A stretch of DNA of 64,000 bases, taken from contig MWCM01000005.1 of assembly GCA_002070055.1 (NCBI GenBank), forward strand, positions 2,015 through 66,014. The letters are read 5' to 3'. The notes beneath the pieces were generated by a model. That model was not told where the DNA came from. It was given only the letters and a program-made list of their open reading frames with translations, and searched no databases. The position numbers were made by a program, and so were the translations under genes. This DNA is from a bacterium ADurb.Bin212. Lineage in GTDB: Bacteria; Patescibacteriota; UBA1384; XYA2-FULL-43-10. Shown here one piece after another: positions 1 to 64,000 of the stretch. The number at the start of each line of letters is the position of its first letter. Positions within the stretch are counted from its first letter, which is position 1.

Positions 1-1
1 C

Positions 2-667
2 TTGTCGACTCTGTTTTTGGGCTCCATCTCTTTAGGTGAAGATCTAAAAGTTATTCGTGATTTAGGTCTGGCTGGTATTTATATTTTTTCTTTAATAATT
101 GCAATTTTTATGGGCACGTCTCTAATTTACAAAGAGATAGATAAGAGAACCTTATTTATTACTCTCTCCAAACCAGTCTCAAGAAGCGAATTTATTATTG
201 GAAAATTTTTTGGTCTATTTGTCGGTTTGATTATTACAGTACTATTAATGTCAATTATTTATTTCCTTATTGTTGCTTTCAAAGGAGGAGTATTTGACTG
301 GCGAGGTCTAATCTCAATTAGTTTATCCCTAATTGAGATCGCCATATTTATCTCTCTTTCGATTTTATTTTCCACCTTTTCGAAACCATTAGCCTCTACC
401 ATCTATTCTGTGTTAATTCTTTATATCGGCCACTCCCTAAACATGGTTATGAGTCATTTCGAAAAGTCTGGTGGAATATCGTTATATGCGGTTAAATTTG
501 TTTATTATATCTTCCCCAACCTGGAAAAGTTTAACCTTCGAAATCTGGTGATATATGACGCGGCTATCAGTGGCGTTGAGATAACTTTATCGGTATTATA
601 TGGGGTCATTTACTGCATTGTCCTGCTATTATTGGCGATTTGGTCTTTGCGCAAACAGGAACTATAA
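2..667 (+). CDS. ABC-2-type transporter permease-like integral membrane protein (5' end truncated by window edge)
   Basis: Uninterrupted ORF running off the left edge. About 6 hydrophobic helices, with a composition typical of ABC-2/NosY-like permeases. No catalytic motif, so only a family-level call. Confidence 0.45.
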   Translation: MSTLFLGSISLGEDLKVIRDLGLAGIYIFSLIIAIFMGTSLIYKEIDKRTLFITLSKPVSRSEFIIGKFFGLFVGLIITVLLMSIIYFLIVAFKGGVFDWRGLISISLSLIEIAIFISLSILFSTFSKPLASTIYSVLILYIGHSLNMVMSHFEKSGGISLYAVKFVYYIFPNLEKFNLRNLVIYDAAISGVEITLSVLYGVIYCIVLLLLAIWSLRKQEL

Positions 668-706
668 CACATGCGCAAGATTTTTGTTTATTGTTCTTGA
701 ATTACA

Positions 707-1516
707 ATGAAAAATATCATTAAATATTCTACCCTTCTTATCCTTCTCTGTTTAATTGCCGTTCTGCAATATATTTTCGATTCGGCAAAATCAAAGTCAC
801 CCTCTGTCTCTCCATTTGTACCTAAGGCAACCGTTGTTAAAGCAGCTAATTTAGGTTTGGATTCGGCCTCCTCTTCCCTATATTGGTTACTTGCCATCCA
901 ATACTTCGGAGCTCCACAAAAAGACGGCTACCAGAAATTCGACGACTACATTGATTTAGCAACCGATCTAGACCCGAAATTCTCTCACCCCTATGCCTTT
1001 GCTACACTGGTTATGCCGCCACAAGACCTAACGGATGAAGCCATTGTAATAGCCAAAAAGGGCATAGAGAAGGCAGAAACAAAATGGGAGATAGCTTATA
1101 ATCTAGGCTTAGTTTATCACATGCACAAGGAGGACAACGTAAACGCCGCAAAATATTTTGATATCGCAGGACAGGACCCTAAAGCACCGGAAAATATTAA
1201 ATGGATCGCCGCCAATTACGGCTCAAGACCGGACATTCGGGAGCAAACGAAACTAATTTGGCAGGGGATTGCAGAGAGCACCAACGACCCCATGCTTAAA
1301 GAGAGGGCTCTTGCTTATGTATATCACTTTGAGTTAATGAGCTTTCTTGAAGCACAGGCCAAGGTATACAAAACAAGGTTCGGCACCTACCCGGAACGCA
1401 TAGAACAACTTGTAGAAAAAGACATTTTAACCATGATACCAAAAGATCCTTTTGGCTATAATTTTGTTATAGATAGTGACGGCCGAGCAAGAATTATTAT
1501 ATCTACAGAAAAATAA
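707..1516 (+). CDS. hypothetical protein with N-terminal signal/anchor helix
   Basis: 269-aa ORF with an N-terminal hydrophobic segment (LLILLCLIAVL) followed by a soluble domain. No recognisable motif. Confidence 0.4.
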   Translation: MKNIIKYSTLLILLCLIAVLQYIFDSAKSKSPSVSPFVPKATVVKAANLGLDSASSSLYWLLAIQYFGAPQKDGYQKFDDYIDLATDLDPKFSHPYAFATLVMPPQDLTDEAIVIAKKGIEKAETKWEIAYNLGLVYHMHKEDNVNAAKYFDIAGQDPKAPENIKWIAANYGSRPDIREQTKLIWQGIAESTNDPMLKERALAYVYHFELMSFLEAQAKVYKTRFGTYPERIEQLVEKDILTMIPKDPFGYNFVIDSDGRARIIISTEK

Positions 1517-1520
1517 ATAT

Positions 1521-4154
1521 TTATGCGACTGCCGTAGCAATTTGATTTGTGTGTCTTGAACGAAATAATCTAATCTCTTCGATAACAAAAAATAATACTC
1601 CTATTGCAATTACTGTTAGCCAATTACTTGAACTAAGCGGGCTCGTTGCCAAAAAGCCCTGTATCGGAGTCCAATAAAGGACCGCCGCTAAAATTACTAT
1701 TTCTGCAACAATCGCACTGGACAGATAGCGGTTTTTGAACAGGCTATCGACAATGTTAGAAATGCCACCATTTATTGAGATAACATTAACAATCTGGCAA
1801 ACAACCAAAGTAGCAAAAGCCGCAGATGTGGCTTGAGAATATGTTTGACTGTCATTACCGAAGCCTCTGTTTATTAACCAAAAATTGAGCACCGCCCCGC
1901 CACCCATAATAATTCCGACATACAACAATCTGGTTAAATTGCTTTTATTTAATAGCACCTCATCTTTGTGATTGGGACTCTGTGAGGTTAGTTCTTCGCT
2001 ACTCTCTTTATCTGCCGCCAAAGCCAGTGAGGGCAATACATCCGTGCCCAAATCCACGCTTAAAACCTGCACAGCTGTAATTGGTAAGGGCAAGCCCATT
2101 ATTACTCCCAAAAAAGCTGTCATAAACTCACCGGCGTTGGAGGATAGGACGTAAAATAAAAACTTCTTCAGATTGCCCCAAATGGTCCGACCTTCAATAA
2201 CAGCGTTAACAATTGTAGCAAAGTTGTCATCCAGCAGGATCATATCGGCAGCCTCCTTGGCCACATCTGTGCCACTTTTACCCATAGCTATGCCTATGTC
2301 AGCTTTTTTTAAAGCCAAGGCATCGTTTACCCCATCACCGGTAACAGCCACAGTCAAACCCATCTTCTGCAGAGTGTCCACAATACGATATTTCTGCCTT
2401 GGATCAGTTTGATAAAAAATACATGAGTGTAAAAGATTTTCCCTTAACTTCAAATCGTTCATCTCATAAAGCTCTTCTCCAGAGATTATTCTGCTCTCAG
2501 AACCGTTGGATAAGTTTAATGTTCTTCCGGTTGCCTCTGCGGTAACTTTATAATCACCAGTGATCATAATAATTCTAATGCCGGCTTTGTGGCAGTAATT
2601 AACCGCCTTTATCGCCTCTGGCCTTATATCATATTTGATGCCTATCAGGCCATCAAAAATCAGCTCTTTTTCAAAGTTTTTTGGGGAGTGGATTTTATCT
2701 TGAGAAAAGCCAATTAGTTCACGATGGGCAAAAGCTAATACTCTTATGCCTCTTTGGGCCATGTAATCAACACGGGTCATAATATCCTCTTTCTGGCCAT
2801 TTTTTAGTCTGCATTTTTCCAATATGACCTGTGGACTACCTTTTGCATACACATAATGTCCGTTTTCATCCTCTAAAATCACCGACATCATCTTTCTAAC
2901 GGCATTAAAAGAAAACTCATGGATTCTGGGAAAGATTTTTTTATACTTCTCGGGATTGATCTTCTTTTTCATTAGGGCTTCGTAAATAGCGATCTCATTA
3001 GGATTGCCGGACAAACTACCCTCGAGCAATTTAATATTGTGGCAAGATGCCCAATTTATTAAAAGATCACGATGTGCGTAGATATCAAATTGGCTATAGG
3101 GTATCTCTGAATCGCTATCCGCCGGCCAAACACTGGTGAGGCTCATTTTACCATAGGTTAGAGTGCCGGTCTTATCGGTGCAGATTACCTGTGTTCCACC
3201 CAATGTTTCAACGCTGGAGAGCTTTTTAACAACAGCGTTTTTTTTAGCTAACCTCGAGGCACCGAGCGACAGCGCGACAGATACCGTTGCAGGCAAACCC
3301 TCCGGCACCAATGCAGCGCCTAATGCTAAACCGAAGAGAAAAACTTCACGAAAAAAGCTAGGTGTTATGGCTGCTCCGTCAACCAAGCGGTTTCTGATCA
3401 GCTGGTAGGCTATCATTATAAGCATTATGCTAACAGCAATAATAGAAACGGTTTTGCCAACTTGTTTAAGCTTTTTTTGCAAGGGGCTTAGATCTTGACC
3501 CGTGCTTTTTGCTTCTTCGGCAATTTTGCCAAATTCGGTGTTAGAACCGATCGATTTAGTTAATATCTTAGCTTGGCCTTCAAGCACTGAAGTGCCCATA
3601 AACACTAAATTTACTTTAGGGTGATTAATATCCGCCCGATGATGCTTTGTTTGAGGGTTGCTTTCGCCGGTTAGCGAAGATTCATTTACTTTAAGTGAAT
3701 AGGCCTCAATAATCTCACCGTCTGCCGGCACAGCATCACCTGCTTGAATTATCAAAACATCCCCTGGGACAATCTCGGAGGCCAAAATCGATTTTTCGAC
3801 TCCGCCACGCATTACCTTGGCGGTTTGCGGTAAAAGATTCCTTAAGGCGCTGATAATCTTCTCTGTCTTGTATTGTTGCCAGAAACCGATTCCAGCGTTA
3901 AGAAGAACGACCGCATACATAACTTGAGCTGTTCTTGTATCACCCAGAATCCAAGATAGCGTACCTGCAATCAGCAAAATTATTACCAAAAGATCAGAAA
4001 ACTGAGATACAAGATTTTTTATCACTAAAAGCTGATTTTTTTGAGTTATTACATTAAAACCATACTGCTTACGCCTCTCAATAACCTCTGAATCGCTCAA
4101 ACCGCCAAAAGACTCATCTTTAGTAATGGTCTCTTGCTTTTTTACATCTGACAA
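1521..4154 (-). CDS. P-type cation-transporting ATPase (type IIA Ca2+/Mg2+-like)
   Basis: 877 aa. Phosphorylation motif ICTDKTGTLT, hinge motif TGDGVNDALALKKADIGIAMG, a cation-ATPase N-terminal domain and about 10 TM helices. Confidence 0.9.
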   Translation of the reverse strand: MSDVKKQETITKDESFGGLSDSEVIERRKQYGFNVITQKNQLLVIKNLVSQFSDLLVIILLIAGTLSWILGDTRTAQVMYAVVLLNAGIGFWQQYKTEKIISALRNLLPQTAKVMRGGVEKSILASEIVPGDVLIIQAGDAVPADGEIIEAYSLKVNESSLTGESNPQTKHHRADINHPKVNLVFMGTSVLEGQAKILTKSIGSNTEFGKIAEEAKSTGQDLSPLQKKLKQVGKTVSIIAVSIMLIMIAYQLIRNRLVDGAAITPSFFREVFLFGLALGAALVPEGLPATVSVALSLGASRLAKKNAVVKKLSSVETLGGTQVICTDKTGTLTYGKMSLTSVWPADSDSEIPYSQFDIYAHRDLLINWASCHNIKLLEGSLSGNPNEIAIYEALMKKKINPEKYKKIFPRIHEFSFNAVRKMMSVILEDENGHYVYAKGSPQVILEKCRLKNGQKEDIMTRVDYMAQRGIRVLAFAHRELIGFSQDKIHSPKNFEKELIFDGLIGIKYDIRPEAIKAVNYCHKAGIRIIMITGDYKVTAEATGRTLNLSNGSESRIISGEELYEMNDLKLRENLLHSCIFYQTDPRQKYRIVDTLQKMGLTVAVTGDGVNDALALKKADIGIAMGKSGTDVAKEAADMILLDDNFATIVNAVIEGRTIWGNLKKFLFYVLSSNAGEFMTAFLGVIMGLPLPITAVQVLSVDLGTDVLPSLALAADKESSEELTSQSPNHKDEVLLNKSNLTRLLYVGIIMGGGAVLNFWLINRGFGNDSQTYSQATSAAFATLVVCQIVNVISINGGISNIVDSLFKNRYLSSAIVAEIVILAAVLYWTPIQGFLATSPLSSSNWLTVIAIGVLFFVIEEIRLFRSRHTNQIATAVA

Positions 4155-4411
4155 TTTCCCCTCCCTGCAAACTTATAAAATATCTCTAATCGTAAAAATT
4201 GGGTCAAGTTTGCCAGCACAGCTATTTATCTTGATGCTTCTCTCTTTTCAAACGATCCAGATCAAACACGCCCTTGCCGCTTACCATCATCTCCTCTTTT
4301 CTTTTCTCTTCGTCCTCTTTAAGGAGTTTTTCCTCTATTTGGTCCAGATCCTCTTCTGTAAAAGCATCTGAGTAGTATGACATAGTATAATTATATCAAA
4401 GTTTTTTAAGC

Positions 4412-5113
4412 TTAATCAAAACTCTGGCTCAAGCGTCGTTTTGCCCGAATTATAGAATCCGCTCGCAGCTTAACTCGCAGATCACAAGGCAAAAAATCTA
4501 AGGTAAAATCCCTGCCTTCCAGAATAATTTTTTGATTGCACTGATTAGCAACTTTCTCTATCTCCTTAGCCATAAACTCTATAACTAGGGCTTGATTGTT
4601 AGCAGCGACTTCAGGGACCAGGCATGAGAAGTCCGGGTTATTAATATGCTTTGACAAGTGATGGGCAACATCTACGTCTTGATAGTGCAAATCTAAAGAG
4701 TTTTCAGTTAGAACATACGCGCTCTGCTCTAAGTTGTTTTGATGATTTTTCTCCCCCCTAACCATCTCCAAATAGCATAATAATCTGAAAACCTCTCCAA
4801 AGGAAAATGAAAGGGCGGATAATTCCTCTCTCAAAGCCTTAGCAGTTGAGCTTTTGCCCACGCCGCTCAAACCATCAATAGCAATAATTTTTTCATTGTC
4901 TCTTAGCGCTTTTACAATCTCATCAACCACATTAGATATTCCCACCACCGAACCGGTATCAATATTAATCACCCGCTTTGGCGGTATTTGAACCAAGCCT
5001 TTGGCAATCAAATCTTGCTTGTTAGTATTACTAATTTTACTATCCGCCTCGTCCCTCTCAAGAAGCTGTCTATGTGCTTCTGATAAAGAAGTGTTATTAA
5101 ACTGATCATCCAT
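4412..5113 (-). CDS. cmk: cytidylate kinase (CMP/dCMP kinase) with N-terminal extension
   Basis: P-loop IAIDGLSGVGKSS, and a C-terminal EGRDFTLDFLPCDLRVKLRADSIIRAKRR that matches the Cmk GRDiGTvV...K.FL.A....RA.RR region. An extended -10 TGTTATAAT and an AAGGTGG RBS lie upstream on the minus strand. Confidence 0.65.
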   Translation of the reverse strand: MDDQFNNTSLSEAHRQLLERDEADSKISNTNKQDLIAKGLVQIPPKRVINIDTGSVVGISNVVDEIVKALRDNEKIIAIDGLSGVGKSSTAKALREELSALSFSFGEVFRLLCYLEMVRGEKNHQNNLEQSAYVLTENSLDLHYQDVDVAHHLSKHINNPDFSCLVPEVAANNQALVIEFMAKEIEKVANQCNQKIILEGRDFTLDFLPCDLRVKLRADSIIRAKRRLSQSFD

Positions 5114-5160
5114 CTGCCACCTTTCTTAATGCCACTTTAAGGATTATAACAACTTTGCAC

Positions 5161-5187
5161 AAATAAAAAAATGCGGACTCTCCGCAT
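5161..5187 (-). terminator. rho-independent terminator (hairpin ATGCGGAGAGTCCGCAT followed by a T-run on the minus strand)
   Basis: Perfect 7-bp stem with a 3-nt loop, then TTTTTTATTT on the minus strand. Sits between the GC-rich segment and cmk. Confidence 0.5.
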
Positions 5188-5340
5188 TCATATCTTTAAT
5201 ATAAATCATTAGTTTAATTTTTTTCTAAGCCGAATGTAGAGGGACTCGGTCACACGTATCCGCATGCTGGCGGATCGCTCGACCCCGCCTCGGCGACAGC
5301 CTCGCCTGCGGCTTTCTCGCCCTCTCGGCTATCATACCCA
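5188..5340 (-). ncRNA. candidate small structured RNA of unknown class (GC-rich, terminator-bounded)
   Basis: A ~110-nt GC-rich segment in AT-rich surroundings. It lies between the tRNA-Leu hairpin and a downstream intrinsic terminator on the minus strand. Internal stems AGCCGAGAGGG/CCCUCUACAUUCGGCU, GGCGA/UCGCC and GGCGG/CCGCC. The overlapping 76-aa ORF is implausible. Confidence 0.3.
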
Positions 5341-5379
5341 CCAAACCAAAAAACCAAAAAAATTGGTTTTTTGGTTTGG
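5341..5379 (-). terminator. A/T-only perfect palindrome (15-bp stem, 9-nt loop) abutting the tRNA-Leu 3' end
   Basis: ccaaaccaaaaaacc / ggttttttggtttgg pair perfectly. The encoded CCA of the tRNA is part of the stem. Confidence 0.4.
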
Positions 5380-5461
5380 TGGGCGTAGAGGGACTCGAAC
5401 CCCCATGTCTTGCGACACTAGTTCCTAAGACTAGCGTGTCTACCAATTCCACCATACGCCC
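5377..5461 (-). tRNA. tRNA-Leu (anticodon UAG), type II with long variable arm
   Basis: Manual cloverleaf: acceptor GGGCGTA/TACGCCC, D-stem GTG/CAC with loop GAATTGGTAGA, anticodon stem CTAGT/ACTAG with loop CTTAGGA. Variable arm TGTCGCAAGACAT, T-arm GGGGG-TTCGAGT-CCCTC, discriminator A, encoded CCA. Strongly resembles canonical bacterial tRNA-Leu. Confidence 0.85.
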
Positions 5462-5498
5462 AAAACTTTATCGATTATAGCAGTTTTTTTGTCCTCTG

Positions 5499-6515
5499 TC
5501 ACTCAATATCTCTAACATCACCATACTTTACATATTTAAGTAGAACAAACATCACAGGGTAAACAATTAATCGACCCATTTCACTTTCCAACATAGAAAG
5601 CAAAATCTCTTGCCTCTTTTTTCTTCTAAGCCACTTTTCAATTAGATTCACCCTAAACCTCTCACCCGATATCTCTTTGGCAACCTGCTGTGCGGAGATT
5701 ATTGCCGCGTGCATACCTTTACCGGTTAAGCCTGAGATTAAACCGGCAGCATCGCCTATTAAGAAAATGTCGCCGAAACGATATCCTCTGTAATCGTAGT
5801 TAAGTGTTGCTGCCTGAAATTGACCTTGACTTATATCGATATTCTTCTCTTTTAACCATTTTTCGAAATTACTTCTCAAAAGGGAGCCGGAGATCGACTT
5901 TCTGCTTCCGCCGCAACCCACCGATGTAAATCTTTTATTTGGGAATATCCAAGCGTAGCCGCTACCAAATATTCGGCGATCAAGATATATGCTGAATCTA
6001 TCATAGGTCTGCGGTATCAGATATGTCATACCGTAGGCAATTCTATTATTGCCAAGACCCAGATATTTCCTAACGATAGAGTTAGAACCGTCTGCCCCAA
6101 CCAGGTATTGGTATTCAACGCTTTGGCCATTAATTAAGACCGTTTTTTTGTCGGCTATCTTTACTTTAGCCTCCATTATAATTTCAATATTTGGGTATTG
6201 CCTTAAAGTATCTATACAATTATTTAAATATTTGACCCTATCTATCGAAGAGATTATCGCTCCTCTGCCGGAAAAAGGGAAGGACAACTCAGACCGCCCG
6301 TAATTCATTTCTAGCTTTGATAAAGGATAATTAATCTCTTCACGATCAAAGACGTCTAAGTCACCTCTGGTAATACCATGGCCACAAGCTTTTATGCCTA
6401 AGCTGGAAAATTTTTCTGCAACCAATATCTCGAGTCCGCTTTGAGCCAGCTCAAGAGCAAGCTTAGTGCCGGCGATCCCCGACCCAATAATAATCACATC
6501 GTATTTATTTTTCAT
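5499..6515 (-). CDS. FAD-dependent oxidoreductase, geranylgeranyl-reductase family
   Basis: N-terminal dinucleotide-binding motif DVIIIGSGIAGTKLALELAQSGLEILVAEK and a GDAAG motif (LIGDAAGLISGLTGKG). Confidence 0.65.
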   Translation of the reverse strand: MKNKYDVIIIGSGIAGTKLALELAQSGLEILVAEKFSSLGIKACGHGITRGDLDVFDREEINYPLSKLEMNYGRSELSFPFSGRGAIISSIDRVKYLNNCIDTLRQYPNIEIIMEAKVKIADKKTVLINGQSVEYQYLVGADGSNSIVRKYLGLGNNRIAYGMTYLIPQTYDRFSIYLDRRIFGSGYAWIFPNKRFTSVGCGGSRKSISGSLLRSNFEKWLKEKNIDISQGQFQAATLNYDYRGYRFGDIFLIGDAAGLISGLTGKGMHAAIISAQQVAKEISGERFRVNLIEKWLRRKKRQEILLSMLESEMGRLIVYPVMFVLLKYVKYGDVRDIE

Positions 6516-6518
6516 AAC

Positions 6519-7055
6519 TTATATTGTAATCAAATCCTTAATTTTTTCAAAAGTTTTGGATCCAATTCCCTTAATATTTTGGACTTCCGAGATATCTTTA
6601 AAACCTCCGTTATTATTGCGATATTCGATAATCCGGGAAGCGTAAGCGGGACCTATGCCAGGAAGAGTGTCGAGCTGAGAAGCACTAGCGGTATTCAAAT
6701 TAATCTTAGCACTTAGAGGAGAGCTGTTAGCTGTTGTTTTTGTTGCCACACCCGCTACATCTCCGCTGTCTGTAGTAGGCGCGGAAACCTCATTTGTCGT
6801 TGCAATTGTAGCAATGCCGTTGATCTTATTTTCCAGTTCGGCGATTTTTACATTCTGCTCATCAATCTTTTTTGATAATTGCTCTGCTCCTCCATTATTC
6901 ATTATTCTTAATTCATTATTCTCACTCGTTCTCCAATACAAATATCCCCCGCTCAACATAATGCATAAAAGAAGCACGGAGCCGATATACCACCTATAAC
7001 GAAAAATAAATTCATCTGTTTTACTATCTTTTTTCCCGGATTGTTCTGATATCAT
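6519..7055 (-). CDS. comEA: ComEA-like helix-hairpin-helix DNA-binding protein
   Basis: N-terminal TM helix. C-terminal LNTASASQLDTLPGIGPAYASRIIEYRNNNGGFKDISEVQNIKGIGSKTFEKIK is a tandem HhH ComEA signature. Confidence 0.8.
   Translation of the reverse strand: MISEQSGKKDSKTDEFIFRYRWYIGSVLLLCIMLSGGYLYWRTSENNELRIMNNGGAEQLSKKIDEQNVKIAELENKINGIATIATTNEVSAPTTDSGDVAGVATKTTANSSPLSAKINLNTASASQLDTLPGIGPAYASRIIEYRNNNGGFKDISEVQNIKGIGSKTFEKIKDLITI
6892..6921. repeat. AT-rich mini-repeat family 1 copy (CCATTATTCATTATTCTTAATTCATTATTCT), in frame inside comEA
   Basis: 31/31-nt identity with 15607-15637 (iscS). Encodes ELRIMNNGG on the minus strand. Confidence 0.7.
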
Positions 7056-7065
7056 ACCCCCCGCC

Positions 7066-7356
7066 TTAGAAATGTTTTTCCTCGTAGAATCTATCTAATT
7101 TTAGAAATAATTTATGCTTATCCGAGCCTTCTGATACTCGATATAGCTTGTATTCAAATTCTTCGAAATTAATATCTACGGGAGAAATTGTGACCTTAAT
7201 TTCATCTAAACTCCCTAAGTGATATCTTTCAAGAAATTTATCTACACCACTTATGCCATTTTTCTGGCAATATGAATTGATAATATCTACCACATTTCCA
7301 ATTTCATCTTCCGGCATCTCGATACGGGGATACGGGTTTGGCATCTCTCCTGGCAT
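7066..7356 (-). CDS. hypothetical protein (96 aa)
   Basis: ORF only. No motif recognised. Confidence 0.35.
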   Translation of the reverse strand: MPGEMPNPYPRIEMPEDEIGNVVDIINSYCQKNGISGVDKFLERYHLGSLDEIKVTISPVDINFEEFEYKLYRVSEGSDKHKLFLKLDRFYEEKHF

Positions 7357-7376
7357 AACAATCCTTTTATTAAAGA

Positions 7377-9665
7377 TTACTCAAAATGTTTTGAGCTGTT
7401 AAAGACCTCTAATTCATTTTTGATTAGAGGATAAGTATTTTTCCAATTTTCTTCTTTGACAATCATTTCGGAGGTTTTTGTGGCGGCTTGTATCAAATGC
7501 TGATTACTTAAATCTGCAAATTTAAGATTTAAATAACCGCTTTGCTCTAAACCAAATATATCACCGCCACCGCGATTATTTAAGTCCTGCTCTGCTAAAC
7601 GGAAGCCATCGTCAATCTGCTCTAGCGCTTTTAGCCGAGACATAACTTTCTCCGAGTCCGAAGAAGTAAAGAGAAAGCAAAATGATTGGTGTTCGCCTCT
7701 ACCCACTCTGCCTCTAAATTGATGAAGCTGAGCTAAACCAAACCTCTCCGCATCTTCAATCATCATTATGCTGGCGTTCGGCACATCCACACCTACCTCG
7801 ACCACCGATGTGCTAACTAGAATATCAAGTTCAGCAAAAGAGAATTCAGACATGATTTTCTCTTTCTCTTTTGCTTTCATTTTGCCATGCAACATACCAA
7901 TTCTCAAATCTGAAAACACGTTGTTGCTTAGATTCTCGAATTCACCAACCACCGTCTTGCGGTCAATTTCTAACAGATCCATTCCATAATTTTGATTTTT
8001 GATATTTGATTTTTGATCTTCAGAATTCTCATCAATAAGTGGAACAACCACAAAAACCTGCCTGCCCGCTTTAACATGGGCTCTGATAAAATCGTAGGCT
8101 TTTGGGCGGTTTATCTCATCAACCACTCTGGTCTTTATTGGCTTGCGATTTTTAGGCTTCTCTCTTATCACACTTACATCCAGCTCCCCAAACACAATCA
8201 ATTGTAAAGATCGGGGTATGGGAGTAGCAGTCATGGAAAGAAAATGAGGAACCAGACCAGGATTTAGCTTGTTAGCTTGTAGCTTTTTAGGATCAAAGTT
8301 AGCTTCTAACAGTACTCCAGTTCCTTTGTTTTGATCCCTCGAAGCTACTCGGGACAAGTTTTTGATTTTTACACTTTTATTTTCTCTCAGTGCCTGGCGC
8401 TGATTCACTCCAAATCTGTGTTGTTCGTCAACAACAACTAAAGCCAAATTCGGAATCTTTTCCAGAAAGAGTAAAGCATGGGTGCCTATGAGAATCTTTG
8501 GCTTATCAAGGTTTATGCCAGCTCTCAGTTTTTTGTTTGACGATACTATCAGCTCCGCCTCAACATCTTTTGGTAACAAAGATTTAAAAGTCATAAAGTG
8601 TTGTGATGCTAAAATTTCTGTTGGGGCCATTATGGCGGAACTTTTCCCTTCGTTATATGCAGAATAAGCGGCCATCACAGCCAAAACTGTTTTTCCGCTA
8701 CCCACGTCACCGTTTAGCAAACGATTCATCGGAGTATCTGTTGCCAAATCGCCCGCAATATCTTGCCAGGCGCTTTGTTGGTCGGCGGTCAGTGCAAAAG
8801 GCAAATTCTCCATCAACCGCCGCACTGCTTCTGTGCCGGTATTAATTTTTGGGGCTTGATCTTTTTTAAGCTCCTGCTTTATTACCTTACCGCGCAAAGA
8901 TATAAGGAACAATTCATTAAAAGCCATTCTGCTTTTGGCTTCTTCTAGTTCTTGCATATTCTTTGGCTCGTGCAAAATCCTTATTGCCTTATCCAGCGGC
9001 AACAATTCATTTTGTTCAAGAATACCCTCTGGCAAATAATCTTTAATGTCTTCAATTTTATTTATTAGACTTTTTATTAGCTTTGCTATGTAATGAGTAG
9101 TTACCCCATTTGTTTCTCTGTAGACAGCAACAATCTTAGGCCTGTCTGCCCAATCCGGTGATTCCATAACATAATCTTGCCCGAAGGGGTCAAATTTTAC
9201 CTTGCCGTTTAGAATGATTTCTCTACCTAAACCAAGCATTTTAGAGAGGTAGGGTTGATTAAACCAGACTACTTTTATAATGCCCGTTTCATCTTCGACT
9301 ATCGCCTCGGTAACAGTAAAACCCCGCCTGCGCGTTTTTTTATTGGCAATGCCTACAATCCTAGCTTTAATTGTTAAATTGCTAGAATTGTTAAATTGCT
9401 CTCCTGTTATTCCAGAAGAAACCCCAGCACCCTCTTTTGTCACTTTGATGCTTGATGTTTCATTGGTTATTGAATATTGATTATTGGATCTTGCGATATC
9501 CGAAATTTTGCTGATATCGCTATAGTTCAAATACTTCCGCGGAAAATAGTAGATTAAATCACCAATCGTCTCTACGCCCATTTTAGCCAATTTCTTGGCT
9601 GTTTTCGGCCCCACCCCGGGCAAATACTGCACCGGAGTATCAAATTTTTCTTTCTGTGTGTCCAC
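7377..9665 (-). CDS. recG: ATP-dependent DNA helicase RecG (with low-complexity insertions)
   Basis: HhH LPGVGPKTAKKL at the N-terminus, Walker A DVGSGKT, DEQHRFGV (DExH), and FRGRVGRG motif VI. Insertions encoding NIKNQNYG and similar. Confidence 0.9.
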   Translation of the reverse strand: MDTQKEKFDTPVQYLPGVGPKTAKKLAKMGVETIGDLIYYFPRKYLNYSDISKISDIARSNNQYSITNETSSIKVTKEGAGVSSGITGEQFNNSSNLTIKARIVGIANKKTRRRGFTVTEAIVEDETGIIKVVWFNQPYLSKMLGLGREIILNGKVKFDPFGQDYVMESPDWADRPKIVAVYRETNGVTTHYIAKLIKSLINKIEDIKDYLPEGILEQNELLPLDKAIRILHEPKNMQELEEAKSRMAFNELFLISLRGKVIKQELKKDQAPKINTGTEAVRRLMENLPFALTADQQSAWQDIAGDLATDTPMNRLLNGDVGSGKTVLAVMAAYSAYNEGKSSAIMAPTEILASQHFMTFKSLLPKDVEAELIVSSNKKLRAGINLDKPKILIGTHALLFLEKIPNLALVVVDEQHRFGVNQRQALRENKSVKIKNLSRVASRDQNKGTGVLLEANFDPKKLQANKLNPGLVPHFLSMTATPIPRSLQLIVFGELDVSVIREKPKNRKPIKTRVVDEINRPKAYDFIRAHVKAGRQVFVVVPLIDENSEDQKSNIKNQNYGMDLLEIDRKTVVGEFENLSNNVFSDLRIGMLHGKMKAKEKEKIMSEFSFAELDILVSTSVVEVGVDVPNASIMMIEDAERFGLAQLHQFRGRVGRGEHQSFCFLFTSSDSEKVMSRLKALEQIDDGFRLAEQDLNNRGGGDIFGLEQSGYLNLKFADLSNQHLIQAATKTSEMIVKEENWKNTYPLIKNELEVFNSSKHFE
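7990..8018. repeat. TTTTGAT/ATTTGAT heptamer tract in frame inside recG
   Basis: TTTTGATTTTTGATATTTGATTTTTGATC. Encodes QKSNIKNQNYG on the minus strand. Confidence 0.6.
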
Positions 9666-9672
9666 AATTATG

Positions 9673-9703
9673 CTTAATCCTTAATTCTGTATTCTTAATT
9701 CTC
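9673..9703. repeat. TTCTTAATTC-type repeat immediately upstream of the recG start
   Basis: CTTAATCCTTAATTCTGTATTCTTAATTCTC. Confidence 0.5.
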
Positions 9704-9783
9704 TATTCCATTTCGCTTTTTGCATAATACATTTTGCATTTTGCATTAAGCATTGTATTAATTATACCCTCAAGCTCCGTAAA

Positions 9784-9812
9784 TTGACAAACTTTGATTT
9801 TTATTATATAAT
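9784..9812 (+). promoter_or_regulatory. consensus sigma70-type promoter TTGACA-N17-TATAAT upstream of the Lnt-like gene
   Basis: Exact TTGACA (9784-9789), a 17-nt spacer, exact TATAAT (9807-9812). Followed by a leader with a 12-bp inverted repeat (CCTTTGAGCCTA...TAGGCTCAAAGG) and AGGAGG 6 nt before the ATG at 9975. Confidence 0.5.
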
Positions 9813-9974
9813 GATATAATTCGCACGCAGCGAAGTGTGTTTTTTGTGTACCTTAACAACTTTTCCTTTGAGCCTAATTAGGAATTAGGCTTTAGGTCTT
9901 AGCTTTTTTGGATAACCTAATTTCCAGCTAGGCTCAAAGGAGTAAAAACAAATCCCCTCAGGAGGGACGCCGCC

Positions 9975-11288
9975 ATGATCGAAACACTGCACATCGCGGC
10001 CGCCTTGGCGGCCATCCTGTCGTTTCACGTCGCATTCAGGTGGGAGAAGGCGGGCGGGCTGATTGTTGTGTACATGGCCTGCCTCTTCTTCCTAACCGGA
10101 GTCCCCGACCCCTTGCGGGCGGGGACGTTGGGCATGGCCATCGGGTTGGGCACTGTGCCCTTCCAGATGTGGTTTATGCTCAGATTCCTGGGAGGGAAGG
10201 CGCTTGGCCTGTGGCTCTACATGAGCTCACTGCCGGCGATCTTTCTCCTGCTGTCCTCGTACCTTAGGGGCAGCCACGAACTTATGGTGCTCGCTGTCCC
10301 CTTCGTTTGGAGCATCATCGAAGTGGGAAGGAGCGAGTGTGGCAGGTTGCGCTACAGCTGGCTCATACCGGCTCATGCGCTTTCCGCTAGGCCGTGGATC
10401 AAGCTCCTCGGAGCAGGTGTCTACGGTTTCAGCTTCCTCGTCATGGCAGCCCTTGCGCTCTGCGCGGTGCTGCCGGCCTACCTCTGGCCGGTCGTCGTTG
10501 GGGCAGCCCTTGGCGCCTTGATCGTTCGGCAGAGCCCCTTCTGGACGCATAAGCACCTTCAGGTGGCCGGCTTCCAGATTGAGGCAGGCGTGGACGGCGG
10601 CACGGGCCTGCGTTTTGCAGGATACGACGAAATCCTGCGCCAACTCCACCGCTGCCTCCACCGCCACCCCAACGCCGAACTGGTAGTGGCACCCGAGTAC
10701 GCGCTACCAGACCAACCCGAGGCAATGCTTCTGGCATGGTGCCGAAAGTTCGGCAAGTGGCTGCTTATCGGCGGCCGGGAACACCTTGACGACGATGGCG
10801 GGTTCAGAAACACCGCCTATCTCGTCTCCCCCCTCGGAGAGGTATTCCGGCAGGGCAAAATGGTGCCCATACCCACGGCACCGGACGGTCTGCCCGCCAC
10901 CGAGCAGAAGCCGCTTCGTAACTCCTTGGGCACTCTTGGCATCTGCATCTGCTACGACCTAAGCTTCGCCTCGGTCGTAGCACCGCTCGTTGAGAGTGGT
11001 GTGCAGGCGCTGGTGGTGCCATCAATGGACCTTGCGGAGTGGGGTCCGCACGAGCACCGGCTTCACGAGAAGTGGGCGAGGATTATGTCCTACGTCTACT
11101 CCTTGTCGGTGTTCCGTGTGGTCTCCTCCGGCCAGTGCCAACTGGTTGATTGCGGAGATGTCCTTGCGGTCAGCCAGGACGGCACCATCGGCGACAACTT
11201 GCCCATGCACTTGGGCGAAGTGCCTACCGACTGGAGGATCCTCCGCCACCTCCTTCCTCCGCTCGTGCGCGCGCCGAGTGAGGAGTAA
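9975..11288 (+). CDS. lnt: apolipoprotein N-acyltransferase (Lnt)-like: polytopic N-terminal domain plus C-terminal CN-hydrolase domain; high-GC
   Basis: About 6 TM helices, then a nitrilase-superfamily domain. Candidate catalytic residues are Glu in LVVAPEYALP, Lys in FRQGKMVPIP and Cys in LGICICYDLSF. Visibly GC-rich relative to the flanks. Confidence 0.7.
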   Translation: MIETLHIAAALAAILSFHVAFRWEKAGGLIVVYMACLFFLTGVPDPLRAGTLGMAIGLGTVPFQMWFMLRFLGGKALGLWLYMSSLPAIFLLLSSYLRGSHELMVLAVPFVWSIIEVGRSECGRLRYSWLIPAHALSARPWIKLLGAGVYGFSFLVMAALALCAVLPAYLWPVVVGAALGALIVRQSPFWTHKHLQVAGFQIEAGVDGGTGLRFAGYDEILRQLHRCLHRHPNAELVVAPEYALPDQPEAMLLAWCRKFGKWLLIGGREHLDDDGGFRNTAYLVSPLGEVFRQGKMVPIPTAPDGLPATEQKPLRNSLGTLGICICYDLSFASVVAPLVESGVQALVVPSMDLAEWGPHEHRLHEKWARIMSYVYSLSVFRVVSSGQCQLVDCGDVLAVSQDGTIGDNLPMHLGEVPTDWRILRHLLPPLVRAPSEE

Positions 11289-11312
11289 CAACTTCTGCGC
11301 ACAGAACACGGA

Positions 11313-11352
11313 AGCCCCGCTCTACCTCGTAGAGTGGGGCTTCTTGCTTTTC
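11313..11352 (+). terminator. intrinsic terminator after the Lnt-like gene
   Basis: GCCCCGCTCTAC-CTC-GTAGAGTGGGGC hairpin followed by TTCTTGCTTTTC. Confidence 0.5.
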
Positions 11353-11392
11353 TATCTTGATTTTTTCGGTGATTGTGTTAATATGCGGTTAC

Positions 11393-11640
11393 TTGCAAGA
11401 GGTTTGAGGGCGGCGCTTCGGCGGCATCTCCAGCGGTAGCCTTGGCATCACAAAGGACATCCGCACGAGCTAAGTTTGCTCGGGAGGCCCAAGTAAACCG
11501 CAGCCATTCCTTTTGCAAGGAGGTCAGCCCGCCTTTCGGGTGAACCGGGGTAGAGAGCGTTGTAGCAATGTTGCTGTTACACCCCGCCAGCACTCATTGC
11601 TGCTCTCTACCCACCTTTTTTAAGTCAAGAGCTAGCGGCT
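11393..11640 (+). ncRNA. candidate structured RNA or leader (GC-rich, promoter-like start, tandem terminators at the 3' end)
   Basis: Promoter-like TTGATT-N16-TAATAT (11359-11386). About 250 nt of GC-rich sequence with long inverted repeats. Ends with a GGGTAGAGAGC...GCTCTCTACCC hairpin plus TTTTTT, and a second hairpin AGAGC-TAGCG-GCTCT plus T8. Class not identified. Confidence 0.3.
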
Positions 11641-11711
11641 CTTTTTTTTGTTTTAAAAATAGATTCCATGTTATGATTTGAATAATAGATCAATTAAATA
11701 GTGAGGTATAA

Positions 11712-12083
11712 ATGCCAGGCGAAACAATCGGACCCGTATTAGAAGCAGAAACAAACAACCCAGAGAAAGAAGAGCAGCCAATAGGTGCTGGACCATATTT
11801 TTTAGCAGGAAAACCAAAAAATGAAAGCTATTTAGGAGATAATACCATAATTACTCTAGCTGTATGGCACGGCACACCGGTTTTAGCTCCCAGCAGCCAA
11901 CTGGATCGTGGCCTAGAGCTAGATGTAACAGTTGCCACAGACGAAAAAGAAGAACTAAGAACCGAAAACGGTGGTTATGATATCGGTGGTATATATAAGC
12001 TGGAAGACGGAGAACTTATCACCAAAAGAGCATACGAAAATAAATACGGCACAACTAATAGAACCGAAGAAATAGCCGCTTAA
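11712..12083 (+). CDS. hypothetical protein (123 aa)
   Basis: ORF with RBS GTGAGGT before the ATG. Followed by a terminator. No motif. Confidence 0.4.
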   Translation: MPGETIGPVLEAETNNPEKEEQPIGAGPYFLAGKPKNESYLGDNTIITLAVWHGTPVLAPSSQLDRGLELDVTVATDEKEELRTENGGYDIGGIYKLEDGELITKRAYENKYGTTNRTEEIAA

Positions 12084-12090
12084 AATTATT

Positions 12091-12119
12091 AAAAAATGAG
12101 CTTTTAAGCTCATTTTTTA
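12091..12119 (+). terminator. intrinsic terminator (ATGAGCTT..AAGCTCAT hairpin plus T-run), potentially bidirectional
   Basis: Palindrome flanked by an A-run and a T-run. Confidence 0.5.
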
Positions 12120-12159
12120 AATTATGTAATTACTTTTGTGATATTTGATATTTGATATT

Positions 12160-13404
12160 TTATTTTTCTATCGTTCCCCCGCCGATCACTTCGTCTCCAA
12201 TAAAAAACACAGCGCTCTGGCCGGGGGTGACGGCTCTCTGTGGTTCATCAAATATTACCTTAATCGTTCCTTGCTTAATTCTTAATCCTGAGTTCTTAAT
12301 CTTGCAACCCACACTTTTCGCCTGTGATCGGATTTTGACTGATAAGTTAGTAGCGGGTAGCGGGTAGTGAGTAGGGACATTGATCCAACTTAAATTAGAT
12401 ACAACCATCTCTTTCTTATAAATCTCGCTATCTTCCCCGACTATTAACCGGTTTTTTGACCGATCAAACCCAGCCACATACAAAGGTTTTTTATCATAAA
12501 GGGATTCCTCGGCTTCTCGCAAAACCTGCGAGTCGCTCGGAATGACAGTATTAACGTTCTTCAGTTCTTTGGTTTCTCGGTTCTTAAGTTGTTGGTTAAT
12601 TCCCCTCCTCTGTCCTATCGTATAATTAATCAACCCTTCATGCCTTCCCACAATATTACCTCCTGTATCAACAATATCTCCTGACTCAATACAGCTGTCT
12701 TTTACCTCATTCTTTAAAAATTCCCGATAATCCGTATTTTGCAAAAAACATATCTCTTGACTCTCTTTTTTTTCGGCAACTGGTAAATCCCATTTTTTCG
12801 CCAGCTCCCTCACCTCTTTTTTGGTTAATTCACCAAGAGGAAAGATTACTTTAGATAGTTGCTCTTGATTAAGCCGGTAAAGCATATAAGACTGGTCTTT
12901 GGAGTTATCGAATCCAGCAAGTAAATGATAAATTGTTGTATTGTTAAATTGTTTTTTATTCGAATAATTAGAATTTGGATATTTATTGGTTATTGCGCCT
13001 TGGTTATTGGTTGTTTCCGAATCTTTGATTCTGGCATAATGTCCTGTTGCCAACTTTGCACATCCAAGTTTCTCTGCCTCACCTATGAGTAGCTTAAATT
13101 TGATCTCCGGATTACAAATCGTGCATGGATTCGGAGTGCGCAAATTTTTGTATTCGGAAACAAAATACTCTACCACTACCCTTTTGAACTCTGCTTCTGC
13201 ATCAATCTCATAGAACGGGATCTTTAGAAACTCTGCCACCTTTCTAGATTCAAGCAGACCATCATCTACGCCATCATGCTTCCACATCTTTAAAAAGAGC
13301 CCGATTACATCGTAGCCCTCATCTTTTAATATTTTTGCTACTGCAGCACTATCTACGCCCCCGCTTAAGGCTACAGCGACTTTTATTTTGGAATTATGAA
13401 TCAT
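12160..13404 (-). CDS. mnmA: tRNA-specific 2-thiouridylase MnmA (with low-complexity insertion)
   Basis: PP-loop VAVALSGGVDSAAVAKIL near the N-terminus, and C-terminal domains typical of MnmA. The longer ORF extension to 13485 runs through mini-repeat sequence, so I prefer the ATG at 13404. Confidence 0.85.
   Translation of the reverse strand: MIHNSKIKVAVALSGGVDSAAVAKILKDEGYDVIGLFLKMWKHDGVDDGLLESRKVAEFLKIPFYEIDAEAEFKRVVVEYFVSEYKNLRTPNPCTICNPEIKFKLLIGEAEKLGCAKLATGHYARIKDSETTNNQGAITNKYPNSNYSNKKQFNNTTIYHLLAGFDNSKDQSYMLYRLNQEQLSKVIFPLGELTKKEVRELAKKWDLPVAEKKESQEICFLQNTDYREFLKNEVKDSCIESGDIVDTGGNIVGRHEGLINYTIGQRRGINQQLKNRETKELKNVNTVIPSDSQVLREAEESLYDKKPLYVAGFDRSKNRLIVGEDSEIYKKEMVVSNLSWINVPTHYPLPATNLSVKIRSQAKSVGCKIKNSGLRIKQGTIKVIFDEPQRAVTPGQSAVFFIGDEVIGGGTIEK
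12274..12305. repeat. TTCTTAATTC-type repeat in frame near the mnmA 3' end
   Basis: CTTAATTCTTAATCCTGAGTTCTTAATCTTGC. Peptide KIKNSGLRIKQG. Confidence 0.5.
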
Positions 13405-13420
13405 GAATAATGAATAATGC
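13391..13420. repeat. family 1-related repeat (GAATTATGAATCATGAATAATGAATAATG) at the mnmA start
   Basis: Same GAATAATGAAT units as the other copies. Overlaps the mnmA start codon region. Confidence 0.5.
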
Positions 13421-13453
13421 AAAATACTATAATTCGCTATTCGCAACCCGTTA

Positions 13454-14266
13454 TTATACTTTTTTCTGCGCGGCAGAAACCACATTCTTCATAAGCATCG
13501 CTACCGTTACCGGACCAATTCCACCTGGCACTGGCGTATAATATGAAGCTTTTTTATAACAAGCCCCATCCACATCACCGGCTAACTTTCCGCCCACTTC
13601 GGTTGTTCCGGCATCAATTAGTACAGCACCCGTCTTGATCATATTTGGTTTAATAATATCGGCCACTCCGGTTGCCGAAATTATAATATCTGCATCAAGG
13701 GTTATTGTGCCCAAATATGGCGTGTCCTTGTAGGCGATTCTAACCTCATTAGCGGTTCTCTCCAACATCCTGGCAATAGGCGAACCAACCAAGAAACCCT
13801 TACCAATAATAGCTACCTTTGAATCTGCCAGATTAACACCGGATCTTTCTATAGCTTGCATTATCGATAAAGTAACAGGAGGGCGGAAATCGCAACTCAG
13901 ATTGCTACAAAACCTAAGTCCATCAACATCTTTTTCTGGAGAGATAATTGAAATAATATCAACAAGATCAAATTTTTTCGGCATCGGAACCTGAACCATT
14001 ACTCCCACGACTTTTTGATTTTCGTTCAACTCCTTGATACGTGTTTCTATCTCTGTTTTTTCGACATTATCAGAATACTTAATTAAGTCAAAATGAATCC
14101 CAACTTTCTCGGCGGCACGTTGCTTGACCTCAATGTAACGAGCGCTGGCGAAATCATCACCGACCCAAATAACAGCCAAGACCGGCTCGACCCCTAATTG
14201 ATCAACCTGAACTTTAAGTTGATCTAAGATTTCATCCCTAATTTTTTTGCCATCAAAGTAATTCAT
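13454..14266 (-). CDS. folD: bifunctional methylenetetrahydrofolate dehydrogenase/cyclohydrolase FolD
   Basis: YIEVKQRAAEKVGI, GKGFLVGSPIARML and PVPGGIGPVTVAMLMKNVV motifs. Start taken at MNYFDGKK. Confidence 0.9.
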   Translation of the reverse strand: MNYFDGKKIRDEILDQLKVQVDQLGVEPVLAVIWVGDDFASARYIEVKQRAAEKVGIHFDLIKYSDNVEKTEIETRIKELNENQKVVGVMVQVPMPKKFDLVDIISIISPEKDVDGLRFCSNLSCDFRPPVTLSIMQAIERSGVNLADSKVAIIGKGFLVGSPIARMLERTANEVRIAYKDTPYLGTITLDADIIISATGVADIIKPNMIKTGAVLIDAGTTEVGGKLAGDVDGACYKKASYYTPVPGGIGPVTVAMLMKNVVSAAQKKV

Positions 14267-14346
14267 GATTCGTAATTCAAACACAAATCTGTAACACAAA
14301 TCTTCACAAATGGGGAATAAATAATGATTGGTGATAATTTGCCTAA

Positions 14347-14760
14347 TTATTTGAGTTGTAATCTCCTCTTATAATCCTCAATTGCTTTCTTTATAGCATC
14401 TGCAGACAATATTGAACAGTGATATTTTTGCGCTGGTAATTTTCCCAGACTGTCATTAATGTCGTCACGGGTAATCTTTTCAGCTGATTCTAAACTCTTT
14501 CCCTTAGCCAACTCCGTCATCATACTACTTGCTGCAATAGCCGCAGCACAGCCAAGAGTTTTAAACTTAATATCAGAGATGTAATCTTCCACTTTTTCCT
14601 TTCCACTTTTTCCTTTTACCTTGCGAGTTTTTATTTTAATAAAAACTCGCATCACGTCTCCGCACTTAAGATTGCCAACTTCACCGACACCATCAGCGTC
14701 TTTTATCTCCCCGACATTCCGCGGGTTTTCAAAATGATCTAAAACTTCTTTTGTATACAT
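14347..14760 (-). CDS. iscU: Fe-S cluster assembly scaffold IscU/NifU-like (with Lys-rich insertion)
   Basis: LKCGDVMRVFIKI and FKTLGCAAAIAASSMMTE, the conserved Cys ligands of U-type scaffolds. Confidence 0.85.
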   Translation of the reverse strand: MYTKEVLDHFENPRNVGEIKDADGVGEVGNLKCGDVMRVFIKIKTRKVKGKSGKEKVEDYISDIKFKTLGCAAAIAASSMMTELAKGKSLESAEKITRDDINDSLGKLPAQKYHCSILSADAIKKAIEDYKRRLQLK

Positions 14761-14828
14761 CTTTTTATTCTAAGTTATTGATTATTGATAATTTGGATAT
14801 TCATCGGTTATTGTTTCTTGAATATTGA

Positions 14829-16163
14829 TTATTTGCCATATGGGCTCATTTGCCTTAATTTTTTTATGATGCCGGGAAGTATTTCTATTACACGATCGAT
14901 TTCCTCCTCCGTATTATGTTTCCCTAAACTAAAACGAATCGAGCCGTGGGACCACTCTGGTGATACGCCTATAGCTGTTAAAACATGGCTTGGTTCCAGC
15001 GATCCCGATGTACAAGCGCTCCCACTAGATGCCGCTATGCCCTCTTTATCAAGCATTAATAGAATTGATTCCCCTTCGGCATTCTTAAAACTTACATTAA
15101 CATTATTTGGGGATCTTCTTTTGAGGCAACCGTTGACTCTGGTATCAGGAATCTTCATTAAACCTTTAATTAATTTATCTCTGAGTTGCTTTAATCGTTT
15201 AGTTTCATCGTATAAAATCAATTCCGGCAAAAGTTTTCCAGATTCCTCGATTTTGCTATCAGCTTTGGCTTTATGCATCTTAACCAGTGCAGCACTCAAA
15301 CCGGCGATGCCGGCCACATTCTCTGTTCCGGCACGCATTTTATTCTCTTGGTTGCCACCGACTATCTGCCTGATTATTGGCGTGCCATTTTTAACGAACA
15401 GCGCGCCCACGCCTTTTGGTCCGTAAAATTTGTGAGCAGAGAAAGTAAGCAAATCAACACCCAAATATCTGACACCGGTTTGGAAATATTCCATTGCTTG
15501 CACCGCATCGGTGTGGAAATAAATTTGCTTTGCAAATTTATTTCCCGAATTATGAATAAAGAATGAAGAATTATGTTTATTCGGCTCAGTAACATTAGAC
15601 TTTTTCCCATTATTCATTATTCTTAATTCATTATTCTTCGCTATCATCTGTGCGATTTGCTTAATTGGTTGCACTGTGCCTATCTCGTTATTAACATACA
15701 TAATGCTCACCAAAACCGTGTTGTCTTTAATCTCCGCGTCTATATCCTCAACTCGTATCACACCGTTTTTCTGCGGAGTTACATAGCTAGCCTCTATCAG
15801 GCCCTGTTTCTCTAACTCCTTCACAGTATCCAAAACAGAGTGGTGTTCTACGGCACTTGTTATAACATGAGGCGTCGCTCTATTATTTTTCTGATCTGTG
15901 TTACTATGATATGCGTCAATCAAACCTTTTATAGCTAAGTTATTGCTTTCGGAGCCACCAGAGGTGAAAATAACCTCTTCGGGCTGGCAATTGAGACTAA
16001 AGGCTACAGTGTCCCTTGCTTCGTTTAAGATATTTCTAGCTCCCAAACCAAAGCTATGTGCAGATGATGCATTGCCCCAAAATTCCTTCTGAACCTTGTT
16101 CATAAGCAGAGCTACCTCCGGATCAGGAGGAGTTGTCGCCGAATGATCTAAATATATCTTCAT
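14829..16163 (-). CDS. iscS: cysteine desulfurase (group I IscS/NifS type) carrying an in-frame mini-repeat insertion
   Basis: IYLDHSATTP, PLP-lysine motif SAHKFYGPKGVGALFV, and active-site loop SSGSACTSGSLEPSHVL. Start taken at MKIYLDH (16163). Confidence 0.9.
   Translation of the reverse strand: MKIYLDHSATTPPDPEVALLMNKVQKEFWGNASSAHSFGLGARNILNEARDTVAFSLNCQPEEVIFTSGGSESNNLAIKGLIDAYHSNTDQKNNRATPHVITSAVEHHSVLDTVKELEKQGLIEASYVTPQKNGVIRVEDIDAEIKDNTVLVSIMYVNNEIGTVQPIKQIAQMIAKNNELRIMNNGKKSNVTEPNKHNSSFFIHNSGNKFAKQIYFHTDAVQAMEYFQTGVRYLGVDLLTFSAHKFYGPKGVGALFVKNGTPIIRQIVGGNQENKMRAGTENVAGIAGLSAALVKMHKAKADSKIEESGKLLPELILYDETKRLKQLRDKLIKGLMKIPDTRVNGCLKRRSPNNVNVSFKNAEGESILLMLDKEGIAASSGSACTSGSLEPSHVLTAIGVSPEWSHGSIRFSLGKHNTEEEIDRVIEILPGIIKKLRQMSPYGK
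15547..15575. repeat. inverted, diverged partner of family 1 repeat (GAATTATGAATAAAGAATGAAGAATTATG) inside the cysteine desulfurase gene
   Basis: Imperfect reverse-complement of the 15606-15637 copy, about 30 nt away. Together they form a ~90-nt MITE-like unit encoding SSFFIHNSGNK...NNELRIMNNG. Confidence 0.5.
15606..15637. repeat. AT-rich mini-repeat family 1 copy, in frame inside the cysteine desulfurase gene
   Basis: Identical core to 6892-6921. Encodes NNELRIMNNGKK. A partner in inverted orientation lies at 15547-15575. Confidence 0.7.
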
Positions 16164-16177
16164 TTGTCTTCTATCCT

Positions 16178-16387
16178 TTAGTCCTTGAGTCTTTTTGTAA
16201 TCTTCCTCAAATCTTCCACGCACTTTTTGCAATTCTCTCCACTAACTAACTTGTCGTAGCAATCTTTAGGAACTAAGTAGGCCACCGGAGTCGAGTATCG
16301 CATAACTTCATATACCTCGCCTTCTTCGGTTTCACGAATCACCTTTGATAGCTCGTTTTGTAATTTATTGGTTGTTATTCTTTTCAT
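16178..16387 (-). CDS. small protein with Phd/YefM-type antitoxin-like N-terminus (orphan)
   Basis: KRITTNKLQNELSKVIRETEEGEVYEVMRYSTPVAYLVPKDCYDKL follows the Phd/YefM pattern (..LS..i...e.GE...v.R...PVA.LVP..Y..L). No toxin partner is seen. Confidence 0.35.
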   Translation of the reverse strand: MKRITTNKLQNELSKVIRETEEGEVYEVMRYSTPVAYLVPKDCYDKLVSGENCKKCVEDLRKITKRLKD

Positions 16388-16453
16388 AATTATCGTTAAA
16401 TATATGTTACATGTAATGTAACATTTGTAATTAGCTCTGTCAACTTTGTCGAT

Positions 16454-17257
16454 CTATTCCATGCCAAAAAATTGCAACGATTTTTTACTGGTGCTTTGTT
16501 CAACGGTCGCTACGGGTATTTGTTTAATTTCCGCAATCTTTTTTGCCACTTCAATCACATAAGCAGGTTCGTTTCTTTCACCACGGTAAGCCTCGGGGGC
16601 AAGATATGGGCAATCCGTTTCAATCATTATTGAACCAAGTGGTGTCTTTTTAATCACCTCTTCAATATCTTTGGATTTTGAGTAAGTTATATTACCAGTA
16701 AAAGAGATTAAAAAATTTAAGTCCAAGATCTTTTTTGCAAAATCATAATCGCCGCTAAAACAATGTACAACACCACGCAAAGCACCAGAGTAACTTTTTA
16801 ATATGGCATAAATATCCGCCTCTGCCTCCCTAGAATGGACAATAACCGGTAACCTTAATTCAAGAGCTAAGTCCAACATCTGCTCAAAACAGAAGATCTG
16901 ATCTTCACGCTTTGGATAATTGGCAAATTTTGAAGATCTTTTTAAATAGTAGTAATTAAGGCCTATCTCACCGACGGCGATAACCTTGCGATTTTTTGCC
17001 AAATCGGTGAGATACGGTCTAGTCTCCATATCCAAATCTAACGAAGAGTGGGGATGTAGACCCACAGCGGCATAGATCTCGGGGTAATGTCTGGCAATCT
17101 CCACAGATCTCTTTGATGTGCCTAAGTCTACTCCGACATTGATGATTTTTTCGACACCAAAACTCTTGGCTCGTGCAATAGCCGAGCCTATTTCTCCTTT
17201 AAACTCAGGAAAATCCAAATGTGCGTGGGTATCAATGAACATAATCTTCAGTTTCAA
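16454..17257 (-). CDS. tatD: TatD-family metal-dependent DNase/hydrolase
   Basis: MFIDTHAHLDF, VGLHPH, IGEIGLNYYY, PVIVHSREA and IETDCPYLAP motifs. An alternative start sits at 17242. Confidence 0.9.
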   Translation of the reverse strand: MKLKIMFIDTHAHLDFPEFKGEIGSAIARAKSFGVEKIINVGVDLGTSKRSVEIARHYPEIYAAVGLHPHSSLDLDMETRPYLTDLAKNRKVIAVGEIGLNYYYLKRSSKFANYPKREDQIFCFEQMLDLALELRLPVIVHSREAEADIYAILKSYSGALRGVVHCFSGDYDFAKKILDLNFLISFTGNITYSKSKDIEEVIKKTPLGSIMIETDCPYLAPEAYRGERNEPAYVIEVAKKIAEIKQIPVATVEQSTSKKSLQFFGME

Positions 17258-17329
17258 GTTAAAAGTTCATCAAGTTTGAAAGTTGGTGGATTTTGCTTTA
17301 TGAACTTAATAGGCATTCCGCTTTATAAA

Positions 17330-18166
17330 TTATTTAAAGGTTACGAATAAGATACAGGATATCAAAACAATAAAGGCAAAAACATCTCTTTTGAACAGTT
17401 TCTCTCTAAACCAAAAGAACGACAAGAAATAGACTAAAAAAGGACCCAAAACAAGAATCATAGTGGTTTCGGTCACGCCAAGTTTATCGAAACCATAAAA
17501 TTTTAAAACCATCTGAACAACCCCTAGCATAGCAGTTAGTAGCAACAAAAAGAATGATGATTTCGAAAAGCCTAACATTTTGGGTCTGTAGGCAAACACA
17601 AAAACTATTGCCAATATTGTAGTTCTTAAAAAATATAACGACACCGGCGACAAGACATCTAAAAGCATTTTGATGAAAATTGATTCAATAGACATCAGGA
17701 ACATGGCCAGCATTGTCATCCAGGCAATTTTGCCGATTTGTACATGATGATGACGAAAACGTGTGAGCAGCAAGGCCAAAGAGGCCACGACTCCTGCTAA
17801 AAAAGTTTGCCAATTACGTTCCTGTGGTAAAAATATCTCTGCCAAGATAATTGTAACCATTGGAGACAGCAACATAATAAGCTCAAACTCGTGGATATCT
17901 TCTTGTTGGATTCCCCTATAATACAGGATATTCCATGTCACAGCGGTTGCCACCATAATTATGACCAAAAAGAGATATTTGGGTGTAAGCAACAAATCCA
18001 GATTAACAGAACCCCACTTTGCCAACAAAATTGCCGTAAAAATTGCTAAAAACACAAACAACATCGGGACAAAACGAAATAGTGGAATCTTTCTTTTGCT
18101 CAGCAGTATCTTGTCGGTTACTATCCCGCCGGCATAACCTATCGAAGCAATAATAGCGTTTAACAC
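17330..18166 (-). CDS. EamA/DMT-superfamily membrane transporter
   Basis: About 10 TM helices arranged as two EamA-like halves. Confidence 0.55.
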   Translation of the reverse strand: MLNAIIASIGYAGGIVTDKILLSKRKIPLFRFVPMLFVFLAIFTAILLAKWGSVNLDLLLTPKYLFLVIIMVATAVTWNILYYRGIQQEDIHEFELIMLLSPMVTIILAEIFLPQERNWQTFLAGVVASLALLLTRFRHHHVQIGKIAWMTMLAMFLMSIESIFIKMLLDVLSPVSLYFLRTTILAIVFVFAYRPKMLGFSKSSFFLLLLTAMLGVVQMVLKFYGFDKLGVTETTMILVLGPFLVYFLSFFWFREKLFKRDVFAFIVLISCILFVTFK

Positions 18167-18238
18167 TAACCCTCCAAAGTAATTTTCAATTTAAAATTTA
18201 TAATTTAAAATAAATGTTGAATGAGGAAAATAATAAAA

Positions 18239-19669
18239 CTAGGATTCAATTCTTGGGAAAAGAGGTTCTGGCTTGAGTGTTTCCAGCTGTATTTTCATTT
18301 TTTCAGCGGTTTCAGGCATAAACACATCGAGGCTCGATGCTATTTGCTTTAACTCACTATATGCTTGGTTAAGGGTGGCTTCCGCAGCTTTATTTTCCCC
18401 GCTCTTTATCTTCTCCCAGGGCTTTTCGTCATCTATCATACGGTTTACTTGACCAACAGAGTTAATTACCTGCTCAAGACCCTCAGCGAATTTAAACTTT
18501 TCGATATACTCTGCAGTATTAATTGGATCAGATTCAAAGGTGTGTAATTCTATTCCGTAGCGGTTGATCATTGACAGCACCCTCTGATTCAAATTGCCTA
18601 TTCCATTACATAGATCAGCAGTGTATTTGGCGTCCATCTTCTCCCATGTAAGATCGCCGTCACTGTTATAAGGAAGAGATGACAGTAATATATATCTGGT
18701 TGCGTCCCGACCATATCTGTCAATTATCTCTTGAGGAAAAATAACATTACCGATACTTTTTGACATCTTCTTGCCGTCTATAGTCAGATATTCGTGGACA
18801 TAAATCTTTTTGGGCAACCTTAGACCGGCAGATAAGAGTAGCGCGATCCAGTATACCGCATGGAAACGCATTATTCCTTTACCTATCATGTGGGTGATGT
18901 TGTCCCCATTTAACCAGAACTTTTTGTACTCATCGTCATCCGATGAATACCCAAGGGCGGTAATATAATTAGCCAAGGCGTCCACCCAAACATACATTAT
19001 TTGATCTTCATCACCAGGAACAGGAACACCCCAGTTCTGCGCACGCTCTTTGGATCGTGATACAGAGAAATCTTCTAGTCCGCCTCTAATAAAGCTCAGT
19101 GTTTCATTTCTGCGGAAACTAGGAATAATTTCTATCTCATCATTTTCAATCAATTCTAGTAGCTTTTCCTGATAATTTGATAGTTTAAAAAAGTAATTCT
19201 CCTCCTCCACTATCTCCAATGGCGAATCATGCTCTGGACATTTGCCGTCGCAAAGATCGGCCTCCGTTTTGAATTCCTCACAGCCGACACAGTAATAACC
19301 TTTGTAGTTTTTCTTATATAGATCTTCCGGTTTCAACGCCTGCCACATCTTTTTACAGCCATCAAAATGCTGTTTGCTGGTGGTGTGAATAAACTTGTCG
19401 TAAGACAAATTTAAAAGCTCTTTTAGCCCCTCAAACTCGCTACTATTTTTAGCTACAAAATCAGCCGTATCCATACCTGCTTTTTTGGCGGCCAATACAT
19501 TTTTAAGGCTGTTTTCGTCTACACCTGATAAAAAAAAGACGTCATTTTTTTGACGGTATTGGCGGGCCAAAACATCTGCTTGAATCTTCTCCACAGCATG
19601 GCCCACATGTGGGATAGAATTAACATAATCAATAGCAGTGGTAATATAAACGGTTTTATTCTCTGACAT
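18239..19669 (-). CDS. metG: methionyl-tRNA synthetase (short form)
   Basis: HIGH-type motif PHVGHA, KMSKS present, and a Cys-rich zinc knuckle CVGCEE...CPEH. Confidence 0.9.
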   Translation of the reverse strand: MSENKTVYITTAIDYVNSIPHVGHAVEKIQADVLARQYRQKNDVFFLSGVDENSLKNVLAAKKAGMDTADFVAKNSSEFEGLKELLNLSYDKFIHTTSKQHFDGCKKMWQALKPEDLYKKNYKGYYCVGCEEFKTEADLCDGKCPEHDSPLEIVEEENYFFKLSNYQEKLLELIENDEIEIIPSFRRNETLSFIRGGLEDFSVSRSKERAQNWGVPVPGDEDQIMYVWVDALANYITALGYSSDDDEYKKFWLNGDNITHMIGKGIMRFHAVYWIALLLSAGLRLPKKIYVHEYLTIDGKKMSKSIGNVIFPQEIIDRYGRDATRYILLSSLPYNSDGDLTWEKMDAKYTADLCNGIGNLNQRVLSMINRYGIELHTFESDPINTAEYIEKFKFAEGLEQVINSVGQVNRMIDDEKPWEKIKSGENKAAEATLNQAYSELKQIASSLDVFMPETAEKMKIQLETLKPEPLFPRIES

Positions 19670-19728
19670 AAAAATTGCTCCGGATTAGGGACTCAATAAT
19701 CACAGGATAACAAATTAACTGTATATTC

Positions 19729-20307
19729 TCAAATATATTTGATCATCTCAAAATCATCACAGGAGCACGGGTTACCACAAACTGTGCACTCAAAGTTATC
19801 AATGCCGACTTTTTTTGAATGTTCATACCAGGTTTTTTTATGAAGTTTAAGTGGTTCAAAGCCAAAACTTTCGAACAATTTCTGTGAGGCATTACCAGGA
19901 GAAGACTGCCAGCAGTGTACGCCAACTGCCTTAGCTCCGATGTTTTTTTGCTCGATCAATGACTTTTTTAATAGTTTTTTACCTATACCCATGCCTTGAT
20001 ATTTTTCATGAACTGCGATTAAAACCACGTAGCCATAGTTTTTCTTGTCGCAAATAATTTTGTCTAATGAAAAATATTTGTCTTCCATCTCCTCAAAAAT
20101 TCGTCCCGGATATCTTTGAACGATAACTCCTACAATATCAGGCCCTATTTTTGCAATAAGCATCTCACCAACCGAGAGTGATTTGAAGTAATCAATTCCC
20201 CAATCGCTATCACGCACAACTTGGCAATTTATTATATCATTAGCCTGAATAAAGTCATTCTCTGTAACAGGTAAAGATATCCTAATTTTTGAATTTCTAT
20301 CTGCCAT
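19729..20307 (-). CDS. GNAT-family N-acetyltransferase with Cys-rich C-terminus
   Basis: Acetyl-CoA binding motif QGMGIGKKLLKK. C-terminal CTVCGNPCSC. Confidence 0.8.
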   Translation of the reverse strand: MADRNSKIRISLPVTENDFIQANDIINCQVVRDSDWGIDYFKSLSVGEMLIAKIGPDIVGVIVQRYPGRIFEEMEDKYFSLDKIICDKKNYGYVVLIAVHEKYQGMGIGKKLLKKSLIEQKNIGAKAVGVHCWQSSPGNASQKLFESFGFEPLKLHKKTWYEHSKKVGIDNFECTVCGNPCSCDDFEMIKYI

Positions 20308-20308
20308 T

Positions 20309-21031
20309 TTAATTTTTAATTTTTGATCTTTTAATTATTAATACGAATTCACCTTTTAGTTTATGATCATTTAGATCTTCAGCTACTTCTTTGATTGTGC
20401 CGCCCCAATACTCCTCGAACATTTTTGTCATCTCGCGAGCGATAAAGACCTGTGTTTCTGCTCCAAAATATTCTTTTATGTCGTCTAAAGTTTTTTCTAT
20501 CCTGAAAGCCGACTCGTAAATAACAATAGGTACATCAACAACTGAAAGATGTTTTAACTGTGTTTGGCGCCCTTTCTTCTTGGGCAAGAAACCAGCAAAA
20601 TAGAACTCTTTATCGACCAATCCACTCACAGATATTGCCGAAGTTACAGCTGAAGCTCCCGGTATTGGAATAATTTTGATATTTTCATTGTCATTTTGAT
20701 TTTTGATATTTACATTTTGAATTAATTTTTGTCCCGGATCCGATATTCCAGGCGTTCCGTTGTCGGTAACATATGCGACACTCCTGCCAGCCAAGAGTTC
20801 AGCTATGACTTCATCAATTGACTTCTCAAGCGAATGTTGATGAATCGCTTTCAGCGGTTTTTTTATTTCGAGCTTATGAAGTAATAGCCCTGAAACCCGT
20901 GTATCTTCACACACCACTAAATCGACGCTCTTTAAAATTTCGATTGCGCGCAAAGTAATATCCCCCATATTACCAATGGGAGTGGCTACAATATATAAGT
21001 TCCCAATTGTTTCATTGTTAAATTGTTTCAT
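20309..21031 (-). CDS. rsmI: 16S rRNA (cytidine1402-2'-O)-methyltransferase RsmI (tetrapyrrole-methylase fold)
   Basis: GNLYIVATPIGNMGDITLRAIEILKSVDLVVCEDTR, the canonical RsmI N-terminus. Confidence 0.85.
   Translation of the reverse strand: MKQFNNETIGNLYIVATPIGNMGDITLRAIEILKSVDLVVCEDTRVSGLLLHKLEIKKPLKAIHQHSLEKSIDEVIAELLAGRSVAYVTDNGTPGISDPGQKLIQNVNIKNQNDNENIKIIPIPGASAVTSAISVSGLVDKEFYFAGFLPKKKGRQTQLKHLSVVDVPIVIYESAFRIEKTLDDIKEYFGAETQVFIAREMTKMFEEYWGGTIKEVAEDLNDHKLKGEFVLIIKRSKIKN
20671..20731. repeat. TTTTGAT-type tract in frame inside rsmI
   Basis: Encodes NIKNQNDNENIKII. Similar tracts at 23295-23329 (rsmA), 12137-12167 (downstream of mnmA) and 20307-20336. Confidence 0.55.
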
Positions 21032-21151
21032 TGTTCAATTTTCTATCAGTGACAATCAGTGAAATAAATCAGTGGTGGTGCTCTCCTTATGAAGAAACTC
21101 TAGCATATTCACGCCTAAAATGCTATTCTATATTCGCGCTCGAGGTGAAAA

Positions 21152-21490
21152 ATGAAAAACGACAACGGTCTTGCTGATGGATTCGGGGTGGCAACCTTTA
21201 GTACACCTCCGATTTCCAATGATGCGGGTCAGTCTGTGGGCAGGAGTATGATTGTCTATGTCGCCTTCCGGATGGAGGACGGAAGCGACGCTACCGCTAC
21301 AATTGTTGGATGGTGGAGCCTAGTGGGGCTAGCACCCTCTGGCCTTGATCTTAGAGGCTTGAGAATAGCGGGCTATCCCTGCAAGGTGTATGACTCAAAG
21401 AACAGCAATGCGGAAGTTGTCGGATTTCTGGATTTCCAATCCGTCTACTTCTGCAGTGAGCGCAGAACAGAGCCCGCTGATCCTGATTAA
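21152..21490 (+). CDS. hypothetical protein (112 aa) in a short high-GC island
   Basis: ORF preceded by GAGGTGA 5 nt before the ATG. Visibly GC-rich. No motif. Confidence 0.3.
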   Translation: MKNDNGLADGFGVATFSTPPISNDAGQSVGRSMIVYVAFRMEDGSDATATIVGWWSLVGLAPSGLDLRGLRIAGYPCKVYDSKNSNAEVVGFLDFQSVYFCSERRTEPADPD

Positions 21491-21644
21491 TCGGGAGGCG
21501 GGCCAAACCCTAAAATTATTATAGTATTATTATTGTAAGACAATTTTTAGTATTTTGGGATTAGAAATTTAATTATAAATTAGGATTTAAAAATTAGAAA
21601 TTAATAAACCCCATATTCCCAACCGTGTATGTTGTCCGTATAGT

Positions 21645-23015
21645 TTAGAACAACATCGCCCAAATACTGGCAATGCCGGCAATTGACATAAGAGCCACTG
21701 TGATCCAACCCATTATTTTGCCCAGCCAACCGCTTCTTCTTTCGCCCATAACTCTTTTACTGGAAGCTAAAATTACAATACAAACCAAAATCACCGGCGC
21801 AGCTAAACCGTTTGCCACCGCTGAATATATCAAAGCTTTTATCGGGTCTATGCCGGTAAAATTTATGCCTATGCCGATAAGCATCGAAATTATTATTATT
21901 CCATAAAAAGCATAGGCTTGCTTTAGTTTTAGATGTAAACCTTGCCTCCAACCAAAACTTTCCGCTATGGCATAAGAGCTGGAACCGGCTAAGACCGGTA
22001 TACCAAGAAGGCCCGTGCCGATAATGCCAAGCGCGAATAAAAAGTAAGAATAATCTCCGGCAAACGGCCTTAAGGCCTCCGCAGCTTGAGCCGCTGTATC
22101 TATATTTGTAATGCCATTTGCATTTAAAGCTGCTGCACAAGTTACGATAATAAAGAACATTACCAAGTTCGACAAAAACATGCCGCTCCAAACATCTGTC
22201 CGCATGTTCTTTACCTCTTCGTTATTCACATCATTTTGACGCAATTTTATATTGGTTAGACCTTTTTCTATGCGCTCCTCAACTTCCTGAGATGTCTGCC
22301 AAAAGAATAAATAGGGAGAAATAGTTGTGCCCAAGATGGCACAAATCAGAATGATGCTATCGCGGCTTAAACTCATATTTGGAGTAACTGCGCTTTTTAG
22401 TATCTCGCGCCAGTTTATTCCATCAATCAGTAGCGCAGAGAGCACGTAAGCAAGTAAAATCATCGCCAACCACTTAAGAACATTAGCATATTTTTTATAG
22501 GCACTGTAAATCTGCAAGAAAAGTATAATCAGGGCAAACAAAACCACCGCAAGCAGATAGTTTACCCCCCAAAACAATCTGATCGCCTCCGCCATAGCAC
22601 CCAAATTGGCCCCGATATTTAAAGTGTTGGCAACAAATAGAAGCACCGTGCAAAAAATTAGCACCTTACGGGAAAAATGTATTCGAATGTTTCCGGCCAG
22701 CCCCCTGCCGGTGACCATGCCTATCCTGGCACACATTTCTTGAACCACGGACATTAAAGGATAGGTGAATGCCGCTAACCACAAAAAAGCGTAACCGTAT
22801 TGCGCACCGGTTTGTGAATAGGTAGCAATTCCACTTGGATCATCGTCGCTAGCTCCGGTAGTTAAGCCCGGACCCAAAGAGTGCCAATAGCTACGCAAAG
22901 TAGCAATGGACTTTCCTGCCACCTTCTGCTCCAAACTCTTCGAAACCTCGACTGTTTTTTCGAGACCCTTTGCAGGAGACTCAACAATCTTTTCGAAGAC
23001 ATTCTTCTGATTCAT
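21645..23015 (-). CDS. mntH: NRAMP-family divalent metal (Mn2+/Fe2+) transporter
   Basis: DDDPSGIATYSQTGAQYGYAFLWLAAFTYPLMSVVQEMCARIGMVTGRGLA aligns with the NRAMP DPGN..TD..GAQFGY...LSARLG.VTG signature. Multi-pass membrane protein. Confidence 0.8.
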   Translation of the reverse strand: MNQKNVFEKIVESPAKGLEKTVEVSKSLEQKVAGKSIATLRSYWHSLGPGLTTGASDDDPSGIATYSQTGAQYGYAFLWLAAFTYPLMSVVQEMCARIGMVTGRGLAGNIRIHFSRKVLIFCTVLLFVANTLNIGANLGAMAEAIRLFWGVNYLLAVVLFALIILFLQIYSAYKKYANVLKWLAMILLAYVLSALLIDGINWREILKSAVTPNMSLSRDSIILICAILGTTISPYLFFWQTSQEVEERIEKGLTNIKLRQNDVNNEEVKNMRTDVWSGMFLSNLVMFFIIVTCAAALNANGITNIDTAAQAAEALRPFAGDYSYFLFALGIIGTGLLGIPVLAGSSSYAIAESFGWRQGLHLKLKQAYAFYGIIIISMLIGIGINFTGIDPIKALIYSAVANGLAAPVILVCIVILASSKRVMGERRSGWLGKIMGWITVALMSIAGIASIWAMLF

Positions 23016-23032
23016 TTGTGCCCCTCCGCCAC

Positions 23033-23069
23033 GAATATAGAATAACGAATAATGAATTATGAATAATGG
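23033..23069. repeat. family 1-related repeat (GAATATAGAATAACGAATAATGAATTATGAATAATGG), intergenic between the NRAMP gene and rsmA
   Basis: Shares the GAATAATGAATTATGAATAATGG core. Confidence 0.55.
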
Positions 23070-23082
23070 TTTATTGCATAAC

Positions 23083-24042
23083 TTAATACTGGCTATTCTC
23101 TATTTCTCTTGCTAACATAACCCATTGCTCGATTGTAAGCTCCTGAGCCCTAGCGTTTCTACCTATATTCATCTTATCTAATAGTTCTATGGTCTGTCCA
23201 CTACTTAAATTGGTGCCAGCCTTTAAGTTATTAAATAAGGTCTTTCTCCTCGCCCTAAACCCAGCTTTCACTATTTTAAAAAAGTTTTTTTCATCAATTT
23301 TTGATTTTTGATATTTAATATTTGATATCTTTATGATCGCACTATCAACTGTTGGCACAGGAAAAAAAGAATCGCGTTTTACGATATCAACAATCTCCGG
23401 ATCACCATAATATTGCACCGAAACACCTAGCAGCGATAAATCGCCGTTCTTAGCACATACCCGCTCCGCCACCTCTTTTTGCACCAAAAGAACGATAAGC
23501 ACTGGCTTATTGTCGGCAGTTAGAAATTTCTCAAGAATTTTCGAGGTAATATAGTAAGGAATGTTGGCTACTAGCTTGTAGGGAACAGGTTCTAGGTTTA
23601 AGGTTTCAGATTCTAGTGATTCCTGCATCAAATCTGTCCCTTTTCCTTTGTCATCCCGAGCGACTCGCAGATTTTGTGAGGAGTCGAGGGATCCCTTTAT
23701 TATTGATTCAGGATCAAATTCTAAGGCATCTTCGCAAATTATTTCCGCGTCTATACTTAATTCTGAATTCTTAATTCTTAATTCTAGTAAATTTGCCAGC
23801 TTCTCATCCTTCTCAATCGCCACTACCCTTCCGGCTTTTATAACCAGCTCCTCTGTTAACGCCCCAACCCCTGGGCCGATCTCCAATACCAGATCTGACA
23901 GCTTAAGATCAGCAGCTGTTACAATTTTATCGAGCACCCCTCGGTCAACTAAAAAATTCTGGCCCAAGCTTTTTTTAGCCCAGAGCCCATTTTGTTTTAA
24001 ATAACTTATTAGTTCGTTCTTATTGGTTAAATCCATAGTCAT
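23083..24042 (-). CDS. rsmA: 16S rRNA (adenine1518/1519-N6)-dimethyltransferase RsmA/KsgA (with ~60-aa insertion)
   Basis: LGQNFLVDRGVLDKIV, SAM motif VLEIGPGVGALTEEL, and LVANIPYYITS. Start taken at MTMDL (24042). The longer ORF runs into GC-rich non-coding sequence. Confidence 0.9.
   Translation of the reverse strand: MTMDLTNKNELISYLKQNGLWAKKSLGQNFLVDRGVLDKIVTAADLKLSDLVLEIGPGVGALTEELVIKAGRVVAIEKDEKLANLLELRIKNSELSIDAEIICEDALEFDPESIIKGSLDSSQNLRVARDDKGKGTDLMQESLESETLNLEPVPYKLVANIPYYITSKILEKFLTADNKPVLIVLLVQKEVAERVCAKNGDLSLLGVSVQYYGDPEIVDIVKRDSFFPVPTVDSAIIKISNIKYQKSKIDEKNFFKIVKAGFRARRKTLFNNLKAGTNLSSGQTIELLDKMNIGRNARAQELTIEQWVMLAREIENSQY
23295..23329. repeat. TTTTGAT-type tract in frame inside rsmA
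   Basis: CAATTTTTGATTTTTGATATTTAATATTTGATATC. Encodes ISNIKYQKSKID. Confidence 0.55.
23756..23787. repeat. TTCTTAATTC-type repeat (CTTAATTCTGAATTCTTAATTCTTAATTCTAG) in frame inside rsmA
   Basis: Encodes LELRIKNSELSI on the minus strand. Related copies at 12274-12305 (mnmA, KIKNSGLRIKQG) and 9673-9703 (upstream of recG). Confidence 0.55.
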
Positions 24043-24045
24043 TTT

Positions 24046-24330
24046 GGTGTGGCCGACTACCCGCCTCGGGGGCGGGTGTCGGCCGGTGTGCGGTCTCTCC
24101 TCGGTGACACACAAACCTCAAGGCTGTATTCAGGGTCGGTGTACTCCGTTGATGCAGCGTCGGGGTTGATACCATGAGATCTTAGCTCATGTTTACCGGA
24201 ACACTCCAAGCACTGAACATTCTGTAGCTTCCAACAACCACATCTTGGACGTGGCATATGGGCCCTCCCGTGACATGTTGCTATAGACCACAGGAATTAC
24301 ATACAAAATAATCAATATAAGCAATAACCC
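24046..24330 (-). other. GC-rich structured intergenic segment (candidate ncRNA or leader) between the G5/DPBB gene and rsmA
   Basis: About 280 nt of GC-rich sequence in an AT-rich genome. Hairpins GGCCGAC-ACCCGCCCCCGAGGCGGGTA-GTCGGCC and CATGAG-ATCTTAG-CTCATG. The overlapping 66-aa ORF is implausible. Confidence 0.3.
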
Positions 24331-24332
24331 TT

Positions 24333-25319
24333 TTACTCTTCGGAATAATATTTTTCAATCCTGATACTTTCCAACTTTCCAGTGCCCAGGGAGGCACCCA
24401 ATGCCTTAAAAGCGGCAGTTGAAAGATCAATTATCACTCCAGAATCTGAGTGGCTTATACCACCGCCTTTTATGGTCACTGTTACTCTTTTACCATTATT
24501 CTGGTTAACTACCACTACTTTCGTGCCGCGTGGCAAAGAGTTGTGAGCCGCAATCATCTCATTTGTGGCAACATACCACGTAGCTTTGCCCGTTCCATAC
24601 ACAATTACTTTGCTTCCGATTCTAACCACTTCATCAACACTTTCTGTAACAATTTTTGTAGAAATGTATGATTTTGACACCTCTTCTCCATCTACCCTTG
24701 TTACCAAATACGAAAGCTCTTTAACCCCGGCCAAACCTTTTTGTTCAACGACCTTATTCCCCTTCTCCATTGTTGGGTCTTCTTTCTTAACAACTTTATA
24801 TTTAATCTCTTCGCTTTCAACAATAACTGTTTTGGCGACTCTGCTGATTTTTATCTGCATGTTGTCCTCAATTTTGGAATCAAGAGGCAAAGATGTTTTA
24901 TCCTCCATGCCGAGAGCAATGTCTTTTTCCTTAAAAAGCTCTTCAATAGTTGATGACCAGCTGTGAAGCAACTGATATTTTTTACCATCGTATAGATTTA
25001 CCCTCGGCGCACGCTTGATAGTTATCTTGCCACCCATCTCTAAATATAAATCAGGGAAAACAGATATTTTGTCCTCGGGGAAAGAGATTATTTGCAGGTC
25101 GTTTAAAATTTCATTCAAGTTGCCGCCGTTACTGAATCCGTTCGATTCGATGATCTGACCATTCGGTCTTACGTCAACAACAAAATATGCTCTCTCCGGC
25201 AAGAAATCTGCGCGAGATTCGTAGTGATTAATATTCTTTGAATATGCTGTTGCCGAAAAAAATAAAACCGGCACAGCGACTAATGTTATGAAAAGACGCG
25301 AAATGTTCATACTCTGCAT
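24333..25319 (-). CDS. secreted cell-wall protein with G5 domain and C-terminal RlpA/3D-like double-psi beta-barrel
   Basis: Signal peptide MNISRLFITLVAVPVLFFSATAYS. Mid-region G5-like. C-terminal GKATWYVATNEMIAAHNSLPRGTKVVVVNQNNGKRVTVTIKGGGI...IIDLSTAAFKALG matches the RlpA-like DPBB pattern (ASWYG...TA.GE...TAAH.TLP.GT.V.V.N..NG.S..V..NDRGP...IDLS.AA...LG). Confidence 0.6.
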   Translation of the reverse strand: MQSMNISRLFITLVAVPVLFFSATAYSKNINHYESRADFLPERAYFVVDVRPNGQIIESNGFSNGGNLNEILNDLQIISFPEDKISVFPDLYLEMGGKITIKRAPRVNLYDGKKYQLLHSWSSTIEELFKEKDIALGMEDKTSLPLDSKIEDNMQIKISRVAKTVIVESEEIKYKVVKKEDPTMEKGNKVVEQKGLAGVKELSYLVTRVDGEEVSKSYISTKIVTESVDEVVRIGSKVIVYGTGKATWYVATNEMIAAHNSLPRGTKVVVVNQNNGKRVTVTIKGGGISHSDSGVIIDLSTAAFKALGASLGTGKLESIRIEKYYSEE

Positions 25320-25396
25320 ACATAATAACAGAAAAATATCCCTTTGCTTAATTGGCACAATTTAGATACAATATAGTTGTGCAGTAATGGAGGGAG

Positions 25397-25978
25397 ATGA
25401 AAGCAAGTGTCATCCTAAAAAGCAGCCTGATTGCTATTTTTGCAGTGGTGTTAACTGCAACCTTTTTATGGTTAACAAAACTCGATTCAAAAAATGATTT
25501 AGACAGAATGGCTTCTGCATCTGACATATCTGATGCTAAGGGCTTATTGCTAACCAAAAATTACTCAGAGTGTGTGGACAAACTCAAATACAGTGATTTT
25601 GAGAGTGATAGTGATATAGCACAAGCCAATAATGTTCTGGGACAATGCAATTACGCTCTTAAAGATTACGCTTCAGCATTGGAACATTTTGAAAGAACAG
25701 AATCGCTTTTGAAGGATAAAAAACAGTTATCAAGCCTGCAAAACCTTATGGCCAACACATACCGCGATATGGGAGAAAAAAACCAGGCCGCCATTTACTA
25801 TCAAAAAGCCCTAGACAACAATCCCGCAAATCAACAAGCGTCAATTAATTACTCTTATTCCCTGTTAGCCGAGGGAGATAAAATCAATGCCCAAAATGTC
25901 ATAAATGAAGCAATGTTAATTTCTCCCAACAATGAAGAACTTATCAAAATTAAGCTAAGTATCGAAAATGGCGCTTAA
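25397..25978 (+). CDS. TPR-repeat protein with N-terminal membrane anchor
   Basis: N-terminal TM helix, then TPR-like repeats (ALEHFERTESLL, AIYYQKALDNNPANQQASINYSYSLLAEGD). Confidence 0.6.
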   Translation: MKASVILKSSLIAIFAVVLTATFLWLTKLDSKNDLDRMASASDISDAKGLLLTKNYSECVDKLKYSDFESDSDIAQANNVLGQCNYALKDYASALEHFERTESLLKDKKQLSSLQNLMANTYRDMGEKNQAAIYYQKALDNNPANQQASINYSYSLLAEGDKINAQNVINEAMLISPNNEELIKIKLSIENGA

Positions 25979-26987
25979 AGACATATTTAAAAAATCCTCT
26001 TCACGAAGAAAAATCGATAGATCTGAAGGAGAAGAAAAAACTCCGGATATTATTTTGAGCACAAACAAGGCCATTGAGATTTTGTCGACACAAAAGCAAC
26101 ATCTAAATTCCAAGCAAGTTGAATTAAGTCTAGACAAAAAGCGTCTTAATAGAAAATTAGACCGCCAGATATTAAGAATCCACAGAACAAAAGAGCAAGT
26201 TGAAAAAAGGATAGAGTTTGTTCGAAACGGCGGCGCCAGGATTTCAATTCCATTCTTAAAGAATTCTGATCTATTTCTGCGCAGAAGACTTCTCTGGTAT
26301 AGGAATTGGCACAACAATTCAATCTCACCCAAACTTCACTTAACCGCCCTTGGGTCTTATCTAATAATCTCTGTCTTTTTAGCTATCATATTTATGCAGG
26401 GTGTGCCCAATAACACCTCCGCCCTTAATTCTGAACACCGTAAAACCTCTTTAGTATCTGCCATCTACACACCAGATAATCTGTCGCTTAAAAATAGCAA
26501 AGTGCAACTGCCTCAAGACGAGAAGCCGATATCTACTTTATATGAAGACAATTTAGCCGTTGACTTTTCCGATAAATCAAGCAAATTGGCCAGTGCTAAA
26601 ATTCGAACCATGGACAAGAACAAGCAAGAGCAATGGGTTGAATTTGTCTTGTTGCAACCGAAGGATTTACAACAACCCAGCTCTGAAAATATCAGCTCGA
26701 ACTCTTTAGTAAGCGCTTCAGCACATGCCGAACCGGACAATAGCCTGGTTGAGGCAAATATCGTTGATGTCACCAAAGAGATCAATAACAGTATAGTAAC
26801 CCTGAATGTTAATAATGCTGTTGCCGCAAAATATGAGGTCTCAAGCAACAATAGTCAAGCCACAGTTAAAGAGACTTTAATTATAGAAGACATTAGCGCA
26901 TTTAGTAAAAATCCCGACTATACGATCTCTTTTAGAGTAAAAACTCAAGGTCTAGCAATAATTCAAAAAGAAAACGGTGCCTATTAG
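25968..26987 (+). CDS. hypothetical coiled-coil/single-TM protein, translationally coupled on both sides
   Basis: Overlaps the TPR gene by 11 nt and the giant gene by 11 nt. Charged coiled-coil N-terminus and TM helix LHLTALGSYLIISVFLAIIFMQGV. Confidence 0.4.
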   Translation: MALKDIFKKSSSRRKIDRSEGEEKTPDIILSTNKAIEILSTQKQHLNSKQVELSLDKKRLNRKLDRQILRIHRTKEQVEKRIEFVRNGGARISIPFLKNSDLFLRRRLLWYRNWHNNSISPKLHLTALGSYLIISVFLAIIFMQGVPNNTSALNSEHRKTSLVSAIYTPDNLSLKNSKVQLPQDEKPISTLYEDNLAVDFSDKSSKLASAKIRTMDKNKQEQWVEFVLLQPKDLQQPSSENISSNSLVSASAHAEPDNSLVEANIVDVTKEINNSIVTLNVNNAVAAKYEVSSNNSQATVKETLIIEDISAFSKNPDYTISFRVKTQGLAIIQKENGAY

Positions 26988-29900
26988 CTTATCTGATTCT
27001 AATGGTTTAACGGTAATGAACATTGAGCCGCCAGTAATTGAAGACAACCGTGGTACCAAAGGTCAAATTAGCCTTGAAATAGTTGACGATGTCGCAACTT
27101 ACTTTATTGATAAAGACTACATCGAAAACGCTGAATATCCGATATTTCTTGACCCTACCGTAACGGTATCAACTTCAACTATCACAAATCCTAATTCATA
27201 TGCCAAAGACCGTACACTCTTAGAAACCAGTGACGGGACATTGGTGAATATATATTCTGACGGTGCCGCCATTAATTATCGCACCTCGTCAGACAAAGGA
27301 GCCAACTGGAGTTCCGCAACAAAAATAACAGATTCAGCAAATGCCGACGATAACGGCTTCTCCGCATGGATTGATGTGGATGATAATATCCATCTTACTT
27401 ACTCGGACAACAACACGAATCCTTACATATTTTACCGTCGCTTGTCTTACAGTTTTGCCACAACTGTCGTCTCAATCGGTGCAGAAAAAACCGTGGAATC
27501 ATCAGGGACCAGCCGTATGTATCCCTCAATTGTAGCCACAGAGTCATCAAACACTATTCACGTCGCTTACCGTTATTACGACGGAAGTGATTACACAATT
27601 AAAGTTAAGTCTAGCAGTGATTTTGGTGATAATTGGAGCGCCGCCTCTACTCTCTCTCCCGCTACCAATGCCAACGCCGCAACCTATCCCTGCGCAATTC
27701 TTTGGAACGACAAACCGGCAATTATTTATAATTATCAAAACGCCTCATTACGTTGGAATTATTACAACGGTAGCAGTTGGCAATCAGAAGGCTGGGACAA
27801 TGAATTGATAACAGCTGAAGTTGATGCTGATACCGGGCTAGAATTTACTGCAATAGAGTCGCCATTCAACAACTATCTACATCTTTCGTGGAGAGGAAGC
27901 GGCACTAACGGCATCAGGTATCTAAAAAACAACAATTCCGTAGCCGGTTGGGATGGAACCTCAACCGCCATAACTGCAGACCATAACGATAGATTTCCAA
28001 GTATTGGCGCCGGCACAAATGATTATATTAACCTTTATTACTCTGATTATGTTGGAGCTAATTCATATAATATCAAGTATATCTCTAAAAGTAGCGCAGG
28101 GTCTTTCGGGGCTGTTAACTCTGTGACCACGGATGACGCAAATAATTTAGTCTCTCATGCTGCCCAGAAAGCAACTTATTACAGGAACAATTCTTTGCTT
28201 TTTGATGGCACAGACGACCATGCCGACCTGCCAGATGGATTCTCCGATTTTACCGGAGGTTTAACATTGGAGTTGTGGGCATATCCTACCGCAGCGCAAA
28301 ATTACGCAAGATTTTTTAATTTTAGCAACGGCGCTCCAAATAACAACATTGTTTTTGGACGCACCGGCACAACGACGAATTTAGCATTTATTGTATGCAA
28401 CGGCACGAGCAGTTGCCCCACGGCAGTGACTGCCACTGGGGTACTTGAACTTAACAAGTGGCAGCATTTTGTCGTCACTCAAAGCGCAGCCGGAGCTGTG
28501 ACCATATATAAAAATGGAGTAAGCGTTGCCACCGGGACTCAGAATATCCCTACAAACATTACTCGCACCATAAATTATATCGGCCGAGGCGCTTGGGTAA
28601 CCGATTCATATTATAAAGGCAACATAGATGGGGTAAGAATTTACAATCGCAGCATTAGTTCAGGAGAGGTTACAGCACATTACCGTAGCGGAATCGGACC
28701 TAAAAAAATCCCCACAGATACAAATCAACTCGCGGCATATAATTTTGATGAGACCAGTGGCACCTCTGGCGCAGACGCTTCGGGAAATTCTATGACTGCC
28801 ACCCTTGTTTCTGGCCCCTCAAATCAGCACAATAGTGTGCCTTATAAAAATTCTAATAATTACGCAATCTACTCCCCCAACTCAAACGGCTACATTTCCA
28901 TTCCCGCCAATGCCTCAACCAATACCAACACAACCAATTTTACAATGGAAGCGTGGGTAAAGGCTAAATCTACCGGCGCTTGGCGTTGGATAATGGGCAA
29001 AAATAATAGTGGTAATTGGCTTGGCATTAACTCGGGCGGATATTTAAACTTTTCCACTGCCGGAGGAGCCAATAATATCTCCTCTACTGCTTATGTTACC
29101 GACGAAAAATGGCACCACGTGGCTGCAACCTTCGACACCGGCACTCTTAAGTTATATATGGACGGCAAAAACACCGATACTTGGACAGGGAAAAGTGTAT
29201 CTGCCCAAACCGGGGCAACTTATATCGGCTATAACGGATATGAATATTATTACGGTTGGATTAACGAAGCAAGGCTTTGGACAAAAACACTATCGGCCGC
29301 TGACATACTTAATCGATTTTCTGCCGGCTTGTTTGCAACTGGTGCACCAGAGGCTAATTTAGGCGGTGGCTGGTCTATGAACGATGCTTCCGGCACTACC
29401 GTAGCCGACTTTAGCGGTAATGGTAATACTGGATCGTTTGTTAACACCCTCTATTTCGATAACGTATTAAAAACCACTCTTTCGACTCCTTCCGTTACTT
29501 TTGTTGAGGGCACAGGTTCACCATACAATATTAAGTGGGGGCCTAAAGCAAAAGTATGGACTGGCATGGGAGCCAACACCAACTGGACAACCGCAGAGAA
29601 TTGGAGCGACGGTGTTGCACCAGTAGGCGGTGACAACCTGTTGTTTGACGGCCCAACCGGTGGCAGTTCGGTTGCCGATTCAGTACCGGACAACCTTGGT
29701 TCCATAGAAATTGTTAAGGAGAGCAGCATAACATTATATTTCAGCAAACATCCATCTACAAACGTTGACACTTTTAAAATTAACTTAACCGGTGATTGTA
29801 TTTTTAATGGGGGCATAGTTCAATCTGAAGGTGATACTACCGTCATGCACGCAGGAATTACAGATGGCCAAGGCAACGAACTATCCGCGTCCAATATTTT

Positions 29901-32900
29901 TGTCGGCCCCTCTGGCATCATTAATTTAGATGGTCTTGGCTTTCCTGCCAGGCAAGGTCCGGGACGCATATACCTGACAAACGACGAGAGAGGTTCCGGG
30001 CATGGCGGACAAGGTGGCGGGAGCCCCTATGGCGGCACAGCTTATGGCGACTTCTCGGACCCTGTTTCACTGGGCAGTGGAAACTACCGTGTAGCCGGAG
30101 GAGGCGCTTTAAAACTTAACGCCAGCCAGTCAATTATATTAGATGGTTCGCTAAGCGCCAACGGCTTAAGTAATTATGGCGGAAGCGCCGGAGGATCTTT
30201 TAATATAAGCGGAACCTATATTGCTGGAGTGGGTAGTGTTAAGGTTAATGGCGGAGCCGGAGACTATGGGACCGGCGGTGGCGGAAGAATTAAATTATCC
30301 TCAAACACTAATAATTTTATCGGCACATTACAGGCCAAAGCAGGAAATCAATCCGCCGGTATCAACGGAGGCGCAGGCACGATATTTAAAAAACTAGCTT
30401 CACAGACTTACGGCGATTTAATTATCGATAACGGCGACGCCACTCAGAACGGGCGCAACCAAACCTCAGCCTATTTAAAAGGCTCAAGTGGCGATACGGG
30501 CAGTTACCAATTTGATTCAATTACATTTAATAACTACGGCAAACTCGAGATTATCTCCGGACAAAGTTTAGCACTTAACAGTGGCACTATTACTGGTACC
30601 AAAACAGCGGGAGTAATAAATGCCGGAACAGTAAGCGTGCCGGACAACTGGTCTCTCAACTACTTCTATTCACATAAAAATGGCACATTATCCGGATGGA
30701 CTCAAACAAATTTAACAATAACCTCTGCCGGTAAATTAACTCATTATATCAATGATTCTACAGACACCTATGGCCTTAATCTAACACTAGATAGTCTAAC
30801 CGTAGATAGTGGAGGTGAGATTGACGTTAGTGAAGTAGGATATGCTTCGCAACAAGGCACAGGCAAAGGTAAGGTTATTACTGGTGGTTATGGCGATGGT
30901 GGTGGTTACGGAGGAGAGGGAGGACGAAACGACACCGATATGACTAGAAGTAACCCTTATGGAGATTATTCTAATCCAACTGAACTTGGTAGTGGCGGCG
31001 CTTACTCAGGTGGCGGCGGCAAAGCTTTATTAACCATAACTGGGACAGCCACAATTAATGGCAGTCTGCTCGCAAACGGACAATCAGCAAACTCCGGAGG
31101 GTCGGGTGGAAGTATTAATTTATCGGCTGCCACAATCACCGGCGGCGGCACAATCACGGCCAATGGTGGTTCGGGTGGCACAATTTACTCCGGTGGCGGC
31201 GGTGGTGGCAGGATACGTCTTGCCTCTACGGCCAACACTTTTAGCGGTACTCTAACCGCCCGAGGAGGCACAGGCTATAGTAGCAATTATTCAGGTGGGC
31301 CAGGAACTATCTATAAAAAACTTTCCAGCCAAAGCTATGGCGATCTAATTATTGATGATAACGGCAATACTCACCACAATAGATATTTTATGGGGGCATA
31401 CTTAAAAGATAAAGCTGACAGCGGTAGCTATCAATTTGATTCAATACAATTCTCTAATTATGGAAAACTTGAAGTTTTAGGAAGTCAGATAATTAATGCA
31501 ACTGCAACAACTATTACCGGCGACAAAAATTCCGGTTTTTCAAACGCTGGCACAATTAATCTACCCTCTACATGGAACCTCTCCTATTTATATATGCACA
31601 AAGGGGGCACAATAAGTGATCTTGCTAATAAATCGATTGTAGTGACATCAACCGGCTTCCTGACACATTATTTTAACAACTCCGAAGAGACATATTCAAT
31701 AAATTGGACATTAAATTCAGTTGAGGTGCAGACTAACGGCGAAATTAATACTACAAACAATGGTTATGCCGCCAATAATGGCCTCGGGCCCGGAGCATCA
31801 GCTGGCACGCCTTCTGGCTCTGGTGGTGGTGCATACGGCGGAAACGGTGCTGCTGGCACAGTTGGTGCAGGCGGAACTGCCTACGGCTCGGTAACAAACC
31901 CGACCAATCTTGGTTCAGGTGGCGGTGGCGGAGCTAATGCCGGTGGCGGTGCAATTATTCTAAATGTTAATACTCTGAATTTGTCCGGAACACTTGCCGC
32001 AAACGGAGCTGATAGTGCCGCCAATGATTACGCAGGAGGTGGTGCAGGGGGCAGCATAAATATCACTGCTAATACAATCAGTGGTTCTTCTGGCTCAATT
32101 ACTGCTAACGGCGGCTACAGTAAATGGAGAGGTGGCGGTGGCGGTGGCGGTAGAATTGCCATAAATTACACCACTGACTCATACACAGGCGGTCTATCGT
32201 CTCTAGCAATCTCCGCCAAAGGCGGCATGAACGGAGTGACTTGGGGTGAAGATGGTACACGCAAAGGTGCCGCCGGAACTATATATATCAAAAAAACCTC
32301 CGATGCTTACGGCAGTCTGAAGATTGATAATGCTGTAGCCACCACTACTGTAGCTAGGACCCCTTTGACTCTTCCATTGGCTTATAGCAATGTTACAATT
32401 TCTAATTACGGCAAAGCTACCATATCGACCAACGCTGATACGGCTCAGAACACTTTGGCCGTGAACGGAAATTTAACCGTGGGTGCAAACTCCGAGCTGA
32501 TACTCAACTCCGATAACGATGGCACTCCTGCCGCTGGGGCTTGGCCAATTATTACTGTGACTGGTGATGCTAATATTTCCGGTTCTGTTACCTCTAACGC
32601 TACCGGCTATATACATGATCTGGGCAGTGGCAAGGGCAACATAAGCGGTTCTTATGGTTCTGGTGCAGGGTATGGCGGCAGTGGTGGCAATTCCGCCAAC
32701 GGAGCAATTGGTGGGGTAACTTATGGCACAGAACGTGACAATAACTATATTGGAAGCGGAGGCGGTGGGGCAAATGGTGGGGCAGGTGGCGGCATGATAA
32801 AAATGTCGGTATCCGGATCTCTTGATCTAAGCAACACCGGAACTATTGCAAGCAACGGTGGAGCTGGGGGCACAGACGGTGGCGGTGGTTCTGGAGGTTC

Positions 32901-35900
32901 AATTCAGATCGTTTGCACTACTCTATCCGGCTCGGCTGGTAGCACCATCTCAAGCAATGGCGGAGCCGGAGGAGCAAATGGTGGCGGAGGCGGTGGTGGT
33001 AGAATAACAATTTATCCATCCAATGATAGTTATCTTGGCACTCTAACGGCAACCGGCGGTTCCGCCGGTTCTGGTGGAGCCACTGCTGGAACAAACGGCA
33101 CAGCAATTATTCAACACACACCTGGCTCCCTGACTATGAACTCACCTAACGACGCCGCTACTGATCAAATACAAAAAACAGTATTTCGCTTTAACTCGAC
33201 AGACATCGACAACGACTGGATACAATACAAATTACAGATTGCCGCAGATATAAACTTCAGCGATGGCGTTTCCACCTTTGACCAAACTCTCTCTCAAAAC
33301 CCAAGTAGTGGAGGTAGAAGCGCAATATTCTCCAATCAAGACAGAACCACGGGCAATGTCGCCGGAAGTGACGGATACTCTTCGGGCAGAGAAGCAATTC
33401 TCACACTGCAAACAAATCTGACTCAGGCAAGAACATACTATTGGAGATTCTACGCTTATGATCCAGAAGGAGTCGACTCTTTTGACGGCAGCCAGCACTG
33501 GTCACCAGCTTCAAGCATCAGATCGTTTACTGTTGCAAGCATCGACCATATTTCGTTCTCGACACCCCAACAAGAGAGCGTTGTTACTTTCTGTTCTGCA
33601 GTTATGACTGTAAATTTAAGAGACTCGAGTAATAACAATATCTACTTAACAGAGGACGACGGCCCCACAGCACTACAACTTAGCGCTGATTCAGCTTCAG
33701 GCTCATTTTATTCCGATTCAGATTGTGAGACGGCTATACCTAGCGATCAGGTTATAGTTGCAGTTTCTGGTAACTCTGCCAGTTTTTTCTACAAGGACAA
33801 CCAACCTTCGCCGGTAAACAATTATTTTACAATCACGGTTGCTGAAACACCATCTGAAGGATTAACAGATGCTACTCAACAGATAAGAATTAAGCCAGGC
33901 GATTTAGGGTCTTTTGAAATATCAGGGGCTCCGGTATCAATAGTTGCCGGTGCGGCTTTCTCTTCTCCAACAAACGACATTACCGTAACTGTAAAAGATA
34001 TTTTTGGGAACACAAAGAACGATTGGACCGGGCAAATCTGGTTCTATTCCTCCGATTCGCAAGCTGATTTAGTCTATGACGACTCAAATAAATATTCATT
34101 CACTTCCGGCGAAGGTCTGGATAACGGCACACACACTTTTGATGGCGGAAACTTCGTCTTAAAAACCAAAGGTAATCAATCTTTAGTAGTCCACAACTCA
34201 AGTGGTGGTGAATACGACGAAGTGGTAGCTATAACCGTTAACCCTGCGGCTATAGACCACTTCTCTCTCAGCGACTACCCACGCACAGCCAGCGGAAAAT
34301 TCGCCATGAGTTCTTTTTCTTGGGACACACCAGGATATTCAGACGCTCCATACGACCCGATTGTCACAGCATACGACCTTTACGGAAACATAAAAGATGA
34401 TTATGTTGGAGAAACATGGTTTGAACTCTACAAATCCACCGATGCGGCCGGTAATCCTTTGGATTCTAGCGCAAATTATGCCTTTGATTACGATTATACT
34501 AATCACTATACTTTTACCTCGGGTGACGGATTAGATAATGGCACTCACACTTTTGATGGCTCCGGCTTTACAGTAGTAACCGCAGCCAACGATCTACGCC
34601 TCAGAGTAAAAACTTCGGCGAATGGAGGTGTTTACACCGACTTTACGATAACAGTGAAGCCTCAATCGATTGACCACTTCCTTATTAGCTCAACTCCAAC
34701 CCTCTCCAGAAATGGAATAGATTGGGACAAAGAAGTAGACGAGGAGTTCATCGAAGACATCACCGTCACTGCATACGATACCTTTGGCAATGTAAAAACA
34801 GATTATTATTATAACGACGCAACAAAAGCCGGCATGATCTACTTCTATTCAAGCGACCCGCGCGCCGTACTTCCCTATTCCAAAACAGTCAGCACAGATT
34901 CCTCTGCCTGTTTAGCCTTCCCGCAAGCTGCCAACGGTTCTTATACTTTAGATACAACCAACACCCCCTTAAACTACTTTAAATTCTTAACAGGGGGGCC
35001 ACAAACGATCTCAGTTTCAGAATGTATTGATCCTACCTCTGCATACGCCACTGGAACTGATAATAAATATGACCCTAGGCTCGAAGGAGTAAATCCGCTC
35101 AAAGTTATGGCCGCAACGGGCCAAATCCCCGCCACAGGTGATGATCCAAATAAAATATTTGTAGCTAATCATGTGCCCGGCTCAACCCACACAGCAGTCG
35201 ACCATTCTGACGATTCGAACGATCTTATCGAAGCTGGACCAGGCCATGAGCAGGCAACTCTTTCTTGGACTAATCCCTTTGATATCCCAAGCGACCCCGC
35301 TCTTGACGCTCAGGCATATATTTATCGTTGCACAACAAACTGTGAAAATATCGCAAACTTTAGTAGGATTATTACAGATCCGGCCACAATTAGCGTAACC
35401 GCTGGAGAAGTTTCTGAATACACCGATACAGGGCTAACAAATGGAACCGAATATTTTTACAAGCTCTCTTATGCTTATAAACGACAGGATGATAGTTATA
35501 TCGAGAGCAACAAATCAATCACAGTCAGCACAACTCCGGCAGACATTGCACCAAGAAATATCTCTGCCTCACAACTTGATATAAGTGACAGCACAAACCC
35601 GGGCAAGGTAAGAGTGGACTATCAACTACGTTGGGATTCGACTGTTTCCTTGGCATACTATAACCCTGCCACCAACTCATGGCATAATGCATCACCTAGC
35701 GCCATGAGCGGAGATGTGGGCCCCGGCATCACTGGAGATGAAGCACTAATATCTCACACCGCTTATTTGGACCCTAACATTGATTTCGACGGTCAATATT
35801 TAACCGATACCTTTAAGGTTAGGGTTAAGGTAACAGTCAACTCAGCCAGCACTTATGCCGATTCAGCGACTCTTGATCTTGATTCAAAAAATCCGGCTGG

Positions 35901-37689
35901 CGCCACCCTGGTTGTGGATGCGACAGACGGCAACAGCGCCGATCTTACCTTTTCTGCCTCGGATAATAATGAGCTATCCATGAAAGTCGCTGGAGATCCC
36001 GACTTTACTGGAGTAGACTGGCAAGCGTTTACCGAAACAATCGAAGATTTTGGAATCAACGGTATGAACTCTGTCTATGTAATTTATAGAGATTCTTTTA
36101 ATAACACCACAACAGTAGAACAAGAAATTTTTAGCGCGCCACAAAACGTAAGCATTAAGGACGGTTCAAGCGCGGCGTCACAGACATATCGGCTACTTAT
36201 TACTTGGGATGATCTAATACCAATGCCGGAACATTACAATGTTTTTCGTTCAATAGATGGCGAAAATTACTCTCACTACGACACCACTGTTAAAAACGCC
36301 GCAATTGATATTAATCTTGATCCGGATACGCTTTACTCATATAAAATTCAAGCAGAAGATGGGGCCGGCAATAAATCAGCTCTATCGGATGCCGTTTCGT
36401 CACGTCCGGGAACCGCCCCCGACGTAACCGCAGACCCGGCAGTTGAGTTGTTTGGCTGGAAACAAGATGTGGGAGTAAGAGCAAGGATTACTTGGGATAC
36501 CGACCAGAACTCCGATTCTTTTGTCGCTTTTGCCAAAGAGCCGATTAAAAGCGGTTCCGTATTAGATACCGAGTCAGGCAACGAAGATGCAGTCTCTGTA
36601 GTTGGATCCCCCGATATGGTAACATCGCACGAGATAAATCTCTCCAATCTGGAGCCATCGACTAAATATTATTTTAAGGTATTATCTAAAAACGAAATTC
36701 AGATCACCGGCTACTCAGATGTGTTTGAGTTTACTACCCCGGAAAGAGTTTTGCTGTTAATTTCTGGCATGAAAATTACCGACATTACCAATAATTCAGC
36801 ATTTATCTCTTGGACCACATCAAAAATATCAACCAGCTTGGTTGAATATGGGCAAACCAGCCAGTATGGTGAAACAATTGAGGACCTGAGCCAGAACACC
36901 GAGCATAAATTCAAGCTGGAAAATCTGATATCAGGAGACTACCATCTTCGGGTCAGCGCCAGAGATGTAGATGGCAATTTAACTATCTCTGACGAATATA
37001 TCTTCAATATTCCACCAACCCCTACTATTACAGATATAGCCATCACTGACATTAGCGACAACACTGCAAAAGTTTCTTGGAGCACAAATGTGTCATGTAA
37101 TTCAAATGTCGATATTGAGAGCGATAGTGGCAACGGCTCACAAGGCAATGCTAGTTATACTACAAGCCATTCTGTAAACCTTGTGGGGTTAAGCGCCAAA
37201 ACCAACTATACCTTGAAGATAAGATCAGTTGACACATACGGTAATACTGCTATCTCGGAGAGCAGACAGATTACTACCACCGCAGACTTGTTTGCCCCAA
37301 AAATTATTAACCCTAAATCAGAGATAACTTCAACCGGATCAGGTGAAAACATTAAATATCAGTTGATTGTATCGTGGGAAACAGATGAGCCGTCTACCAG
37401 CAAAGTTGAGTTCGGCCAGGGTGTTGGTAATGCCTACGAATCATCCAGCAAAGAGGAGTTGTCCTTAAATATGACTCATACAATAATTGTTACTGATCTA
37501 AAACCAAACTCTGTTTATCACTTTAGAATAAAAAGTGGCGATAAAGCCAATAATGTCGCATACTCTGATGATTACACTATTACCACCCCACCCAAAGAAA
37601 AAGACATTATTAGCATAATAATAAACGCTATTGTCGGGCCTATGAACGATATCTACCAGGGAGTAATTAATAAGTTATTCAAAAGGTAA
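26977..37689 (+). CDS. giant (3570 aa) multidomain surface protein: BNR/sialidase-like N-terminus, LamG-like lectin domains, three Gly-rich beta-helix-like super-repeats, four C-terminal FN3-like domains
   Basis: A single uninterrupted 10.7-kb ORF. Asp-box/BNR repeats ([18 protein letters not shown]). LamG-like blocks ([13 protein letters not shown]...LELWAYP...[17 protein letters not shown]...[10 protein letters not shown]...LKLYMDGK). Periodic [11 protein letters not shown]...TANGGSGG...[10 protein letters not shown] units. C-terminal FN3-like modules ([17 protein letters not shown]..., [16 protein letters not shown]..., [19 protein letters not shown]...). Confidence 0.8.
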
Positions 37690-37690
37690 T

Positions 37691-38446
37691 ATGGCCAAAA
37701 CCGTTGTAATCAGTGCCAAAAATTTAATCAAAACTTTTCAGGCCGGCGGAAGCGACCTGACTGTTGTAAACGATGTTTCTTTTGAAATCGAATCTGGTGA
37801 TTTTGTGATGTTCTTCGGTCCTTCCGGTTGTGGTAAATCCACTTTATTAAATATAATCTGTGGCTTAGAGAAACCGACAAGCGGAAAAATTAAGATCAGA
37901 GATGAATCTCTTGGCGATTTAAGGGATGATAAACTAGCCTTTTACCGACGCACAAAAATTGGCATTGTCTTTCAACAGTTTAACCTGTTGAAAACCATGA
38001 CTAACCTGAAAAACGTAGCACTACCCCTAATCTCAAATGGAGAGCCGGCCGGTAAAGCCTTTCATCGTGCAGCACAGATATTAAAAATGGTAGGGCTGGA
38101 GAAACACCTCAAAAAAAGACCTACCGAACTTTCGGGCGGGCAGCAGCAACGTGTCGCAATTGCAAGAGCCTTGGCGGCGAACCCATGGATTATTGTTGCA
38201 GATGAGCCAACCGGCAATCTGGACTCAAAATCAGCAGATGAGGTGGTAGAGATTCTGAACATATTGAATCAGAGATCAAAAAGAACGGTAATTATGGTTA
38301 CCCATAATCCGGAGTATTTAAAATTTGCTAACAAGATTTTTCACCTCAAAGACGGGCAGATTATAAAAAGTGAACATAATCACAATCAACCCAAGATAAA
38401 AGACATCGAGGGATTTAAAATCAGTGAGCATAACATAGAAAGTTAA
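37691..38446 (+). CDS. ABC transporter ATP-binding protein (MacB/LolD-like)
   Basis: Walker [10 protein letters not shown], signature [15 protein letters not shown], Walker [13 protein letters not shown]. The start codon is 2 nt after the giant-gene stop. Confidence 0.9.
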
Positions 38447-38454
38447 TAATTGGT

Positions 38455-39639
38455 ATGAAATTTTCACAAATCATCGCTACCACTTGGGAAAACCTTATGG
38501 GCAATAAGATGCGCACCCTACTAACGGTCAGCGGCATCTCAATTGGAATCGCCACAATAATATTCCTGGTTTCTTTGGGCTATGGTCTGCAGGAGTTTTC
38601 TGTTAAAAGAGTTAGCTCACTAGACGCGCTCTCAACACTGGATGTTTCTCAAGGCAAAACTGCAAGTTTTAAGCTCGATAAATCCAGTATCGAAAATATC
38701 TCCAAGATTAAGTATGTAGAAAAAGTCAGTCCAATTATCTCGCTTGGCGGAAAAGCGAGCTACAACGACAAAAAAACCGACCTTGTAACCACAGCAGTTT
38801 ATGATAATTTTTTTAACTACGAAGACGTAAAAATTGCCGAAGGCGGAGTATTTAGTAACTCAGAAGAGAAGATTCTTATTTCTAGCGCTCTTGCTAAGAC
38901 CTTGGGGGCAGATAATAAGGCATTAATCGGTCAACAGCTAGATTTGTCGGTTTTATTACCAAAGGCCGATAAAGATGCGCCACCCCTCAAACTTAAACTA
39001 ACCATATGTGGGGTAGTCCAAGACAACAGTTCAACTTTCGCCTACATCTCCCAAAATTTAATTGAAAATGAGCTGGAAGACGGCACTATTTATACTGCCC
39101 TTAAAGTTAAGCTGCAATCTCAAGACAATCTAAATCAGGTCAAAAATGAGATAGAAGCAAGCGGCTTTTCGGTCAGCTCTGTTGCTGATACCGTATCTCA
39201 AATTAGCCAGGTCTTCGCAATAGTAAGAATTGTCTTAGCTTTGTTCGGTGGTTTTGCTTTGTTGGTGGCCGCTATTGGCATGTTTAACACCATGACTGTT
39301 GCCCTGCTTGAAAGGACAAGAGATATCGGTATCATGAAATCAATTGGAGTAAACAATAAAGATGTATATTTAATGTTCTTATCTGAGGCAGTAATAATAT
39401 CTATACTGGGTGGAATGCTAGGAGTTGGACTTGGCGCGCTAATCTCCGCATTGATTAATGTTATTATTACCGGACTCGCCAACTTAGTGGGAGCAGAACC
39501 GGTAACACTCTTTTATACTCCGCTCTGGTTTTCGATGTCTGTTTTTGCTTTCTCGGTGCTAGTAGGAGCTTCCACTGGTTTTTATCCCGCCAGAAGGGCC
39601 TCGAAGCTAAACCCGCTTGATGCCTTAAGATACGAGTAA
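38455..39639 (+). CDS. ABC transporter permease, FtsX/MacB-like (large periplasmic loop plus C-terminal FtsX domain)
   Basis: TM1, then a ~220-aa extracytoplasmic domain, then 3 TM helices of an FtsX-type domain. Paired with the upstream ATPase. Confidence 0.85.
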   Translation: MKFSQIIATTWENLMGNKMRTLLTVSGISIGIATIIFLVSLGYGLQEFSVKRVSSLDALSTLDVSQGKTASFKLDKSSIENISKIKYVEKVSPIISLGGKASYNDKKTDLVTTAVYDNFFNYEDVKIAEGGVFSNSEEKILISSALAKTLGADNKALIGQQLDLSVLLPKADKDAPPLKLKLTICGVVQDNSSTFAYISQNLIENELEDGTIYTALKVKLQSQDNLNQVKNEIEASGFSVSSVADTVSQISQVFAIVRIVLALFGGFALLVAAIGMFNTMTVALLERTRDIGIMKSIGVNNKDVYLMFLSEAVIISILGGMLGVGLGALISALINVIITGLANLVGAEPVTLFYTPLWFSMSVFAFSVLVGASTGFYPARRASKLNPLDALRYE

Positions 39640-39687
39640 GCGAGCAAAATTCTTTGTTTTAAAGATCAAAAAATTACTAGAACCACT

Positions 39688-41712
39688 TTATATTCTATCT
39701 ACTAGCCCTTCCGGAATATGAGCAATAAAACGTGATTCAGGATTAGCCTGAAACCTGCCATATAAGTTTCGCTCAAAGGTAGAAATTAAATAAAGCCGCT
39801 TTTTGGCTCTGGTTATCCCGACATAACAAAGACGTCTCTCTTCCTCCATCTCGCTGGCATCTTGTAGCGAACGCGAATGAGGGAATATCCCCTCCTCCAT
39901 ACCAGCAATAAAAACATTCTCAAACTCGAGGCCCTTCGCAGAATGTAAAGTCATAAGAGTAACCGTGTTTCCTGATTTGTCTAAGCTATCAGTGTCTTGA
40001 ATTAACGCTACTCGTTCTAAAAAATTCGAGAGTTGTTCCAGCTGTTGGTTGTGTTTGGAAATTTCATCAGAATTTATGAATTCTTCATTTGGAATTATCT
40101 GGAGCTGAGATGCGACAGTAGAAAGCTCAAGCACATTTTCCCATCTACCTTCACCCTCAGGAGTCCCATCTAAAAGATATTTTTTATAGCCGCTCTTAGT
40201 TGCCACATGTTGAATTAAGTCTCCTAGTTCCATATCTTTAGCCACTTCTCTTATCTCCGCAATCATTACAAGAAATTCTACCAGTTTTTTGGAAATTTGC
40301 AGATTTGAAATTTCATTAGGATTTAGAAACTCAGATTTAGATATTTCCCTAACTTGCTCAAGCGTTTTCTCTCCAATTCCCCTGCTTGGGGCGCCTGAAG
40401 CGCGACTTAAAGACTCAAAATCCATCGGGTTCAAAATCAGGCGCAAATAGGCGATAATATCTTTAATCTCCTTGCGATCATAGAATCTGACACCGCCCAC
40501 AACCCGATAAGGAATGTTCATACGCATAAAAGACTCCTCCAGAGCCCTCGACTGGGCATTAGTGCGATAAAGCACGGCAAAATCCGTATAGTTCCCCTTA
40601 CTTTCACCTTTTCCCTTTTCCCTTTTCCCTCGCATTAGAGATCCGATCTCTAAAGCGATAAATTCTGCCTCATCCTTCTCGTTTAAAGCTTGGTAAATTG
40701 TAATTGGACAGCCGCTTCCTAACTCGGTCCAAAGAACCTTATCGGTTCTGTTTTTATTTTGTCTTATCACCTCGTTTGCCGCAGAAAGAATTGTATCTGT
40801 GGAGCGATAATTTTGTTCTAGTTTAATAACTTTTGCCCCCGGCCAATCACGTTCAAAGTTTAATATATTGCGAAAGTTTGCTCCCCTCCAACCATATATT
40901 GCCTGATAGTCATCACCGACCACCATAATATTTTTGTGTTTCCTTGCCAACAGCTTAACCCAAACATATTGAGCTTGGTTCGTATCCTGATATTCGTCAA
41001 TCATAATATACTTAAATTGGCCTTGGTATCTATCTAAAATCTCCGGATTTTTTTGGAGTAACTCTACACATTTCATAATTAGATCATCGAAGTCGAATGC
41101 ATTGGCCTTGCGCAAATATTGTTGATATCGGACATAAACATCAGCCACTACCCTCTCCATCGGAGAATTAACATATTTTTTATACTCTTTTTCATCAATT
41201 AATTCATTTTTTGCCCCACTGATAAAATATTGCACCGCCTGAGGGTTATAATTCTTTTCGTCGATGTCAAGTTCACGCATTGTTCTTTTTATTATTGATT
41301 TTTGATCGCTGGAATCATAAATTGTAAAATCTCTTTCGAAACCGATATTATGCGCCTCGCGACGCAAAATGCGCACACAAATCGAATGAAATGTGCCGAG
41401 CCACGGTAGCCGTAAAATATCAGTTTTCAGGTTATTGGTATCAGGTTGCAGTCCGGCATTCTGGTTTTGAGTTTGTGTTTTTTTGGTTAATAAATCACTC
41501 ACACGATTTGCCATTTCCCCTGCCGCCTTATTGGTAAAAGTTACCGCTAAAATATTAAATGGGGAAACTTTTTTTTCGCGCACTAAATAAGCTATGCGAT
41601 GAGTTAGGGCTTTTGTTTTACCGCTACCGGCGCCCGCAAGCACAAGTACAGGCCCCTCAGTTTGCAGAACGGCCTTCTTTTGCTCGGAATTTAAGTTTTC
41701 AATAATATCCAT
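39688..41712 (-). CDS. UvrD/PcrA-family ATP-dependent DNA helicase (with low-complexity insertions)
   Basis: Walker A AGAGSGKTKALTHRIAYLV, DEYQDTN (DExx), motif VI VGITRAKKRLYL. Insertions KKTQTQNQNAGLQPDTNNL and GKREKGKGESKGN. Confidence 0.85.
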   Translation of the reverse strand: MDIIENLNSEQKKAVLQTEGPVLVLAGAGSGKTKALTHRIAYLVREKKVSPFNILAVTFTNKAAGEMANRVSDLLTKKTQTQNQNAGLQPDTNNLKTDILRLPWLGTFHSICVRILRREAHNIGFERDFTIYDSSDQKSIIKRTMRELDIDEKNYNPQAVQYFISGAKNELIDEKEYKKYVNSPMERVVADVYVRYQQYLRKANAFDFDDLIMKCVELLQKNPEILDRYQGQFKYIMIDEYQDTNQAQYVWVKLLARKHKNIMVVGDDYQAIYGWRGANFRNILNFERDWPGAKVIKLEQNYRSTDTILSAANEVIRQNKNRTDKVLWTELGSGCPITIYQALNEKDEAEFIALEIGSLMRGKREKGKGESKGNYTDFAVLYRTNAQSRALEESFMRMNIPYRVVGGVRFYDRKEIKDIIAYLRLILNPMDFESLSRASGAPSRGIGEKTLEQVREISKSEFLNPNEISNLQISKKLVEFLVMIAEIREVAKDMELGDLIQHVATKSGYKKYLLDGTPEGEGRWENVLELSTVASQLQIIPNEEFINSDEISKHNQQLEQLSNFLERVALIQDTDSLDKSGNTVTLMTLHSAKGLEFENVFIAGMEEGIFPHSRSLQDASEMEEERRLCYVGITRAKKRLYLISTFERNLYGRFQANPESRFIAHIPEGLVDRI

Positions 41713-41902
41713 TGTCTTCCTTTTGTGGTTGAGATTTATATTATACTAATAAAAACCTCTTTCGCGCCACCTATATATATCCATAACATGATTTGTTATA
41801 CAAACAACAACGCCTCCCACATGGGGAAGCGTCGATTCCTCTGCGTCCAGATCACAGGAACACGCACTACGCAGATAAGCGCCCACTCCTATTGCCGCCC
41901 AG

Positions 41903-42709
41903 CTAAACGAACAAGAGGGCGACCAACACCAAAGCCATCACTACATCTACTCTGCTCTTGATCCGGCTGGCCTCTTTGGCCGACATACTACCACGCACAG
42001 CTAGCTGAACCACAGTCGGCACCCAAAGCAGGGCCACTAACCTCACCCAACCCAAGGCTTGCAGAAGAACCAACCATGTGGCAAGGCAAGCGACCGCCAG
42101 ACTCAGTGCCGCCACCCTTTTGGCCCCCGTTTCACCCACAGCCTGGATCCATGTCCATTTGTGGCCAATGTCGTGGGGGTGGTCTTCGAAGTCCTTTAGG
42201 ATCTCGCGGCCGTGGATCACAGATGCTACCGCCACAAACAGCAACAGCACTCCAGAATCTTCATTACCTTGACCCAGAGTTACCAAGAGCACCGTTAGAC
42301 TGGAAGCCCCGGCAACCAGTAGGTTCGGCAGTACCGGAACAGTTAACAGCTCAGAGTAGAGAAGACCGGTGACGATGCAAAGGAATATCAGAGCCCCTGA
42401 TTGCCAGCCCAGATCCAACCAGACTGCCATCGCCAACAAGCCGGAGAGTAGCCACAGAGTTGTGGCATACAGCCGGTATTGCCGGGGGTTTTGGGCAGCA
42501 TGGCGCTTGCCCATCCTTGCATCGTGCTGCCGATCACGCAGGTCATTCTGGACCATGGTGGCACACAGCACTACAAACACCGCCACAGCCGGCAAGACAG
42601 AGGCTGAGAGATCGCCGCCGGCATATTTTACGCTAACAATCACGAGCAGCACGGCAAAGAGGTTAATCCTCCACCGTGTCGCCTCGATATAAGGCCGGAT
42701 ACTCTTCAC
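41903..42709 (-). CDS. UbiA-family membrane prenyltransferase (high-GC island)
   Basis: Polytopic. First Asp-rich motif NDLRDRQHDAR (NDxxDxxxD) and second DFEDHPHD. GTG start preceded by GAGGTGA. Visibly GC-rich. Confidence 0.65.
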   Translation of the reverse strand: MKSIRPYIEATRWRINLFAVLLVIVSVKYAGGDLSASVLPAVAVFVVLCATMVQNDLRDRQHDARMGKRHAAQNPRQYRLYATTLWLLSGLLAMAVWLDLGWQSGALIFLCIVTGLLYSELLTVPVLPNLLVAGASSLTVLLVTLGQGNEDSGVLLLFVAVASVIHGREILKDFEDHPHDIGHKWTWIQAVGETGAKRVAALSLAVACLATWLVLLQALGWVRLVALLWVPTVVQLAVRGSMSAKEASRIKSRVDVVMALVLVALLFV

Positions 42710-42825
42710 TTCGCATCACCTCACACGGTGGATAATGCCCCACAAGGAGCTAGTGCTATTTTACATCATTATATAATTATGACAATCGATTATCATAAAC
42801 AAAACTTTTTTAAACTTGGATTATC

Positions 42826-42855
42826 AATAAATGAGGCCTTTCGGCCTCACTTATT
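42826..42855 (-). terminator. intrinsic terminator (TGAGGCC-TTTC-GGCCTCA) downstream of the surface-protein gene; possibly bidirectional
   Basis: 7-bp GC stem with a tetraloop, flanked by AATAAA and TTATT. Confidence 0.5.
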
Positions 42856-42875
42856 ATTTAGATATTAGCTATATC

Positions 42876-45074
42876 TTACAATACTAACTTCTTGTTTCTG
42901 GTCCTAAAGTAATATAAACCAACCAACAATGAAGCCAATGCAACAAAAGCGGCTATTGCATAAACATAAATATTATCGTAAGTGTTGGGATTGCTCGGAG
43001 TATCGCTATAGGCTATAGCATAGGTAGAATAAGAGTCAGTATCGAAGGACAATATACCTGTTGTCTCGTTATAGGAGCTATCTAATTTGGTTACAGTGCC
43101 ATCGTGATCTCTGAGCACAGAATAATTAGAGTGGCCTTTTAAACTGTCTGCCAACTGCAAGTTAACTGACATATCTTGGCCCAGCTCAGTGATATTAGTC
43201 TTCCATGCTTCGTCAGATGATCCTTTTAAAACTACTTCATTTAGAGTTAAATCGACCAAGCCTCCGATAGTGGACCCACTGGCAAGCGGTTGAAAAACAC
43301 TATTATCTCCGTTATTGCTATCCGTTACGGAAAATTCGGCATTGCCATTAATTTCTCCCTCCGGCATGGCTATTGAGGCGCCGGAAACCTTACCACTAAC
43401 AACTGAGATAATATCACTGGATCGCTCAAAGATTGCGCTTAGATGCAGATGGTTGTTTGGCATTGTAAAGGTATACGATGCTTTGCCCTCATCCGGCACA
43501 GTTTGATTACCGTTTAAACCGCCTGAAACATATTGATAACCGTAATCTGGTAACAGCTCAATTGTAACAGTGCTTCCCGCTTCCAAAGAGTAATCCGTAT
43601 AACCACCAGAGGTAAATCTGTAACCATTTGCCGCAATCACTCTCACCGTTCCGTTTGTAACAATTGAATCGTCTGCCCCTGGAATGTTCCAGCCTAACTG
43701 ATACAAAGTTCCGGCCGTTGACTCTAATAGGAAATTTCCCTCTGTTGATGTCATGCGATATTTGTTAGTAGCGTCGGTTCCTTCCTCGCATGTGACAGTG
43801 GTCGGCAGTGGATTTTCCTCCTCTGTGCCAGTCATGTCGGTCCATGGCCAATGTGATGCTTCTGGTGTAAAATCTCCCAAGGAAGACGTATAAGACAAAT
43901 CTACTGTTCCGCCGCCGGATACTCGAACCGAGTTAACGTTAGCAGTTGCAATATCACTTGATGCCACTGTTAAAGTCTTGCCGGCACCAGATTCCACTAT
44001 CATTCCATCACCTTCTGCCGGAGTTTCATCATAATACTGAAGAGCAGTACCAGTAGTGTAAATCGTTAAGTCCCCCATATGAACTTCCACTTCGCTTGCC
44101 ATAATACCCTTTGAACTTGGTGTTTCGGCTGATCCGATGGTAAAAGCTCTATCGTAAGTGTTAATCATACCCTGTGTAAATATACCGCCTGCCAGATTTA
44201 TGTCACCCGCAACATCACTCTCACCACCGGATATATTTACCCTACCATTCATGTTTATCGAAAATCCGTCTTCATTTTCAGCGATATTCGCATCCCCAGT
44301 AATAATTAACATCCCATCTCCAATACCGGTAATATATCCAAGAGTAATGCCCTGATCAATATTTAATCCGTAACTACCCATAAAACCCGGTTCAATGCTC
44401 CAACCCTCACCACTTGCCGAAGTTACTGGAGGCTCAGCGGTTTCATCAATTACCAAGGTTCCGTCTATTGATAATTGCAACGGGTCACCAGGGGGAGGGC
44501 CTTCTGGGTCTCCGGGACCACCGGGACCGGGGGCACCATCATAGTTATAAACATTATCCCCAACTATAAAGGTGTCATCGGTATTAACATTAGTTCCACT
44601 CAAAATGCTAACCGTTATAATATCATTTAAGCTTGTTTCGTCACCAATAGTAAGTCTTTTGCCTTCACCAATTCTTATGGCTGTGTTGTCGGCGCTGAAA
44701 GCACTAATAGAAAGAGAAGATTCATCACCTTTAATGGTCACATTACCCGCTACTGATCTAATTGCAGGATCAGGGCTAGTGCTGACGACTGTATTCGTCC
44801 CAACAAGGTCGATAATCAGATCATCGTCGGCAGAGATATTTGCAATATCCGCGTTATTTAAAGTTAAAGTCATTGTTGGCACATCAAAGGACACACCAGC
44901 TATGCCATGGTCACTATTATATCCTCCGGCTTGGGTGTAAATTGAAGTTCCGTTGACAGTAATAGAGGTCGAGTCCAAGGCAGACACCATTCTAAATGAT
45001 ACCGCCCCCAAAGCCAAAAACGCGACAAAAGTTACAAGCGTGATTAGCTTGTTAGAAAAAAACTTTCTCATCAT
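42876..45074 (-). CDS. secreted surface protein with C-terminal hydrophobic anchor and basic tail (candidate sortase substrate)
   Basis: Signal peptide MMRKFFSNKLITLVTFVAFLALGAVSF. Pro/Gly stretch GAPGPGGPGDPEGPPPGDP. C-terminus IYVYAIAAFVALASLLVGLYYF followed by RTRNKKLVL. GGAGG RBS. Confidence 0.55.
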   Translation of the reverse strand: MMRKFFSNKLITLVTFVAFLALGAVSFRMVSALDSTSITVNGTSIYTQAGGYNSDHGIAGVSFDVPTMTLTLNNADIANISADDDLIIDLVGTNTVVSTSPDPAIRSVAGNVTIKGDESSLSISAFSADNTAIRIGEGKRLTIGDETSLNDIITVSILSGTNVNTDDTFIVGDNVYNYDGAPGPGGPGDPEGPPPGDPLQLSIDGTLVIDETAEPPVTSASGEGWSIEPGFMGSYGLNIDQGITLGYITGIGDGMLIITGDANIAENEDGFSINMNGRVNISGGESDVAGDINLAGGIFTQGMINTYDRAFTIGSAETPSSKGIMASEVEVHMGDLTIYTTGTALQYYDETPAEGDGMIVESGAGKTLTVASSDIATANVNSVRVSGGGTVDLSYTSSLGDFTPEASHWPWTDMTGTEEENPLPTTVTCEEGTDATNKYRMTSTEGNFLLESTAGTLYQLGWNIPGADDSIVTNGTVRVIAANGYRFTSGGYTDYSLEAGSTVTIELLPDYGYQYVSGGLNGNQTVPDEGKASYTFTMPNNHLHLSAIFERSSDIISVVSGKVSGASIAMPEGEINGNAEFSVTDSNNGDNSVFQPLASGSTIGGLVDLTLNEVVLKGSSDEAWKTNITELGQDMSVNLQLADSLKGHSNYSVLRDHDGTVTKLDSSYNETTGILSFDTDSYSTYAIAYSDTPSNPNTYDNIYVYAIAAFVALASLLVGLYYFRTRNKKLVL

Positions 45075-45134
45075 AACCCTCCTACACTAAAATATGATAA
45101 AATTATTTATATATTGAGGACACAAAAAACTATT

Positions 45135-45971
45135 ATGCCAGTTCAAAGACATTATAAACCCAGGAAAAGAATAAAGCAAAGAAAGCGATTTTTTTGGGTT
45201 TTCTTCTTTATATTTATCATCATATTTATATACTCTGTGTTCCGCGTCACAGTCTGGATTATCGATTCAATGAATATTTCTAAATTACTTACTTCAATCA
45301 ACCAAAACACGCAAATTAGCGAAGTAGACGGTCGACAGGGACAACAATTCAATCCGCCGCAAGATAAGTTCGACCCTTATTGGGATTATATTAACACTAA
45401 TTTGCTTGATGTTAATTTGGACGAACTAACCAAGATTAATCAACAAACAAAGGGGTGGGTTCAGATAAAGGGAACGAATATAAATTATCCCTTTGTTCAG
45501 GCAGAGGATAACAATTATTACCTTAACCACTCTTTTAGCAAAAAGTATAATCAAGCCGGCTGGATATTTTTAGATTATAGAAATAACATTGATAGCTTGG
45601 GAGAAAATACAATATTGTACGGACATGGCAGAGTCGGCAACACCATGTTTGGCACTCTTAAAAATATCGTAAAAAGTAGCTGGTACTCAAACAAAGAAAA
45701 TCACTTGATCAGAGTTTCCAGCCATAAACACAACTCTCTGTGGCAAGTATTTAGTGTTTATCAGATAGATACAACCAATGATTATCTTCAAACATCCTTT
45801 TCTAAGGAAAAAGATTTCTCCGAATTTCTCGACATGATTCGCTCCAGATCCGAACTTAATTTTAACACCAGCACAAATTACAAAGACAAGATATTAACTC
45901 TATCAACCTGTTTGAATAGTTCAAAAAAAACAGTCATGCACGCCAAGCTAATAAATATTCAATATAAGTAA
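45135..45971 (+). CDS. sortase-family transpeptidase (membrane-anchored)
   Basis: N-terminal TM FFWVFFFIFIIIFIYSVF. Catalytic-Cys motif ILTLSTC resembling the sortase TLxTC, and an upstream His in ILYGHGRVGN. A TTG at 45114 is an alternative start. Confidence 0.6.
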   Translation: MPVQRHYKPRKRIKQRKRFFWVFFFIFIIIFIYSVFRVTVWIIDSMNISKLLTSINQNTQISEVDGRQGQQFNPPQDKFDPYWDYINTNLLDVNLDELTKINQQTKGWVQIKGTNINYPFVQAEDNNYYLNHSFSKKYNQAGWIFLDYRNNIDSLGENTILYGHGRVGNTMFGTLKNIVKSSWYSNKENHLIRVSSHKHNSLWQVFSVYQIDTTNDYLQTSFSKEKDFSEFLDMIRSRSELNFNTSTNYKDKILTLSTCLNSSKKTVMHAKLINIQYK

Positions 45972-45993
45972 CTAACCTAATAACTAAACAAAT

Positions 45994-46025
45994 AGCGCCC
46001 CCTATGCGTTGGGGGCGCTTTTGTT
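45994..46025 (+). terminator. intrinsic terminator after the sortase gene
   Basis: AGCGCCCCC-TATGCGTT-GGGGGCGCT hairpin followed by TTTGTT. Confidence 0.55.
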
Positions 46026-46319
46026 CTTTGGGATATCATCCCCTTTCTTCGGCCGCTTGCACCACGGCCAGTGATACTGCCCGCAATACGGGCAGGGTTG
46101 CTTGCGCCGGTTGGGGTAACCTACCGGACGCGGGGGCACTACGGGTCCAACGGGCCCGATCGGCATAGTATCCAACCCCTTTCATTTTCAACGGTTCTGA
46201 ATTGGCAACTTTTTATAACATTTTTTGACGATATTCGCAACATTTTTTGCTTTACAAATTTTGCAAAAAGTTATAGTATTACTTATCGTCGCAACATCGA
46301 CTCCAAGCGAGGTAAAGCC

Positions 46320-47036
46320 ATGCCCGAATTGACTATCGCCACATTCCTGACACTGCCGTTCACGATGGGCACAAGAGTGGCTATCTCCCAAGGGTGGCTA
46401 TACTCCATGGACGAGGTAGTCATTCACCCTGGCATTACCCACCACAACGGGGTGGACTTCGCCTGCCCATGGGGTACACGCGTACTGGTGCCGGCCGACG
46501 GTGTGGCAGTAGCCAGCTACCACACCTACTACATGGGTGATTTCCATGGTCGTCTGATCGGCTATGGGCTAGGGTTGTTTGTGCAGATCTGGCACCCCGA
46601 GGCCCAACTCTTCACCTCTTACGCACACCTATCCAAGGCGTCTAAGGAGATTCCCTACATCTCACCGGTCCGCCAGGGCGACAGTTGGCAACCGGCGGCA
46701 GCCATCTATGTGCCGCTGGAGGTGTTTCTGGCGCAAGGTGTTGAGGTGAAACGGGGTGACTATCTTGGCGAAGTTGGCCGCACAGGCCTACTGCTCCACG
46801 ACGAGACACCCAGCAACCCCCCAGCAACCAAGGCGACCGACCCCACTTGGGATCCTGCAGGTGATCACTTGCACTGGGAGTGCTACAGACGCACACTCGA
46901 CGGCCTCCGCAAGGACCCTGAGGCGCGCTGCGACCCCTTCGGTGTCTATGGCCTCCGCGAGGCCTACAACATCAACAAAGCTAGCGGTCTGTTGCTGGCC
47001 GGCCCCAAGGGCAGACCCCTATGGGCCAACGAGTGA
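46320..47036 (+). CDS. M23-family (LytM-like) metallopeptidase (high-GC island)
   Basis: HPGITHHNGVDFACPWGTRVLVPADGVAVASY (HxxxD ... GT.V.A...G.V) and GDHLHWE (HxH). RBS GAGGT before the ATG at 46320. The longer upstream ORF extension is non-coding GC-rich sequence. Confidence 0.7.
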   Translation: MPELTIATFLTLPFTMGTRVAISQGWLYSMDEVVIHPGITHHNGVDFACPWGTRVLVPADGVAVASYHTYYMGDFHGRLIGYGLGLFVQIWHPEAQLFTSYAHLSKASKEIPYISPVRQGDSWQPAAAIYVPLEVFLAQGVEVKRGDYLGEVGRTGLLLHDETPSNPPATKATDPTWDPAGDHLHWECYRRTLDGLRKDPEARCDPFGVYGLREAYNINKASGLLLAGPKGRPLWANE

Positions 47037-47130
47037 CAGTCGCGAAATGTCGAACCAGCGGCCCCGATCAATCGGGGCCGCGCCGCATTTTAGCTTTACT
47101 TTCAAGACTAATAAGGATATATTTTTAGGT

Positions 47131-47610
47131 ATGGGCAATCGCAAGAAGCTTTCAATTTGTTTTTTATGTACTGACAATGTCGGACGCAGCATAGTAGCAG
47201 AGTATTGTCTGCGGAATTATTTAACAAAGAACAATATTAAAGAGATCAACGTATCCTCTGCAGGAACTGATGCAGCTAGCGACACCTCCAGCTTTTCTAT
47301 GGCTCATGTAGATGAGATGAAAAAAATGGGCATTAATGCTTCGAAGCACGCAAGAATTCAAATGAATCAAAATATTGTGAACAATACCGACCTGATCATC
47401 TGCATGGATAGCTGGCACCAGACTTGGCTTAAGGAGCATTATGGCATAGATGCACCTTTGTTTAATGAGATATATAATAAAGAATCTAGTTCCATCCGCG
47501 TCTCTGACCCGGAACAGAAAACTAGCCTAGACAATCGGATGATAGAAATCACACACTATATCAATAACGCGATTCCACAGCTGGTCAATAATATTAATAA
47601 GTTTAGGTAA
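47131..47610 (+). CDS. low-molecular-weight protein-tyrosine phosphatase / ArsC-like
   Basis: P-loop CFLCTDNVGRSIVAE (CX5R(S)) at the N-terminus. Low-GC, native-like. The 5' part of ORF 46756..47610 is an out-of-frame overlap with the M23 gene and is rejected. Confidence 0.75.
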   Translation: MGNRKKLSICFLCTDNVGRSIVAEYCLRNYLTKNNIKEINVSSAGTDAASDTSSFSMAHVDEMKKMGINASKHARIQMNQNIVNNTDLIICMDSWHQTWLKEHYGIDAPLFNEIYNKESSSIRVSDPEQKTSLDNRMIEITHYINNAIPQLVNNINKFR

Positions 47611-47622
47611 TTCGGGATTCTT

Positions 47623-48723
47623 ATGTCATTACAAATAGGAATTGTTGGCCTTCCAAATGTAGGTAAATCGACGTTGTTTAACGCCCTTATTCGTGGTGCC
47701 AAAGCAGAGGCAGCCAATTATCCTTTTTGCACCATTGAGCCGAACGTAGGCGTGGTTGAGGTGCCAGATGAGCGACTAAAACCTCTTTCAGAGGTATCAA
47801 AATCTAAAAAAATCGTGTCGGCTGTGGTTGAATTTGTTGATATCGCAGGATTAGTGCGCGGAGCAAATAAAGGAGAGGGACTTGGTAATCAGTTTTTGGC
47901 ACACATTCGTGAATGTGATGCGATTGCAATGGTGGTGCGCTTTTTTGAAGATGAGAATATCGTTCATGTAGAAGGTAAAATTAACCCCGAAGAAGATATT
48001 AAAACCATCGAAATTGAGCTGCAACTTGCCGATATTTCTACAGTAGAGAAACGCCTTTTTGGTGTAGAGAAAGAGATGAAAACCGGTTCCAAAGAATCAG
48101 CTTTAGTCCACAAGGCGCTACAAAAGATTAAAGATATTTTGCATCAAGGCAAGAATGCTCGTGAGGCAGATTTGAACGAAGAGGAGCTAAAAGAGGTTAA
48201 AGGCCTTAGCCTACTGACCATGAAACCAGTGCTCTATATCGCTAATTGCTCAGAAGAGCAATTAACTAATAACCAAGATACAATAACCAATAATCAAAAC
48301 AATTTAACAATTGAACAATCTAACAATTTCATCCCAATTAGTGCCAAAGTTGAAGAGGAATTAAACAGTCTCAAAGAGGAAGAAAAGGCTGAATACCTCG
48401 ACTCACTAGGCCTAAAGGAATCAGGGCTTAATCGTTTAATAAAAGAAGCATATAAAACACTTGGATTAATTACCTACTTCACTAGCGGAGAACCAGAAAC
48501 CAGAGCATGGACAATAAAAAAAGGCTTCACCGCCCCGCAAGCCGCAGGTGTAATTCACACCGATTTCGAGCGTGGCTTTATAGCCGCTGATGTGGTTGGT
48601 TGGTTAGACCTTGTAAACCAAGGCAGCTGGACCTCTGCCCGCGCCAAGGGCCTAGTAAGAACCGAGGGCAAAAACTACATCTTTAAGGACGGCGACGTAA
48701 CCTTATTTAAATTTAATGTTTAG
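47623..48723 (+). CDS. ychF: ribosome-binding ATPase YchF (Obg-family), with Asn/Gln-rich insertion
   Basis: IGIVGLPNVGKSTLFNAL, NYPFCTIEPNVGVV, and a C-terminal TGS domain. Insertion NNQDTITNNQNNLTIEQSNNF. Confidence 0.9.
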   Translation: MSLQIGIVGLPNVGKSTLFNALIRGAKAEAANYPFCTIEPNVGVVEVPDERLKPLSEVSKSKKIVSAVVEFVDIAGLVRGANKGEGLGNQFLAHIRECDAIAMVVRFFEDENIVHVEGKINPEEDIKTIEIELQLADISTVEKRLFGVEKEMKTGSKESALVHKALQKIKDILHQGKNAREADLNEEELKEVKGLSLLTMKPVLYIANCSEEQLTNNQDTITNNQNNLTIEQSNNFIPISAKVEEELNSLKEEEKAEYLDSLGLKESGLNRLIKEAYKTLGLITYFTSGEPETRAWTIKKGFTAPQAAGVIHTDFERGFIAADVVGWLDLVNQGSWTSARAKGLVRTEGKNYIFKDGDVTLFKFNV

Positions 48724-48748
48724 GGGTTTGTTCTAATATTAATAATTT

Positions 48749-48781
48749 GAGCCCAAAGATTGAAGAATTGGGCTATTTTTG
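48749..48781 (+). terminator. intrinsic terminator after ychF
   Basis: GAGCCCAA-agattgaagaa-TTGGGCT hairpin followed by ATTTTTG. Confidence 0.5.
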
Positions 48782-48836
48782 TTAGTGTAGCACCGAGCTT
48801 TAAAGCTCACCATCACATCACTCTACCCTGAAGGGG

Positions 48837-50693
48837 GTGGCTGAGTTGTTTGAGTTTCTTGCAGTTGCGCTGTCGTACATATGGGGGTCGCTCCCCTTTG
48901 GGTACACGGTGGGGAAGCTCGCCGTAGGGAAGGGCTTCGACATCAGAAACCATGGCTCCGAAAGCATCGGTTTCACCAATGTCTGGCGAGTACTGGGCAT
49001 GAAGGTAGCAATACCAGTGCTCATCCTCGACCTGCTCAAGGGATACCTGCCTGTGGCGATCGCCATGCACACGCTTGGTGTTACAGCCGCCTGGCTCTGT
49101 CTGATCGCGGTAATGATCGGGCATGCCAAGTCGCTCTACTTCCGACTCACCGAAGGTCATTTCAGCGGCGGTAAGTCGGCGGCTTCTGCGATGGGTGGCA
49201 TCGTTGCTCTTCAACCAGTGCTCGCCGGATGGGTGTTCCTGTTCTTCCTGGCAGTACTGCTTGTGAGCAGAACAATGTCGGTATCTTCGATGCTTGCGAG
49301 TTTCTGTGCAGTCTGGCTATCCTACCACTACGAACTGGGACACGGATGGCACACTCTGTTCTGGGTTGTTGCAGTGCTGATTATGTACACGCACCGCCGC
49401 AACCTAGGGCGCTTGGCTCATGGCACCGAGAACAAGATGTTCGAGTGGTCGGACATGCGGTGGCCATGGCAGAAAAAGCCAACGACTAAAGAGCAACCCG
49501 AGATCCTGGCAGGGTTCGTGATTCACGCCATGGACTGGAGAGATCTCCTGCAATCCATCTTCTCATGGTGGATAGGCTTTCTCGGGATGTGGGAACGCAC
49601 GAGACCCATCGCAACGTGGATATTGGCTCACGTACCGGTCATCGAGAACGCCGAGATCAGAAACATCCGACTCAAAGATGGCCGAAGGGTTAGAGTCCTG
49701 GTGTTGGCGATTCCTTGGGTGTCCAGCATGATCAAGCAGGTCCGGTATGCCAACGAGATTGACGAAAGAGAGGAAAAGATCCCGTCGGGATCGGAAGGAG
49801 CCGAAGCCAGAGATGAGGTGAAGAGAGCCAAACAAGCTCCGGAGTATAGGAGGTCGAAGTGGTTCCGTGATAGGCTCTGGCAAAGGCTTCGAAGCACAGC
49901 GGTGCAGACCAGACGTAGGGGTTGTTCGGTGTTAGGTCTTGGCGCTCTACTTTCGACCGAGTTCAACGGAGGTGCAGACCTACAGAAGTGGTGCAACGCG
50001 AGAGGCCTTGACCTGACCGTAGACAACGGAGCGGCCTACACAGCCGTTTCCACGGTACAGGCGGTGATTAAAGAGACACCCATGCCCCTCGACCAAGCTA
50101 AGGTCAAGGTAGTAGGTGCCAGCGGCTTCATCGGTCGCATTACCGCCAAGTACATGGAGAAACTAGCCGCTCAAGTGACCGTAATAGGCAGGGACGAGGC
50201 CAAGTTAACCGGGTTCAGTCAATCCACGGCAATCTCAACCGCGCTGGAAGACGCTTACGACGGCGACGTTGTAGTGCTTCTTACCAGCGCGCCCGGACAG
50301 GTGGTGAACCTCGAGAACTGCACCAAGTTCAAGCCTGGCGCTACCTTCATGGACGGCGCTAGGCCTGTTGACTTCGACGAGCAAATACTCAAAGAACACC
50401 CCGAACTCAACTTCAAGCTGGTGCGCTGTGGGGTCATCAAGTTTCCACAAGAAGAAGGCAGAGACGTTCTGTGTGGTGTGGATTTCCACTTCGATGGCTA
50501 CTACCCAGCTTGCGTCGCCCAGTGTGTAATGGTGGCGGCCGGAGGAGAAGAGGGAAGATCGAACGCCACCAACGGAGCGTCAATCAGGCCAGCCAAGTAT
50601 GAGTACTTCGCAAATAGTGCCGAGGCATGTGGCTTGGAGGTCATAACCTCGCGAAGATCGGAGGGAGATGTATTCGAGGGCAATTACAACTAG
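48837..50693 (+). CDS. plsY: glycerol-3-phosphate acyltransferase PlsY fused to a ~400-aa C-terminal extension with Rossmann-like NAD(P)-binding motif (high-GC island)
   Basis: N-terminal ~200 aa: LSYIWGSLPFGYTVGKLAVGKGFDIRNHGSESIGFTNVWRVLG, 5 TM helices, typical PlsY. The same frame continues without a stop for 618 aa and includes VKVVGASGFIGRITAKYM...VTVIGRD. GTG start. Visibly GC-rich. Confidence 0.6.
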   Translation: MAELFEFLAVALSYIWGSLPFGYTVGKLAVGKGFDIRNHGSESIGFTNVWRVLGMKVAIPVLILDLLKGYLPVAIAMHTLGVTAAWLCLIAVMIGHAKSLYFRLTEGHFSGGKSAASAMGGIVALQPVLAGWVFLFFLAVLLVSRTMSVSSMLASFCAVWLSYHYELGHGWHTLFWVVAVLIMYTHRRNLGRLAHGTENKMFEWSDMRWPWQKKPTTKEQPEILAGFVIHAMDWRDLLQSIFSWWIGFLGMWERTRPIATWILAHVPVIENAEIRNIRLKDGRRVRVLVLAIPWVSSMIKQVRYANEIDEREEKIPSGSEGAEARDEVKRAKQAPEYRRSKWFRDRLWQRLRSTAVQTRRRGCSVLGLGALLSTEFNGGADLQKWCNARGLDLTVDNGAAYTAVSTVQAVIKETPMPLDQAKVKVVGASGFIGRITAKYMEKLAAQVTVIGRDEAKLTGFSQSTAISTALEDAYDGDVVVLLTSAPGQVVNLENCTKFKPGATFMDGARPVDFDEQILKEHPELNFKLVRCGVIKFPQEEGRDVLCGVDFHFDGYYPACVAQCVMVAAGGEEGRSNATNGASIRPAKYEYFANSAEACGLEVITSRRSEGDVFEGNYN

Positions 50694-50725
50694 GCTGCGG
50701 CAGCAAGTTGCAGTCGACGAATCGC

Positions 50726-50768
50726 GCACCCCCTTTCCCACGCGGAGAGGGGGTGCTCGCATTTTTAC
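50726..50768 (+). terminator. intrinsic terminator after the PlsY-fusion gene
   Basis: GCACCCCCT...AGGGGGTGC stem followed by TCGCATTTTT. Confidence 0.5.
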
Positions 50769-50797
50769 TTAATTATCTTTTCTGCTAGTATATATTT

Positions 50798-51841
50798 ATG
50801 AAAAAAATAGCAATTATGGGTGCAGGTGGATTCGGTACGGCCTTGGCTTTTGTTCTATCCCGTAACAGTCAAAGTGTAAGCCTTTGGGATCAAGACGAAG
50901 CATTAATAGCCAAATGGAGAAAGCAAAATTTTAGCGACAGATACCCATATCTCAAAAAACATAAGTTTAATAAGAACATTAAATTGATCTCAGGTAGTGT
51001 GAACGCTGACGACCACGACTATGTAATTGTTTCAACCTCAACCAGCGGTATCACTGGCGCACTAAATAGTCTAAATACCAACGGCAAAACTCCGATAGTT
51101 TTGATCCAAAAGGGTATGCTGGATGGACTGATCTCCCCTCACGATTTAGCAAAAAAGATTTTCCCAAAAGAGACCATTATGCAATTCACCGGGGCCGGTT
51201 TTGCCAAGGATTTGGTGGGCAGATCTCCAGCAGGAATGATTGTGTTGCATGAAACTAAAGATACATCCACCGCCAGTGATTTCGCCTCCGTGTTTAAGGG
51301 TAGCAACATCTGGCCTACACTCTGTTCGGATCTCTTTGGGGTCAACATCCATAACTCTCTTCGCACCATTGCTTCTTTTGAACAAGGCTTTGTATATGGA
51401 TATTTTGAACACAAGTTTCGCAAAAAACCTCCTGTTTCTACAATCGCGATTACCTTTTCTGCTATCAACCAAGAAACTAAATTAATTGCCAGAAATCTTG
51501 GAGCGACAAAAGAAATTCACGATATAGAATCGAAAGTCCACAGAATTTTAGAAGCCGATTTAATGCTTTGCCAGTCCGACTCCAGCCGAAACTTCGCTTT
51601 AGGTCATTTTGTAGGCAAAGGCTATTGTTTAGATGAAGCAAAGAAAAAGGTAACAGAGGGAGTGGCAGAGTGCCTAAACAATATCAGCTCGATATTCGCC
51701 GCCATTAGCGAAAAGGTAATTAAGGACACAATTGAGGACAGTTTCCCATATTTACTGGCTGCAAAAAATTTAACAGAAAAAGGAGAGATAGAAAGCCAGA
51801 TGAAAAGAATATTGTCCCACCACGAAAACTATATAGCTTAG
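50798..51841 (+). CDS. gpsA: NAD(P)H-dependent glycerol-3-phosphate dehydrogenase GpsA
   Basis: KIAIMGAGGFGTALAFVL N-terminal dinucleotide-binding/GpsA signature. Low-GC. Canonical position downstream of plsY. Confidence 0.85.
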   Translation: MKKIAIMGAGGFGTALAFVLSRNSQSVSLWDQDEALIAKWRKQNFSDRYPYLKKHKFNKNIKLISGSVNADDHDYVIVSTSTSGITGALNSLNTNGKTPIVLIQKGMLDGLISPHDLAKKIFPKETIMQFTGAGFAKDLVGRSPAGMIVLHETKDTSTASDFASVFKGSNIWPTLCSDLFGVNIHNSLRTIASFEQGFVYGYFEHKFRKKPPVSTIAITFSAINQETKLIARNLGATKEIHDIESKVHRILEADLMLCQSDSSRNFALGHFVGKGYCLDEAKKKVTEGVAECLNNISSIFAAISEKVIKDTIEDSFPYLLAAKNLTEKGEIESQMKRILSHHENYIA

Positions 51842-51875
51842 TTTTTTTGTGCTGTGGTTTGTGAGCGTGTTCAGA

Positions 51876-51904
51876 TTGACTTAAATTGTATTTTGTGCTA
51901 TAAT
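51876..51904 (+). promoter_or_regulatory. near-consensus sigma70 promoter TTGACT-N17-TATAAT upstream of the muramidase-amidase gene
   Basis: TTGACT 51876-51881, a 17-nt spacer, TATAAT 51899-51904. AAGGAGG RBS at 51985-51991, 8 nt before the ATG at 52000. Confidence 0.5.
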
Positions 51905-51999
51905 TGCTTAATTCTCTAAAGCAGAGATATATTTTTTGTTGCATAAAAATACTCCCTGCTTCAGCAGGACAAGCATCACAATCGAAGGAGGCGAGGCGC

Positions 52000-54009
52000 A
52001 TGAAAGCGCTCTCCTACGCCGTATTTGTTGTTCGGTTGTTGTGGTACATGGTGTGGGGAGGGGCTTACGCCATATCCTCCTTCATCATTGTGCCATTCTT
52101 CATCGCGCTGGCACGGCTACTAGTTGCCGTGCTAAAGCAGTGCTGGGGCAACCTGGCCTGCTTCTACAAGAGGTGGGTCAAGAGGAGTGGCCTGGGCCGT
52201 GTGCTTCTTTGGCACGGTGCCGCCTTCGTCGTAATCATGGTTGTCGTCGGCTCATGGGGAGACGCACCGCGCACGCCCCAAGCCGGAAGCAACCAGGCAA
52301 AGGAGCAGGTGGCACCCGCTACCACTCCCGAGCCCATGGACAAAAAGCCCGAGGAGAAGCCTGCGCCTGCAGAGGTAAAGGATACTTCTCCGAAGGGGGC
52401 GCTAGGCAAGGGCGCATGGATCATCGAGCTGGACGAGGCCGAACTTGGCCAAGTCAAACAGATCAAAGATCCGGAGGCTCGCCAGAGTGCGCAGGTAAAG
52501 GCGGTTGTGGCTAAGGCCAAGAAAAACGGCCTGGGGCATATCATCGTCAAGACTGCCCACTTCGGTAAGCCGTATGGCAGCTGCCCGCCCGAGATGGCGC
52601 GTGAACTTGGCGAAGCCTGCCGCAAGGCTGGCATCCGCTGCTTCGGCTACGGCCGAATTCTAGCGGACGATGCTGATGCCGAAGCGGAGATGGCCAAGCG
52701 AGCCATGCGCCCTGCCAGAGATGGCGGGCTCGGGCTCGATGGCTACGTCTTTGACGCCGAAGGAGAGGTTAAGGGCAAAGATAAGAATCTGCGCCTAATC
52801 CTCGCTGATGTCAAAAGCTGGCTTAAGGCTGCGGCGCCTAATAAGCGCCTTGGCTACTCCAGCTTCGGCATCCCCTCCTACCACAGAGGACTCGCTTGGG
52901 ACACACTCAACGAGTTCTGTCACTACGCCATGCCTCAGTTGTATTGGCGCAGTTGGCAGAGTACTCAGAAGTGGTCCTTGGATGAGTCCCTTGGCAAGTC
53001 GCTCGCCTCTTGGCGCGACTGCCCTCTGCCGGTGGTGCCCACCGTGCAGAGCTACTCAGGAAAGCTTGGCGGCGTAGCCCGTGTCGAACCAGCCAAGATG
53101 AAGAAGTTCCTGGCCGGCCTCGACACAAGCTCCGGCTTCAACTCCTTCCGCTGGGACTATACGGGCCCAGAGCAGTGGCAGGTAATCCGCGACTTTAAGT
53201 GCGGGCAACCTAGTTACAAGCTCAAAGTTCCGGCGGAAGGCAAGCAGACTAGTGCCGCCTCGACCACCATGCCCAAGATGCCGCTTGAGCCAACTGGCAA
53301 AGGCGACCTCACCGGCATGGTTGTGGTCATCGACCCCGGCCACGGTGGCACCGACCCCGGCATGGGTTGGAAGGTGGAATGGAAGAAGAGCGGCAAGGCC
53401 CACAAACTCAAAGCGTGGGAAGCCGCCGTCACCTACCCCACCTCCTGGCAACTGGCCGCCACCCTACGATCCCGAGGTGCTTACGTCTACCTCACCGCCT
53501 GGGACCCGATCATGGCCCAGGTGCCGACGGGCGCTCGGGATCTACCGTTGCCGAGGAAAGCAACCTTCACGGACGACTGCAAGAAAGTCCGCGGAGGCAT
53601 GTTTTCGCAGCGCTTTGCCACAGTTTCGACTGCGGTTAAGCGCTTCGACGCCTCCGGAAAGAAACTGGGCTGGCGCCATGTTGCCTTCGTCAGCATCCAT
53701 GTGGACTCGCTCGGTGGAAATGTGAGCGGTGCCCACGCTGTTTGCTGGCCGGGAGATGTTGACCTTGGCGAACCGATCGCAGCTGAACTTGCAAAGATCG
53801 GCGTTGCCACACCCGGCAGACCACTCTGGGAGAAGACGAAGAGGATGGGCATCATTGCCCCAAGTAACGTTCCCCTTCGTCTCCGACTGGTGGTCGAGAT
53901 GGGAGTCCCGGCCAACGATGGCGGTGACTCATGGCGACTGCGATCACAAAAGCATCGACAGAAAATCATCGATGCCATCGCCAACGGCCTCGCCGCCGTT
54001 AACGACTAG
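52000..54009 (+). CDS. membrane-anchored bifunctional peptidoglycan hydrolase: GH25-like muramidase domain plus C-terminal N-acetylmuramoyl-L-alanine amidase (Amidase_3) (high-GC island)
   Basis: N-terminal TM/signal anchor, then a Pro/Ala/Lys linker. GH25-like blocks LGHIIVKTAHFGKPYG, GIRCFGYG, LDGYVFDAEGE and MPQLYWRSWQ, compared with the GH25 pattern FVIIKATEG...G.YHF...LWLD.E...PLWIA.Y. Amidase_3 signature MVVVIDPGHGGTDPGM. Confidence 0.6.
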   Translation: MKALSYAVFVVRLLWYMVWGGAYAISSFIIVPFFIALARLLVAVLKQCWGNLACFYKRWVKRSGLGRVLLWHGAAFVVIMVVVGSWGDAPRTPQAGSNQAKEQVAPATTPEPMDKKPEEKPAPAEVKDTSPKGALGKGAWIIELDEAELGQVKQIKDPEARQSAQVKAVVAKAKKNGLGHIIVKTAHFGKPYGSCPPEMARELGEACRKAGIRCFGYGRILADDADAEAEMAKRAMRPARDGGLGLDGYVFDAEGEVKGKDKNLRLILADVKSWLKAAAPNKRLGYSSFGIPSYHRGLAWDTLNEFCHYAMPQLYWRSWQSTQKWSLDESLGKSLASWRDCPLPVVPTVQSYSGKLGGVARVEPAKMKKFLAGLDTSSGFNSFRWDYTGPEQWQVIRDFKCGQPSYKLKVPAEGKQTSAASTTMPKMPLEPTGKGDLTGMVVVIDPGHGGTDPGMGWKVEWKKSGKAHKLKAWEAAVTYPTSWQLAATLRSRGAYVYLTAWDPIMAQVPTGARDLPLPRKATFTDDCKKVRGGMFSQRFATVSTAVKRFDASGKKLGWRHVAFVSIHVDSLGGNVSGAHAVCWPGDVDLGEPIAAELAKIGVATPGRPLWEKTKRMGIIAPSNVPLRLRLVVEMGVPANDGGDSWRLRSQKHRQKIIDAIANGLAAVND

Positions 54010-54112
54010 GCCGATTCCGCGGAGCCTAGCAACAAAAATCCGCGTTTTCAGAGCCGCCCTCGCAAGGGGCGGCTCTTAGTATTTAAAACCAGACAGAACA
54101 ACAAGAAAAATG

Positions 54113-54141
54113 TTGACAAACACACTCTCTTCTGTTAGTAT
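54113..54141 (+). promoter_or_regulatory. sigma70-like promoter (TTGACA-N17-TAGTAT) for the rpsF-ssb-rpsR operon
   Basis: Exact -35 TTGACA. The -10 TAGTAT matches 4 of 6 positions. Preceded by the hairpin AGAGCCGCCC-TCGCAAG-GGGCGGCTCT, which terminates the upstream gene. Confidence 0.4.
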
Positions 54142-54470
54142 AACTATGCTTATCGGCAGCAGATAAGGCGCCGTGAACTATCACACGGAGGGAAACTGGG
54201 AGGTTTCTCGGTAGTTCACGGCGTTTGCCCGACCCCTCAGCCCATATTGCATAATACTTATTGCATTTTGCTGTGTTCGATCTTCAATACTCAATGTTCG
54301 AGATTCGAAAATTGCTATTGGAAATTGAAATTCCCCCGCTTCTTTAGCTGGGGGAACTCGCGGCCGACCTAAATTGGCCAACATTATGCGAGTGCCAAAT
54401 TATAAAACGTATTAATTTACCACTGAAAATCATTTAACGGAATACATGGAAATTCTGTGTTTTCTGTGAA
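54142..54470 (+). promoter_or_regulatory. long structured 5' leader of rpsF (candidate S6:S18 autoregulatory element)
   Basis: Hairpins CTTATC-GGCAGCA-GATAAG, GCCGTGAACTA...TAGTTCACGGC (about 60 nt with internal GGAGGGAAACTGGGAGG), CCCCCGC...GCTGGGGG, and ACTCGC-GGCC...GGCC-GCGAGT. A ~360-nt untranslated region is unusual in this compact genome. Confidence 0.35.
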
Positions 54471-54506
54471 GATAATTATGTGGAAGAAAATAACATAGGA
54501 GTTTTT

Positions 54507-55286
54507 ATGCGACAGTATGAAATGACTTATCTCTTATCAGACAAAGTCAATGATAACGAGATTACCGCCACTACTGGCAAAATTAACGGAATTATTACCG
54601 GACGCAAGGGCAGAATATTAGGAGAGGAAAACTGGGGCCGTCGCAAATTGGCCTATCCGATTGTAAAACAGGATTTTGCAACCTATATTACCCTAAACTT
54701 TGAACTCGAACCGGACCAATTGGCAAAGATTATTCGCGATCTAAAGTTAACCAAAGAGGTTATTCGCCATTTAATTGTGGTTAAAGATTACGGCAAAGAG
54801 GAGCTTAAGCTCTCTGTAGATGAGATTGCTGAAACAGAGGAAATAGAGGAAGTTGTTGGTGGAGAGAAAAGTTTTGAAGCGATTGAAGGGGAAACAGAGC
54901 AAAGCTATGATCTTATGGCTAAGAGGGAGGAGACCTCCGAAGAATCTGAAGGTGATGCAGATACGGCCGACAAAGAAATTGAAGCAGAGAAAAAACCGGA
55001 AACAGAAGAGAAAGTAACAGAAGCAGAAGCAAAACCAGAATCAGAAACCATAAAAGAGGAAGAAAAAGTAGAGGTTGAGGAAGCGGAAGCATCAAAACCA
55101 AAGAAAAGAACTGTCAAAAAAGAGAAAAGTCTTGAAGCTGAAGTTGAGAAGGAAGATAAAAAAATAGCCAAAAAAACCATTAAGGCCGAAGCAGTAGATG
55201 ACAAAAAACAAAAAGCTGAGGCTGAGGCTGATCGTTTGGCAAAATTAGACGAAGAGATTGAGGGCATTTTAGGAGACGATCTCTAA
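54507..55286 (+). CDS. rpsF: 30S ribosomal protein S6 with long acidic/Lys-Glu-rich C-terminal extension
   Basis: MRQYEMTYLLSDKV...GRKGRILGEENWGRRKLAYPI, the S6 core. GGAG RBS. An ~150-aa EK-rich tail. Confidence 0.9.
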   Translation: MRQYEMTYLLSDKVNDNEITATTGKINGIITGRKGRILGEENWGRRKLAYPIVKQDFATYITLNFELEPDQLAKIIRDLKLTKEVIRHLIVVKDYGKEELKLSVDEIAETEEIEEVVGGEKSFEAIEGETEQSYDLMAKREETSEESEGDADTADKEIEAEKKPETEEKVTEAEAKPESETIKEEEKVEVEEAEASKPKKRTVKKEKSLEAEVEKEDKKIAKKTIKAEAVDDKKQKAEAEADRLAKLDEEIEGILGDDL

Positions 55287-55404
55287 TCAATTAGAGATCG
55301 CATCGGGTTTTGAAATTTTATGGTATTTCTATCCGGCCAGGCAGGCAGAACTTACCAAGACGCAAGCATTATGGTAAAGTTGAGGTAATTAACTAAGGAG
55401 TCCA

Positions 55405-55890
55405 ATGTTAAATCTAAATCGTGCACAGATATTAGGCAACCTGACCAGAGACCCCGAGATGAGGTTTACGCCAAATGGTCAAGCAGTATCAAACTTTGCA
55501 GTAGCCACCAACAGAAGATGGAAAAATCAAGACGGTAGCGCTGGAGAAGCAACAGAGTATCATGATGTTGTAGTGTGGGGCAAACAGGCAGAAAGCGTAT
55601 CGCCAATGCTCAAAAAAGGTCAGCCTGTTTTCATTGAAGGACGTTTACAAACAAGAAGCTGGGAAGGTCAAGACGGCGCCAAAAGATATAAAACAGAAAT
55701 AGTAGCCGAGAGTGTTATTGTATTGGGTAGCAAAGGCATGTCCGGATCAGACAATTATGCATATGAAAATGAGACAAACCCTGTAGAAAGCATCAGTAAA
55801 TCATCAAGCAACAAAGCAGATACCAAGGGAGATATTGCGCAAAATGCCAACGCAGACGACGAAATAGACATTGAAGAGATTCCATTCTAA
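55405..55890 (+). CDS. ssb: single-stranded DNA-binding protein
   Basis: MLNLNRAQILGNLTRDPEMRFTPNGQAVSNFAVATNRRWKNQDG OB-fold. Acidic C-terminus ending DIEEIPF. Confidence 0.9.
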   Translation: MLNLNRAQILGNLTRDPEMRFTPNGQAVSNFAVATNRRWKNQDGSAGEATEYHDVVVWGKQAESVSPMLKKGQPVFIEGRLQTRSWEGQDGAKRYKTEIVAESVIVLGSKGMSGSDNYAYENETNPVESISKSSSNKADTKGDIAQNANADDEIDIEEIPF

Positions 55891-55929
55891 TAATATTAAT
55901 TAATAATAACCGGATTTGTAAGGAATTAA

Positions 55930-56172
55930 ATGAAAAGAGAATTCAGAAAATCACAGAACGAGCCTAAGTTCAACAAAAAATGTTACTTTTGCGTCAACAA
56001 AATTAAAGATGTTGACTATAAAGACGTGCCAACACTTAGCAAATATTTGAACCGTTGGTCAAAAATTGAATCGAAAGACAGAAACGGCAACTGTGCCAAG
56101 CACCAAAGATGGCTGACAACAGCCATCAAGAGAGCAAGATTTTTAGCTCTTTTACCATACATAAGCAGATAA
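55930..56172 (+). CDS. rpsR: 30S ribosomal protein S18
   Basis: [60 protein letters not shown], the S18 signature. Confidence 0.9.
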
Positions 56173-56282
56173 TTTTCAATTTACAATTTACAAAAAATAT
56201 CCAGATATCAAATATGATTTTTTTGGGAATTGAGTAGTTGGCTATTAACTGAAAATTGACTATTGATCATTGGGAATTCACC

Positions 56283-56840
56283 ATGTTAGCAATCACCGAT
56301 TTAAAAAACGGCACTAAGTTTATCTATGAAGGAGACCCCTTTGTAGTTTTGAGTTACTCTCAAAGTAAAATGGGGCGTGGTGGTAGTGTGGTCAAGGTCA
56401 GAATTAAAAATCTTAAAAATGGCAACGTTTTAACAAAAACTTTCCAAGGTGCCGACAAATTTGAATCTGCTGATCTTGCAAGGCGCAAAGCTAATTTTCT
56501 TTACAGCGACGAAAAAGAAGCTAATTTTATGGATTTAGAAAATTTTGATCAATTCTCGATTCCTATTTCGCAAATTGGCGATCAAAATATCTACCTCAAA
56601 GAGGGCACAGACATCGATATATTACTGTTTAATAACACCCCTATAAACATCGAACTACCAATTAAAATGAAATTTATGGTTGTAGATGCTCCTCCTGCCA
56701 TAAAAGGCAATAGTGCCGGAGCAGTCACCAAAAAAGCAAGAATTGAAGGCGGTGGGGAGATCGACGTTCCAATCTTTATCAAGCAAGGTGATATAATTGT
56801 TGTAGACACTCGGGACGGGAGCTACGTAGAAAGAGGTTAG
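56283..56840 (+). CDS. efp: translation elongation factor P
   Basis: ITDLKNGTKFIYEGDPFVVLSYSQSKMGRGGSVVKVRIKNLKNG, the EF-P KOW-like N-domain. Start taken at MLAITDL. Confidence 0.9.
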   Translation: MLAITDLKNGTKFIYEGDPFVVLSYSQSKMGRGGSVVKVRIKNLKNGNVLTKTFQGADKFESADLARRKANFLYSDEKEANFMDLENFDQFSIPISQIGDQNIYLKEGTDIDILLFNNTPINIELPIKMKFMVVDAPPAIKGNSAGAVTKKARIEGGGEIDVPIFIKQGDIIVVDTRDGSYVERG

Positions 56841-56945
56841 AAAAAGTAAAGACCAAGAACCAAGAATTTTTGGATCCTAGATAATAATTTGATTGAGAAT
56901 TTTGGGTTTTGAATTTTATGTATTTGGTTTAATAATGGAGCGGGG

Positions 56946-57452
56946 ATGATAGTCAGCTACTCACAAATTATTGGTAGCGAGATATTGGCCATAAATGAGC
57001 AAAAAACTGTTGGCAAGGTTTCCGACGTTGTAATACAAAAAAATGACCTAAAAATTAAGGGATTTTTGCTACACTCTCCCTTCTTTTTTGTGCCACCCAA
57101 AGCAATCGCTTTCGGTGATATCTTAGAAATAGATAACAGAGCTGTTGTGACTCAAAAAGACGAAAATATTTTGCCTCTTAAAGAGCTGGTCTCAATCGAA
57201 AAATCCATAAAATCAAAACTTTGTGGCGTTAAACAAAGGGTAGTGACAAAGTCAGGAACTGCTGTTGGTGTTGTATATGACTACACAATAGAATCGAGCA
57301 CCGGCCTGATATACTCGCTCTATGTCAAAAAGTTTTTGACAGAGAAAATTATTCCCAGATCGATAATTTTAGAACTTAAAGAGAACATATATACTATCGA
57401 AGACGACTATGAACTAATAAAAAACAGCGCTACCATGCCCGAAACCGCCTAA
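56946..57452 (+). CDS. PRC-barrel-like domain protein (hypothetical)
   Basis: Two ~80-aa segments with PRC-barrel-like composition. No catalytic motif. Confidence 0.45.
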   Translation: MIVSYSQIIGSEILAINEQKTVGKVSDVVIQKNDLKIKGFLLHSPFFFVPPKAIAFGDILEIDNRAVVTQKDENILPLKELVSIEKSIKSKLCGVKQRVVTKSGTAVGVVYDYTIESSTGLIYSLYVKKFLTEKIIPRSIILELKENIYTIEDDYELIKNSATMPETA

Positions 57453-57483
57453 TTAACCTCAAGATGTTCATAATAAAAATCCC

Positions 57484-57519
57484 CCCTTCTTTCGAATCGG
57501 GGATTTTTATTTATTTTAG
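57484..57519. terminator. bidirectional intrinsic terminator between the PRC-barrel gene and groEL
   Basis: AAAAATCCCC...GGGGATTTTT: A-run, GC stem, T-run. Confidence 0.55.
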
Positions 57520-57537
57520 GTTTTGGGTTTGCGTGGC

Positions 57538-59208
<1,671 letters not shown>

Positions 59209-59283
59209 TTATTAATGTTTTAATGAAAAATGATTATTATTTTAATATTTTAAAAAAATTCTAAATTATATATTTTAAATTAT

Positions 59284-59562
59284 TTACAAAATTCCAAGAA
59301 TATCTTCTTCTTTCATAACTTTATATTCTACTCCGTCAATTTTAATCTCATCGCCGGAATATTTGCCGTAAACAACCTTATCGCCCTTTTTGACGCTAAA
59401 ATCATACTTTTTACCGTCTTTTTGTTTGCCTGTTCCTAAAACTATAACCTCTCCCTCGGCCTTTTCTTCTTTTGCAGTATCAGGAATATAAATACCTGAT
59501 TTGGTTTTTTCTTCAGCGCTAACCGGTTTGATTAGAACCTTGTCTCCAAGTGGCTGTAACAT
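59284..59562 (-). CDS. groES: co-chaperonin GroES (Cpn10)
   Basis: MLQPLGDKVLIKPVSAEEKTKSGIYIPDTAKEEKAEGEVIVLGTG... Confidence 0.9.
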   Translation of the reverse strand: MLQPLGDKVLIKPVSAEEKTKSGIYIPDTAKEEKAEGEVIVLGTGKQKDGKKYDFSVKKGDKVVYGKYSGDEIKIDGVEYKVMKEEDILGIL

Positions 59563-59701
59563 AGTTTCTCCTTAATATATTAATTGATACTACAACACAG
59601 ATCTCTCACGCGAATATTCACAAACTATAACGAAATATTTATAAGCTATTTGTGTCGATTTGTGTGGTGATTTGTGTTCTAATCTCTCTTACCGCTTTCC
59701 C

Positions 59702-59731
59702 ATTGTAAAGCATACTTTACATTTATGTCAA
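59702..59731 (-). promoter_or_regulatory. groES-groEL promoter TTGACA-N18-TACAAT (minus strand) with overlapping palindromic operator TGTAAAG-N4-CTTTACA
   Basis: -35 TTGACA at 59731-59726 and -10 TACAAT at 59707-59702 on the minus strand. The 18-bp palindrome 59704-59721 overlaps the spacer and -10. It does not match the canonical CIRCE TTAGCACTC-N9-GAGTGCTAA. Confidence 0.5.
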
Positions 59732-59742
59732 GAGTCTCAAAT

Positions 59743-59764
59743 AAAAAAAGGCTTTACAGCCCTC
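59743..59764 (-). terminator. intrinsic terminator of the upstream nucleotidyltransferase gene
   Basis: Minus strand: AGGGCTGTAAAGCCT hairpin followed by TTTTTTTATTT. Confidence 0.4.
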
Positions 59765-59851
59765 CAAGCCATTAACTTAAGATGAGGTGATGACGCAAGG
59801 GGGTAACGTCAAGCACCTCACATACCATACTACTATTGTTTGCGCTCTAAA

Positions 59852-60559
59852 TCAAGTCCTCTTTACATTAGCATTACTCTTTTTGGGCGGGTGGAAACGC
59901 ATTTCATTGTCGTTTACCACAATTAAATGAGGATACTTTTTTATTCGAGGATCATTGTTGATACGATTAATTTGTAACCCTTTGAGCCACATTTCGATTC
60001 TTTGTCCAAATATCCCGGACAACAATCTTTCGAATACTAATTTTGCTTTTGGCTGATTGCTTGAAACCATCATTTTTTGGGTTTGGGGTCTTATATTTTG
60101 GGCTGTAACATATTTCTGCATCCACCCATGATTGGTTTCAATCAACTTTTCAAAGACTATATGATCACCCGCCATTAGCAAAGACTGCGAATAGTTTTTG
60201 GCACAATATCTGTCCATTTCCTCTCCCCTATTATGAGGAATTATTAAGAATTCATCAGTTAGAAAATAATTCAAGCAAATCCTACCCCCATGATACTTGG
60301 ACTCATTAGAAGATCTTTTCAAGCCGGTTAGCCAAACCAATATTGTAGACAAAAAACGAGCAGTAAATATTCTGCCACTTTTACAAATTATTAACAGATC
60401 GATGTCTGATGTTCTCTTGCTTCTTCCTTGAGCCAACGAACCGTTTAGAATTACACAACGCACAAAAGGCACCCCAAAAATAAGGGTCGATATAATTTTT
60501 GCTACTCTGATACGTTTTTTTGTCAAATAATCGTTACTCATAAAGACAAAATATTGCAC
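59852..60559 (-). CDS. nucleotidyltransferase-fold protein (Pol-beta-like NTase superfamily)
   Basis: GSLAQGRSKRTSDIDLLII, the GS...DxD NTase motif. Confidence 0.5.
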   Translation of the reverse strand: MQYFVFMSNDYLTKKRIRVAKIISTLIFGVPFVRCVILNGSLAQGRSKRTSDIDLLIICKSGRIFTARFLSTILVWLTGLKRSSNESKYHGGRICLNYFLTDEFLIIPHNRGEEMDRYCAKNYSQSLLMAGDHIVFEKLIETNHGWMQKYVTAQNIRPQTQKMMVSSNQPKAKLVFERLLSGIFGQRIEMWLKGLQINRINNDPRIKKYPHLIVVNDNEMRFHPPKKSNANVKRT

Positions 60560-60761
60560 TTTTGATATTTTTTTTCAATTCCCATAACCTCATGTTACAA
60601 TATTATCGTAATAATAAAATAGAATCTAAAAAAAACCCCTTTAAAAACTGAAATTAAGGAGTTTTTTGTTTTTATAACAGTCATTAATATTATTAGTTGC
60701 TATATACTCGGTGCTTAGGCAAACAGTGGCACCATAAGTAACAAGTTCTTTGGAGGACAGA

Positions 60762-62408
60762 ATGGCTAAATACATCTTCGTAGTAGGTGGCGTTATGAGC
60801 GGTGTGGGCAAAGGAGTCGCGGCTGCCAGCATCGGCACAATTTTAAAAAGCAAGGGCTTCAAAGTCACTGCTATCAAAGCAGACCCTTATATCAACGTAG
60901 ACGCCGGCACAATGAACCCGACCGAACATGGAGAGGTATTTGTTACCCTGGACGGAGATGAGACAGATCAAGACATGGGCAACTACGAGAGATTCCTGAA
61001 TGTCGATCTAAATCGCGATAATTACATGACAACTGGCAGAGTCTATCAATCAGTCATAAATAAAGAAAGGAATTTGGAGTACGAAGGCCGCTGCGTCCAG
61101 GTAGTTCCACATATCCCCGAAGAGATTATCAGCCGCATAAAAAGAGCCGCCGAAAAAAATGATAATGATTTTGTGATCACTGAAATCGGCGGAACGGTTG
61201 GAGAGTATGAAAATGTGTTATTTCTGGAAGCAATTAGAATTTTAAAGATGCAACAACCACAGGATGTTTGCATTGTTATGGTTTCTTATTTGCCCATTCC
61301 ATACCATATTGGAGAGATGAAAACTAAGCCGACACAGATGGCCGTTAGATCTCTTAACTCCACCGGATTACAGCCTGATTTTATCCTCTGCCGGAGTGAA
61401 AAGCCAATTGATGATAAACGGCGCGAGAAATTAGCAATCTTCTGCAACATAAAACCAAACCACGCGGTATCGGCTCCTGATGTAAAGTCTATATATGACA
61501 TCCCGCTGAATTTTGAAAAAGAGGATCTTGGCAATAAGATCATTAAGCACCTTGGATTAAAAGCAAGACCGTCTAATCTTAAAAAATGGCAGGATTTTGC
61601 GAACAAGGCCAATTCAAAATTAAATAAAAGCGTAAAAATTGGCATAGTAGGAAAATATTTTACCACCGGCGACTATGTGCTTGCAGACTCATACATCTCA
61701 ATTATTGAGTCGGTAAAGCATGCCTCATGGAATAATAATTTGTCCTGTGATATAGAATGGCTATCCAGTGATGACTACGAGAGGGATCCTGAAAAGCTTG
61801 CCGAACTCTCTAAATACGATGGCATTATTGTGCCAGGTGGATTTGGCTCTAGAGGAGTAGAGGGCAAGATAGCCACAGCTAAATACTGCCGCGAAAACAA
61901 CATCCCCTATTTAGGTCTTTGCTACGGCATGCAAATAGCCACAATCGAGTTTGCCCGCAATGTGGCTGGTCTTAAAGATGCCAACACAACAGAGATTAAC
62001 CCAAACACCCCACATCCGGTAATTCATTTAATGCAAGAGCAAGAAAAAAAGATGGCAGAGCATAACTACGGCGGTTCAATGAGATTGGGCGGTTATCAAT
62101 GTAAATTAACAAGGGGATCAATATCATACGAAGCCTATAAAAAACATGCGGCAGATAAAGTTAATAAAGATACCATTATTGAAAGACATCGCCATCGCTA
62201 CGAATTTAATAATGATTACAGAGAAAAGTTAGAAAAACTTGGCTTGGTAATCGCCGGTCTTAACCCAAGCCAAAAACTAGTAGAAATTATTGAGATCAAA
62301 AACCATCCGTTTTTTGTTGGGACTCAGTTTCACCCGGAACTACAATCGCGCCCGCTACACCCGCATCCTCTATTTATGAGATTTATTGAAACGGCCGCCA
62401 ATAAATAG
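60762..62408 (+). CDS. pyrG: CTP synthase
   Basis: KYIFVVGGVMSGVGKGVAAASIG...DPYINVDAGTMNPTEHGEVFVTLDGDETDQDMGNYERFL. C-terminal GATase with GLCYGMQ. GGAGG RBS. Confidence 0.95.
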   Translation: MAKYIFVVGGVMSGVGKGVAAASIGTILKSKGFKVTAIKADPYINVDAGTMNPTEHGEVFVTLDGDETDQDMGNYERFLNVDLNRDNYMTTGRVYQSVINKERNLEYEGRCVQVVPHIPEEIISRIKRAAEKNDNDFVITEIGGTVGEYENVLFLEAIRILKMQQPQDVCIVMVSYLPIPYHIGEMKTKPTQMAVRSLNSTGLQPDFILCRSEKPIDDKRREKLAIFCNIKPNHAVSAPDVKSIYDIPLNFEKEDLGNKIIKHLGLKARPSNLKKWQDFANKANSKLNKSVKIGIVGKYFTTGDYVLADSYISIIESVKHASWNNNLSCDIEWLSSDDYERDPEKLAELSKYDGIIVPGGFGSRGVEGKIATAKYCRENNIPYLGLCYGMQIATIEFARNVAGLKDANTTEINPNTPHPVIHLMQEQEKKMAEHNYGGSMRLGGYQCKLTRGSISYEAYKKHAADKVNKDTIIERHRHRYEFNNDYREKLEKLGLVIAGLNPSQKLVEIIEIKNHPFFVGTQFHPELQSRPLHPHPLFMRFIETAANK

Positions 62409-62417
62409 CCTCTTAGG

Positions 62418-64000
62418 CTATGCGGCCTTCTTATCTTTATAGTATCTAATAAATTCAACACCAAATAGGGTGGTTATTACTACTGCAATTATTGCAACTA
62501 TCTCTTTTGTGCTTAGCAACTCTAAACCAAAAACCTCTCTAATATTTGGGATTAGAGTTACGAATTGCACCAACAAGGCCAAAATAATTCCAATGTTTAA
62601 AGATCGACTGGAAAAGAATCCTTTAAAATCTTGCCATATCCTTTTCTTGGCTTTGATTGATAGCACTAAAGCCATTTGAGACCAGCCCATGGCAAAAAAT
62701 ACTAAAGTTCTGGCATGCGCCACCGACTGATACAGCCCCCAGATATATATAGCCATGCAAAACACCAAAACAACCAAGCCTGAGATAAGCGACAGACTAA
62801 CAGAGCTCTTAATCGAATCTTTATCTTTGTCGCGGGGCAGATCGCGGACCATTCGCTTCGGCAAACCACCAAAAGCCAAAGCTAAAGAGGGAAAAGAATC
62901 TGATATCAAATTTATCCAAAGTATCTGTAAAGCGGTTAGCGGAGCTGGCAAACCGAATAGCATTGCTAAAGAGATAAGAAGAATTTCCGCAAAATTGCCG
63001 GCAATCAAAAAGGTCATGGCGTTTTTTATGTTGTCGTAGATTGCCCGACCATACGCGATGGCATTAATTATAGTAGCATAATTATCATCAACCAAAATGA
63101 TATCAGAGGCCTCCCTTGCTACATCTGTGCCCCTATTGCCCATAGCAATGCCCACAGTCGCCGCTTTTAAGGCAGGTGCGTCATTTACGCCATCCCCAGT
63201 TACGGCCACAATGTAACCACAACTTTCCATAGCTTCAACAATTTTTAATTTATCTTTAGGAGAAACACGCGCAAATATTTTGACGTGTTCTAACTTCTTT
63301 TTCAATTGTGCTTTAGTCAGGTTGCTAAAATCCTCACCGCTTACTAGATCTTGGTCAGAAACGTGCCATCCAATTCTCTCGGCTATGTATCTGGCGGTTT
63401 CGGGATGGTCACCGGTAATAATGATGGGCCTAACACCAAGCTTGATTGTCTCCTGCAACGCTTCTCCGACTCCCGGTACAGGTGCATCGGCAAAGGCCAT
63501 AATTGATAAGAAAGTCATCACTTTTAAATCAGAGGCACTGTTGCTGTTCATCTTTTTTTCAGCAACCGCAACAGTTCTAAAGCCCAAAGAGCCCAACCTC
63601 TCCGCTTCAGCCAATATGTCCTTCCTCTCCTTATAAGTAAGTTTGCAAAATCCAACAATCTTTTCTACTGCTCCCTTGGCAACGAGAATTTTTGATCTGT
63701 TGTGTAACAATATGACTGAGTTATATTTGTTGTCTGAGCTAAACGGAATTTCAGAGAGTCTGTTGAATTCGGTTCTCGAAATAAATGTCTCCTGACAATT
63801 AGAAATAAGGTAATTCGCAATAGCCACTTCCAAAGGGTCCCCAATAAATTCATTTACCTCTTCCCCGGACACGTTAGAAGCCAAAAGGCTAAGCAGCAAT
63901 GATCTTGTTGTTATCGATTCCATCTCTGAAGAGTCACTTTCAAAAAGCTGACCTTTGTGAAAATACGCAATTTTTGCCAAACTAAGTTCATTCTTGGTAA
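62418..64000 (-). CDS. P-type cation-transporting ATPase, paralog of 1521..4154 (N-terminus beyond window edge)
   Basis: TGDGVNDAPALKAATVGIAMG, DHPETARYIAERIGW, and C-terminal TM helices. The ORF runs off the right edge. Confidence 0.8.
   Translation of the reverse strand, partial: TKNELSLAKIAYFHKGQLFESDSSEMESITTRSLLLSLLASNVSGEEVNEFIGDPLEVAIANYLISNCQETFISRTEFNRLSEIPFSSDNKYNSVILLHNRSKILVAKGAVEKIVGFCKLTYKERKDILAEAERLGSLGFRTVAVAEKKMNSNSASDLKVMTFLSIMAFADAPVPGVGEALQETIKLGVRPIIITGDHPETARYIAERIGWHVSDQDLVSGEDFSNLTKAQLKKKLEHVKIFARVSPKDKLKIVEAMESCGYIVAVTGDGVNDAPALKAATVGIAMGNRGTDVAREASDIILVDDNYATIINAIAYGRAIYDNIKNAMTFLIAGNFAEILLISLAMLFGLPAPLTALQILWINLISDSFPSLALAFGGLPKRMVRDLPRDKDKDSIKSSVSLSLISGLVVLVFCMAIYIWGLYQSVAHARTLVFFAMGWSQMALVLSIKAKKRIWQDFKGFFSSRSLNIGIILALLVQFVTLIPNIREVFGLELLSTKEIVAIIAVVITTLFGVEFIRYYKDKKAA

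Follow-up and report, generated by a model that had tools for sequence, protein, structure and literature searches.

A putative free-standing structured RNA gene beside a high-GC lnt-like gene in a Saccharibacteria-like bacterium

The window analysed here is a stretch of 64,000 nucleotides from the genome of bacterium ADurb.Bin212 (assembly GCA_002070055.1, contig MWCM01000005.1), which has a background of about 40% GC. Within it, an lnt-like open reading frame (ORF) with a CN_hydrolase domain (9975-11288) is followed by an intrinsic terminator on the plus strand (11310-11344; a 16-pair hairpin with a T-rich tail), by a GC-rich stretch, here called the element, and by ORF123 (11712-12083, plus strand), which potentially encodes a small acidic orphan protein. 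The lnt terminator is the upstream boundary of the unit, and ORF123 is its downstream neighbour, not a part of the predicted RNA. The GC content of the element was 0.53-0.59 vs about 0.40 in its flanks, in agreement with an earlier note, made from the sequence alone, that had described a GC-rich stretch 3' of the lnt-like gene. A check of the sequence showed that all the other features listed in that note, including a promoter, long inverted repeats and terminator hairpins, are also present, each about where it had been placed. In an AT-rich genome, a structured RNA is expected to be GC-rich in this way.

The lnt-like gene is one of five isolated high-GC genes in the window, all related to the cell envelope, with GC3 values of 0.64-0.77 vs about 0.39 for the genome. 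The other four encode, in order, a UbiA prenyltransferase (41903-42709, minus strand), an M23 peptidase (46071-47036), a PlsY fusion (48837-50693) and an amidase_3 protein (51904-54009). The window also holds a single ORF of 3570 amino acids at 26977-37689. An independent Logan assembly (L003) is identical to the window across the lnt 3' end, the element, ORF123 and mnmA, so the jump in GC content is not an assembly chimera. Exact matches of the lnt-like protein and of ORF123 were also found on contig JAKJEL010000001.1 of GCA_022705445.1 ('bacterium ADurb.Bin212'). The nearest MnmA relatives come from metagenome-assembled genomes of uncultured Candidatus Saccharibacteria and other Patescibacteria. 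Two copies of the element were found, one in the window and one on a metagenome contig (L091, from JGI 3300044603) whose MnmA is about 70% identical at the amino acid level. The L091 contig runs from MnmA via a 125-aa ORF and the element homologue into the 3' end of lnt, where the hairpin of the lnt terminator is kept with a different arm sequence.

A putative promoter of the extended -10 type lies on the plus strand at 11357-11384. It consists of a -35 hexamer TTGATT (11357-11362), a 16-nt spacer that ends in TGn (11376-11378) and a -10 hexamer TAATAT (11379-11384). Because only 8 of the 12 hexamer positions agree with the consensus, the site is missing from the list of the consensus scan. 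In L091, the -35 hexamer is identical (6/6), the TG is kept, the -10 hexamer is TAGTAT (5/6) and the spacing is again 16 nt, while only 10 of the 16 spacer positions are identical (62%) and a 6-nt indel lies upstream of the -35 hexamer. The TTGATT-N16-TAATAT sequence proposed earlier is therefore present, with its hexamers and spacing largely kept in the relative, and the element has a predicted promoter of its own that is conserved in L091. From promoter geometry only, transcription would start at A11391, 7 nt after the -10 hexamer; the first helix of the predicted RNA begins at 11392, adjoining this position.

At the other end of the element, the plus-strand terminator T2 (11627-11649) is composed of a hairpin (11627-11643) and a T-run. 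It was listed by the terminator scan, and the RNA probably ends here. Its stem and a run of seven U are kept in L091, and a further related locus (L093) bears at this position a hairpin almost identical to T2 (AGAGC-4nt-GGCTCT followed by T7). The 3' end would thus be formed by an intrinsic terminator that is conserved in both L091 and L093. Of the tandem terminators claimed in the earlier note, this second one stands. The first, a long hairpin (hairpin 6) followed by T6 (11616-11621), fared less well: since L091 has only four U at this place, the hairpin is more likely a structural domain than a conserved terminator.

Between these two ends, the predicted plus-strand RNA opens with Domain 1 (11392-11519), a long irregular stem ending in a junction, on which separate minimum free energy (MFE) folds of the window and of L091 agree. 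It is closed by the 11-bp helix P1 (11392-11402/11509-11519) and continues through a 2-bp step (11405-6/11505-6), P2 (11410-13/11498-11501) and P2b (11415-18/11491-94). The junction bears P3 (11433-36/11461-64) and P4 (11466-70/11478-82). The tip of P3 (11437-11460) is variable, being 33% identical to L091 with a 3-nt length difference, and L091 has a different small hairpin there (GGCA-CAG-UGCC). Between P1 and the next hairpin lies a Shine-Dalgarno-like linker, AAGGAGG (11517-11523), which is identical in L091; no conserved AUG, GUG or UUG is found 5-10 nt downstream of it in the window or in L091.

Hairpin 5 (11522-11546; GGU-CA-GCCCG / CGGGU-GA-ACC) contains the T-box-like GGGUGAACC and is predicted to fold in the same way in L091, where two pairs survive one-sided changes (one G-U becomes G-C, one G-C becomes G-U) and a terminal pair no longer forms. 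The sequence GGGTGAACCGGGG occupies 11538-11550. In hairpin 6 (11548-11621), an outer stem of 11 bp encloses inner stems and an apical loop rich in C; ACC and U6 follow. As the earlier note had it, the stretch contains long inverted repeats before the T6 run: the arms GGGTAGAGAGC (11548-11558) and GCTCTCTACCC (11602-11612) are 100% complementary. An ACCCC in the apical loop is conserved in L091. In the outer stem, the pair U11551-A11609 is replaced by C-G in L091, while the inner stems carry changes without compensation. An additional outer helix (11387-9/11613-5) was considered and dropped, as it lies upstream of the predicted start, despite a compensatory change in it. That change concerns the pair 11388/11614, a fourth apparent compensatory pair besides those given below; such coincidences occur at this sample size, and it is probably one of them.

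The stability of the fold alone does not discriminate the element. On the plus strand, the whole element had a z-score of -4.24 and the 5' domain by itself one of -3.2, but a sliding control gave values of -3 to -6 within the lnt coding region as well (9990-11300), that is, as good or better. This coding region is itself unusually structured for coding sequence. From the window sequence alone, the element stands only weakly above chance, and it is the comparison with the diverged homologue that lifts it above this level.

Across 10863-11717, the window and L091 are 78% identical. Within the element, identity is highest in Domain 1 without its variable tip (90/103, 87%), followed by hairpin 5 (81%), the long hairpin (75%) and T2 (73%). 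As neutral proxies for the island, we used the four-fold sites of lnt (41/66, 62%) and the spacers 11289-11344 (35/56, 62%) and 11345-11386 (27/48, 56%). Domain 1 exceeds these proxies, pooled at about 61%, with a Fisher p of 1.3e-6. As judged from these two aligned sequences, the comparison shows the element to be under purifying selection. The lnt island is also less diverged than the core genes, whose four-fold sites are 41-44% identical (MnmA, FolD and NifU; 62% vs about 42%, p=0.005), and therefore part of the conservation reflects a younger shared history. The low divergence of the high-GC lnt could be due to selection, biased conversion or more recent exchange.

The same comparison bears on coding. 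Five indels (3, 1, 1, 1 and 1 nt) separate the two copies within the element and the reading frames are not common to both; moreover, the GC content of the element is flat across codon phases (vs 0.64/0.45/0.77 for lnt). For these reasons the element is not coding.

The substitutions seen in L091 also preserve the predicted fold. When the window and L091 sequences were folded separately, 58 of 83 pairs were common to both, and P1, the 2-bp step, P2, P2b, P3, P4, hairpin 5, the outer stem of hairpin 6 and T2 were recovered in each. In a control with 61 random substitutions in the window sequence, a mean of 6.8 pairs was shared (maximum 34) and none of 400 replicates reached 58; when random bases were put at the positions that differ in L091, the mean was 29.7 and 2 of 400 reached this number. 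For Domain 1 and hairpin 5 alone, 36 of 50 pairs were common, a value reached in 1 and 14 of 1000 replicates of the two controls. Changed columns made up 18% of paired and 33% of unpaired positions. Three compensatory double changes were found, at C11422-G11487, at U11551-A11609 and at G11402-C11509, the innermost pair of P1, which becomes A-U and appears after manual realignment. There are also several switches between G-C and G-U within predicted helices. Among the changed pairs of the window MFE structure, 8 keep pairing in L091 and 13 do not, 5 of the latter being in the variable tip. Covariation is thin because only two sequences are available, and the conservation of structure likewise refers to these two sequences. 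As to the strand, 58 pairs are shared on the plus strand vs 44 on the minus strand, and the plus strand is also the one that agrees with the G-U pairs, the promoter and the U-runs.

Downstream of T2, a second promoter-like site precedes ORF123 (11648-11677, plus strand), with TTGTTT at 11648-53, an 18-nt spacer, TG at 11669-70 and TATGAT at 11672-77; transcription from it would be predicted to begin around 11684. The block TGTTATGATTTGAA is identical in L091 with its spacing kept, and L093 has TGATATGAT at the same place. The product of ORF123 (123 aa) matched only itself among 5.8 billion proteins and has no Pfam domain. Small ORFs occupy the same slot in L091 (3158-3535, minus strand; 125 aa) and L093 (7284-7640, minus strand; 118 aa). 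The proteins of the window and of L091 are both acidic (pI 4.4-4.6), and no similarity between them was detectable besides the first and last few codons. Among the small ORFs, the leader, the Shine-Dalgarno sequence, the first codons, the last ~6 codons (..EE.AA stop) and the terminator are kept, with unalignable interiors. This pattern suggests either cassette-like replacement or extreme divergence of the interiors.

Known RNA families were looked for with Rfam 15. As the earlier note had suggested, cmscan was run on the window and on the element, and no family matched the latter. At the gathering score, the only match in the window was a tRNA at 5380-5461, distant from the element; at E<=10, searches of 2.6 kb and of the element alone returned nothing overlapping 11345-11660. 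The families compared included riboswitches, 6S, SRP, RNase P, tmRNA, the Lnt motif, raiA and HEARO. The scan of L091 gave only a sub-threshold match to CRISPR-DR36 (18 bits vs a threshold of 38), those of six related loci gave nothing relevant, and ARAGORN found no tRNA or tmRNA in the element. Readings of the element as a K-turn, SRP domain IV, RNase P, 6S or a retron were considered by eye and rejected, their defining motifs or partner genes being missing.

Relatives of the element were searched for in several collections. In plasmid and phage collections, blastn gave none or chance matches of 27-39 nt. Five pattern scans of viral contigs, including scans with the blocks conserved between the window and L091, gave no match, and a hybrid-pattern scan of metagenome contigs gave one chance match within an unrelated ORF. 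An MnmA scan of genome contigs returned 80 loci, with the element in none of them. Four syntenic loci reached via lnt homologues (L004-L007) showed no similarity to the element by blastn, tblastx or nhmmer, and the contigs reached via MnmA homologues (L008, L089, L090 and L092-L096) end just after MnmA or hold unrelated GC-rich units; in four close relatives, the contigs end 0-460 nt past MnmA. With the covariance model R1, no match was obtained outside the window and L091. Spurious ORF calls on homologues were sought by comparing the translated plus frame of the element with 1.84 billion representative proteins, and only a chance match to a repeat protein was obtained. Nothing relevant was found in the literature on small RNAs of Saccharibacteria. 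Judged from these searches, the element belongs to no described RNA family.

The slot between RecG and MnmA is variable among the related loci. In relatives whose MnmA is 50-70% identical, the lnt-like gene is still high in GC at this locus (L004 6001-7254; L007 497-1861; L091 3963-4385; L093 8666-10057), and L004-L007 keep RecG, a high-GC lnt (43-50% identical) and MnmA with a different spacer. The slot of L004 and L007 holds a high-GC ORF for a secreted protein without blast or tblastx similarity to the element. L093 (8470-8230 and 8165-7700, minus strand) and L094 (8440-7830 and 7745-7450, minus strand) bear other GC-rich units there, each with a near-consensus promoter and an intrinsic terminator; these units contain no called genes, are unrelated in sequence to the element or to each other and have no Rfam match. 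Since the distant relatives keep lnt without the element, the RNA is not an obligatory cargo of the island, and the idea that it is carried on a high-GC island is doubtful. An island with the element adjoining lnt does occur in L091 but not in the more distant relatives. In place of the small ORF and the element, two loci (L008 6197-6587 and L089 8237-8698) have identical tails after MnmA, made of two repeat-like units of ~65 nt and a GC-rich terminator-like hairpin. In at least six related populations, the assembly breaks in or beside the locus, four at contig ends (L008, L089, L090 and L092) and two inside lnt (L003 and L091), which suggests strain variability or a drop in coverage at the GC shift.

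The element shares traits with several known systems. Like free-standing small RNA genes, it has a predicted sigma-70-type promoter of its own, an intrinsic terminator, no coding capacity and several stable hairpins. Small RNAs with C-rich loops are known, such as RsaE/RoxS of Firmicutes and the 6C RNA of Actinobacteria; the conserved C-run (ACCCC) in the apical loop resembles theirs, and the element is, like such RNAs, GC-rich relative to its AT-rich genome. Unlike RsaE/RoxS and 6C, however, it is much longer and matches neither their sequences nor their Rfam models. It further differs from simple seed-pairing small RNAs in having a multi-helix domain of ~130 nt that is conserved in sequence. 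The Lnt RNA motif of Chlorobi, reportedly described by Weinberg et al. in 2010, is said to lie in the 5' UTR of lnt genes. It resembles the element in being a structured RNA candidate beside an apolipoprotein N-acyltransferase-like gene, but the element lies 3' of the lnt terminator on its own promoter and gave no Rfam score for this motif.

Two classes of cis-acting RNA deserve comparison. With T-boxes, the element has in common a length of ~250 nt, several stems, a terminal terminator and the stretch GGGUGAACCGGGG, which resembles the T-box sequence. This resemblance is superficial, as the earlier note had already held: no T-box model matches at E<=10, and UGGN is absent, the window having GGGUGAACC (UGAA) and L091 GGGCGAACC (CGAA), so that even the first base varies. 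In addition, Domain 1 is a branched Y rather than a Stem I with a specifier loop, and what lies downstream is neither an aminoacyl-tRNA synthetase gene nor an amino-acid gene. A riboswitch would share with the element a multi-helix domain closed by P1 at the predicted start, a highly conserved junction, and hairpins with a U-run thereafter. Unlike riboswitches, the element belongs to no known class, its P1 is unusually long (11 bp), and it precedes an unconserved orphan gene with its own promoter.

Taken together, the promoter elements, the fold and T2, all kept in a relative whose neutral sites are only ~60% identical, indicate that the free-standing structured unit proposed earlier was a sound reading. 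The element is probably a free-standing, lineage-restricted gene on the plus strand, whose product would be a structured non-coding RNA of ~230-260 nt. It must be weighed against the possibility of a cis-acting leader of ORF123, a riboswitch or a protein-dependent attenuator in which Domain 1 would act as a sensor and the long hairpin with T2 as an expression platform with signal-dependent read-through. The unit does lie directly 5' of ORF123 on the same strand, and its layout is riboswitch-like, with P1 at the predicted start and the putative sensor better conserved (87%) than the downstream hairpins (73-81%). The 3' arm of hairpin 6 (GCUCU, 11602-11606) could also pair with the 5' arm of T2 (AGAGC, 11628-11632), and the outer pair G11602-C11632 of this alternative helix becomes A-U in L091. 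However, the long hairpin is much stronger than these 5 bp, Rfam gave no match to a riboswitch, T-box or leader family at E<=10, and a conserved TGn-TATGAT promoter of ORF123 itself lies between T2 and the Shine-Dalgarno sequence of this ORF. Moreover, in L093 the module of T2, promoter and ORF stands behind a different, non-alignable GC-rich unit. The protein is an orphan without conservation between the two element-bearing genomes; with a promoter of its own, it makes a sensor RNA a poor fit, and an independent RNA gene next to a separate small gene fits better. A riboswitch or leader for the 11712 ORF, which the earlier note had offered, is thus disfavoured, and we regard it as unlikely.

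The element could also act at the level of DNA, for example as a flank for recombinational exchange of the ORF cassette, or be a processed 3' extension of the lnt mRNA. An exchange of cassettes would agree with the replaced or hyper-diverged ORF interiors between kept 5' leader, first codons, last ~6 codons and terminator, and with the assembly breaks at the locus in several relatives. The preserved RNA pairing, including G-U pairs that exist on the plus strand only, is not expected of a DNA site, and between lnt and the element stands a strong conserved terminator, so that explanations of this group seem improbable. Still more remote is the view that the stretch is non-functional GC-rich DNA, either a decayed second high-GC gene or a donor flank that came with the lnt-like gene, with real terminators embedded in it. 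The element does adjoin a single-gene high-GC island in which its fold z-score is ordinary, the content of the slot varies between lineages, and L004 and L007 carry a high-GC secreted-protein ORF there. These ORFs have no tblastx or blast similarity to the element, though, and neither the conservation of Domain 1 far beyond the four-fold sites and spacers of the island (at the p given above), nor the preservation of structure far above random, nor the conserved promoter elements would be expected of such DNA; a decayed gene in particular was ruled out by the flat codon-phase GC, the frame-breaking indels and the conservation above neutral. We consider this view very improbable.

For the free-standing RNA gene that we favour, transcription would begin near A11391 from the extended -10 promoter (TTGATT, 16 nt, TGn-TAATAT) and would end at the T2 hairpin and U-run (11627-11649), and some transcripts may stop earlier, at the U6 after the long hairpin. 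The predicted RNA would begin with a Y-shaped 5' domain, which an 11-bp helix closes; a small hairpin, a long one with a C-rich apical loop and finally the terminator would follow, making four parts in all. We infer that it is expressed with about these ends and functions as an independent RNA, not as an ORF123 leader, presumably in trans, by binding a protein or ligand or by base pairing. As sequence conservation, and not just conserved pairing, extends over about 100 nt of Domain 1, this domain points to a defined tertiary fold that would bind a protein or a small ligand, rather than to a simple antisense seed. The C-rich loop, which is conserved, or the AAGGAGG linker may play a role in base pairing. 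On a more speculative level, Domain 1 might be a new complex-fold RNA, an aptamer or a scaffold of a small RNP, of a Saccharibacteria-like lineage of the Candidate Phyla Radiation (CPR), tied to the adjoining envelope module (the high-GC lnt-like lipoprotein acyltransferase and the hypervariable acidic protein) and representing one case of a RecG-MnmA slot in which the strongly promoted GC-rich non-coding RNAs differ from lineage to lineage; this combined proposal is tentative, and we would rate it as rather unlikely.

Bacteria of the CPR have tiny genomes and, to our knowledge, almost no regulatory RNAs have been described in them. An RNA of ~250 nt under selection for both sequence and fold would mean that these bacteria invest in lineage-specific structured RNAs. 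Lying beside an envelope gene that looks horizontally acquired and a fast-changing small protein, it is a concrete candidate to look for in metatranscriptomes or in cultivable Saccharibacteria. For the present its importance is modest, because its known range is only two metagenomic lineages.

Possible targets of the RNA were screened with RNAduplex against 43 start regions. The best one was that of the PlsY-like gene (-38.5 kcal/mol), through a CTCTACCC box, and this gene may be taken as a weak lead for a target. Of the four copies of the 8-mer CTCTACCC in the window, where about one is expected, two are arms of the element itself. The copy at 48821-48828 precedes the Shine-Dalgarno sequence of the PlsY-like gene by 8 nt and complements the 5' arm of hairpin 6.

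Elsewhere in the window, 3' of the high-GC amidase gene, the region 54113-54400 bears a putative promoter close to the consensus (TTGACA, 17 nt, TAGTAT), and after it a GC-rich sequence that folds strongly, with a z-score of -5.5. It has no Rfam match and is a candidate for a second small RNA or leader of the same design.

Follow-up and report, generated by a model that had tools for sequence, protein, structure and literature searches.

The cysteine desulfurase gene (nifS) of bacterium ADurb.Bin212, a CPR bacterium related to Berkelbacteria, carries in frame a pair of opposed heptanucleotide arrays that belong to a repeat family. Single and double copies of this family are dispersed in the same genome and in related ones, in coding as well as intergenic DNA, and the explanation that we prefer, if only tentatively, is that the nifS unit is not a classical MITE but a dispersed hairpin repeat, REPIN/RPE-like, which a permissive loop of NifS tolerates. 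Coordinates given below are positions in the window, by which is meant the whole 64-kb stretch of DNA that was analysed.

The host ORF belongs to the NifS/IscS type: it matches Pfam Aminotran_5 (2.3e-68) and, as a protein, the cysteine desulfurases in the PDB (E about 1e-92), and it is P0001, the "Cysteine desulfurase" of bacterium ADurb.Bin212, with 100% identity over 444 aa. The true start is likely M24 at 16163, which gives a product of 444 aa. Residues 202–235 of the query (34 residues) correspond to 1 residue in solved cysteine desulfurases; insert-free homologues have 27 residues here, and relative to this baseline a net 29 residues are added, so that the preliminary description, which had counted about 30 extra residues between conserved enzyme blocks with the frame intact, was right on this point. 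The insert is in frame and stop-free in every carrier, and across the homologues examined the loop varies in length between -8 and +66 residues. In the AF2 model the first part of the insert extends helix 190–211, after which comes a low-confidence loop (pLDDT 38–46 over residues 213–230); the insert lies in a disordered, permissive surface loop of NifS. The gene and the parts of the element are:

14829–16232, minus strand: NifS/IscS-type cysteine desulfurase ORF (nifS), from the ORF list, Pfam and PDB matches.

About 15531–15620, minus strand: extra DNA relative to insert-free orthologues, residues I205–A234, net +29 aa.

15608–15636, minus strand: 5' arm (sense) of the first hairpin, HP1; GAATAAT GAATTAA GAATAAT GAATAAT G, read NNELRIMNN.

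15576–15607, minus strand: spacer/loop of HP1; 32 nt, encoding GKKSNVTEPNK, not conserved between lineages.

15547–15575, minus strand: 3' arm (sense) of HP1; reverse-complement heptamers CATAATTC TTCATTC TTTATTC ATAATTC, read HNSSFFIHNS.

15532–15545, minus strand: 5' arm (sense) of the second hairpin, HP2; GGAAATAAATTTGC, read GNKFA, belonging to the insert.

15515–15528, minus strand: 3' arm (sense) of HP2; GCAAATTTATTTCC, which are the conserved enzyme codons (K)QIYF(H).

A repeat search of the window recovers the arms of HP1 as 29-nt segments, complementary at 24/29 positions (83%) across a 32-nt spacer. The preliminary description had seen here two repeats facing each other about 30 nt apart inside the desulfurase gene; both of the repeat sequences that it quoted are present at the positions it gave, and the arrangement is unique: with at least 24/29 complementary positions and a spacer of at most 60 as thresholds, the 64-kb window yields one inverted repeat and 20 dinucleotide shuffles yield none. 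The arms have the form of terminal inverted repeats, yet they are internally tandem-repetitive. TRF reports 4.1 copies of period 7 (GAATWAW heptamers) in the arm at 15608–15636, and four GAATNNN units can be read in the sequence of the arm at 15547–15575; with at least three tandem 7-nt units, and period 7 over-represented, the arms are also heptanucleotide repeats. The outer two heptamers of the 5' arm (15621–15636) overlie the ancestral codons K199–R204. HP2, which the earlier work had overlooked, directly adjoins HP1 at 15515–15545 and is a perfect 14-bp hairpin with a 3-nt loop; on its enzyme side, F239 and H240 of the product are invariant in the homologue alignment.

Folding of this unit of about 90 nt is exceptional: the sense strand of 15510–15645 forms two adjacent hairpins at -35.3 kcal/mol, with z = -5.7 as RNA and z = -5.9 as DNA. 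Along nifS–nifU, z drops below -3.5 only at the nifS insert and at one palindrome in nifU (14622–14651). This palindrome pairs an arm of conserved codons with an arm of insert, and the orthologues have their own versions of it. The nifU gene shows a flank-copying palindrome like HP2. Since both structures pair conserved codons with an insert, they resemble the outcome of inverted copying of a flank.

Heptamers of this kind are scattered well beyond nifS. The sequence GAATTATGAAT, with at most one mismatch, occurs 18 times in the window against 2.95 expected and, together with the copies in related genomes, this makes the nifS unit a member of a dispersed repeat family, as had been proposed. 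The 64-kb window has eight array loci, some of them coding, some intergenic and some lying over start codons; they include:

6893–6921, minus strand: single arm, 29/29 identical to 15608–15636 and in the same frame (ENNELRIMNNG), in the linker of a ComEA-like protein (Pfam HHH_3 at residues 116–177).

12274–12300, minus strand: degenerate array in the variable C-terminal loop of MnmA (KIKNSGLRIK).

13391–13419, plus strand: single array over the probable mnmA start codon (MIHNSKIKVAVALSGG on the minus strand).

14261–14278, minus strand: single array over the probable folD start codon (..ELRIMNYFDGKK).

23031–23068, plus strand: intergenic single array just upstream of the ribosome-binding site, Nramp-family gene 21645–23015.

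23756–23785, minus strand: single arm of the CTTAATT type in the RsmA/KsgA gene, read LELRIKNSELS and adding only about 3 aa relative to solved RsmA.

The doublet in nifS is the sole one in the window, where singlets outnumber doublets, and the lack of a second doublet within these 64 kb speaks against the explanation that we prefer. Two-armed copies elsewhere, which the preliminary description had proposed to look for, do occur in related genomes. In L005 a second two-armed copy, at the nifU/folD junction (6766–6833), aligns over about 87 nt to the insert in that genome's own nifS, and recG contains an in-frame single arm whose heptamer variants are ordered as in the nifS copy; L003 has another copy, apparently two-armed. 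Among the matches listed, in-frame two-armed GAATWAW hairpins are found in other CPR genes, namely in an ORF that its sequence suggests to be glycosyltransferase-like (L033) and in one that its sequence suggests to be TsaD-like (L073). The identical 29-mer in another gene (6893–6921) and the same order of heptamer variants in related genomes uphold the earlier statement that these units are not simple slippage. The nifS arms of L001, a relative that is 81% identical, do not differ from those of the window in their number of units, and gain or loss of 1–2 heptamers in an arm would shift the frame. Comparison of the window with L001 was considered as a test of stem conservation and set aside: most substitutions of the insert region fall in the HP1 spacer, but the whole 300 nt around the insert are unusually similar, which makes the comparison uninformative.

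Which of the known repeat families does the nifS unit resemble? REPINs consist of two inverted short repeats forming a hairpin, and singlets and doublets coexist in a genome (PMC3116915). The anatomy of the nifS doublet is the same, and singlets and doublets are found in the window, in L005 and in L003; however, REPINs are extragenic, with each family tied to a RAYT transposase gene, whereas the nifS doublet is intragenic and made of heptamer arrays, and a scan of 14 of the about 52 window ORFs found no RAYT. RPEs, known from Rickettsia, are short palindromic repeats of about 100–150 bp that lie in frame in unrelated housekeeping genes, are translated and fold-compatible, and form families with a conserved consensus and encoded peptide (PMC10969869). 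Like them, the nifS repeat is in frame, in a surface loop absent from solved structures, and has further copies in the ComEA-like, RsmA and MnmA genes and in recG of L005; unlike them, it has about 30 nt per arm, variable tandem heptamers, an unconserved loop and a CPR host, and it recurs at one codon in many lineages. By analogy, the unit resembles the in-gene palindromic repeats of Rickettsia more than it does a classical transposon. A third relative is suggested by the bacterial heptanucleotide repeats, which two papers present as over-represented in prokaryotes, often located just upstream of start codons and sometimes arranged in inverted pairs, with the Calothrix STRR, TAACTGA arrays and GGGAATC arrays as examples (PMC4679880, PMC4692102). 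The window shows the same period-7 excess and has arrays that overlap the start codons of folD and mnmA, but STRR-type arrays are described as mainly intergenic direct repeats, whereas the nifS pair is opposed and in frame. The literature retrieved on heptamer repeats describes no in-frame opposed heptamer pair that is nucleotide-conserved in the gene of an enzyme, and nothing specific came from a literature search on CPR genes with palindromic inserts or opposed heptamer arrays.

If the unit is a dispersed repeat, what is conserved in it? The architecture of HP1 plus HP2 is found at one codon position in 10 orthologues from separate CPR lineages, and at this same codon an insert length of 75 nt is shared by at least three separate clades. 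Over 25 insert codons from six lineages, identity is 0.76, 0.71 and 0.75 at codon positions 1, 2 and 3, compared with only 0.44–0.49 (saturated) at the third positions of the 38 codons on each side. Because the insert is no less conserved at third than at first and second positions while the flanks are saturated, the constraint is on DNA or RNA and not on the peptide; judged from the aligned sequences, the insert is conserved as nucleic acid. The preliminary description had raised the possibility that the insert is ordinary protein sequence conserved in distant relatives; the insert is indeed present there, but what those relatives keep is a nucleic-acid architecture, patchily distributed, and not ordinary protein. 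Across the 10 lineages, 5 of the 14 stem positions of HP2 show two or more types of Watson-Crick pair and, over about 117 paired cells, there are 2 wobbles and 0 mismatches (one stem position is unpaired in L141); HP2 compensates a change from TTT TTC to TTC TTT, which is synonymous, and an F-to-L change, and its 5' arm covaries with lineage-specific host codons. HP1 offers one clear double change, in the core of L133 (GTAT:ATAC), and its mismatches comprise 6 G-U versus 13 A-C, that is, a strand-specific RNA signature (an excess of G-U over A-C on the sense strand) was not found in HP1. In L141 the same architecture is built from other heptamers (GGGGGTC/ACTCCAA), and other lineages have unrelated hairpin-forming sequences at the insert site.

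These observations can also be read as marks of a selected cis-acting structure in nifS mRNA (or in single-stranded DNA), a stem-loop pair passed on by vertical descent with many losses, which could offer a platform for protein binding, affect processing or stability, or make translation pause. This explanation, although we think it unlikely on balance, is a serious rival to the dispersed repeat. It draws on the retention of both hairpins at one codon in ten lineages, the compensatory changes in HP2 with their lack of mismatches, the two-sided change in L133, the rebuilt architecture of L141, the equal conservation of all insert codon positions, and the confinement of strong structure in the operon to the nifS insert and the nifU palindrome. 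It is at odds with the balance of G-U and A-C in HP1 and with the presence of the repeat unit in unrelated genes and intergenic DNA. Regulatory signals are missing as well: Rfam (all families, gathering thresholds) returned nothing but a tRNA from the whole window and, within 14700–16500, promoter-like sites were no commoner than in shuffles and a terminator scan found no terminator-like sites.

Vertical descent is further strained by the distribution of the insert. GAAT-type inserts are found in 12 of 115 homologues and require 9–12 changes by parsimony on NJ trees; most orthologues lack the insert, which is not present across the clade, and the selected structure would need about ten or more changes of state, with pure loss demanding deletions that each restore the 27-residue baseline exactly. 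The sequences closest to insert-bearing ones lack the insert; the carrier P0097 is 81% identical to P0112 and at most 65% identical to any other carrier, and P0099 is 82.6% identical to P0077. On this sequence record, the state has changed repeatedly at one loop across CPR lineages. How, then, did the insert travel? Recombination or co-conversion over long tracts was considered and rejected: synonymous similarity between carriers is not above that between carriers and non-carriers (about 100 flanking codons; 38 on each side). Because "ER.." upstream and "RIFF" downstream track the insert, conversion tracts of a few codons may have been the vehicle.

Read as a dispersed repeat, the unit is an inverted doublet of a repeat of about 30 nt (four GAATWAW heptamers each) that folds as HP1 when single-stranded, be it as DNA or as mRNA; HP2, the perfect second hairpin, adjoins the long interrupted first one, and the doublet would be translated as a harmless extra loop of NifS and tolerated. 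It would have propagated by copying and not by birth in situ, and the copying would probably depend on the hairpin in single-stranded DNA, either in a REPIN/HUH-like manner or through template-switch/fold-back synthesis, with no cut-and-paste and no target duplication; HP2 may be kept perfect by intra-strand templated correction or by selection on structure. The mechanism of this mobility is putative. The explanation has against it that target-site duplications are absent and that the 14 of about 52 window ORFs scanned include neither a transposase nor a RAYT, and two further observations weigh against it: the recurrence of one codon and of the 75-nt length in at least three clades is unexpected for an untargeted element, and the covariation of the HP2 5' arm with host codons makes selection on structure or templated copying more natural than transposition.

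It is also conceivable, if rather improbable, that the insert represents an undescribed small element, a cassette of 2–3 hairpins with opposed heptamer-array arms and a perfect stem that pairs the insert with conserved host codons. Such a cassette may have entered repeatedly at one housekeeping codon in CPR lineages, in a homing-like or hairpin-targeted way, by copying or pairing with its target; alternatively, it may be a conserved regulatory structure of the nifS–nifU operon.

Could the hairpins have been born where they stand? An immobile origin, in which heptamer slippage together with quasipalindrome or fold-back template switching builds and perfects hairpins time and again wherever DNA is unconstrained, and survival is limited to products that are in frame and in a permissive loop, strikes us as improbable, despite much in the window that suits it. 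Strong period-7 runs, of many different units, number 7 in the window, compared with 0–1 for periods 5, 6, 8 and 9; perfect hairpins of at least 10 bp number 9, compared with 0–2 in shuffles; and L001 has entirely different arrays at the corresponding intergenic spots. Quasipalindrome template-switch mutagenesis, reportedly the subject of work by Ripley and Lovett on short imperfect repeats in E. coli, would explain perfect stems composed of a coding arm and its exact inverted copy, as in HP2 and in the nifU palindrome, where conserved codons form one arm and insert the other; it is not known to build 30-residue inserts or dispersed families. The over-representation of heptamers in prokaryotes is itself put down to polymerase slippage in two papers (PMC4679880, PMC4692102, both citing Mrazek 2007). 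An origin in situ is contradicted by the identical 29-mers in two genes and by the order of heptamer variants, which is the same in the recG copy of L005 as in its nifS copy and recurs between genomes. Moreover, the inserts, including their loops, are 75–88% identical between lineages with saturated synonymous sites, which is not expected of independent births in situ.

The preliminary description had labelled the unit MITE-like. A classical MITE moves by cut-and-paste, is bounded by terminal inverted repeats and, not being autonomous, depends on a transposase supplied in trans; it would likewise be a small unit of about 90 nt with inverted ends and several copies in a dispersed family, and two-armed heptamer hairpins comparable to that in nifS are multi-copy and 88–96% identical in other phyla (among the matches listed). 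We nevertheless regard this label as very improbable: target-site duplications, which the preliminary description had proposed to look for at the edges, are absent from the window junctions and from a comparison of the filled site in L005 with the empty one in L127; the supposed terminal inverted repeats are tandem heptamer arrays instead of unique termini; the interior is not conserved between lineages; single arms are commoner than doublets; and no transposase or cognate insertion sequence was found among the 14 of about 52 window ORFs scanned with Pfam. Least credible of all is an adaptive peptide loop, in which the 29 residues would have a protein-level function (e.g., partner binding) and the DNA repeats would be incidental: the open frame in every carrier and the modelled helix extension fit it, but the conserved third codon positions, the pLDDT of 38–46, the many orthologues without the insert and the unrelated hairpin-formers at the site elsewhere do not.

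In-frame palindromic repeats are a textbook oddity of Rickettsia; the nifS insert is a comparable phenomenon in CPR bacteria, made from widespread, poorly understood heptanucleotide repeats. Its signature is unusually clean, combining conserved third positions in the insert with saturated flanks, a stem that covaries with host codons, and repeated changes of state at one codon. It therefore offers a system for asking (i) how short hairpin repeats spread without a recognisable transposase; (ii) whether such hairpins function in mRNA; and (iii) what share of the "lineage-specific loops" of CPR proteins was written by selfish or structural DNA as opposed to protein selection. On the practical side, such inserts distort protein alignments, gene calls and homology-based expectations of length in metagenome-assembled genomes; gene calls are affected because arrays overlap start codons here. 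If the cassette reading is true, it would point to a general route by which hairpin repeats write new protein loops in ultra-small genomes.

The minus-strand ORF at 14829-16232 encodes a NifS/IscS-type class-V aminotransferase (Pfam Aminotran_5, 2.3e-68; closest solved structures at E about 1e-92) that is 100% identical to the "Cysteine desulfurase" of bacterium ADurb.Bin212; its relatives carry the annotation Candidatus Berkelbacteria or Patescibacteria, which places them in the candidate phyla radiation (CPR), and the gene lies in a conserved string, EamA, TatD, Phd, NifS, NifU, FolD, MnmA. Some 30 extra residues had been noticed between conserved enzyme blocks, and they are real: the segment from NNEIGT to FHTD is 56 residues long against a modal 27 in 116 homologues, and residues 202-235 stand in place of one residue in solved cysteine desulfurases. 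In the AlphaFold model, otherwise confident (mean pLDDT 84), the start of the insert continues helix 190-211 and residues 213-230 form a loop (pLDDT 38-46). The structural alignment, the loop lengths and the model together indicate that the insert is in frame, translated and, as predicted, housed in a permissive surface loop.

What is this extra DNA? The preliminary description reported two repeat copies facing each other inside the gene; they are there, as 29-nt arms (15547-15575 and 15608-15636) that are complementary at 24/29 positions, lie 32 nt apart and are each made up of four tandem GAATWAW heptamers (Tandem Repeats Finder called the arm at 15608-15636; the same units in the other arm were recognized by reading). 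The 64-kb window contains a single inverted repeat of at least 24/29 quality, and none of 20 dinucleotide shuffles of its full length contains any. Directly adjoining this pair (HP1) is a feature that had gone unmentioned, a perfect hairpin (HP2; 14-bp stem, 3-nt loop) at 15515-15545. The sense strand of 15510-15645 folds into these two adjacent hairpins at -35.3 kcal/mol (z = -5.7 as RNA, -5.9 as DNA); along the whole nifS-nifU stretch, z falls below -3.5 only at this spot and at one nifU palindrome. Ancestral codons, K-x-N-K-x-R, underlie the outer two heptamers of the arm that is 5' in the sense direction.

Extra DNA of nifS and GAATWAW-type arrays elsewhere in the window
about 15531-15620, minus strand: extra DNA of nifS (I205-A234), from codon-by-codon comparison
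6893-6921: array in a ComEA-like gene, 29/29 identical to the nifS arm
9669-9708: intergenic array
12274-12300: array in a variable loop of MnmA
13391-13419: array over the probable mnmA start codon
14261-14278: array over the probable folD start codon
23031-23068: intergenic array
23756-23785: array in RsmA, adding only about 3 residues

The ComEA-like copy is read in the same frame as the nifS arm (NNELRIMNNG) and lies in a linker that precedes the HHH domain. GAATTATGAAT, allowing at most one mismatch, occurs 18 times in the window against 2.95 expected, and period-7 arrays, of many unit types, are much commoner than those of periods 5, 6, 8 and 9 (7 strong runs vs 0-1). The arrays at the folD and mnmA starts bring to mind the TAACTGA arrays that precede start codons in Beggiatoaceae. 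Heptanucleotide repeats are over-represented in prokaryotes, with polymerase slippage proposed, according to two papers (PMC4679880, PMC4692102, both citing Mrazek 2007); they can lie just upstream of start codons (PMC4679880) and are occasionally found as inverted pairs (PMC4692102). We found no description in the literature of opposed heptamer arrays inside CPR genes.

Several other features of the window may be recorded here. The intergenic block 9669-9754 is a composite of two heptamer arrays, CTTAATT-type then CATTTTG-type, with short inverted ends (ATGCTTAAT ... ATTAAGCAT), and immediately adjoins the recG start (7377-9665, minus); RsmA (23083-24114) has a further ~30-residue insertion relative to solved structures (residues about 143-180), between its two conserved blocks. 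A perfect 21-bp hairpin with a 5-nt loop (CCCACCAAACCAAAAAACCAA / TTGGTTTTTTGGTTTGGTGGG; 5337-5383) lies directly against a tRNA gene (5380-5461, minus), whose 3' end it slightly overlaps, and a single plus-strand ORF of 3570 residues occupies 26977-37689. Two G+C-rich islands in this 38-41% G+C genome, 10001-12000 (56.5%) and 52001-54000 (60%), overlap ORF 9975-11288 (weak CN_hydrolase match) and ORF 51904-54009 (Amidase_3), and may have been horizontally acquired.

Orthologous DNA came from thirteen syntenic orthologues in assemblies and 80 further metagenomic loci (L numbers denote loci of other genomes or metagenomes). Ten lineages (the window, L001, L002, L003, L134/L135, L005, L133, L131, L132 and L141) carry, at the same nifS codon, HP1 with opposed heptamer arrays as arms and HP2 directly after; L130 has HP1 only. 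HP2 is a perfect 11-14-bp stem across carriers (with one unpaired position in L141), and its 3' arm consists of the conserved I-[Y/F/L]-F-H codons. Its sequence varies by lineage, yet pairing is kept: at 5/14 stem positions, two or three kinds of Watson-Crick pair occur, about 117 paired cells include 2 wobbles and 0 mismatches, and both a synonymous change (TTT TTC to TTC TTT, L131) and an F-to-L replacement (L132) are compensated. HP1 is about 75-80% paired, chiefly via GAAT:ATTC cores, one of which is altered on both sides in L133 (GTAT:ATAC); its mismatches (6 G-U vs 13 A-C) give no sign of sense-strand RNA selection. L141 (metagenome contig Ga0247841_10018789) builds the two-hairpin design from different heptamers, GGGGGTC opposite ACTCCAA; these arms (TCGGGGG units opposite ACTCCAA units) pair through G-U, and next comes a stem pairing with the IYFH codons. 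In several carriers (L134, L133, L131), HP1 comes after a further, third hairpin, small and rich in G+C (GCGAG/CTCGC, coding for E-R-x-N-x-R), and the flanking "ER" upstream and "RIFF" downstream follow insert presence, not host phylogeny.

The insert recurs at one codon in ten lineages. Comparison of orthologues points to conservation as nucleic acid, not as peptide. Over an equal 117-nt segment in six lineages, the 25 inserted codons are identical at 0.76/0.71/0.75 for codon positions 1/2/3; for the 38 codons flanking it on each side, third positions where the amino acid is unchanged are 0.44-0.49 identical, irrespective of whether both sequences carry the insert. This difference argues that the insert is conserved at the nucleic-acid level or else is much younger than its host genes; flanking third-position identity reveals no long co-conversion tract around it. 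Between the window and L001, in which a 100-N gap takes out the 5' half of nifS, third-position identity is ~0.8 in the 300 nt around the insert (15400-15701) and ~0.45 in the rest of nifS (14829-15400), a step that hints at either gene mosaicism through recombination or a mixed assembly.

GAAT-type inserts have a scattered distribution in the NifS tree: of 115 homologues, 12 are clear carriers, and these need 9-12 changes of state (NJ trees, bootstraps included). For several carrier proteins the closest relative is insert-free: P0097 shares 81% identity with P0112 and no more than 65% with any other carrier, P0099 shares 82.6% with P0077, and P0020 shares 85-86% with P0064 and P0059. Insert-free sisters have a loop of exactly baseline length. 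The remaining long inserts found here in other lineages are all strongly hairpin-forming too and belong to other repeat families (L145, L157), so that the loop is a general hotspot for hairpin sequences.

Does the two-armed unit occur elsewhere? The window holds no doublet besides the nifS pair; in L005, the nifU/folD junction (6766-6833) is taken up by a second copy with two arms, which aligns over about 87 nt with the nifS insert of the same genome, and recG has an in-frame single arm (10554-10578) with heptamer variants in the same order. A copy at the end of the methionyl-tRNA synthetase gene of L003 looks two-armed. In a scan that took a single genome for each species, GAATWAWGAAT followed after 25-55 nt by ATTCWTWATTC matched at least 120 loci in many phyla (Bacteroidota, Patescibacteria, Chloroflexota, Acidobacteriota, Firmicutes, Cyanobacteria and others). 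Among the matches listed, nearly all are true arrays with more units in the flanks; 4/125 lie inside long ORFs, two of them CPR genes with an in-frame insert (L033, L073), and the rest are intergenic, nearest to the 3' end of the upstream gene. Some genomes among these matches hold multi-copy elements 88-96% identical (e.g., L071, L054, L065). A G+C-rich inner palindrome is frequent in the GAATWAW-armed hairpins listed (L007-L126; e.g., L024, L013).

The patchy distribution and the extra copies elsewhere fit repeated gain of a dispersed repeat. REP doublets (REPINs) form hairpins and are mobile, tied to RAYT transposases (PMC3116915), and Rickettsia palindromic elements (RPEs) are in-frame insertions in many genes (PMC10969869). 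The reading we place first, tentatively, is that a dispersed hairpin-forming repeat of the REPIN/RPE kind would have been gained repeatedly in a permissive, hairpin-prone nifS loop; it must assume a strong site preference and some means of matching HP2 to host codons. The other reading left standing, less probable than the first, is a selected nucleic-acid structure, inherited and often lost. It would fit the covariation and the common length of the inserts; many exact deletions must be assumed, and the same repeat unit in unrelated genes is left unexplained.

Origin in situ by slippage would account for heptamer arrays being abundant in general and turning over; the 81%-identical L001 carries arrays of quite another kind at the matching intergenic positions (GGATTTA-type and ACAATCGA-type, at the folD and mnmA junctions, about 4390-4460 and 5300-5440). 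Combined with fold-back or template-switch copying, slippage would also explain HP2 and the nifU palindrome, both a conserved coding arm with an exact inverted copy. In nifU, the perfect 13-bp hairpin at 14622-14651 (minus) pairs conserved M-R-V-F-I codons with the start of a lineage-specific insert (KTRKVKGKSGKEKVED), the design of one conserved and one insert arm seen in HP2, and in orthologues (L001, L002, L005) the corresponding perfect stems measure 9-16 bp and are of other sequence. Also in nifU, 2.1 tandem copies of TTCCACTTTTTCCT (period 7/14/21; 14587-14632) encode KGKSGKEKVE, in a loop that varies in both length and sequence from one orthologue to the next. Pure slippage fails, however, on the identical 29-mer in another gene, the variant order common to copies and the cross-lineage insert similarity beside saturated flanks, upholding the earlier view that the repeats are not simple slippage; in-situ origin is unlikely, and less probable than a selected structure.

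The same view had cast the repeats as transposon-like units, with MITE as the label. A two-armed, in-frame member of a dispersed repeat family survives from that proposal; transposon status is not borne out, and a classical MITE is very improbable, failing on target-site duplication (none between filled L005 and empty L127) and on a conserved interior; the 14 window ORFs scanned with Pfam include no cognate transposase. An adaptive peptide is hardly credible, a purely peptide-level explanation of the translated insert failing the codon-position test.

The case adds to known in-frame palindromic repeats and heptanucleotide repeats; its puzzling and interesting features are recurrence at one codon, a stem covarying with codons of the host gene, and nucleotide-level conservation.

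Follow-up and report, generated by a model that had tools for sequence, protein, structure and literature searches.

Transporters built on the fold of MacB, LolCDE, and FtsEX carry out mechanotransmission on extracytoplasmic or outer-leaflet substrates rather than conduction across the membrane, and published MacB-type structures show no channel that would let a substrate through the membrane. The known partners and substrates of MacB/FtsX-type systems are lipoproteins, hydrolase activators, toxins, and antibiotics. We know of no partner class in the MacB/LolCDE/FtsEX superfamily that consists of tailed giant FN3 proteins or of TPR proteins, and literature searches found no giant FN3 or TPR partner for this superfamily. 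In FtsEX systems with EnvC, PcsB, CwlO, or RipC, an extracellular partner is held and regulated through a helical element of that partner. These partners are peptidoglycan hydrolases or hydrolase activators, and they bind by means of long coiled coils.

Two other groups of systems handle large surface proteins by way of their C-terminal ends. In the LPXTG/sortase, PEP-CTERM/exosortase, and PGF-CTERM/archaeosortase systems, and in the T9SS with its C-terminal domain, a strictly C-terminal element is carried by many large Sec-exported proteins. Such systems can have several clients per genome, one of which is often encoded beside the machinery. In type I secretion of giant adhesins (LapA/LapBCE and the RTX adhesins), the gene of a giant, repetitive, adhesin-like protein lies next to ABC transporter genes, and the C-terminus of the protein holds the information.

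Much of the diversity of bacteria belongs to the CPR (Patescibacteria), whose cultivated members live attached to other microbes and have very large surface proteins to mount and control. Here, we describe a locus from an uncultured, ultra-small CPR bacterium that encodes a giant FN3 protein, an ABC pair, and a TPR protein, found in a 64,000-nucleotide stretch of DNA (the window). The locus shares with MacB, LolCDE, and FtsEX a separate ATPase and a permease with four TM segments, a MacB_PCD domain between TM1 and TM2, and a C-terminal FtsX domain. Its likely mode of action is work, powered by ATP, on a target that has already left the cytoplasm. It differs from these systems in scoring below the equivalog cut-offs, in having no MacA/HlyD or TolC in the cluster, in its CPR host, and in its recurrent partners, which are a TPR protein and a giant FN3 protein that bears a tail.

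Gene structure of the locus

An earlier note on this DNA had proposed an operon of five genes. The five ORFs as called, their plus-strand orientation, and their junction positions were all reproduced (Table 1), and the junctions in 5′ to 3′ order are -11, -11, +1, and +8 nt. The cluster, however, consists of four genes, which encode a TPR protein, a giant protein of 3,906 aa, an ABC ATPase, and a permease. The "gene 2" of the note and its 3,570-aa ORF form one gene, split by one inserted T.

The window is 100% identical to GCA_022705445.1 and 99.95% identical to L091, an independent Logan assembly. The DNA alignment of the window with L091 contains a single gap in 15.3 kb, one T at 26984/26985, where the window reads CCTATTAGC and L091 reads CCTA-TAGC. 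The extra T produces an apparent stop at 26985-26987 and an apparent GTG start at 26977. Deleting it from the window yields an ORF of 3,906 aa, and the giant is called as one 3,906-aa product in L091. A relative, L089 (78–86% amino-acid identity), has one unbroken gene of 3,903 aa, with which both pieces are collinear: "gene 2" with aa 1–338 of the L089 giant (78% identity) and the 3,570-aa ORF with the remainder (86% identity). The "coiled-coil membrane protein" that the note had listed as a separate component is therefore the N-terminal cytoplasmic segment and signal-anchor of the giant, and a separate adaptor encoded by "gene 2" is ruled out by L089, L091, and the DNA alignment. The note had also considered that the giant ORF might be fragmented in other assemblies; it is in fact more complete in them (L089, L091). 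This result corrects an annotation, in that one extra base in the deposited assembly gives rise to a "hypothetical membrane protein" and a giant without a signal.

The four-gene module is probably co-transcribed, as suggested by the junctions of -11, +1, and +8 nt, by the position of this same-strand block between genes of the opposite strand, and by the lack of any excess of promoter-like or terminator-like sites. The flanking genes, both on the minus strand, are a divergent gene at 24333-25358 on the 5′ side and a convergent gene at 39688-41712 on the 3′ side. Internal promoters or terminators had been named in the note as evidence against an operon, and a sequence scan within the block gave chance-level counts only (40 promoter-like sites observed versus 34.6 ± 5.4 expected, and 14 terminator-like sites observed versus 15.9 ± 4.6 expected). 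The 11-nt overlap of the TPR gene with the giant gene is kept in L089.

Table 1. Genes, protein regions, and the frameshift of the locus, with positions in the window.
Feature	Position	Strand	Basis
Small TPR protein, 193 aa	25397..25978	+	Pfam TPR_2, TPR_8, TPR_1; TM prediction
"Gene 2", 339 aa, 5′ part of the giant gene	25968..26987	+	L089 collinearity; L091 single gene
Frameshift, one extra T (TATTAG)	26984..26985	+	DNA alignments A4, A6 versus intact genes
Remainder of the giant, annotated 3,570 aa, true protein 3,906 aa	26977..37689	+	ORF; L089 collinearity
Asp-box (BNR-like) region	27262..27780	+	BNR_2 below cut-off; two Asp-boxes
Two LamG / concanavalin-like lectin domains, aa 410–565 and about 623–770	28204..29286	+	Laminin_G_3
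Four Gly-rich modules of ~300 aa, with starts at aa 987, 1287, 1595, 1876	29935..33111	+	Internal repeats
Three internal repeats, about 115–140 aa, aa 2288–2680	33838..35016	+	33–37% identity
C-terminal FN3 / Pur_ac_phosph_N array	36310..37596	+	Pfam; internal repeats
Tail, window lineage variant	37594..37686	+	Alignments A1, A2; tail profile
ABC ATPase, 251 aa, MacB / LolD / FtsE-like clade	37691..38446	+	ABC_tran E=1.7e-36
MacB/FtsX-type permease, 394 aa	38455..39639	+	MacB_PCD + FtsX (Pfam)

The giant protein

The N-terminal part of the giant, encoded by "gene 2", gave no match to Pfam or NCBIfam. Residues 1–124 are a K/R-rich, coiled-coil-like cytoplasmic segment (30 K+R versus 14 D+E before the TM), followed by a signal-anchor TM at aa 125–143 and an S/N-rich extracellular segment. 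The 3,570-aa ORF has no signal peptide because the N-terminal anchor is encoded in the split-off "gene 2". As a result, the remark in the note that the giant has no signal holds for the called start but not for the intact 3,906-aa protein. An N-terminal signal or anchor is present in all seven N-terminally complete homologues (L050, L039, L011, L015, L027b, L060b, and L017) and in 58 of the 80 long tailed proteins beginning with M in the global library. Most likely, the giant enters a Sec-type route by its N-terminal signal-anchor. The anchor of the window giant may persist, which would place both protein ends at the membrane, and such a persistent anchor would fit simple C-terminal anchoring less well.

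The domain calls of the note were borne out for LamG, FN3, TPR, ABC, and MacB/FtsX, while those for BNR and beta-helix are weak. Laminin_G_3 lies above its gathering score over two stretches (148.4 bits versus 27.6, E=2e-43; Pfam), and the Toxin_R_bind_N and Laminin_G_2 matches to the same region are weak. The BNR_2 match is also weak (21.0 bits versus a cut-off of 31.4, E=2.3e-4; Pfam). Only two canonical Asp-boxes occur in the 3,570-aa ORF, SSDKGANW (aa 104) and SSDFGDNW (aa 213), and a homologue search of the Asp-box region found none. This region is possibly a sialidase-type propeller. The Gly-rich modules are 37–50% identical to one another by internal-repeat comparison. The AF2 model of the Gly-rich region is all-beta (mean pLDDT 56, pTM 0.61), and Foldseek returned no match at or below 1e-3 for this model; the best match in the PDB is a tapirin beta-helix (E=0.02), and every weak match is a beta-helix protein. 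A beta-helix-like fold of the modules is thus weakly supported by the model.

The repeats at aa 2288–2680 are read as Ig-like, without a domain match. Both fn3 (66 bits) and Pur_ac_phosph_N (69 bits) exceed their Pfam gathering scores in the C-terminal array, whose last FN3 is modelled as a beta-sandwich with pLDDT >90. The array region is common to the homologues adjoining ABC pairs and is a probable stalk. Pfam searches of the giant detected neither an RTX nor a HemolysinCabind domain. Its high content of S, T, and N makes glycosylation possible. The labels "adhesin" and "epibiont" are readings of the domain content and of the CPR affiliation.

The conserved C-terminal tail

Directly after the last FN3, the giant ends in a conserved, strictly C-terminal tail with the consensus TP.Q.ESVFQ.I.KNFE..FGWV.K.... 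The tail is present in 15 of 15 giants adjoining ABC pairs. A profile of the tail alone matches 774 protein clusters at E<=1e-3, of which 291 remain at E<=1e-10. In 142 of the 148 top matches, the match ends <=4 residues from the C-terminus, and 90 of these 148 proteins are at least 1,000 aa long (the longest has 6,321 aa). The tail can be regarded as a short tag in the sequence by which hundreds of families of giant surface proteins can be recognised. A genome can encode several tailed proteins at sites away from the ABC pair. The window tail is divergent: it lacks the FGW motif, carries an insertion of 5 residues, and scores 45.7 bits against the profile; the same variant is kept in P0028.

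The tail is modelled as a single helix of ~25 residues after the confident FN3 domain (residues 99–123 of the 125-residue model, which correspond to aa 3544–3568). The consensus is amphipathic, with a muH of 0.51 that is reached by 0.35% of shuffles. Its hydropathy is not TM-like (median maximum 19-residue value 0.6), and its extreme end is basic. Neither Pfam nor NCBIfam models, including the NCBIfam sorting-domain models, matched the tail, and a literature search found no description of it. With the LPXTG and PEP-CTERM signals the tail shares its strictly C-terminal place on many large proteins, several of them per genome and one often encoded beside the machinery, but it lacks both their hydrophobic TM helix and their tripartite arrangement of motif, TM, and basic cluster. 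It does not match a classical LPXTG/PEP-CTERM sorting signal, being amphipathic, not TM-like, and without an NCBIfam sorting-domain match. The linked machinery also differs from that of the sortase systems, being an ABC pair and a TPR protein and not a transpeptidase.

The ABC pair and the TPR protein

The ATPase gene starts 1 nt past the stop codon of the giant. Its product has an intact Walker A, Q-loop, signature, Walker B with the catalytic Glu, and H-loop (GPSGCGKS at aa 43, VFQ at 93, LSGGQ at 147, IIVADEP at 167, and VTHN at 203). The permease contains a MacB_PCD domain (aa 21–235, 83.6 bits) and an FtsX domain (aa 263–387, 75.4 bits; Pfam). Its four TM segments lie at aa 21–39, 253–271, 312–330, and 352–370, with an extracytoplasmic domain of ~210 aa between TM1 and TM2. 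By its ATPase motifs and permease architecture, the pair is of the MacB/FtsX type (type VII). The best NCBIfam matches of the ATPase are LolD (218, cut-off 308), MacB (214, cut-off 966), and FtsE (207, cut-off 265), all under their cut-offs, and the top matches also include the DevA glycolipid exporter (203, cut-off 296) and bacteriocin exporter ATPases. For the permease, LolCE scores 83 versus a cut-off of 362 and the FtsX models at most 51 versus at least 225. None of these scores reaches the curated cut-off for a LolCDE, FtsEX, MacB, or DevCA equivalog. Unlike FtsEX, the ectodomain (~210 aa) matches MacB_PCD, and the FtsX models stay far below cut-off.

A search for the HlyD family in all cluster genes gave no match. 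The cluster does not match a tripartite MacAB-TolC pump, having no HlyD/MacA adaptor and no TolC. The locus also departs from type I secretion, despite the likeness to LapA/LapBCE: the ABC fold is different, RTX repeats, a membrane-fusion protein, and an outer-membrane component are absent, and the substrate has an N-terminal Sec-type anchor. The MacB_PCD and FtsX permease, the N-terminal anchor, and the absence of RTX do not match type I secretion with a giant adhesin.

Confirmed CPR relatives of the permease number 564, and nearly all of the sampled CPR lineages have the ABC pair. The nearest permease relatives, 47–49% identical, are L002 and L003 (labelled Berkelbacteria) and L001 (labelled Saccharibacteria). 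Most CPR ATPases of the clade have a C-terminal extension of ~200 aa that is absent from the window ATPase, and the ABC machine may differ between CPR lineages.

The TPR protein has a short basic N-terminus, one TM (aa 5–23), and ~150 aa of TPR repeats, typically a peptide-binding fold; from this topology, the TPR domain is predicted to face outwards. The protein shows 100% identity to one from 'bacterium ADurb.Bin212'. Its orthologues occur only adjoining an ABC pair or a tailed gene (L001, L002, L003, L024, L039, L086, and eight metagenome loci). The gene order is TPR-giant-ABC in the window, L089, and L091, giant-ABC-TPR in L003, L105, L109, and L111, and ABC-giant-TPR in L039 and L139. The TPR gene accompanies a tailed gene even without an ABC pair directly downstream.

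Recurrence of the association in the CPR

The association has been sampled from two sides. Among 80 CPR loci chosen via the permease, a tailed ORF is directly adjacent on the same strand in 15 (12 upstream and 3 downstream). Two further loci have probable tailed neighbours, giving 15–17 of 80, and one has a non-adjacent tailed ORF. Nearly every deep clade of the permease tree contains loci with a tailed neighbour. From the tail side, 63 metagenome loci are informative, and in 40 of them the ATPase and permease genes directly adjoin the tailed gene, lying downstream of it in 37 and upstream in 3. This fraction may be inflated, as the alignment used to seed the sample was made of giants known to lie beside ABC pairs. 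The tailed gene and the ABC pair are arranged likewise in L088. In a small tail-based sample drawn from protein matches, the ABC pair is adjacent in 1 of 7 cases and the TPR gene in 1 of 7.

The link between the giant and the MacB/FtsX pair, as proposed in the note, is upheld by an adjacency that recurs across deeply separated lineages of the CPR, occurs in either gene order, and was seen in each of two samples drawn independently. These patterns support a functional link between the giant gene, the ABC pair, and the TPR gene. ABC pairs without the giant, which the note had regarded as evidence against the link, do exist: about 60 of the 80 orthologous pairs have no adjoining giant. Given this number and the 1/7 adjacency in the small tail sample, the main role of the ABC pair may be broader than this link, or a different one.

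Proposed mechanism and alternatives

The giant would cross the membrane through Sec by its N-terminal signal-anchor and would display the Asp-box region, the two LamG domains, the Gly-rich beta modules, and the Ig-like repeats on the FN3 stalk. The tail would serve as a signal for sorting or docking at the C-terminus. Once the giant is exported, its tail would be recognised by the permease ectodomain, with the TPR protein as a co-receptor, and cytoplasmic ATP hydrolysis would be turned into mechanical work outside. The C-terminal end of the giant would then be seated or retained at the surface, or moved from the outer leaflet of the membrane. The nearest analogue for a tail helix on the permease ectodomain is the docking of FtsEX partners, although the partner here would be a lectin/FN3 fibre with a short amphipathic C-terminal helix. 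Given the N-terminal signals of the complete homologues and the MacB-type permease, the ABC pair probably does its work once Sec has exported the giant. We put about even odds on the four genes forming such a module, with a Sec-exported giant whose tail is recognised by the ABC permease and the TPR co-receptor. It is put forward more tentatively, at somewhat less than even confidence, that tail helix, MacB-type pair, and outward TPR protein constitute a CPR-wide, previously undescribed system for the sorting or anchoring of surface proteins.

The recognition step could also serve a Lol-like release, which shares it with the anchoring model and differs in outcome. The tail would stick in the outer leaflet after Sec export, and the MacB-type machine would extract the giant for delivery to the cell wall, the S-layer, or the medium. 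The best NCBIfam similarities of the ATPase and permease, to LolD and LolCE (below cut-offs), point this way, as do the amphipathic rather than TM character of the tail and the dispersed tailed proteins, which fit one machine with many clients. We nevertheless regard release as unlikely, because no acceptor or carrier is evident in the cluster, unless it is the TPR protein, and because the FN3 stalk beside the C-terminus resembles that of wall proteins anchored by their C-termini, whose tail end stays at the cell. The note had instead suggested a dedicated module for surface-adhesin export and attachment. Of this, the link stands and attachment or anchoring is plausible, but movement of the giant across the membrane by the ABC pair, with the tail as a T1SS-like signal, deserves very little credence. 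The strictly C-terminal position of the tail, as in T1SS signals, and the ABC pair directly downstream of the giant speak for such an exporter; the permease, however, has MacB_PCD and FtsX and no ABC_membrane-type domain of a T1SS, the cluster has neither RTX repeats nor an HlyD-type adaptor, a Sec-type signal or anchor is present in the intact giant and in all seven complete homologues, and no substrate channel through the membrane is known from MacB-type structures.

Other explanations dispense with tail recognition. The ABC pair could export or flip a small molecule with which the giants are modified or cemented, such as a peptide, a lipid anchor, a glycolipid, or a precursor of a glycan, or could protect the envelope, and the adjacency would then reflect co-regulation. 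The DevA and bacteriocin exporter ATPases among the top matches, the many pairs without an adjoining giant, and the possible glycosylation of the S/T/N-rich giant are all consistent with such an indirect link. It is rather improbable, as it leaves unexplained both the strictly C-terminal helix common to the neighbouring genes and the outward-facing TPR protein that accompanies tailed genes without a downstream ABC pair. The near-universal presence of the pair (564 relatives) would also suit a general FtsEX- or Lol-type housekeeping system of the CPR, beside which the giant lies by chance or inherited synteny. This is very improbable. By an order-of-magnitude estimate, adjacency in 15–17 of 80 and 40 of 63 loci (the latter possibly inflated by its seeding) is far above chance for one specific neighbour. 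Both gene orders and three TPR positions imply that the association was rebuilt repeatedly and not simply inherited, and junctions of 1 nt and 8 nt join the giant, ATPase, and permease genes.

Significance for the CPR

Together, the tail tag, the ATP-driven machine, and the TPR helper offer a testable handle, in the form of a list of candidate clients, a putative receptor, and a source of energy. If the proposed tail recognition is true, the MacB/FtsX field would gain a partner class made up of giant fibres that are held by a helix at their C-terminus, and a mechanotransmission machine would fix Sec-exported giant fibres to the cell or actively load and unload them. The giant surface proteins may serve in host attachment. 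These ultra-small bacteria could then govern such proteins from inside the cell and perhaps also power them.

Gene structure of the block

The earlier note described five genes in a row on the forward strand of the window, and the coordinates and strand that it gave for all five ORFs were matched exactly. Most of its domain assignments were also right; for the BNR domain of the giant protein, Pfam gives a sub-threshold BNR_2 match. In order, the four junctions between the ORFs measure -11, -11, +1 and +8 nt, and a consensus scan found no excess of promoter-like or terminator-like sites within the block over shuffled sequence.

Gene block, flanking genes and other features of the window (assignments of the five ORFs from Pfam/NCBIfam)
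Feature	Position	Strand	Remarks
ORF 1, TPR protein	25397-25978	+	N-terminal TM segment
ORF 2, gene 2	25968-26987	+	no family
ORF 3, giant	26977-37689	+	two strong Laminin_G_3; C-terminal fn3/Pur_ac_phosph_N array
ORF 4, ATPase	37691-38446	+	ABC_tran
ORF 5, permease	38455-39639	+	MacB_PCD + FtsX; four TM segments
Divergent flanking gene	24333-25358	-	G5/DPBB
Convergent flanking gene	39688-41712	-	UvrD-type helicase
High-GC island (0.565)	9975-11288		437-aa ORF, weak CN_hydrolase match
Sortase gene divergent from gene of 732-aa protein	42876-45074 and 45114-45971	- and +	732-aa protein with InlB B-repeat-like domain
M23 peptidase gene	46071-47036		after the sortase/InlB-repeat pair
618-aa ORF	48837-50693		PlsY-type glycerol-3-phosphate acyltransferase domain, aa 12-193
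High-GC island (0.60)	51904-54009		701-aa ORF, C-terminal Amidase_3 domain

The block comprises four genes and not five, since gene 2 and the 3,570-aa ORF are one gene. This follows from comparison with other assemblies. The window is 100% identical to contig JAKJEL010000001.1 of GCA_022705445.1, and its TPR protein matches one from 'bacterium ADurb.Bin212' at 100% identity. The same organism has also been assembled independently (L091, Logan DRR381268); that assembly is 99.95% identical to the window over 15.3 kb, and the sole gap between the two is one T at window position 26984/26985 (CCTATTAGC vs CCTA-TAGC). In L091, a single 3,906-aa product comes directly after the TPR gene. In L089, a more distant relative, the TPR gene overlaps by 11 nt, as in the window, with one uninterrupted 3,903-aa gene, which aligns collinearly with gene 2 at 78% identity and, beyond it, with the giant at 86%. 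Removing the T from the window restores a 3,906-aa ORF; the "coiled-coil membrane protein" of the earlier note is therefore the N-terminal part of the giant. The extra T may have arisen in assembly, or that population may carry a genuine lesion. A frameshift at the A-runs (CAAAAAGAAAAC) had been the first suspicion, and the alignments put it at TATTAG.

The giant as annotated lacks a signal peptide, as the earlier note had correctly remarked of the called start. Its GTG "start" is the first start codon past an in-frame stop at 26959-26961, and the anchor sits in the gene 2 part, made up of a cytoplasmic segment with net positive charge (30 K+R vs 14 D+E), a TM anchor (aa 125-143) and an S/N-rich extracellular linker. 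Among the homologues in the loci studied, all seven with an intact N-terminus start with a signal peptide or signal-anchor. Gene 2 was also considered as a MacA/HlyD-type adaptor and rejected: it has no HlyD match, its coiled-coil-like segment lies cytoplasmic to the TM segment, and it belongs to the giant. A word-indexed protein search and a metagenome scan returned no homologues of gene 2 and the N-terminal 400 aa of the giant, which together are a lineage-specific region, and Pfam and PDB sequence searches gave no match at the reconstructed junction of genes 2 and 3. A wall-associated '...YPxxxDPT' N-terminal domain was considered here and set aside. Further along, the internal repeats comprise four Gly-rich modules of ~300 aa each, three repeats of ~120 aa, Ig-like by our reading, and four or five that resemble FN3. 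The structure model of the Gly-rich module is too uncertain for its fold to be named.

The C-terminal tail

In the 80 permease loci described below, all 15 giants that adjoin an ATPase-permease (ABC) pair end in the same short sequence, a predicted amphipathic helix of ~25 residues placed directly after the last FN3 domain, with the consensus ..Y.ILTP.Q.ESVFQ.I.KNFE..FGWV.K... (hereafter, the tail). The window giant carries a divergent variant, which scores 45.7 bits on the tail profile and is kept in its nearest relative, P0028. A tail-only profile of 42 positions, searched against 1.84 billion representative proteins, matches 774 clusters at E<=1e-3 and 291 at E<=1e-10. Among the top 148 matches, 142 have the match at most 4 residues from the C-terminus; 90 reach 1,000 aa or more and 55 reach 2,000 aa or more, with a maximum of 6,321 aa. 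An N-terminal hydrophobic segment is present in 58 of 80 long tailed proteins that start with M.

The tail consensus is strongly amphipathic (muH 0.51, a value reached by 0.35% of shuffles) and much more polar than a TM helix could be. In the AlphaFold2 model the last FN3 domain is confident (pLDDT >90), and the tail is predicted, with moderate confidence, as a single helix that is not packed against it. No model in Pfam or NCBIfam covers the tail, and neither a curated model nor, in the literature searched, a description of the tail or its connection with MacB-type transporters was found.

The tail also occurs apart from giants. In L027:1-8397 and L060:1-8626, a giant ORF of >2,200 aa without the tail is followed by a separate ~530-aa protein with its own signal peptide, FN3 domains and tail, and then by the ABC pair. 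Small stand-alone proteins made of FN3 and tail are seen in P0020 (141 aa) and L025 (226 aa). The tail-bearing stalk may thus sometimes be a separate subunit.

Linkage of tailed giants, ABC pair and TPR gene

A permease scan over one genome per species gave 564 relatives, the best 80 of which were studied as loci. Fifteen of the 80 have a large FN3-rich ORF that directly adjoins the pair in the same orientation (12 upstream, 3 downstream), and two more downstream giants are cut by contig ends, so that adjacency holds in 15-17 of 80. A single tailed ORF of these loci stands apart from the pair. Adjacency is scattered over nearly all deep clades of the permease tree and is absent from one large clade, whose loci are mostly labelled Moraniibacteriota. 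Some members of this clade (L018, L026, L062, L068, L074) encode, ~3.0-6.8 kb into the locus on the - strand, a ~930-1,200-aa protein that resembles the LamG region of the window giant (aa ~384-839) and whose gene sits 3-4 kb upstream of the ABC pair, in opposite orientation.

A metagenome scan from the tail side yielded 77 loci with a C-terminal tail ORF, 63 of them with sufficient flanks. The ATPase and permease genes are directly adjacent on the same strand in 40 of the 63 (37 downstream, mostly within ~100 nt or ~250-550 nt of the tailed ORF, and 3 upstream); the scan was seeded with giants already known beside ABC pairs, and the resulting 63% may be an overestimate. A protein-level search with a last-FN3-plus-tail profile gave short fragments only, and its seven contexts, a small and weak sample, hold the ABC pair in one case and the TPR gene in one. 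One genome labelled Falkowbacteria has two tailed proteins, neither of them beside an ABC pair. No other conserved neighbour is evident in tail-bearing loci that lack the pair. The proposal of the earlier note that giant and ABC pair belong together is borne out by the counts from both sides.

The TPR gene belongs to the same module. Iterated searching of every ORF in the 80 loci with the window TPR protein found only five relatives, all at the module: immediately 3' of the permease in L001, L002, L003 and L024, and in L039 immediately 3' of a giant that is itself downstream of the permease. L086 and eight metagenome loci likewise have a family member 3' of the tailed gene. A TPR profile search returned mostly generic TPR proteins, its top four matches coming from the source organism and close relatives. 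Three gene orders are found, which are circular permutations of one another: TPR-giant-ATPase-permease (window, L089, L091), giant-ATPase-permease-TPR (L003, L105, L109, L111) and ATPase-permease-giant-TPR (L039, L139). Throughout the family, a short basic N-terminus and one TM segment are combined with ~150 aa of TPR repeats, for which the positive-inside rule predicts an outward orientation.

The ABC pair and its relatives

By architecture and motifs, including a full set of ATPase catalytic motifs, the window pair is a member of the MacB/FtsX superfamily. It is an equivalog of none of the characterised subfamilies, falling below every curated cut-off (LolD, LolCE, FtsE, FtsX, MacB, DevA); MacA and TolC partners are missing, and Pfam/NCBIfam found no HlyD-type adaptor in the window cluster. 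The nearest permeases share 47-49% identity with that of the window and carry the labels Berkelbacteria (L002, L003) and Saccharibacteria (L001); an exact-match look-up of the window permease gave no record. All of the best 80 permease loci are on MAG contigs, mostly labelled as Patescibacteria/CPR lineages, and the automatic labels Bdellovibrionales or Gammaproteobacteria on some are taken to be mislabels. ATPase and permease genes adjoin in nearly all 80.

In most lineages the ATPase has a C-terminal helical extension of ~200 aa, which is missing in the window, L002 and L003. With it, the ATPase of most CPR orthologues is ~435-470 aa long (L050:8654-9964, L009:3569-4879, L022:8297-9607, L039:8378-9763, L027:8466-9785), and the extension has two copies of a motif resembling 'GG.G(L/F).K..A.K.A..(V/L)E', where Pfam finds no match. 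That of L001 is shorter and resembles a helix-hairpin-helix. Tandem duplications of the pair occur in L008:8303-13905, L019:8383-13882 and L041:5208-11145 (labels Falkowbacteria, Parcubacteria and Moranbacteria). In L005:1-4025 the permease comes directly after a tailed giant, and the ATPase gene is neither between them nor elsewhere on the 7.4-kb contig.

Other features of the window

The sortase locus, ~3-6 kb away from the ABC module and distinct from it, is a classical system for anchoring surface proteins. The two high-GC islands, in a genome of ~0.40 GC, could be foreign DNA or have biased composition. The ~400 residues of the 618-aa ORF outside its acyltransferase domain have no family match.

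Possible function of the module

Gene structure, tail and the linkage among all three components are established, and from them we infer a mechanism. MacB-type transporters (MacB, LolCDE, FtsEX, HrtBA, BceAB) are not known to carry substrates across the membrane; cytoplasmic ATP hydrolysis moves an extracytoplasmic domain. The N-terminal anchor or signal would direct the giant into the Sec pathway, and in the simplest reading the tail would be a docking or sorting signal for the MacB-type machine. The TPR protein perhaps presents the tail to the machine, short helical or C-terminal peptides being common ligands of TPR domains. The favoured outcome would be anchoring or retention of the giant, because its layout, with FN3 stalk repeats near the C-terminus and binding domains towards the N-terminus, matches that of C-terminally attached wall proteins. 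Tail recognition with such an anchoring or handling outcome has, in our estimate, an even chance of being correct. The closest functional analogue is FtsEX, which holds EnvC, PcsB or CwlO by a helical element, and the closest conceptual one is a C-terminal sorting signal with dedicated machinery; unlike classical sorting signals, the tail does not have the defining succession of motif, TM segment and basic cluster, and the machinery is not a transpeptidase.

The machine could also extract and release the giant in a Lol-like manner, which we consider unlikely. An indirect link, in which the pair exports a small molecule and is tied to the giant only through it, is slightly less likely again. 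A further alternative is synteny without functional meaning. By an order-of-magnitude estimate, the adjacency frequencies are orders of magnitude over chance for one specific neighbour among the genes of a CPR genome, and the occurrence of the pair on either side of the giant argues against simple inheritance of adjacency; this explanation is improbable. Equally improbable, or slightly more so, is true export of the giant by the pair in the manner of a T1SS. The earlier note had been right that the module is real, and had read it as possibly serving export and attachment of the giant; the Sec-type N-terminal signals or anchors and the MacB-type permease make export unlikely. The tail, ABC pair and TPR protein look like a widespread, unannotated system for giant surface proteins of the CPR.

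Follow-up and report, generated by a model that had tools for sequence, protein, structure and literature searches.

A divergently transcribed class B sortase and the one surface protein that it very probably serves, a self-contained cassette in a CPR/Patescibacteria bacterium

The closest described relatives of the system analysed here are the SrtB/IsdC pairs of S. aureus (sorting motif NPQTN) and B. anthracis (NPKTG-DE), in which the gene of a class B sortase is linked to that of one substrate of its own, carrying an N-P-x-T core, a transmembrane segment and a basic tail. The class B cleavage sites are NPQT/N and NPKT/G (PMC8225981), and full activity of B. anthracis SrtB needs an Asp at the P2' position (PMC11987632). 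The SrtB of C. difficile (CD2718) has no link to heme uptake and anchors adhesin-like surface proteins, with (S/P)PxTG and NVQTG as substrate motifs (PMC8225981). In the CPR papers that we found, sortases are mentioned only in passing.

We analysed a 64-kb stretch of DNA (64,000 nt, hereafter the window) from ADurb.Bin212, a CPR/Patescibacteria bacterium on which a literature search returned nothing. GroEL matches the ADurb.Bin212 protein at 100% identity and those of Patescibacteria and Berkelbacteria at 75-76%. The window carries a divergent two-gene cassette that very probably forms a self-contained unit of one class B sortase and one dedicated substrate, with anchoring of the substrate expected by homology. 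Both ORFs had been proposed in a sequence-only reading of this DNA (42876-45074 on the minus strand and 45135-45971 on the plus strand), and both are present. Genes encoding UbiA, M23, LMW-PTP and YchF surround them, and the following elements separate and delimit the two genes:

42832..42849, minus strand: likely terminator of the substrate gene, matched to the consensus; GC-rich hairpin TGAGGCC-GAAA-GGCCTCA followed by TTTATTG, 26 nt past the stop codon
45075..45134, no strand: divergent intergenic region, 60 bp, AT-rich
within 45075..45134, minus strand: GGAGG located 4 nt 5' of the substrate ATG, found by sequence inspection
within 45075..45134, no strand: -10-like box CATATT/TATCAT, a putative promoter element
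45994..46019, no strand: likely bidirectional terminator closing the cassette, matched to the consensus; its 9-bp GC-rich hairpin leads into TTTTGTT and lies 22 nt past the sortase stop codon

Spacers in related loci are comparably short, and a TAnnAnCATAAtTTAA-like box recurs in them. The plus-strand gene encodes the enzyme:

45135..45971, plus strand: class B sortase gene, 278 aa
45114, plus strand: possible alternative TTG start of the sortase; homologues and an independent gene call favour the ATG
45189..45242, plus strand: N-terminal membrane anchor FFWVFFFIFIIIFIYSVF after a basic stretch, from the translation (helix 11-58 in the model)
45624..45626, plus strand: catalytic His164 (LYGHGR), invariant in 57 aligned homologues and aligned with the His of TILYGHH in S. 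aureus SrtB
45897..45911, plus strand: TLSTC, comprising Ser257, Thr258 and the catalytic Cys259, invariant in the 57 homologues, with the Cys aligned to that of TLSTC in S. aureus SrtB
45927..45929, plus strand: Lys265 at the catalytic-Arg position, where S. aureus SrtB has the Arg within TKRIVVVAK (HMMER alignment)

By its sequence and its modelled fold, this sortase is a class B enzyme. It matches Pfam PF04203 (Sortase, peptidase C60) with 44 bits (cutoff 26.6; E 2.2e-11), the NCBIfam equivalog TIGR03064 (sortase_srtB) with 178.5 bits (cutoff 153.75) over residues 30-271, and the SrtB sequences of S. aureus (E 1e-38) and B. anthracis (E 1e-34) in the PDB, to which it is 37% and 33% identical, respectively. 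When the AF2 model (pLDDT 89.2) was searched with Foldseek, the best matches were SrtB of S. aureus, B. anthracis, C. perfringens and C. difficile (TM(target) 0.70-0.88); none of the best 19 (E from 1e-19 up to 1e-13) belonged to another class than B, with enzymes of class A, E and F appearing only from E 4e-7. Class B sortases are marked by N-terminal helices and by one helix more within the beta6-beta7 loop, and the model has helices at residues 82-85, 96-101 and 225-237, the last of which lies between strands 199-212 and 253-259, as in the class B fold. The gene-linked tag is likewise of the NPX[TS]X type and not LPXTG. The sequence-only reading had taken this gene for a membrane-anchored sortase with a TLSTC motif, whose class a Pfam search was to assign; the Pfam, NCBIfam and SrtB structure matches bear this out, and TIGR03064 supplies the class.

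The active site resembles that of the two described SrtB enzymes at the His, the Cys with its preceding Thr, and the P4-Asn-binding Ser and Tyr, all of which are kept. The His aligned with His164 is, we assume, His130 of S. aureus SrtB. Arg166, two residues past His164, and the beta6-beta7 residue Tyr217 are also invariant in the 57 homologues; in B. anthracis SrtB, the equivalents of Tyr217, Ser257 and Thr258 serve in P4-Asn binding or in stabilising the intermediate (PMC11987632). The start of beta8, where the sortase superfamily has its catalytic Arg, is occupied by Lys265, and the beta7-beta8 loop has four residues fewer than that of S. aureus SrtB (HMMER alignment). The S. aureus counterpart of Lys265 is presumably Arg233. 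S. aureus SrtA is strongly impaired when its Arg is changed to Lys, and the activity of an enzyme with this residue is therefore not a given; a literature search for Arg-to-Lys sortase mutants gave nothing. This column holds 11 Lys and 9 Arg in the CPR orthologues, and 94 Lys and 25 Arg in the 120 closest homologues; the residue there is basic throughout. Such a prevalence of Lys, together with the free swapping of the two residues, argues for function. When the column was compared with substrate positions P1'/P3', Lys tended to occur with D-G and Arg with D-N, in a small number of sequences confounded by phylogeny, and we therefore make no claim from this correlation.

The substrate gene on the opposite strand encodes a protein with the following parts, from the N to the C terminus:

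42876..45074, minus strand: substrate gene, 732 aa, encoding a secreted, adhesin-like protein with a class-B-type cell wall sorting signal
44979..45074, minus strand: Sec-type signal peptide, aa 1-32 (MMRKFFSNKLITLVTFVAFLALGAVSFRMVSA before LD), with a basic n-region and a hydrophobic helix 8-27 in the model
43665..44972, minus strand: two predicted regions of beta-solenoid fold, resembling a parallel beta-helix (aa 35-180 and aa 200-470)
44478-44534, minus strand: Pro/Gly-rich linker between the beta-solenoid regions, aa 181-199
43419..43601, minus strand: InlB B-repeat-like domain, aa 492-552 (Pfam PF18998 Flg_new_2, E 2.6e-7, 30.9 bits against a cutoff of 23.6)
43005..43412, minus strand: C-terminal beta-sandwich stalk domain(s), aa 555-690 (strands 555-690 in the model)
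42972..42992, minus strand: sorting motif N695-P-N-T698-Y699-D700-N701, from a translation check and homologue conservation
42879..42971, minus strand: hydrophobic membrane-spanning segment, aa 702-723 (IYVYAIAAFVALASLLVGLYYF, 22 residues), and basic tail RTRNKKLVL, aa 724-732, from the translation (helix 702-726 in the model)

The signal peptide is likely cleaved at VSA / LD, where the consensus of the substrate family reads V-x-A-L-D. The InlB B-repeat was the only Pfam match, and a search of the full-length protein against NCBIfam returned no family. Structure prediction models the substrate as a parallel beta-helix, adhesin-like protein. A sortase-anchored beta-helix adhesin has been described in the binding region of the L. 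reuteri serine-rich repeat protein (5nxk), which shares just 12% identity with the substrate and, unlike it, relies on LPXTG, a class A sortase and SecA2/Y2 export. The pair also departs from the Isd systems, in that its 732-aa substrate is not a NEAT protein, has no heme-uptake context or iron-uptake operon around it, and is encoded by a CPR bacterium rather than a member of the Bacillota.

The C-terminal motif, hydrophobic stretch and basic tail, combined with an N-terminal signal peptide, constitute a cell wall sorting signal. Across 66 distinct homologue tails, the motif (contained in the stretch DTPSNPNTYDNIY of the substrate) was close to invariant, with Asn in 66, Pro in 65, Thr in 66, Tyr or Phe in 60, Asp in 63 and Gly or Asn in 62, the third position being free; this gives the consensus N-P-x-T-[YF]-D-[GN]-[IVL]. 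The six residues ahead of the motif vary among the same tails, a pattern that, given also the presence of the sortase gene beside the substrate gene in related loci, is more than expected by chance. In the model, residues 694-701 form a disordered linker (pLDDT < 50) immediately ahead of the transmembrane helix. By analogy with other class B sortases, the predicted scissile bond is T698/Y699. The Asp conserved here occupies the P2' position that is important for B. anthracis SrtB (PMC11987632), whereas P1' is aromatic (Tyr/Phe) in the CPR substrates and Asn or Gly in the S. aureus and B. anthracis ones.

The same signal extends well beyond the substrate family. Apart from about 60 orthologues that carry it, a profile built from the signal only (40 positions, E <= 1e-3) detected at least 627 cluster representatives; among the 150 profile matches listed, 147 were outside the query family, and in all 147 the signal sat at the extreme C-terminus. 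Looking up the clusters yielded no names for these proteins, and we found no paper naming the NP[NKQ]T[YF]D[GN]I motif in the searchable literature. Curated NCBIfam signal HMMs gave no match above cutoff on the isolated tails and no SrtB-target model even at E <= 10, the sole match being a sub-threshold one to TIGR01167 (LPXTG_anchor; 13.4-14.4 bits, cutoff 15.9). No further C-terminal sorting signal was found outside the substrate family in the 64-kb window or in 29 related loci, and a giant ORF of 3570 aa has none. The three checks set out before these searches came out in favour of the earlier reading: the neighbouring gene encodes a sortase, of class B; other proteins share the signal; and the end of the 732-aa secreted protein (NPNTYDN, 22 hydrophobic residues and RTRNKKLVL) is more than a plain anchor. 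The tag is, as suggested then, class B NPxTx-like and not LPXTG, and of the two motifs put forward, the 66-tail consensus supports NPNTY but not SNPNT.

In all 22 related CPR loci that hold the upstream DNA, the sortase gene divergently adjoins the substrate gene. The remaining neighbours vary from locus to locus (NUDIX, MFS, beta-lactamase, GNAT and serine recombinase genes), with no conserved wider operon found when the related loci were compared and no type IV secretion system (T4SS) genes beside the CPR pairs. Each locus has one substrate gene, without minor pilins or a second sortase, a count that covers the window and the related loci. The enzyme belongs to a large class B subclade that also occurs in low-GC Bacillota and is characterised by a short beta7-beta8 loop and by Lys or Arg where the "catalytic Arg" is expected; in the signals that go with it, P1' is aromatic and P2' invariably Asp. 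Within it, the CPR-paired sortases form a single clade (40 tips) that excludes all sequences from Bacillota contexts, and their nearest non-CPR relatives are from Bacillota.

These Bacillota sortases, recognisable by TLSTCYN..(K/R)VVMHAKLIK, are 47-57% identical to the window sortase and share its K/R column and short loop, as well as the signal, borne by NP[NKQ]T[YF]DGI-tagged proteins. The layout itself recurs in a Bacillota conjugative element (L034), where a sortase 50% identical to that of the window lies divergently to a gene for a 734-aa protein; in a Bacilli MAG, the neighbour of the sortase ends with NPQTSDN, a transmembrane segment and KKIKQG. The passenger proteins differ from the CPR substrates, the common part being only the last strand and the signal. 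To judge from the searchable literature, in which no paper names the motif, this Bacillota group is itself undescribed. The earlier suggestion of a lineage-specific pair therefore stands for the substrate family and the sortase subclade but not for the signal type and the wider sortase clade, which are common to many Bacillota. The SrtB of C. difficile is related in class and fold (TM(target) 0.75-0.80, 36-40% identity); it is, however, a housekeeping enzyme that serves several substrates, reads another motif and has Arg217 (6kyd, an R217A entry), whereas the window enzyme has one locally paired substrate, the NPxT[YF]D[GN] motif and Lys. The module is a known kind of system, genuine and dedicated, with a variant tag and a Lys at the catalytic-Arg position; apart from these two traits it is an ordinary class B sortase/substrate pair.

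In the proposed mechanism, Sec would export the 732-aa protein, and the hydrophobic segment and basic tail at its C terminus would keep it in the membrane. In the flexible linker that follows on the outer side, the membrane-anchored sortase would recognise N-P-x-T-[Y/F]-D-[G/N]; by homology, it would cut after Thr698 using Cys259 and His164, and it would pass the protein to an amine of a peptidoglycan precursor or of the wall. The cell would then display an adhesin-like head of parallel beta-helix fold, carried by a beta-sandwich stalk.

Other roles for the tail or the enzyme can be envisaged. The C-terminal helix might be a permanent membrane tail anchor and NPxTYD a structural or linker motif, with the sortase serving proteins encoded elsewhere, and the Lys at the catalytic-Arg position, the failure of curated SrtB-signal models to match and a view confined to 64 kb of the genome are all compatible with this. 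Against it, the motif is far better conserved than the disordered linker around it, the sortase accompanies the substrate in each of the 22 related loci with upstream DNA though the neighbourhoods change, and the NP-binding residues of SrtB are kept. In addition, motif, transmembrane segment and basic tail terminate hundreds of unrelated proteins, which is typical of a processing signal and not of a fold element. We consider a plain tail anchor very unlikely, and the original interpretation of the tail as something other than that is upheld by the conserved motif, its place in a disordered linker before the helix and its co-occurrence with a sortase. Less probable still is a polymerase akin to the pilus-type class B enzymes Spy0129 and SrtG, linking monomers into a fibre via a conserved lysine, either in place of wall anchoring or ahead of it. 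Pilus-type class B structures (3psq, 4y4q) do occur among the structural matches, and Lys617 in the C-terminal domain of the substrate is invariant across the family; the canonical Lys motif of pilins is of the YPKN type. The beta-helix head and stalk, however, resemble a monomeric adhesin and not a pilin, and related Bacillota sortases adjoin small single proteins with the same tag. The pilus enzymes are the weakest of the SrtB matches (25-30% identity), and this rank, together with the single substrate gene per locus and no minor pilins or second sortase, speaks against a sortase-assembled pilus.

Wall anchoring is also preferred over a sortase that mainly sheds the protein, or transfers it to an acceptor other than peptidoglycan (water, a lipid or an amine of the host-cell envelope), which would suit the epibiotic lifestyle of CPR bacteria. 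The class B sortases of the in vitro study cited are slow (PMC11987632), and the Lys at the Arg position and the shortened beta7-beta8 loop might affect the second half-reaction. Yet the window encodes peptidoglycan-remodelling proteins (M23, Amidase_3 and an RpfB-like G5/DPBB protein), and characterised class B enzymes attach proteins to the wall (PMC8225981), such that we hold this alternative to be improbable.

The anchoring reading supplies a concrete, conserved, wall-anchored adhesin candidate for CPR/Patescibacteria, whose attachment to host cells is, to our knowledge, little understood beyond type IV pili. Tentatively, and with considerable doubt, the cassette may be a host-contact (or mating-pair) adhesin module of this CPR clade, acquired once, together with its sortase, from a Bacillota mobile element; the enzyme may represent a functionally distinct class B subclass with a His-Cys-Lys/Arg triad and a short beta7-beta8 loop that accepts a bulky aromatic P1' and reads NPxT/[YF]D[GN]I. 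No adhesins were found for the type IV secretion systems of CPR bacteria (bioRxiv 10.1101/2025.01.22.634366), a gap that such a module, if real, would fill, and a distinct subclass would offer an orthogonal specificity for sortase-mediated ligation. The breadth of the signal and the matching sortase clade would sharpen surface-proteome prediction in gut Bacillota as well as CPR bacteria. The natural interchange of Lys and Arg at an "invariant" catalytic arginine bears on the debate over whether this residue positions the substrate or stabilises the oxyanion.

The last strand of the stalk, SF-TD-YSTYAIAY, precedes the signal in unrelated proteins too, namely in P0270 and in 45 of the 147 other profile matches listed.

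The two open reading frames noticed by the sequence-only reading were both present as described, and very probably encode a dedicated class B sortase and its substrate. The genes are divergent, with 60 bp between them, and a GC-rich hairpin lies on either side of the pair:

42832-42849: GC-rich hairpin
42876-45074 (-): substrate gene, 732 aa
45135-45971 (+): sortase gene, 278 aa from the ATG at 45135
45994-46019: GC-rich hairpin

The substrate ATG has a GGAGG 4 nt upstream. For the sortase, sequence comparison makes the ATG at 45135 the most likely start, since each of the three closest homologues has a length of 278 aa and this ATG is also used in the independent gene call of a 96%-identical contig; an in-frame TTG at 45114 is a possible alternative. 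The substrate begins with a signal peptide (MMRKFFSNKLITLVTFVAFLALGAVSFRMVSA, followed by LD), and translation of its C-terminus gave N695-P-N-T-Y-D-N701, then 22 hydrophobic residues (702-723), then RTRNKKLVL, the only sorting-signal-like C-terminal tail in the 64-kb window.

About 60 homologues of the substrate were found (40-77% identity, nearly all 700-790 aa). Across 66 distinct C-termini, collected with a search pattern that itself demanded N, P/L and T, the motif read N (66), P (65), x, T (66), Y/F (49+11), D (63), G/N (39+23), I/V/L (65), and the six positions preceding it were variable. The pattern was found in every full-length homologue, with only two C-terminally truncated sequences unmatched. 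The suspected NPNTY, a class-B-like NPxTx motif, was thus borne out, with N, P and T near-invariant, and it fits the class B motifs of S. aureus (NPQT↓N) and B. anthracis (NPKT↓G) (PMC8225981). The Asp at P2' matches an experimentally shown requirement of B. anthracis SrtB (PMC11987632), whereas the aromatic P1' is the unusual part of the window motif. The AF2 model of the substrate (pLDDT 86) shows residues 694-701 as disordered and a helix (702-726) directly after them, which would place the motif where a sortase needs it.

A scan of species-representative genomes for the substrate family returned 29 loci, all from metagenome-assembled genomes of the candidate phyla radiation (CPR) labelled Saccharibacteria, Saccharimonas or Dojkabacteria. 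A divergent class B sortase adjoined the substrate in 22/22 of the related loci with at least ~900 bp upstream of it, and the seven loci without a sortase were all cut at that side. The surroundings of the pair otherwise vary from genome to genome (in one locus a large serine recombinase adjoins the substrate), and the signal was not found on other ORFs of these loci. The spacer is very short, 41-82 bp in most cases. In the window (45075-45134) as in the related loci, a box resembling TAnnAnCATAAtTTAA recurs within it, ~25-35 nt ahead of the substrate's start codon; a conserved promoter probably has its -10 region there, and the predicted sortase promoter must then overlap it.

The assignment of the neighbouring gene as a sortase was confirmed, and its class settled as B, by scores above cutoff for both Pfam Sortase (44 bits; cutoff 26.6) and the NCBIfam class B equivalog TIGR03064 (178.5 bits; cutoff 153.75). 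The best solved relatives by sequence were the SrtB enzymes of S. aureus (E 1e-38), B. anthracis, C. difficile, L. monocytogenes and C. perfringens. In the AF2 model (pLDDT 89.2, pTM 0.84) the chain begins with a long membrane helix, and residues 225-237 form another helix that separates strands 199-212 and 253-259, at the place where the beta6-beta7 loop of class B sortases contains an additional helix. When the model was compared with the PDB by Foldseek, the best 19 matches were all class B sortases (target-normalised TM 0.70-0.88), and class A, E and F matches appeared only from E ~1e-7. His164, Ser257, Thr258, Cys259 and Tyr217 were invariant among 57 aligned homologues. In B. anthracis SrtB, the corresponding Tyr of the beta6-beta7 loop and Ser (two positions ahead of the Cys) hold the P4 Asn together with the catalytic Arg, and a role in stabilising the intermediate has been proposed for the Thr next to the Cys (PMC11987632). 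The pair passes the class B tests with two exceptions: the canonical Arg is absent, and none of the curated signal models matched the window tail above its cutoff.

Lys265 of the window enzyme, in TLSTC-LNSS-KK-TVMHAKL, aligns with the catalytic Arg, which is R243 in B. anthracis SrtB and lies within TKRIVVVAK in S. aureus SrtB; the beta7-beta8 loop is 4 residues shorter than in the S. aureus enzyme. Among the 120 closest homologues, this column is occupied by K in 94 and by R in 25, while the orthologues paired with the same substrate family divide into 11 with K and 9 with R; Arg is also present in a strain whose cassette is 96% identical. These counts rule out an error in one sequence, and the interchange indicates that a basic residue, rather than Arg itself, is conserved here. 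Two residues after the catalytic His, where S. aureus SrtB reads YGHHVG, the window enzyme's clade reads YGHGR or YAHGR, with an Arg (Arg166, window 45630-45632) invariant in 57/57 aligned members that might compensate for the Lys. The shortened loop may make room for the aromatic P1'.

The substrate itself is organized as follows:

aa 35-180 and 200-470: two beta-solenoid regions after the signal peptide, with a Pro/Gly linker between
after the solenoids: InlB B-repeat-like domain (Pfam PF18998)
aa 555-690: beta-sandwich stalk (AF2 model)

The predicted fold supports an adhesin or glycan-binding head and does not specify the ligand. Within the stalk domain (residues 602-690, window 43005-43271), Glu613 and Lys617 are invariant and Asp680 nearly so; on a speculative reading, this combination recalls the intramolecular isopeptide bonds found in stalk domains of surface proteins from Gram-positive bacteria.

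In the mechanism we propose, the signal peptide would direct Sec export, and the helix and basic tail would retain the protein in the membrane. The motif's conservation, the pairing and the conserved NP-binding residues suggest that the sortase recognizes NPxT[YF]D[GN], and we regard a plain tail anchor as very improbable. Homology predicts a cut between Thr698 and Tyr699 by Cys259 with His164, followed by transfer to a putative acceptor, a peptidoglycan amine. A wall acceptor is plausible because the window encodes peptidoglycan-remodelling proteins (an RpfB-like G5/DPBB protein, M23, Amidase_3); release of the substrate, or use of a non-wall acceptor, has little probability in our judgement, and the odds are similarly slim for pilus-like polymerisation. 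The dedicated pair would work like SrtB/IsdC, from which it differs in its aromatic P1', the K/R at the Arg site together with the short beta7-beta8 loop, the non-heme beta-helix passenger and the CPR host. Within the literature searched, no paper was found that names the motif NPxT[YF]D[GN], and the CPR papers among it mention sortases simply as present. The pair itself is ordinary; what merits follow-up is a signal that is widespread yet undescribed, an active site of the Lys type, and a CPR protein that is a concrete candidate for an adhesin.

A tail of the same type, which the sequence-only reading had proposed to look for elsewhere in the genome, was found in other proteins. A 40-position profile (A2), covering nothing but the tag, the hydrophobic segment and the tail, matched 627 proteins at E <= 1e-3 among 1.84 billion cluster representatives. 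Among the 150 matches listed, 147 lay outside the query family; these proteins (40 to 874 aa) matched at the extreme C-terminus in 147/147 cases, with the consensus N-P-[NKQ]-T-[YF]-D-[GN]-I and the D in 147/147. Two were traced to contigs, both Bacillota-like: one carries SirA and L21-Prp-L27, and the other (L034, JGI 3300031555, 42.8 kb) is a Bacillota-type conjugative element with PrgI, a VirB4-like ATPase (AAA_10) and CHAP. The latter repeats the divergent layout (L034:7054-10205), with a sortase of 276 aa, 50% identical to the window's, and a 734-aa protein ending in ENPNTLDS, a TM segment and KKRNKIRA, which shares only the last strand and the signal with the CPR substrate, the passengers being otherwise unrelated. 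Three further close sortase homologues lie on contigs of 25-28% GC; one adjoins sigma-E-type sporulation genes (SpoIIGA-like Peptidase_U4, SpoIID), so that its contig is clearly from Bacillota, and another, in a genome named 'Bacilli bacterium', has a neighbour ending in NPQTSDN, a TM segment and a basic tail.

The supposed lineage specificity therefore holds for the pair, which is CPR-specific, but not for the enzyme clade and signal type, which are shared with Bacillota; this distribution points to lateral transfer, in either direction. When 145 sortases were placed in a neighbour-joining tree, the window enzyme grouped with the 20 CPR-paired sequences and 19 top database matches, and this group of 40 excluded every Bacillota-context sequence, a result that is indicative only, the tree having no bootstrap. 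According to a preprint (10.1101/2025.01.22.634366), the type IV secretion system of CPR belongs to the monoderm conjugation class, and no adhesins were detected in CPR. No such secretion genes were found flanking the CPR pairs examined.

A 3536-bp contig (L035, Logan SRR6476074) is 96.2% identical to the cassette only across window 42981-45955; its flanking DNA is unrelated, as is the 3' end of each gene. Its substrate ends in NPNTSDG followed by a TM segment and tail unlike the window's, and its sortase ends in SKRIVIHAKLIKNSPK, with Arg in place of Lys; recombination breakpoints thus fall within both genes, so that the sorting signal was exchanged together with the enzyme's beta8 strand.

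The remaining window genes are ordinary housekeeping ones (recG, uvrD, metG, mnmA, folD, ychF, gpsA, rpsF, ssb, efp, groEL, pyrG), and GroEL shares 75-76% identity with proteins labelled 'Patescibacteria group bacterium' and 'Berkelbacteria'. The substrate matches a hypothetical protein of 'bacterium ADurb.Bin212', listed as unclassified by NCBI, at 100% identity. A giant 3570-aa ORF (26977-37689, +), on which no C-terminal sorting signal was found, is immediately followed by an ABC ATPase and an FtsX-like permease (37691-39639). Five single genes, all related to the cell envelope and each amid low-GC housekeeping genes, have a GC content of 0.55-0.62 (GC3 0.64-0.77) as compared with 0.38-0.41 for the genome:

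9975-11288 (+): CN_hydrolase (Lnt-like)
41903-42709 (-): UbiA prenyltransferase, with AT-rich promoter-like boxes upstream
46071-47036 (+): M23 peptidase
48837-50693 (+): PlsY-Rossmann-type fusion
51904-54009 (+): Amidase_3, 701 aa

Two of these flank the sortase cassette. They are absent beside the 96%-identical cassette of L035, and no high-GC islands were found in the related loci. The pattern looks like gene-by-gene gain of envelope functions from a high-GC donor, and a chimeric assembly seems unlikely. In the fusion, an unusual architecture, PlsY (glycerol-3-phosphate acyltransferase, residues 12-193) is followed by ~400 C-terminal residues that match the Rossmann families Shikimate_DH and 2-Hacid_dh_C weakly.
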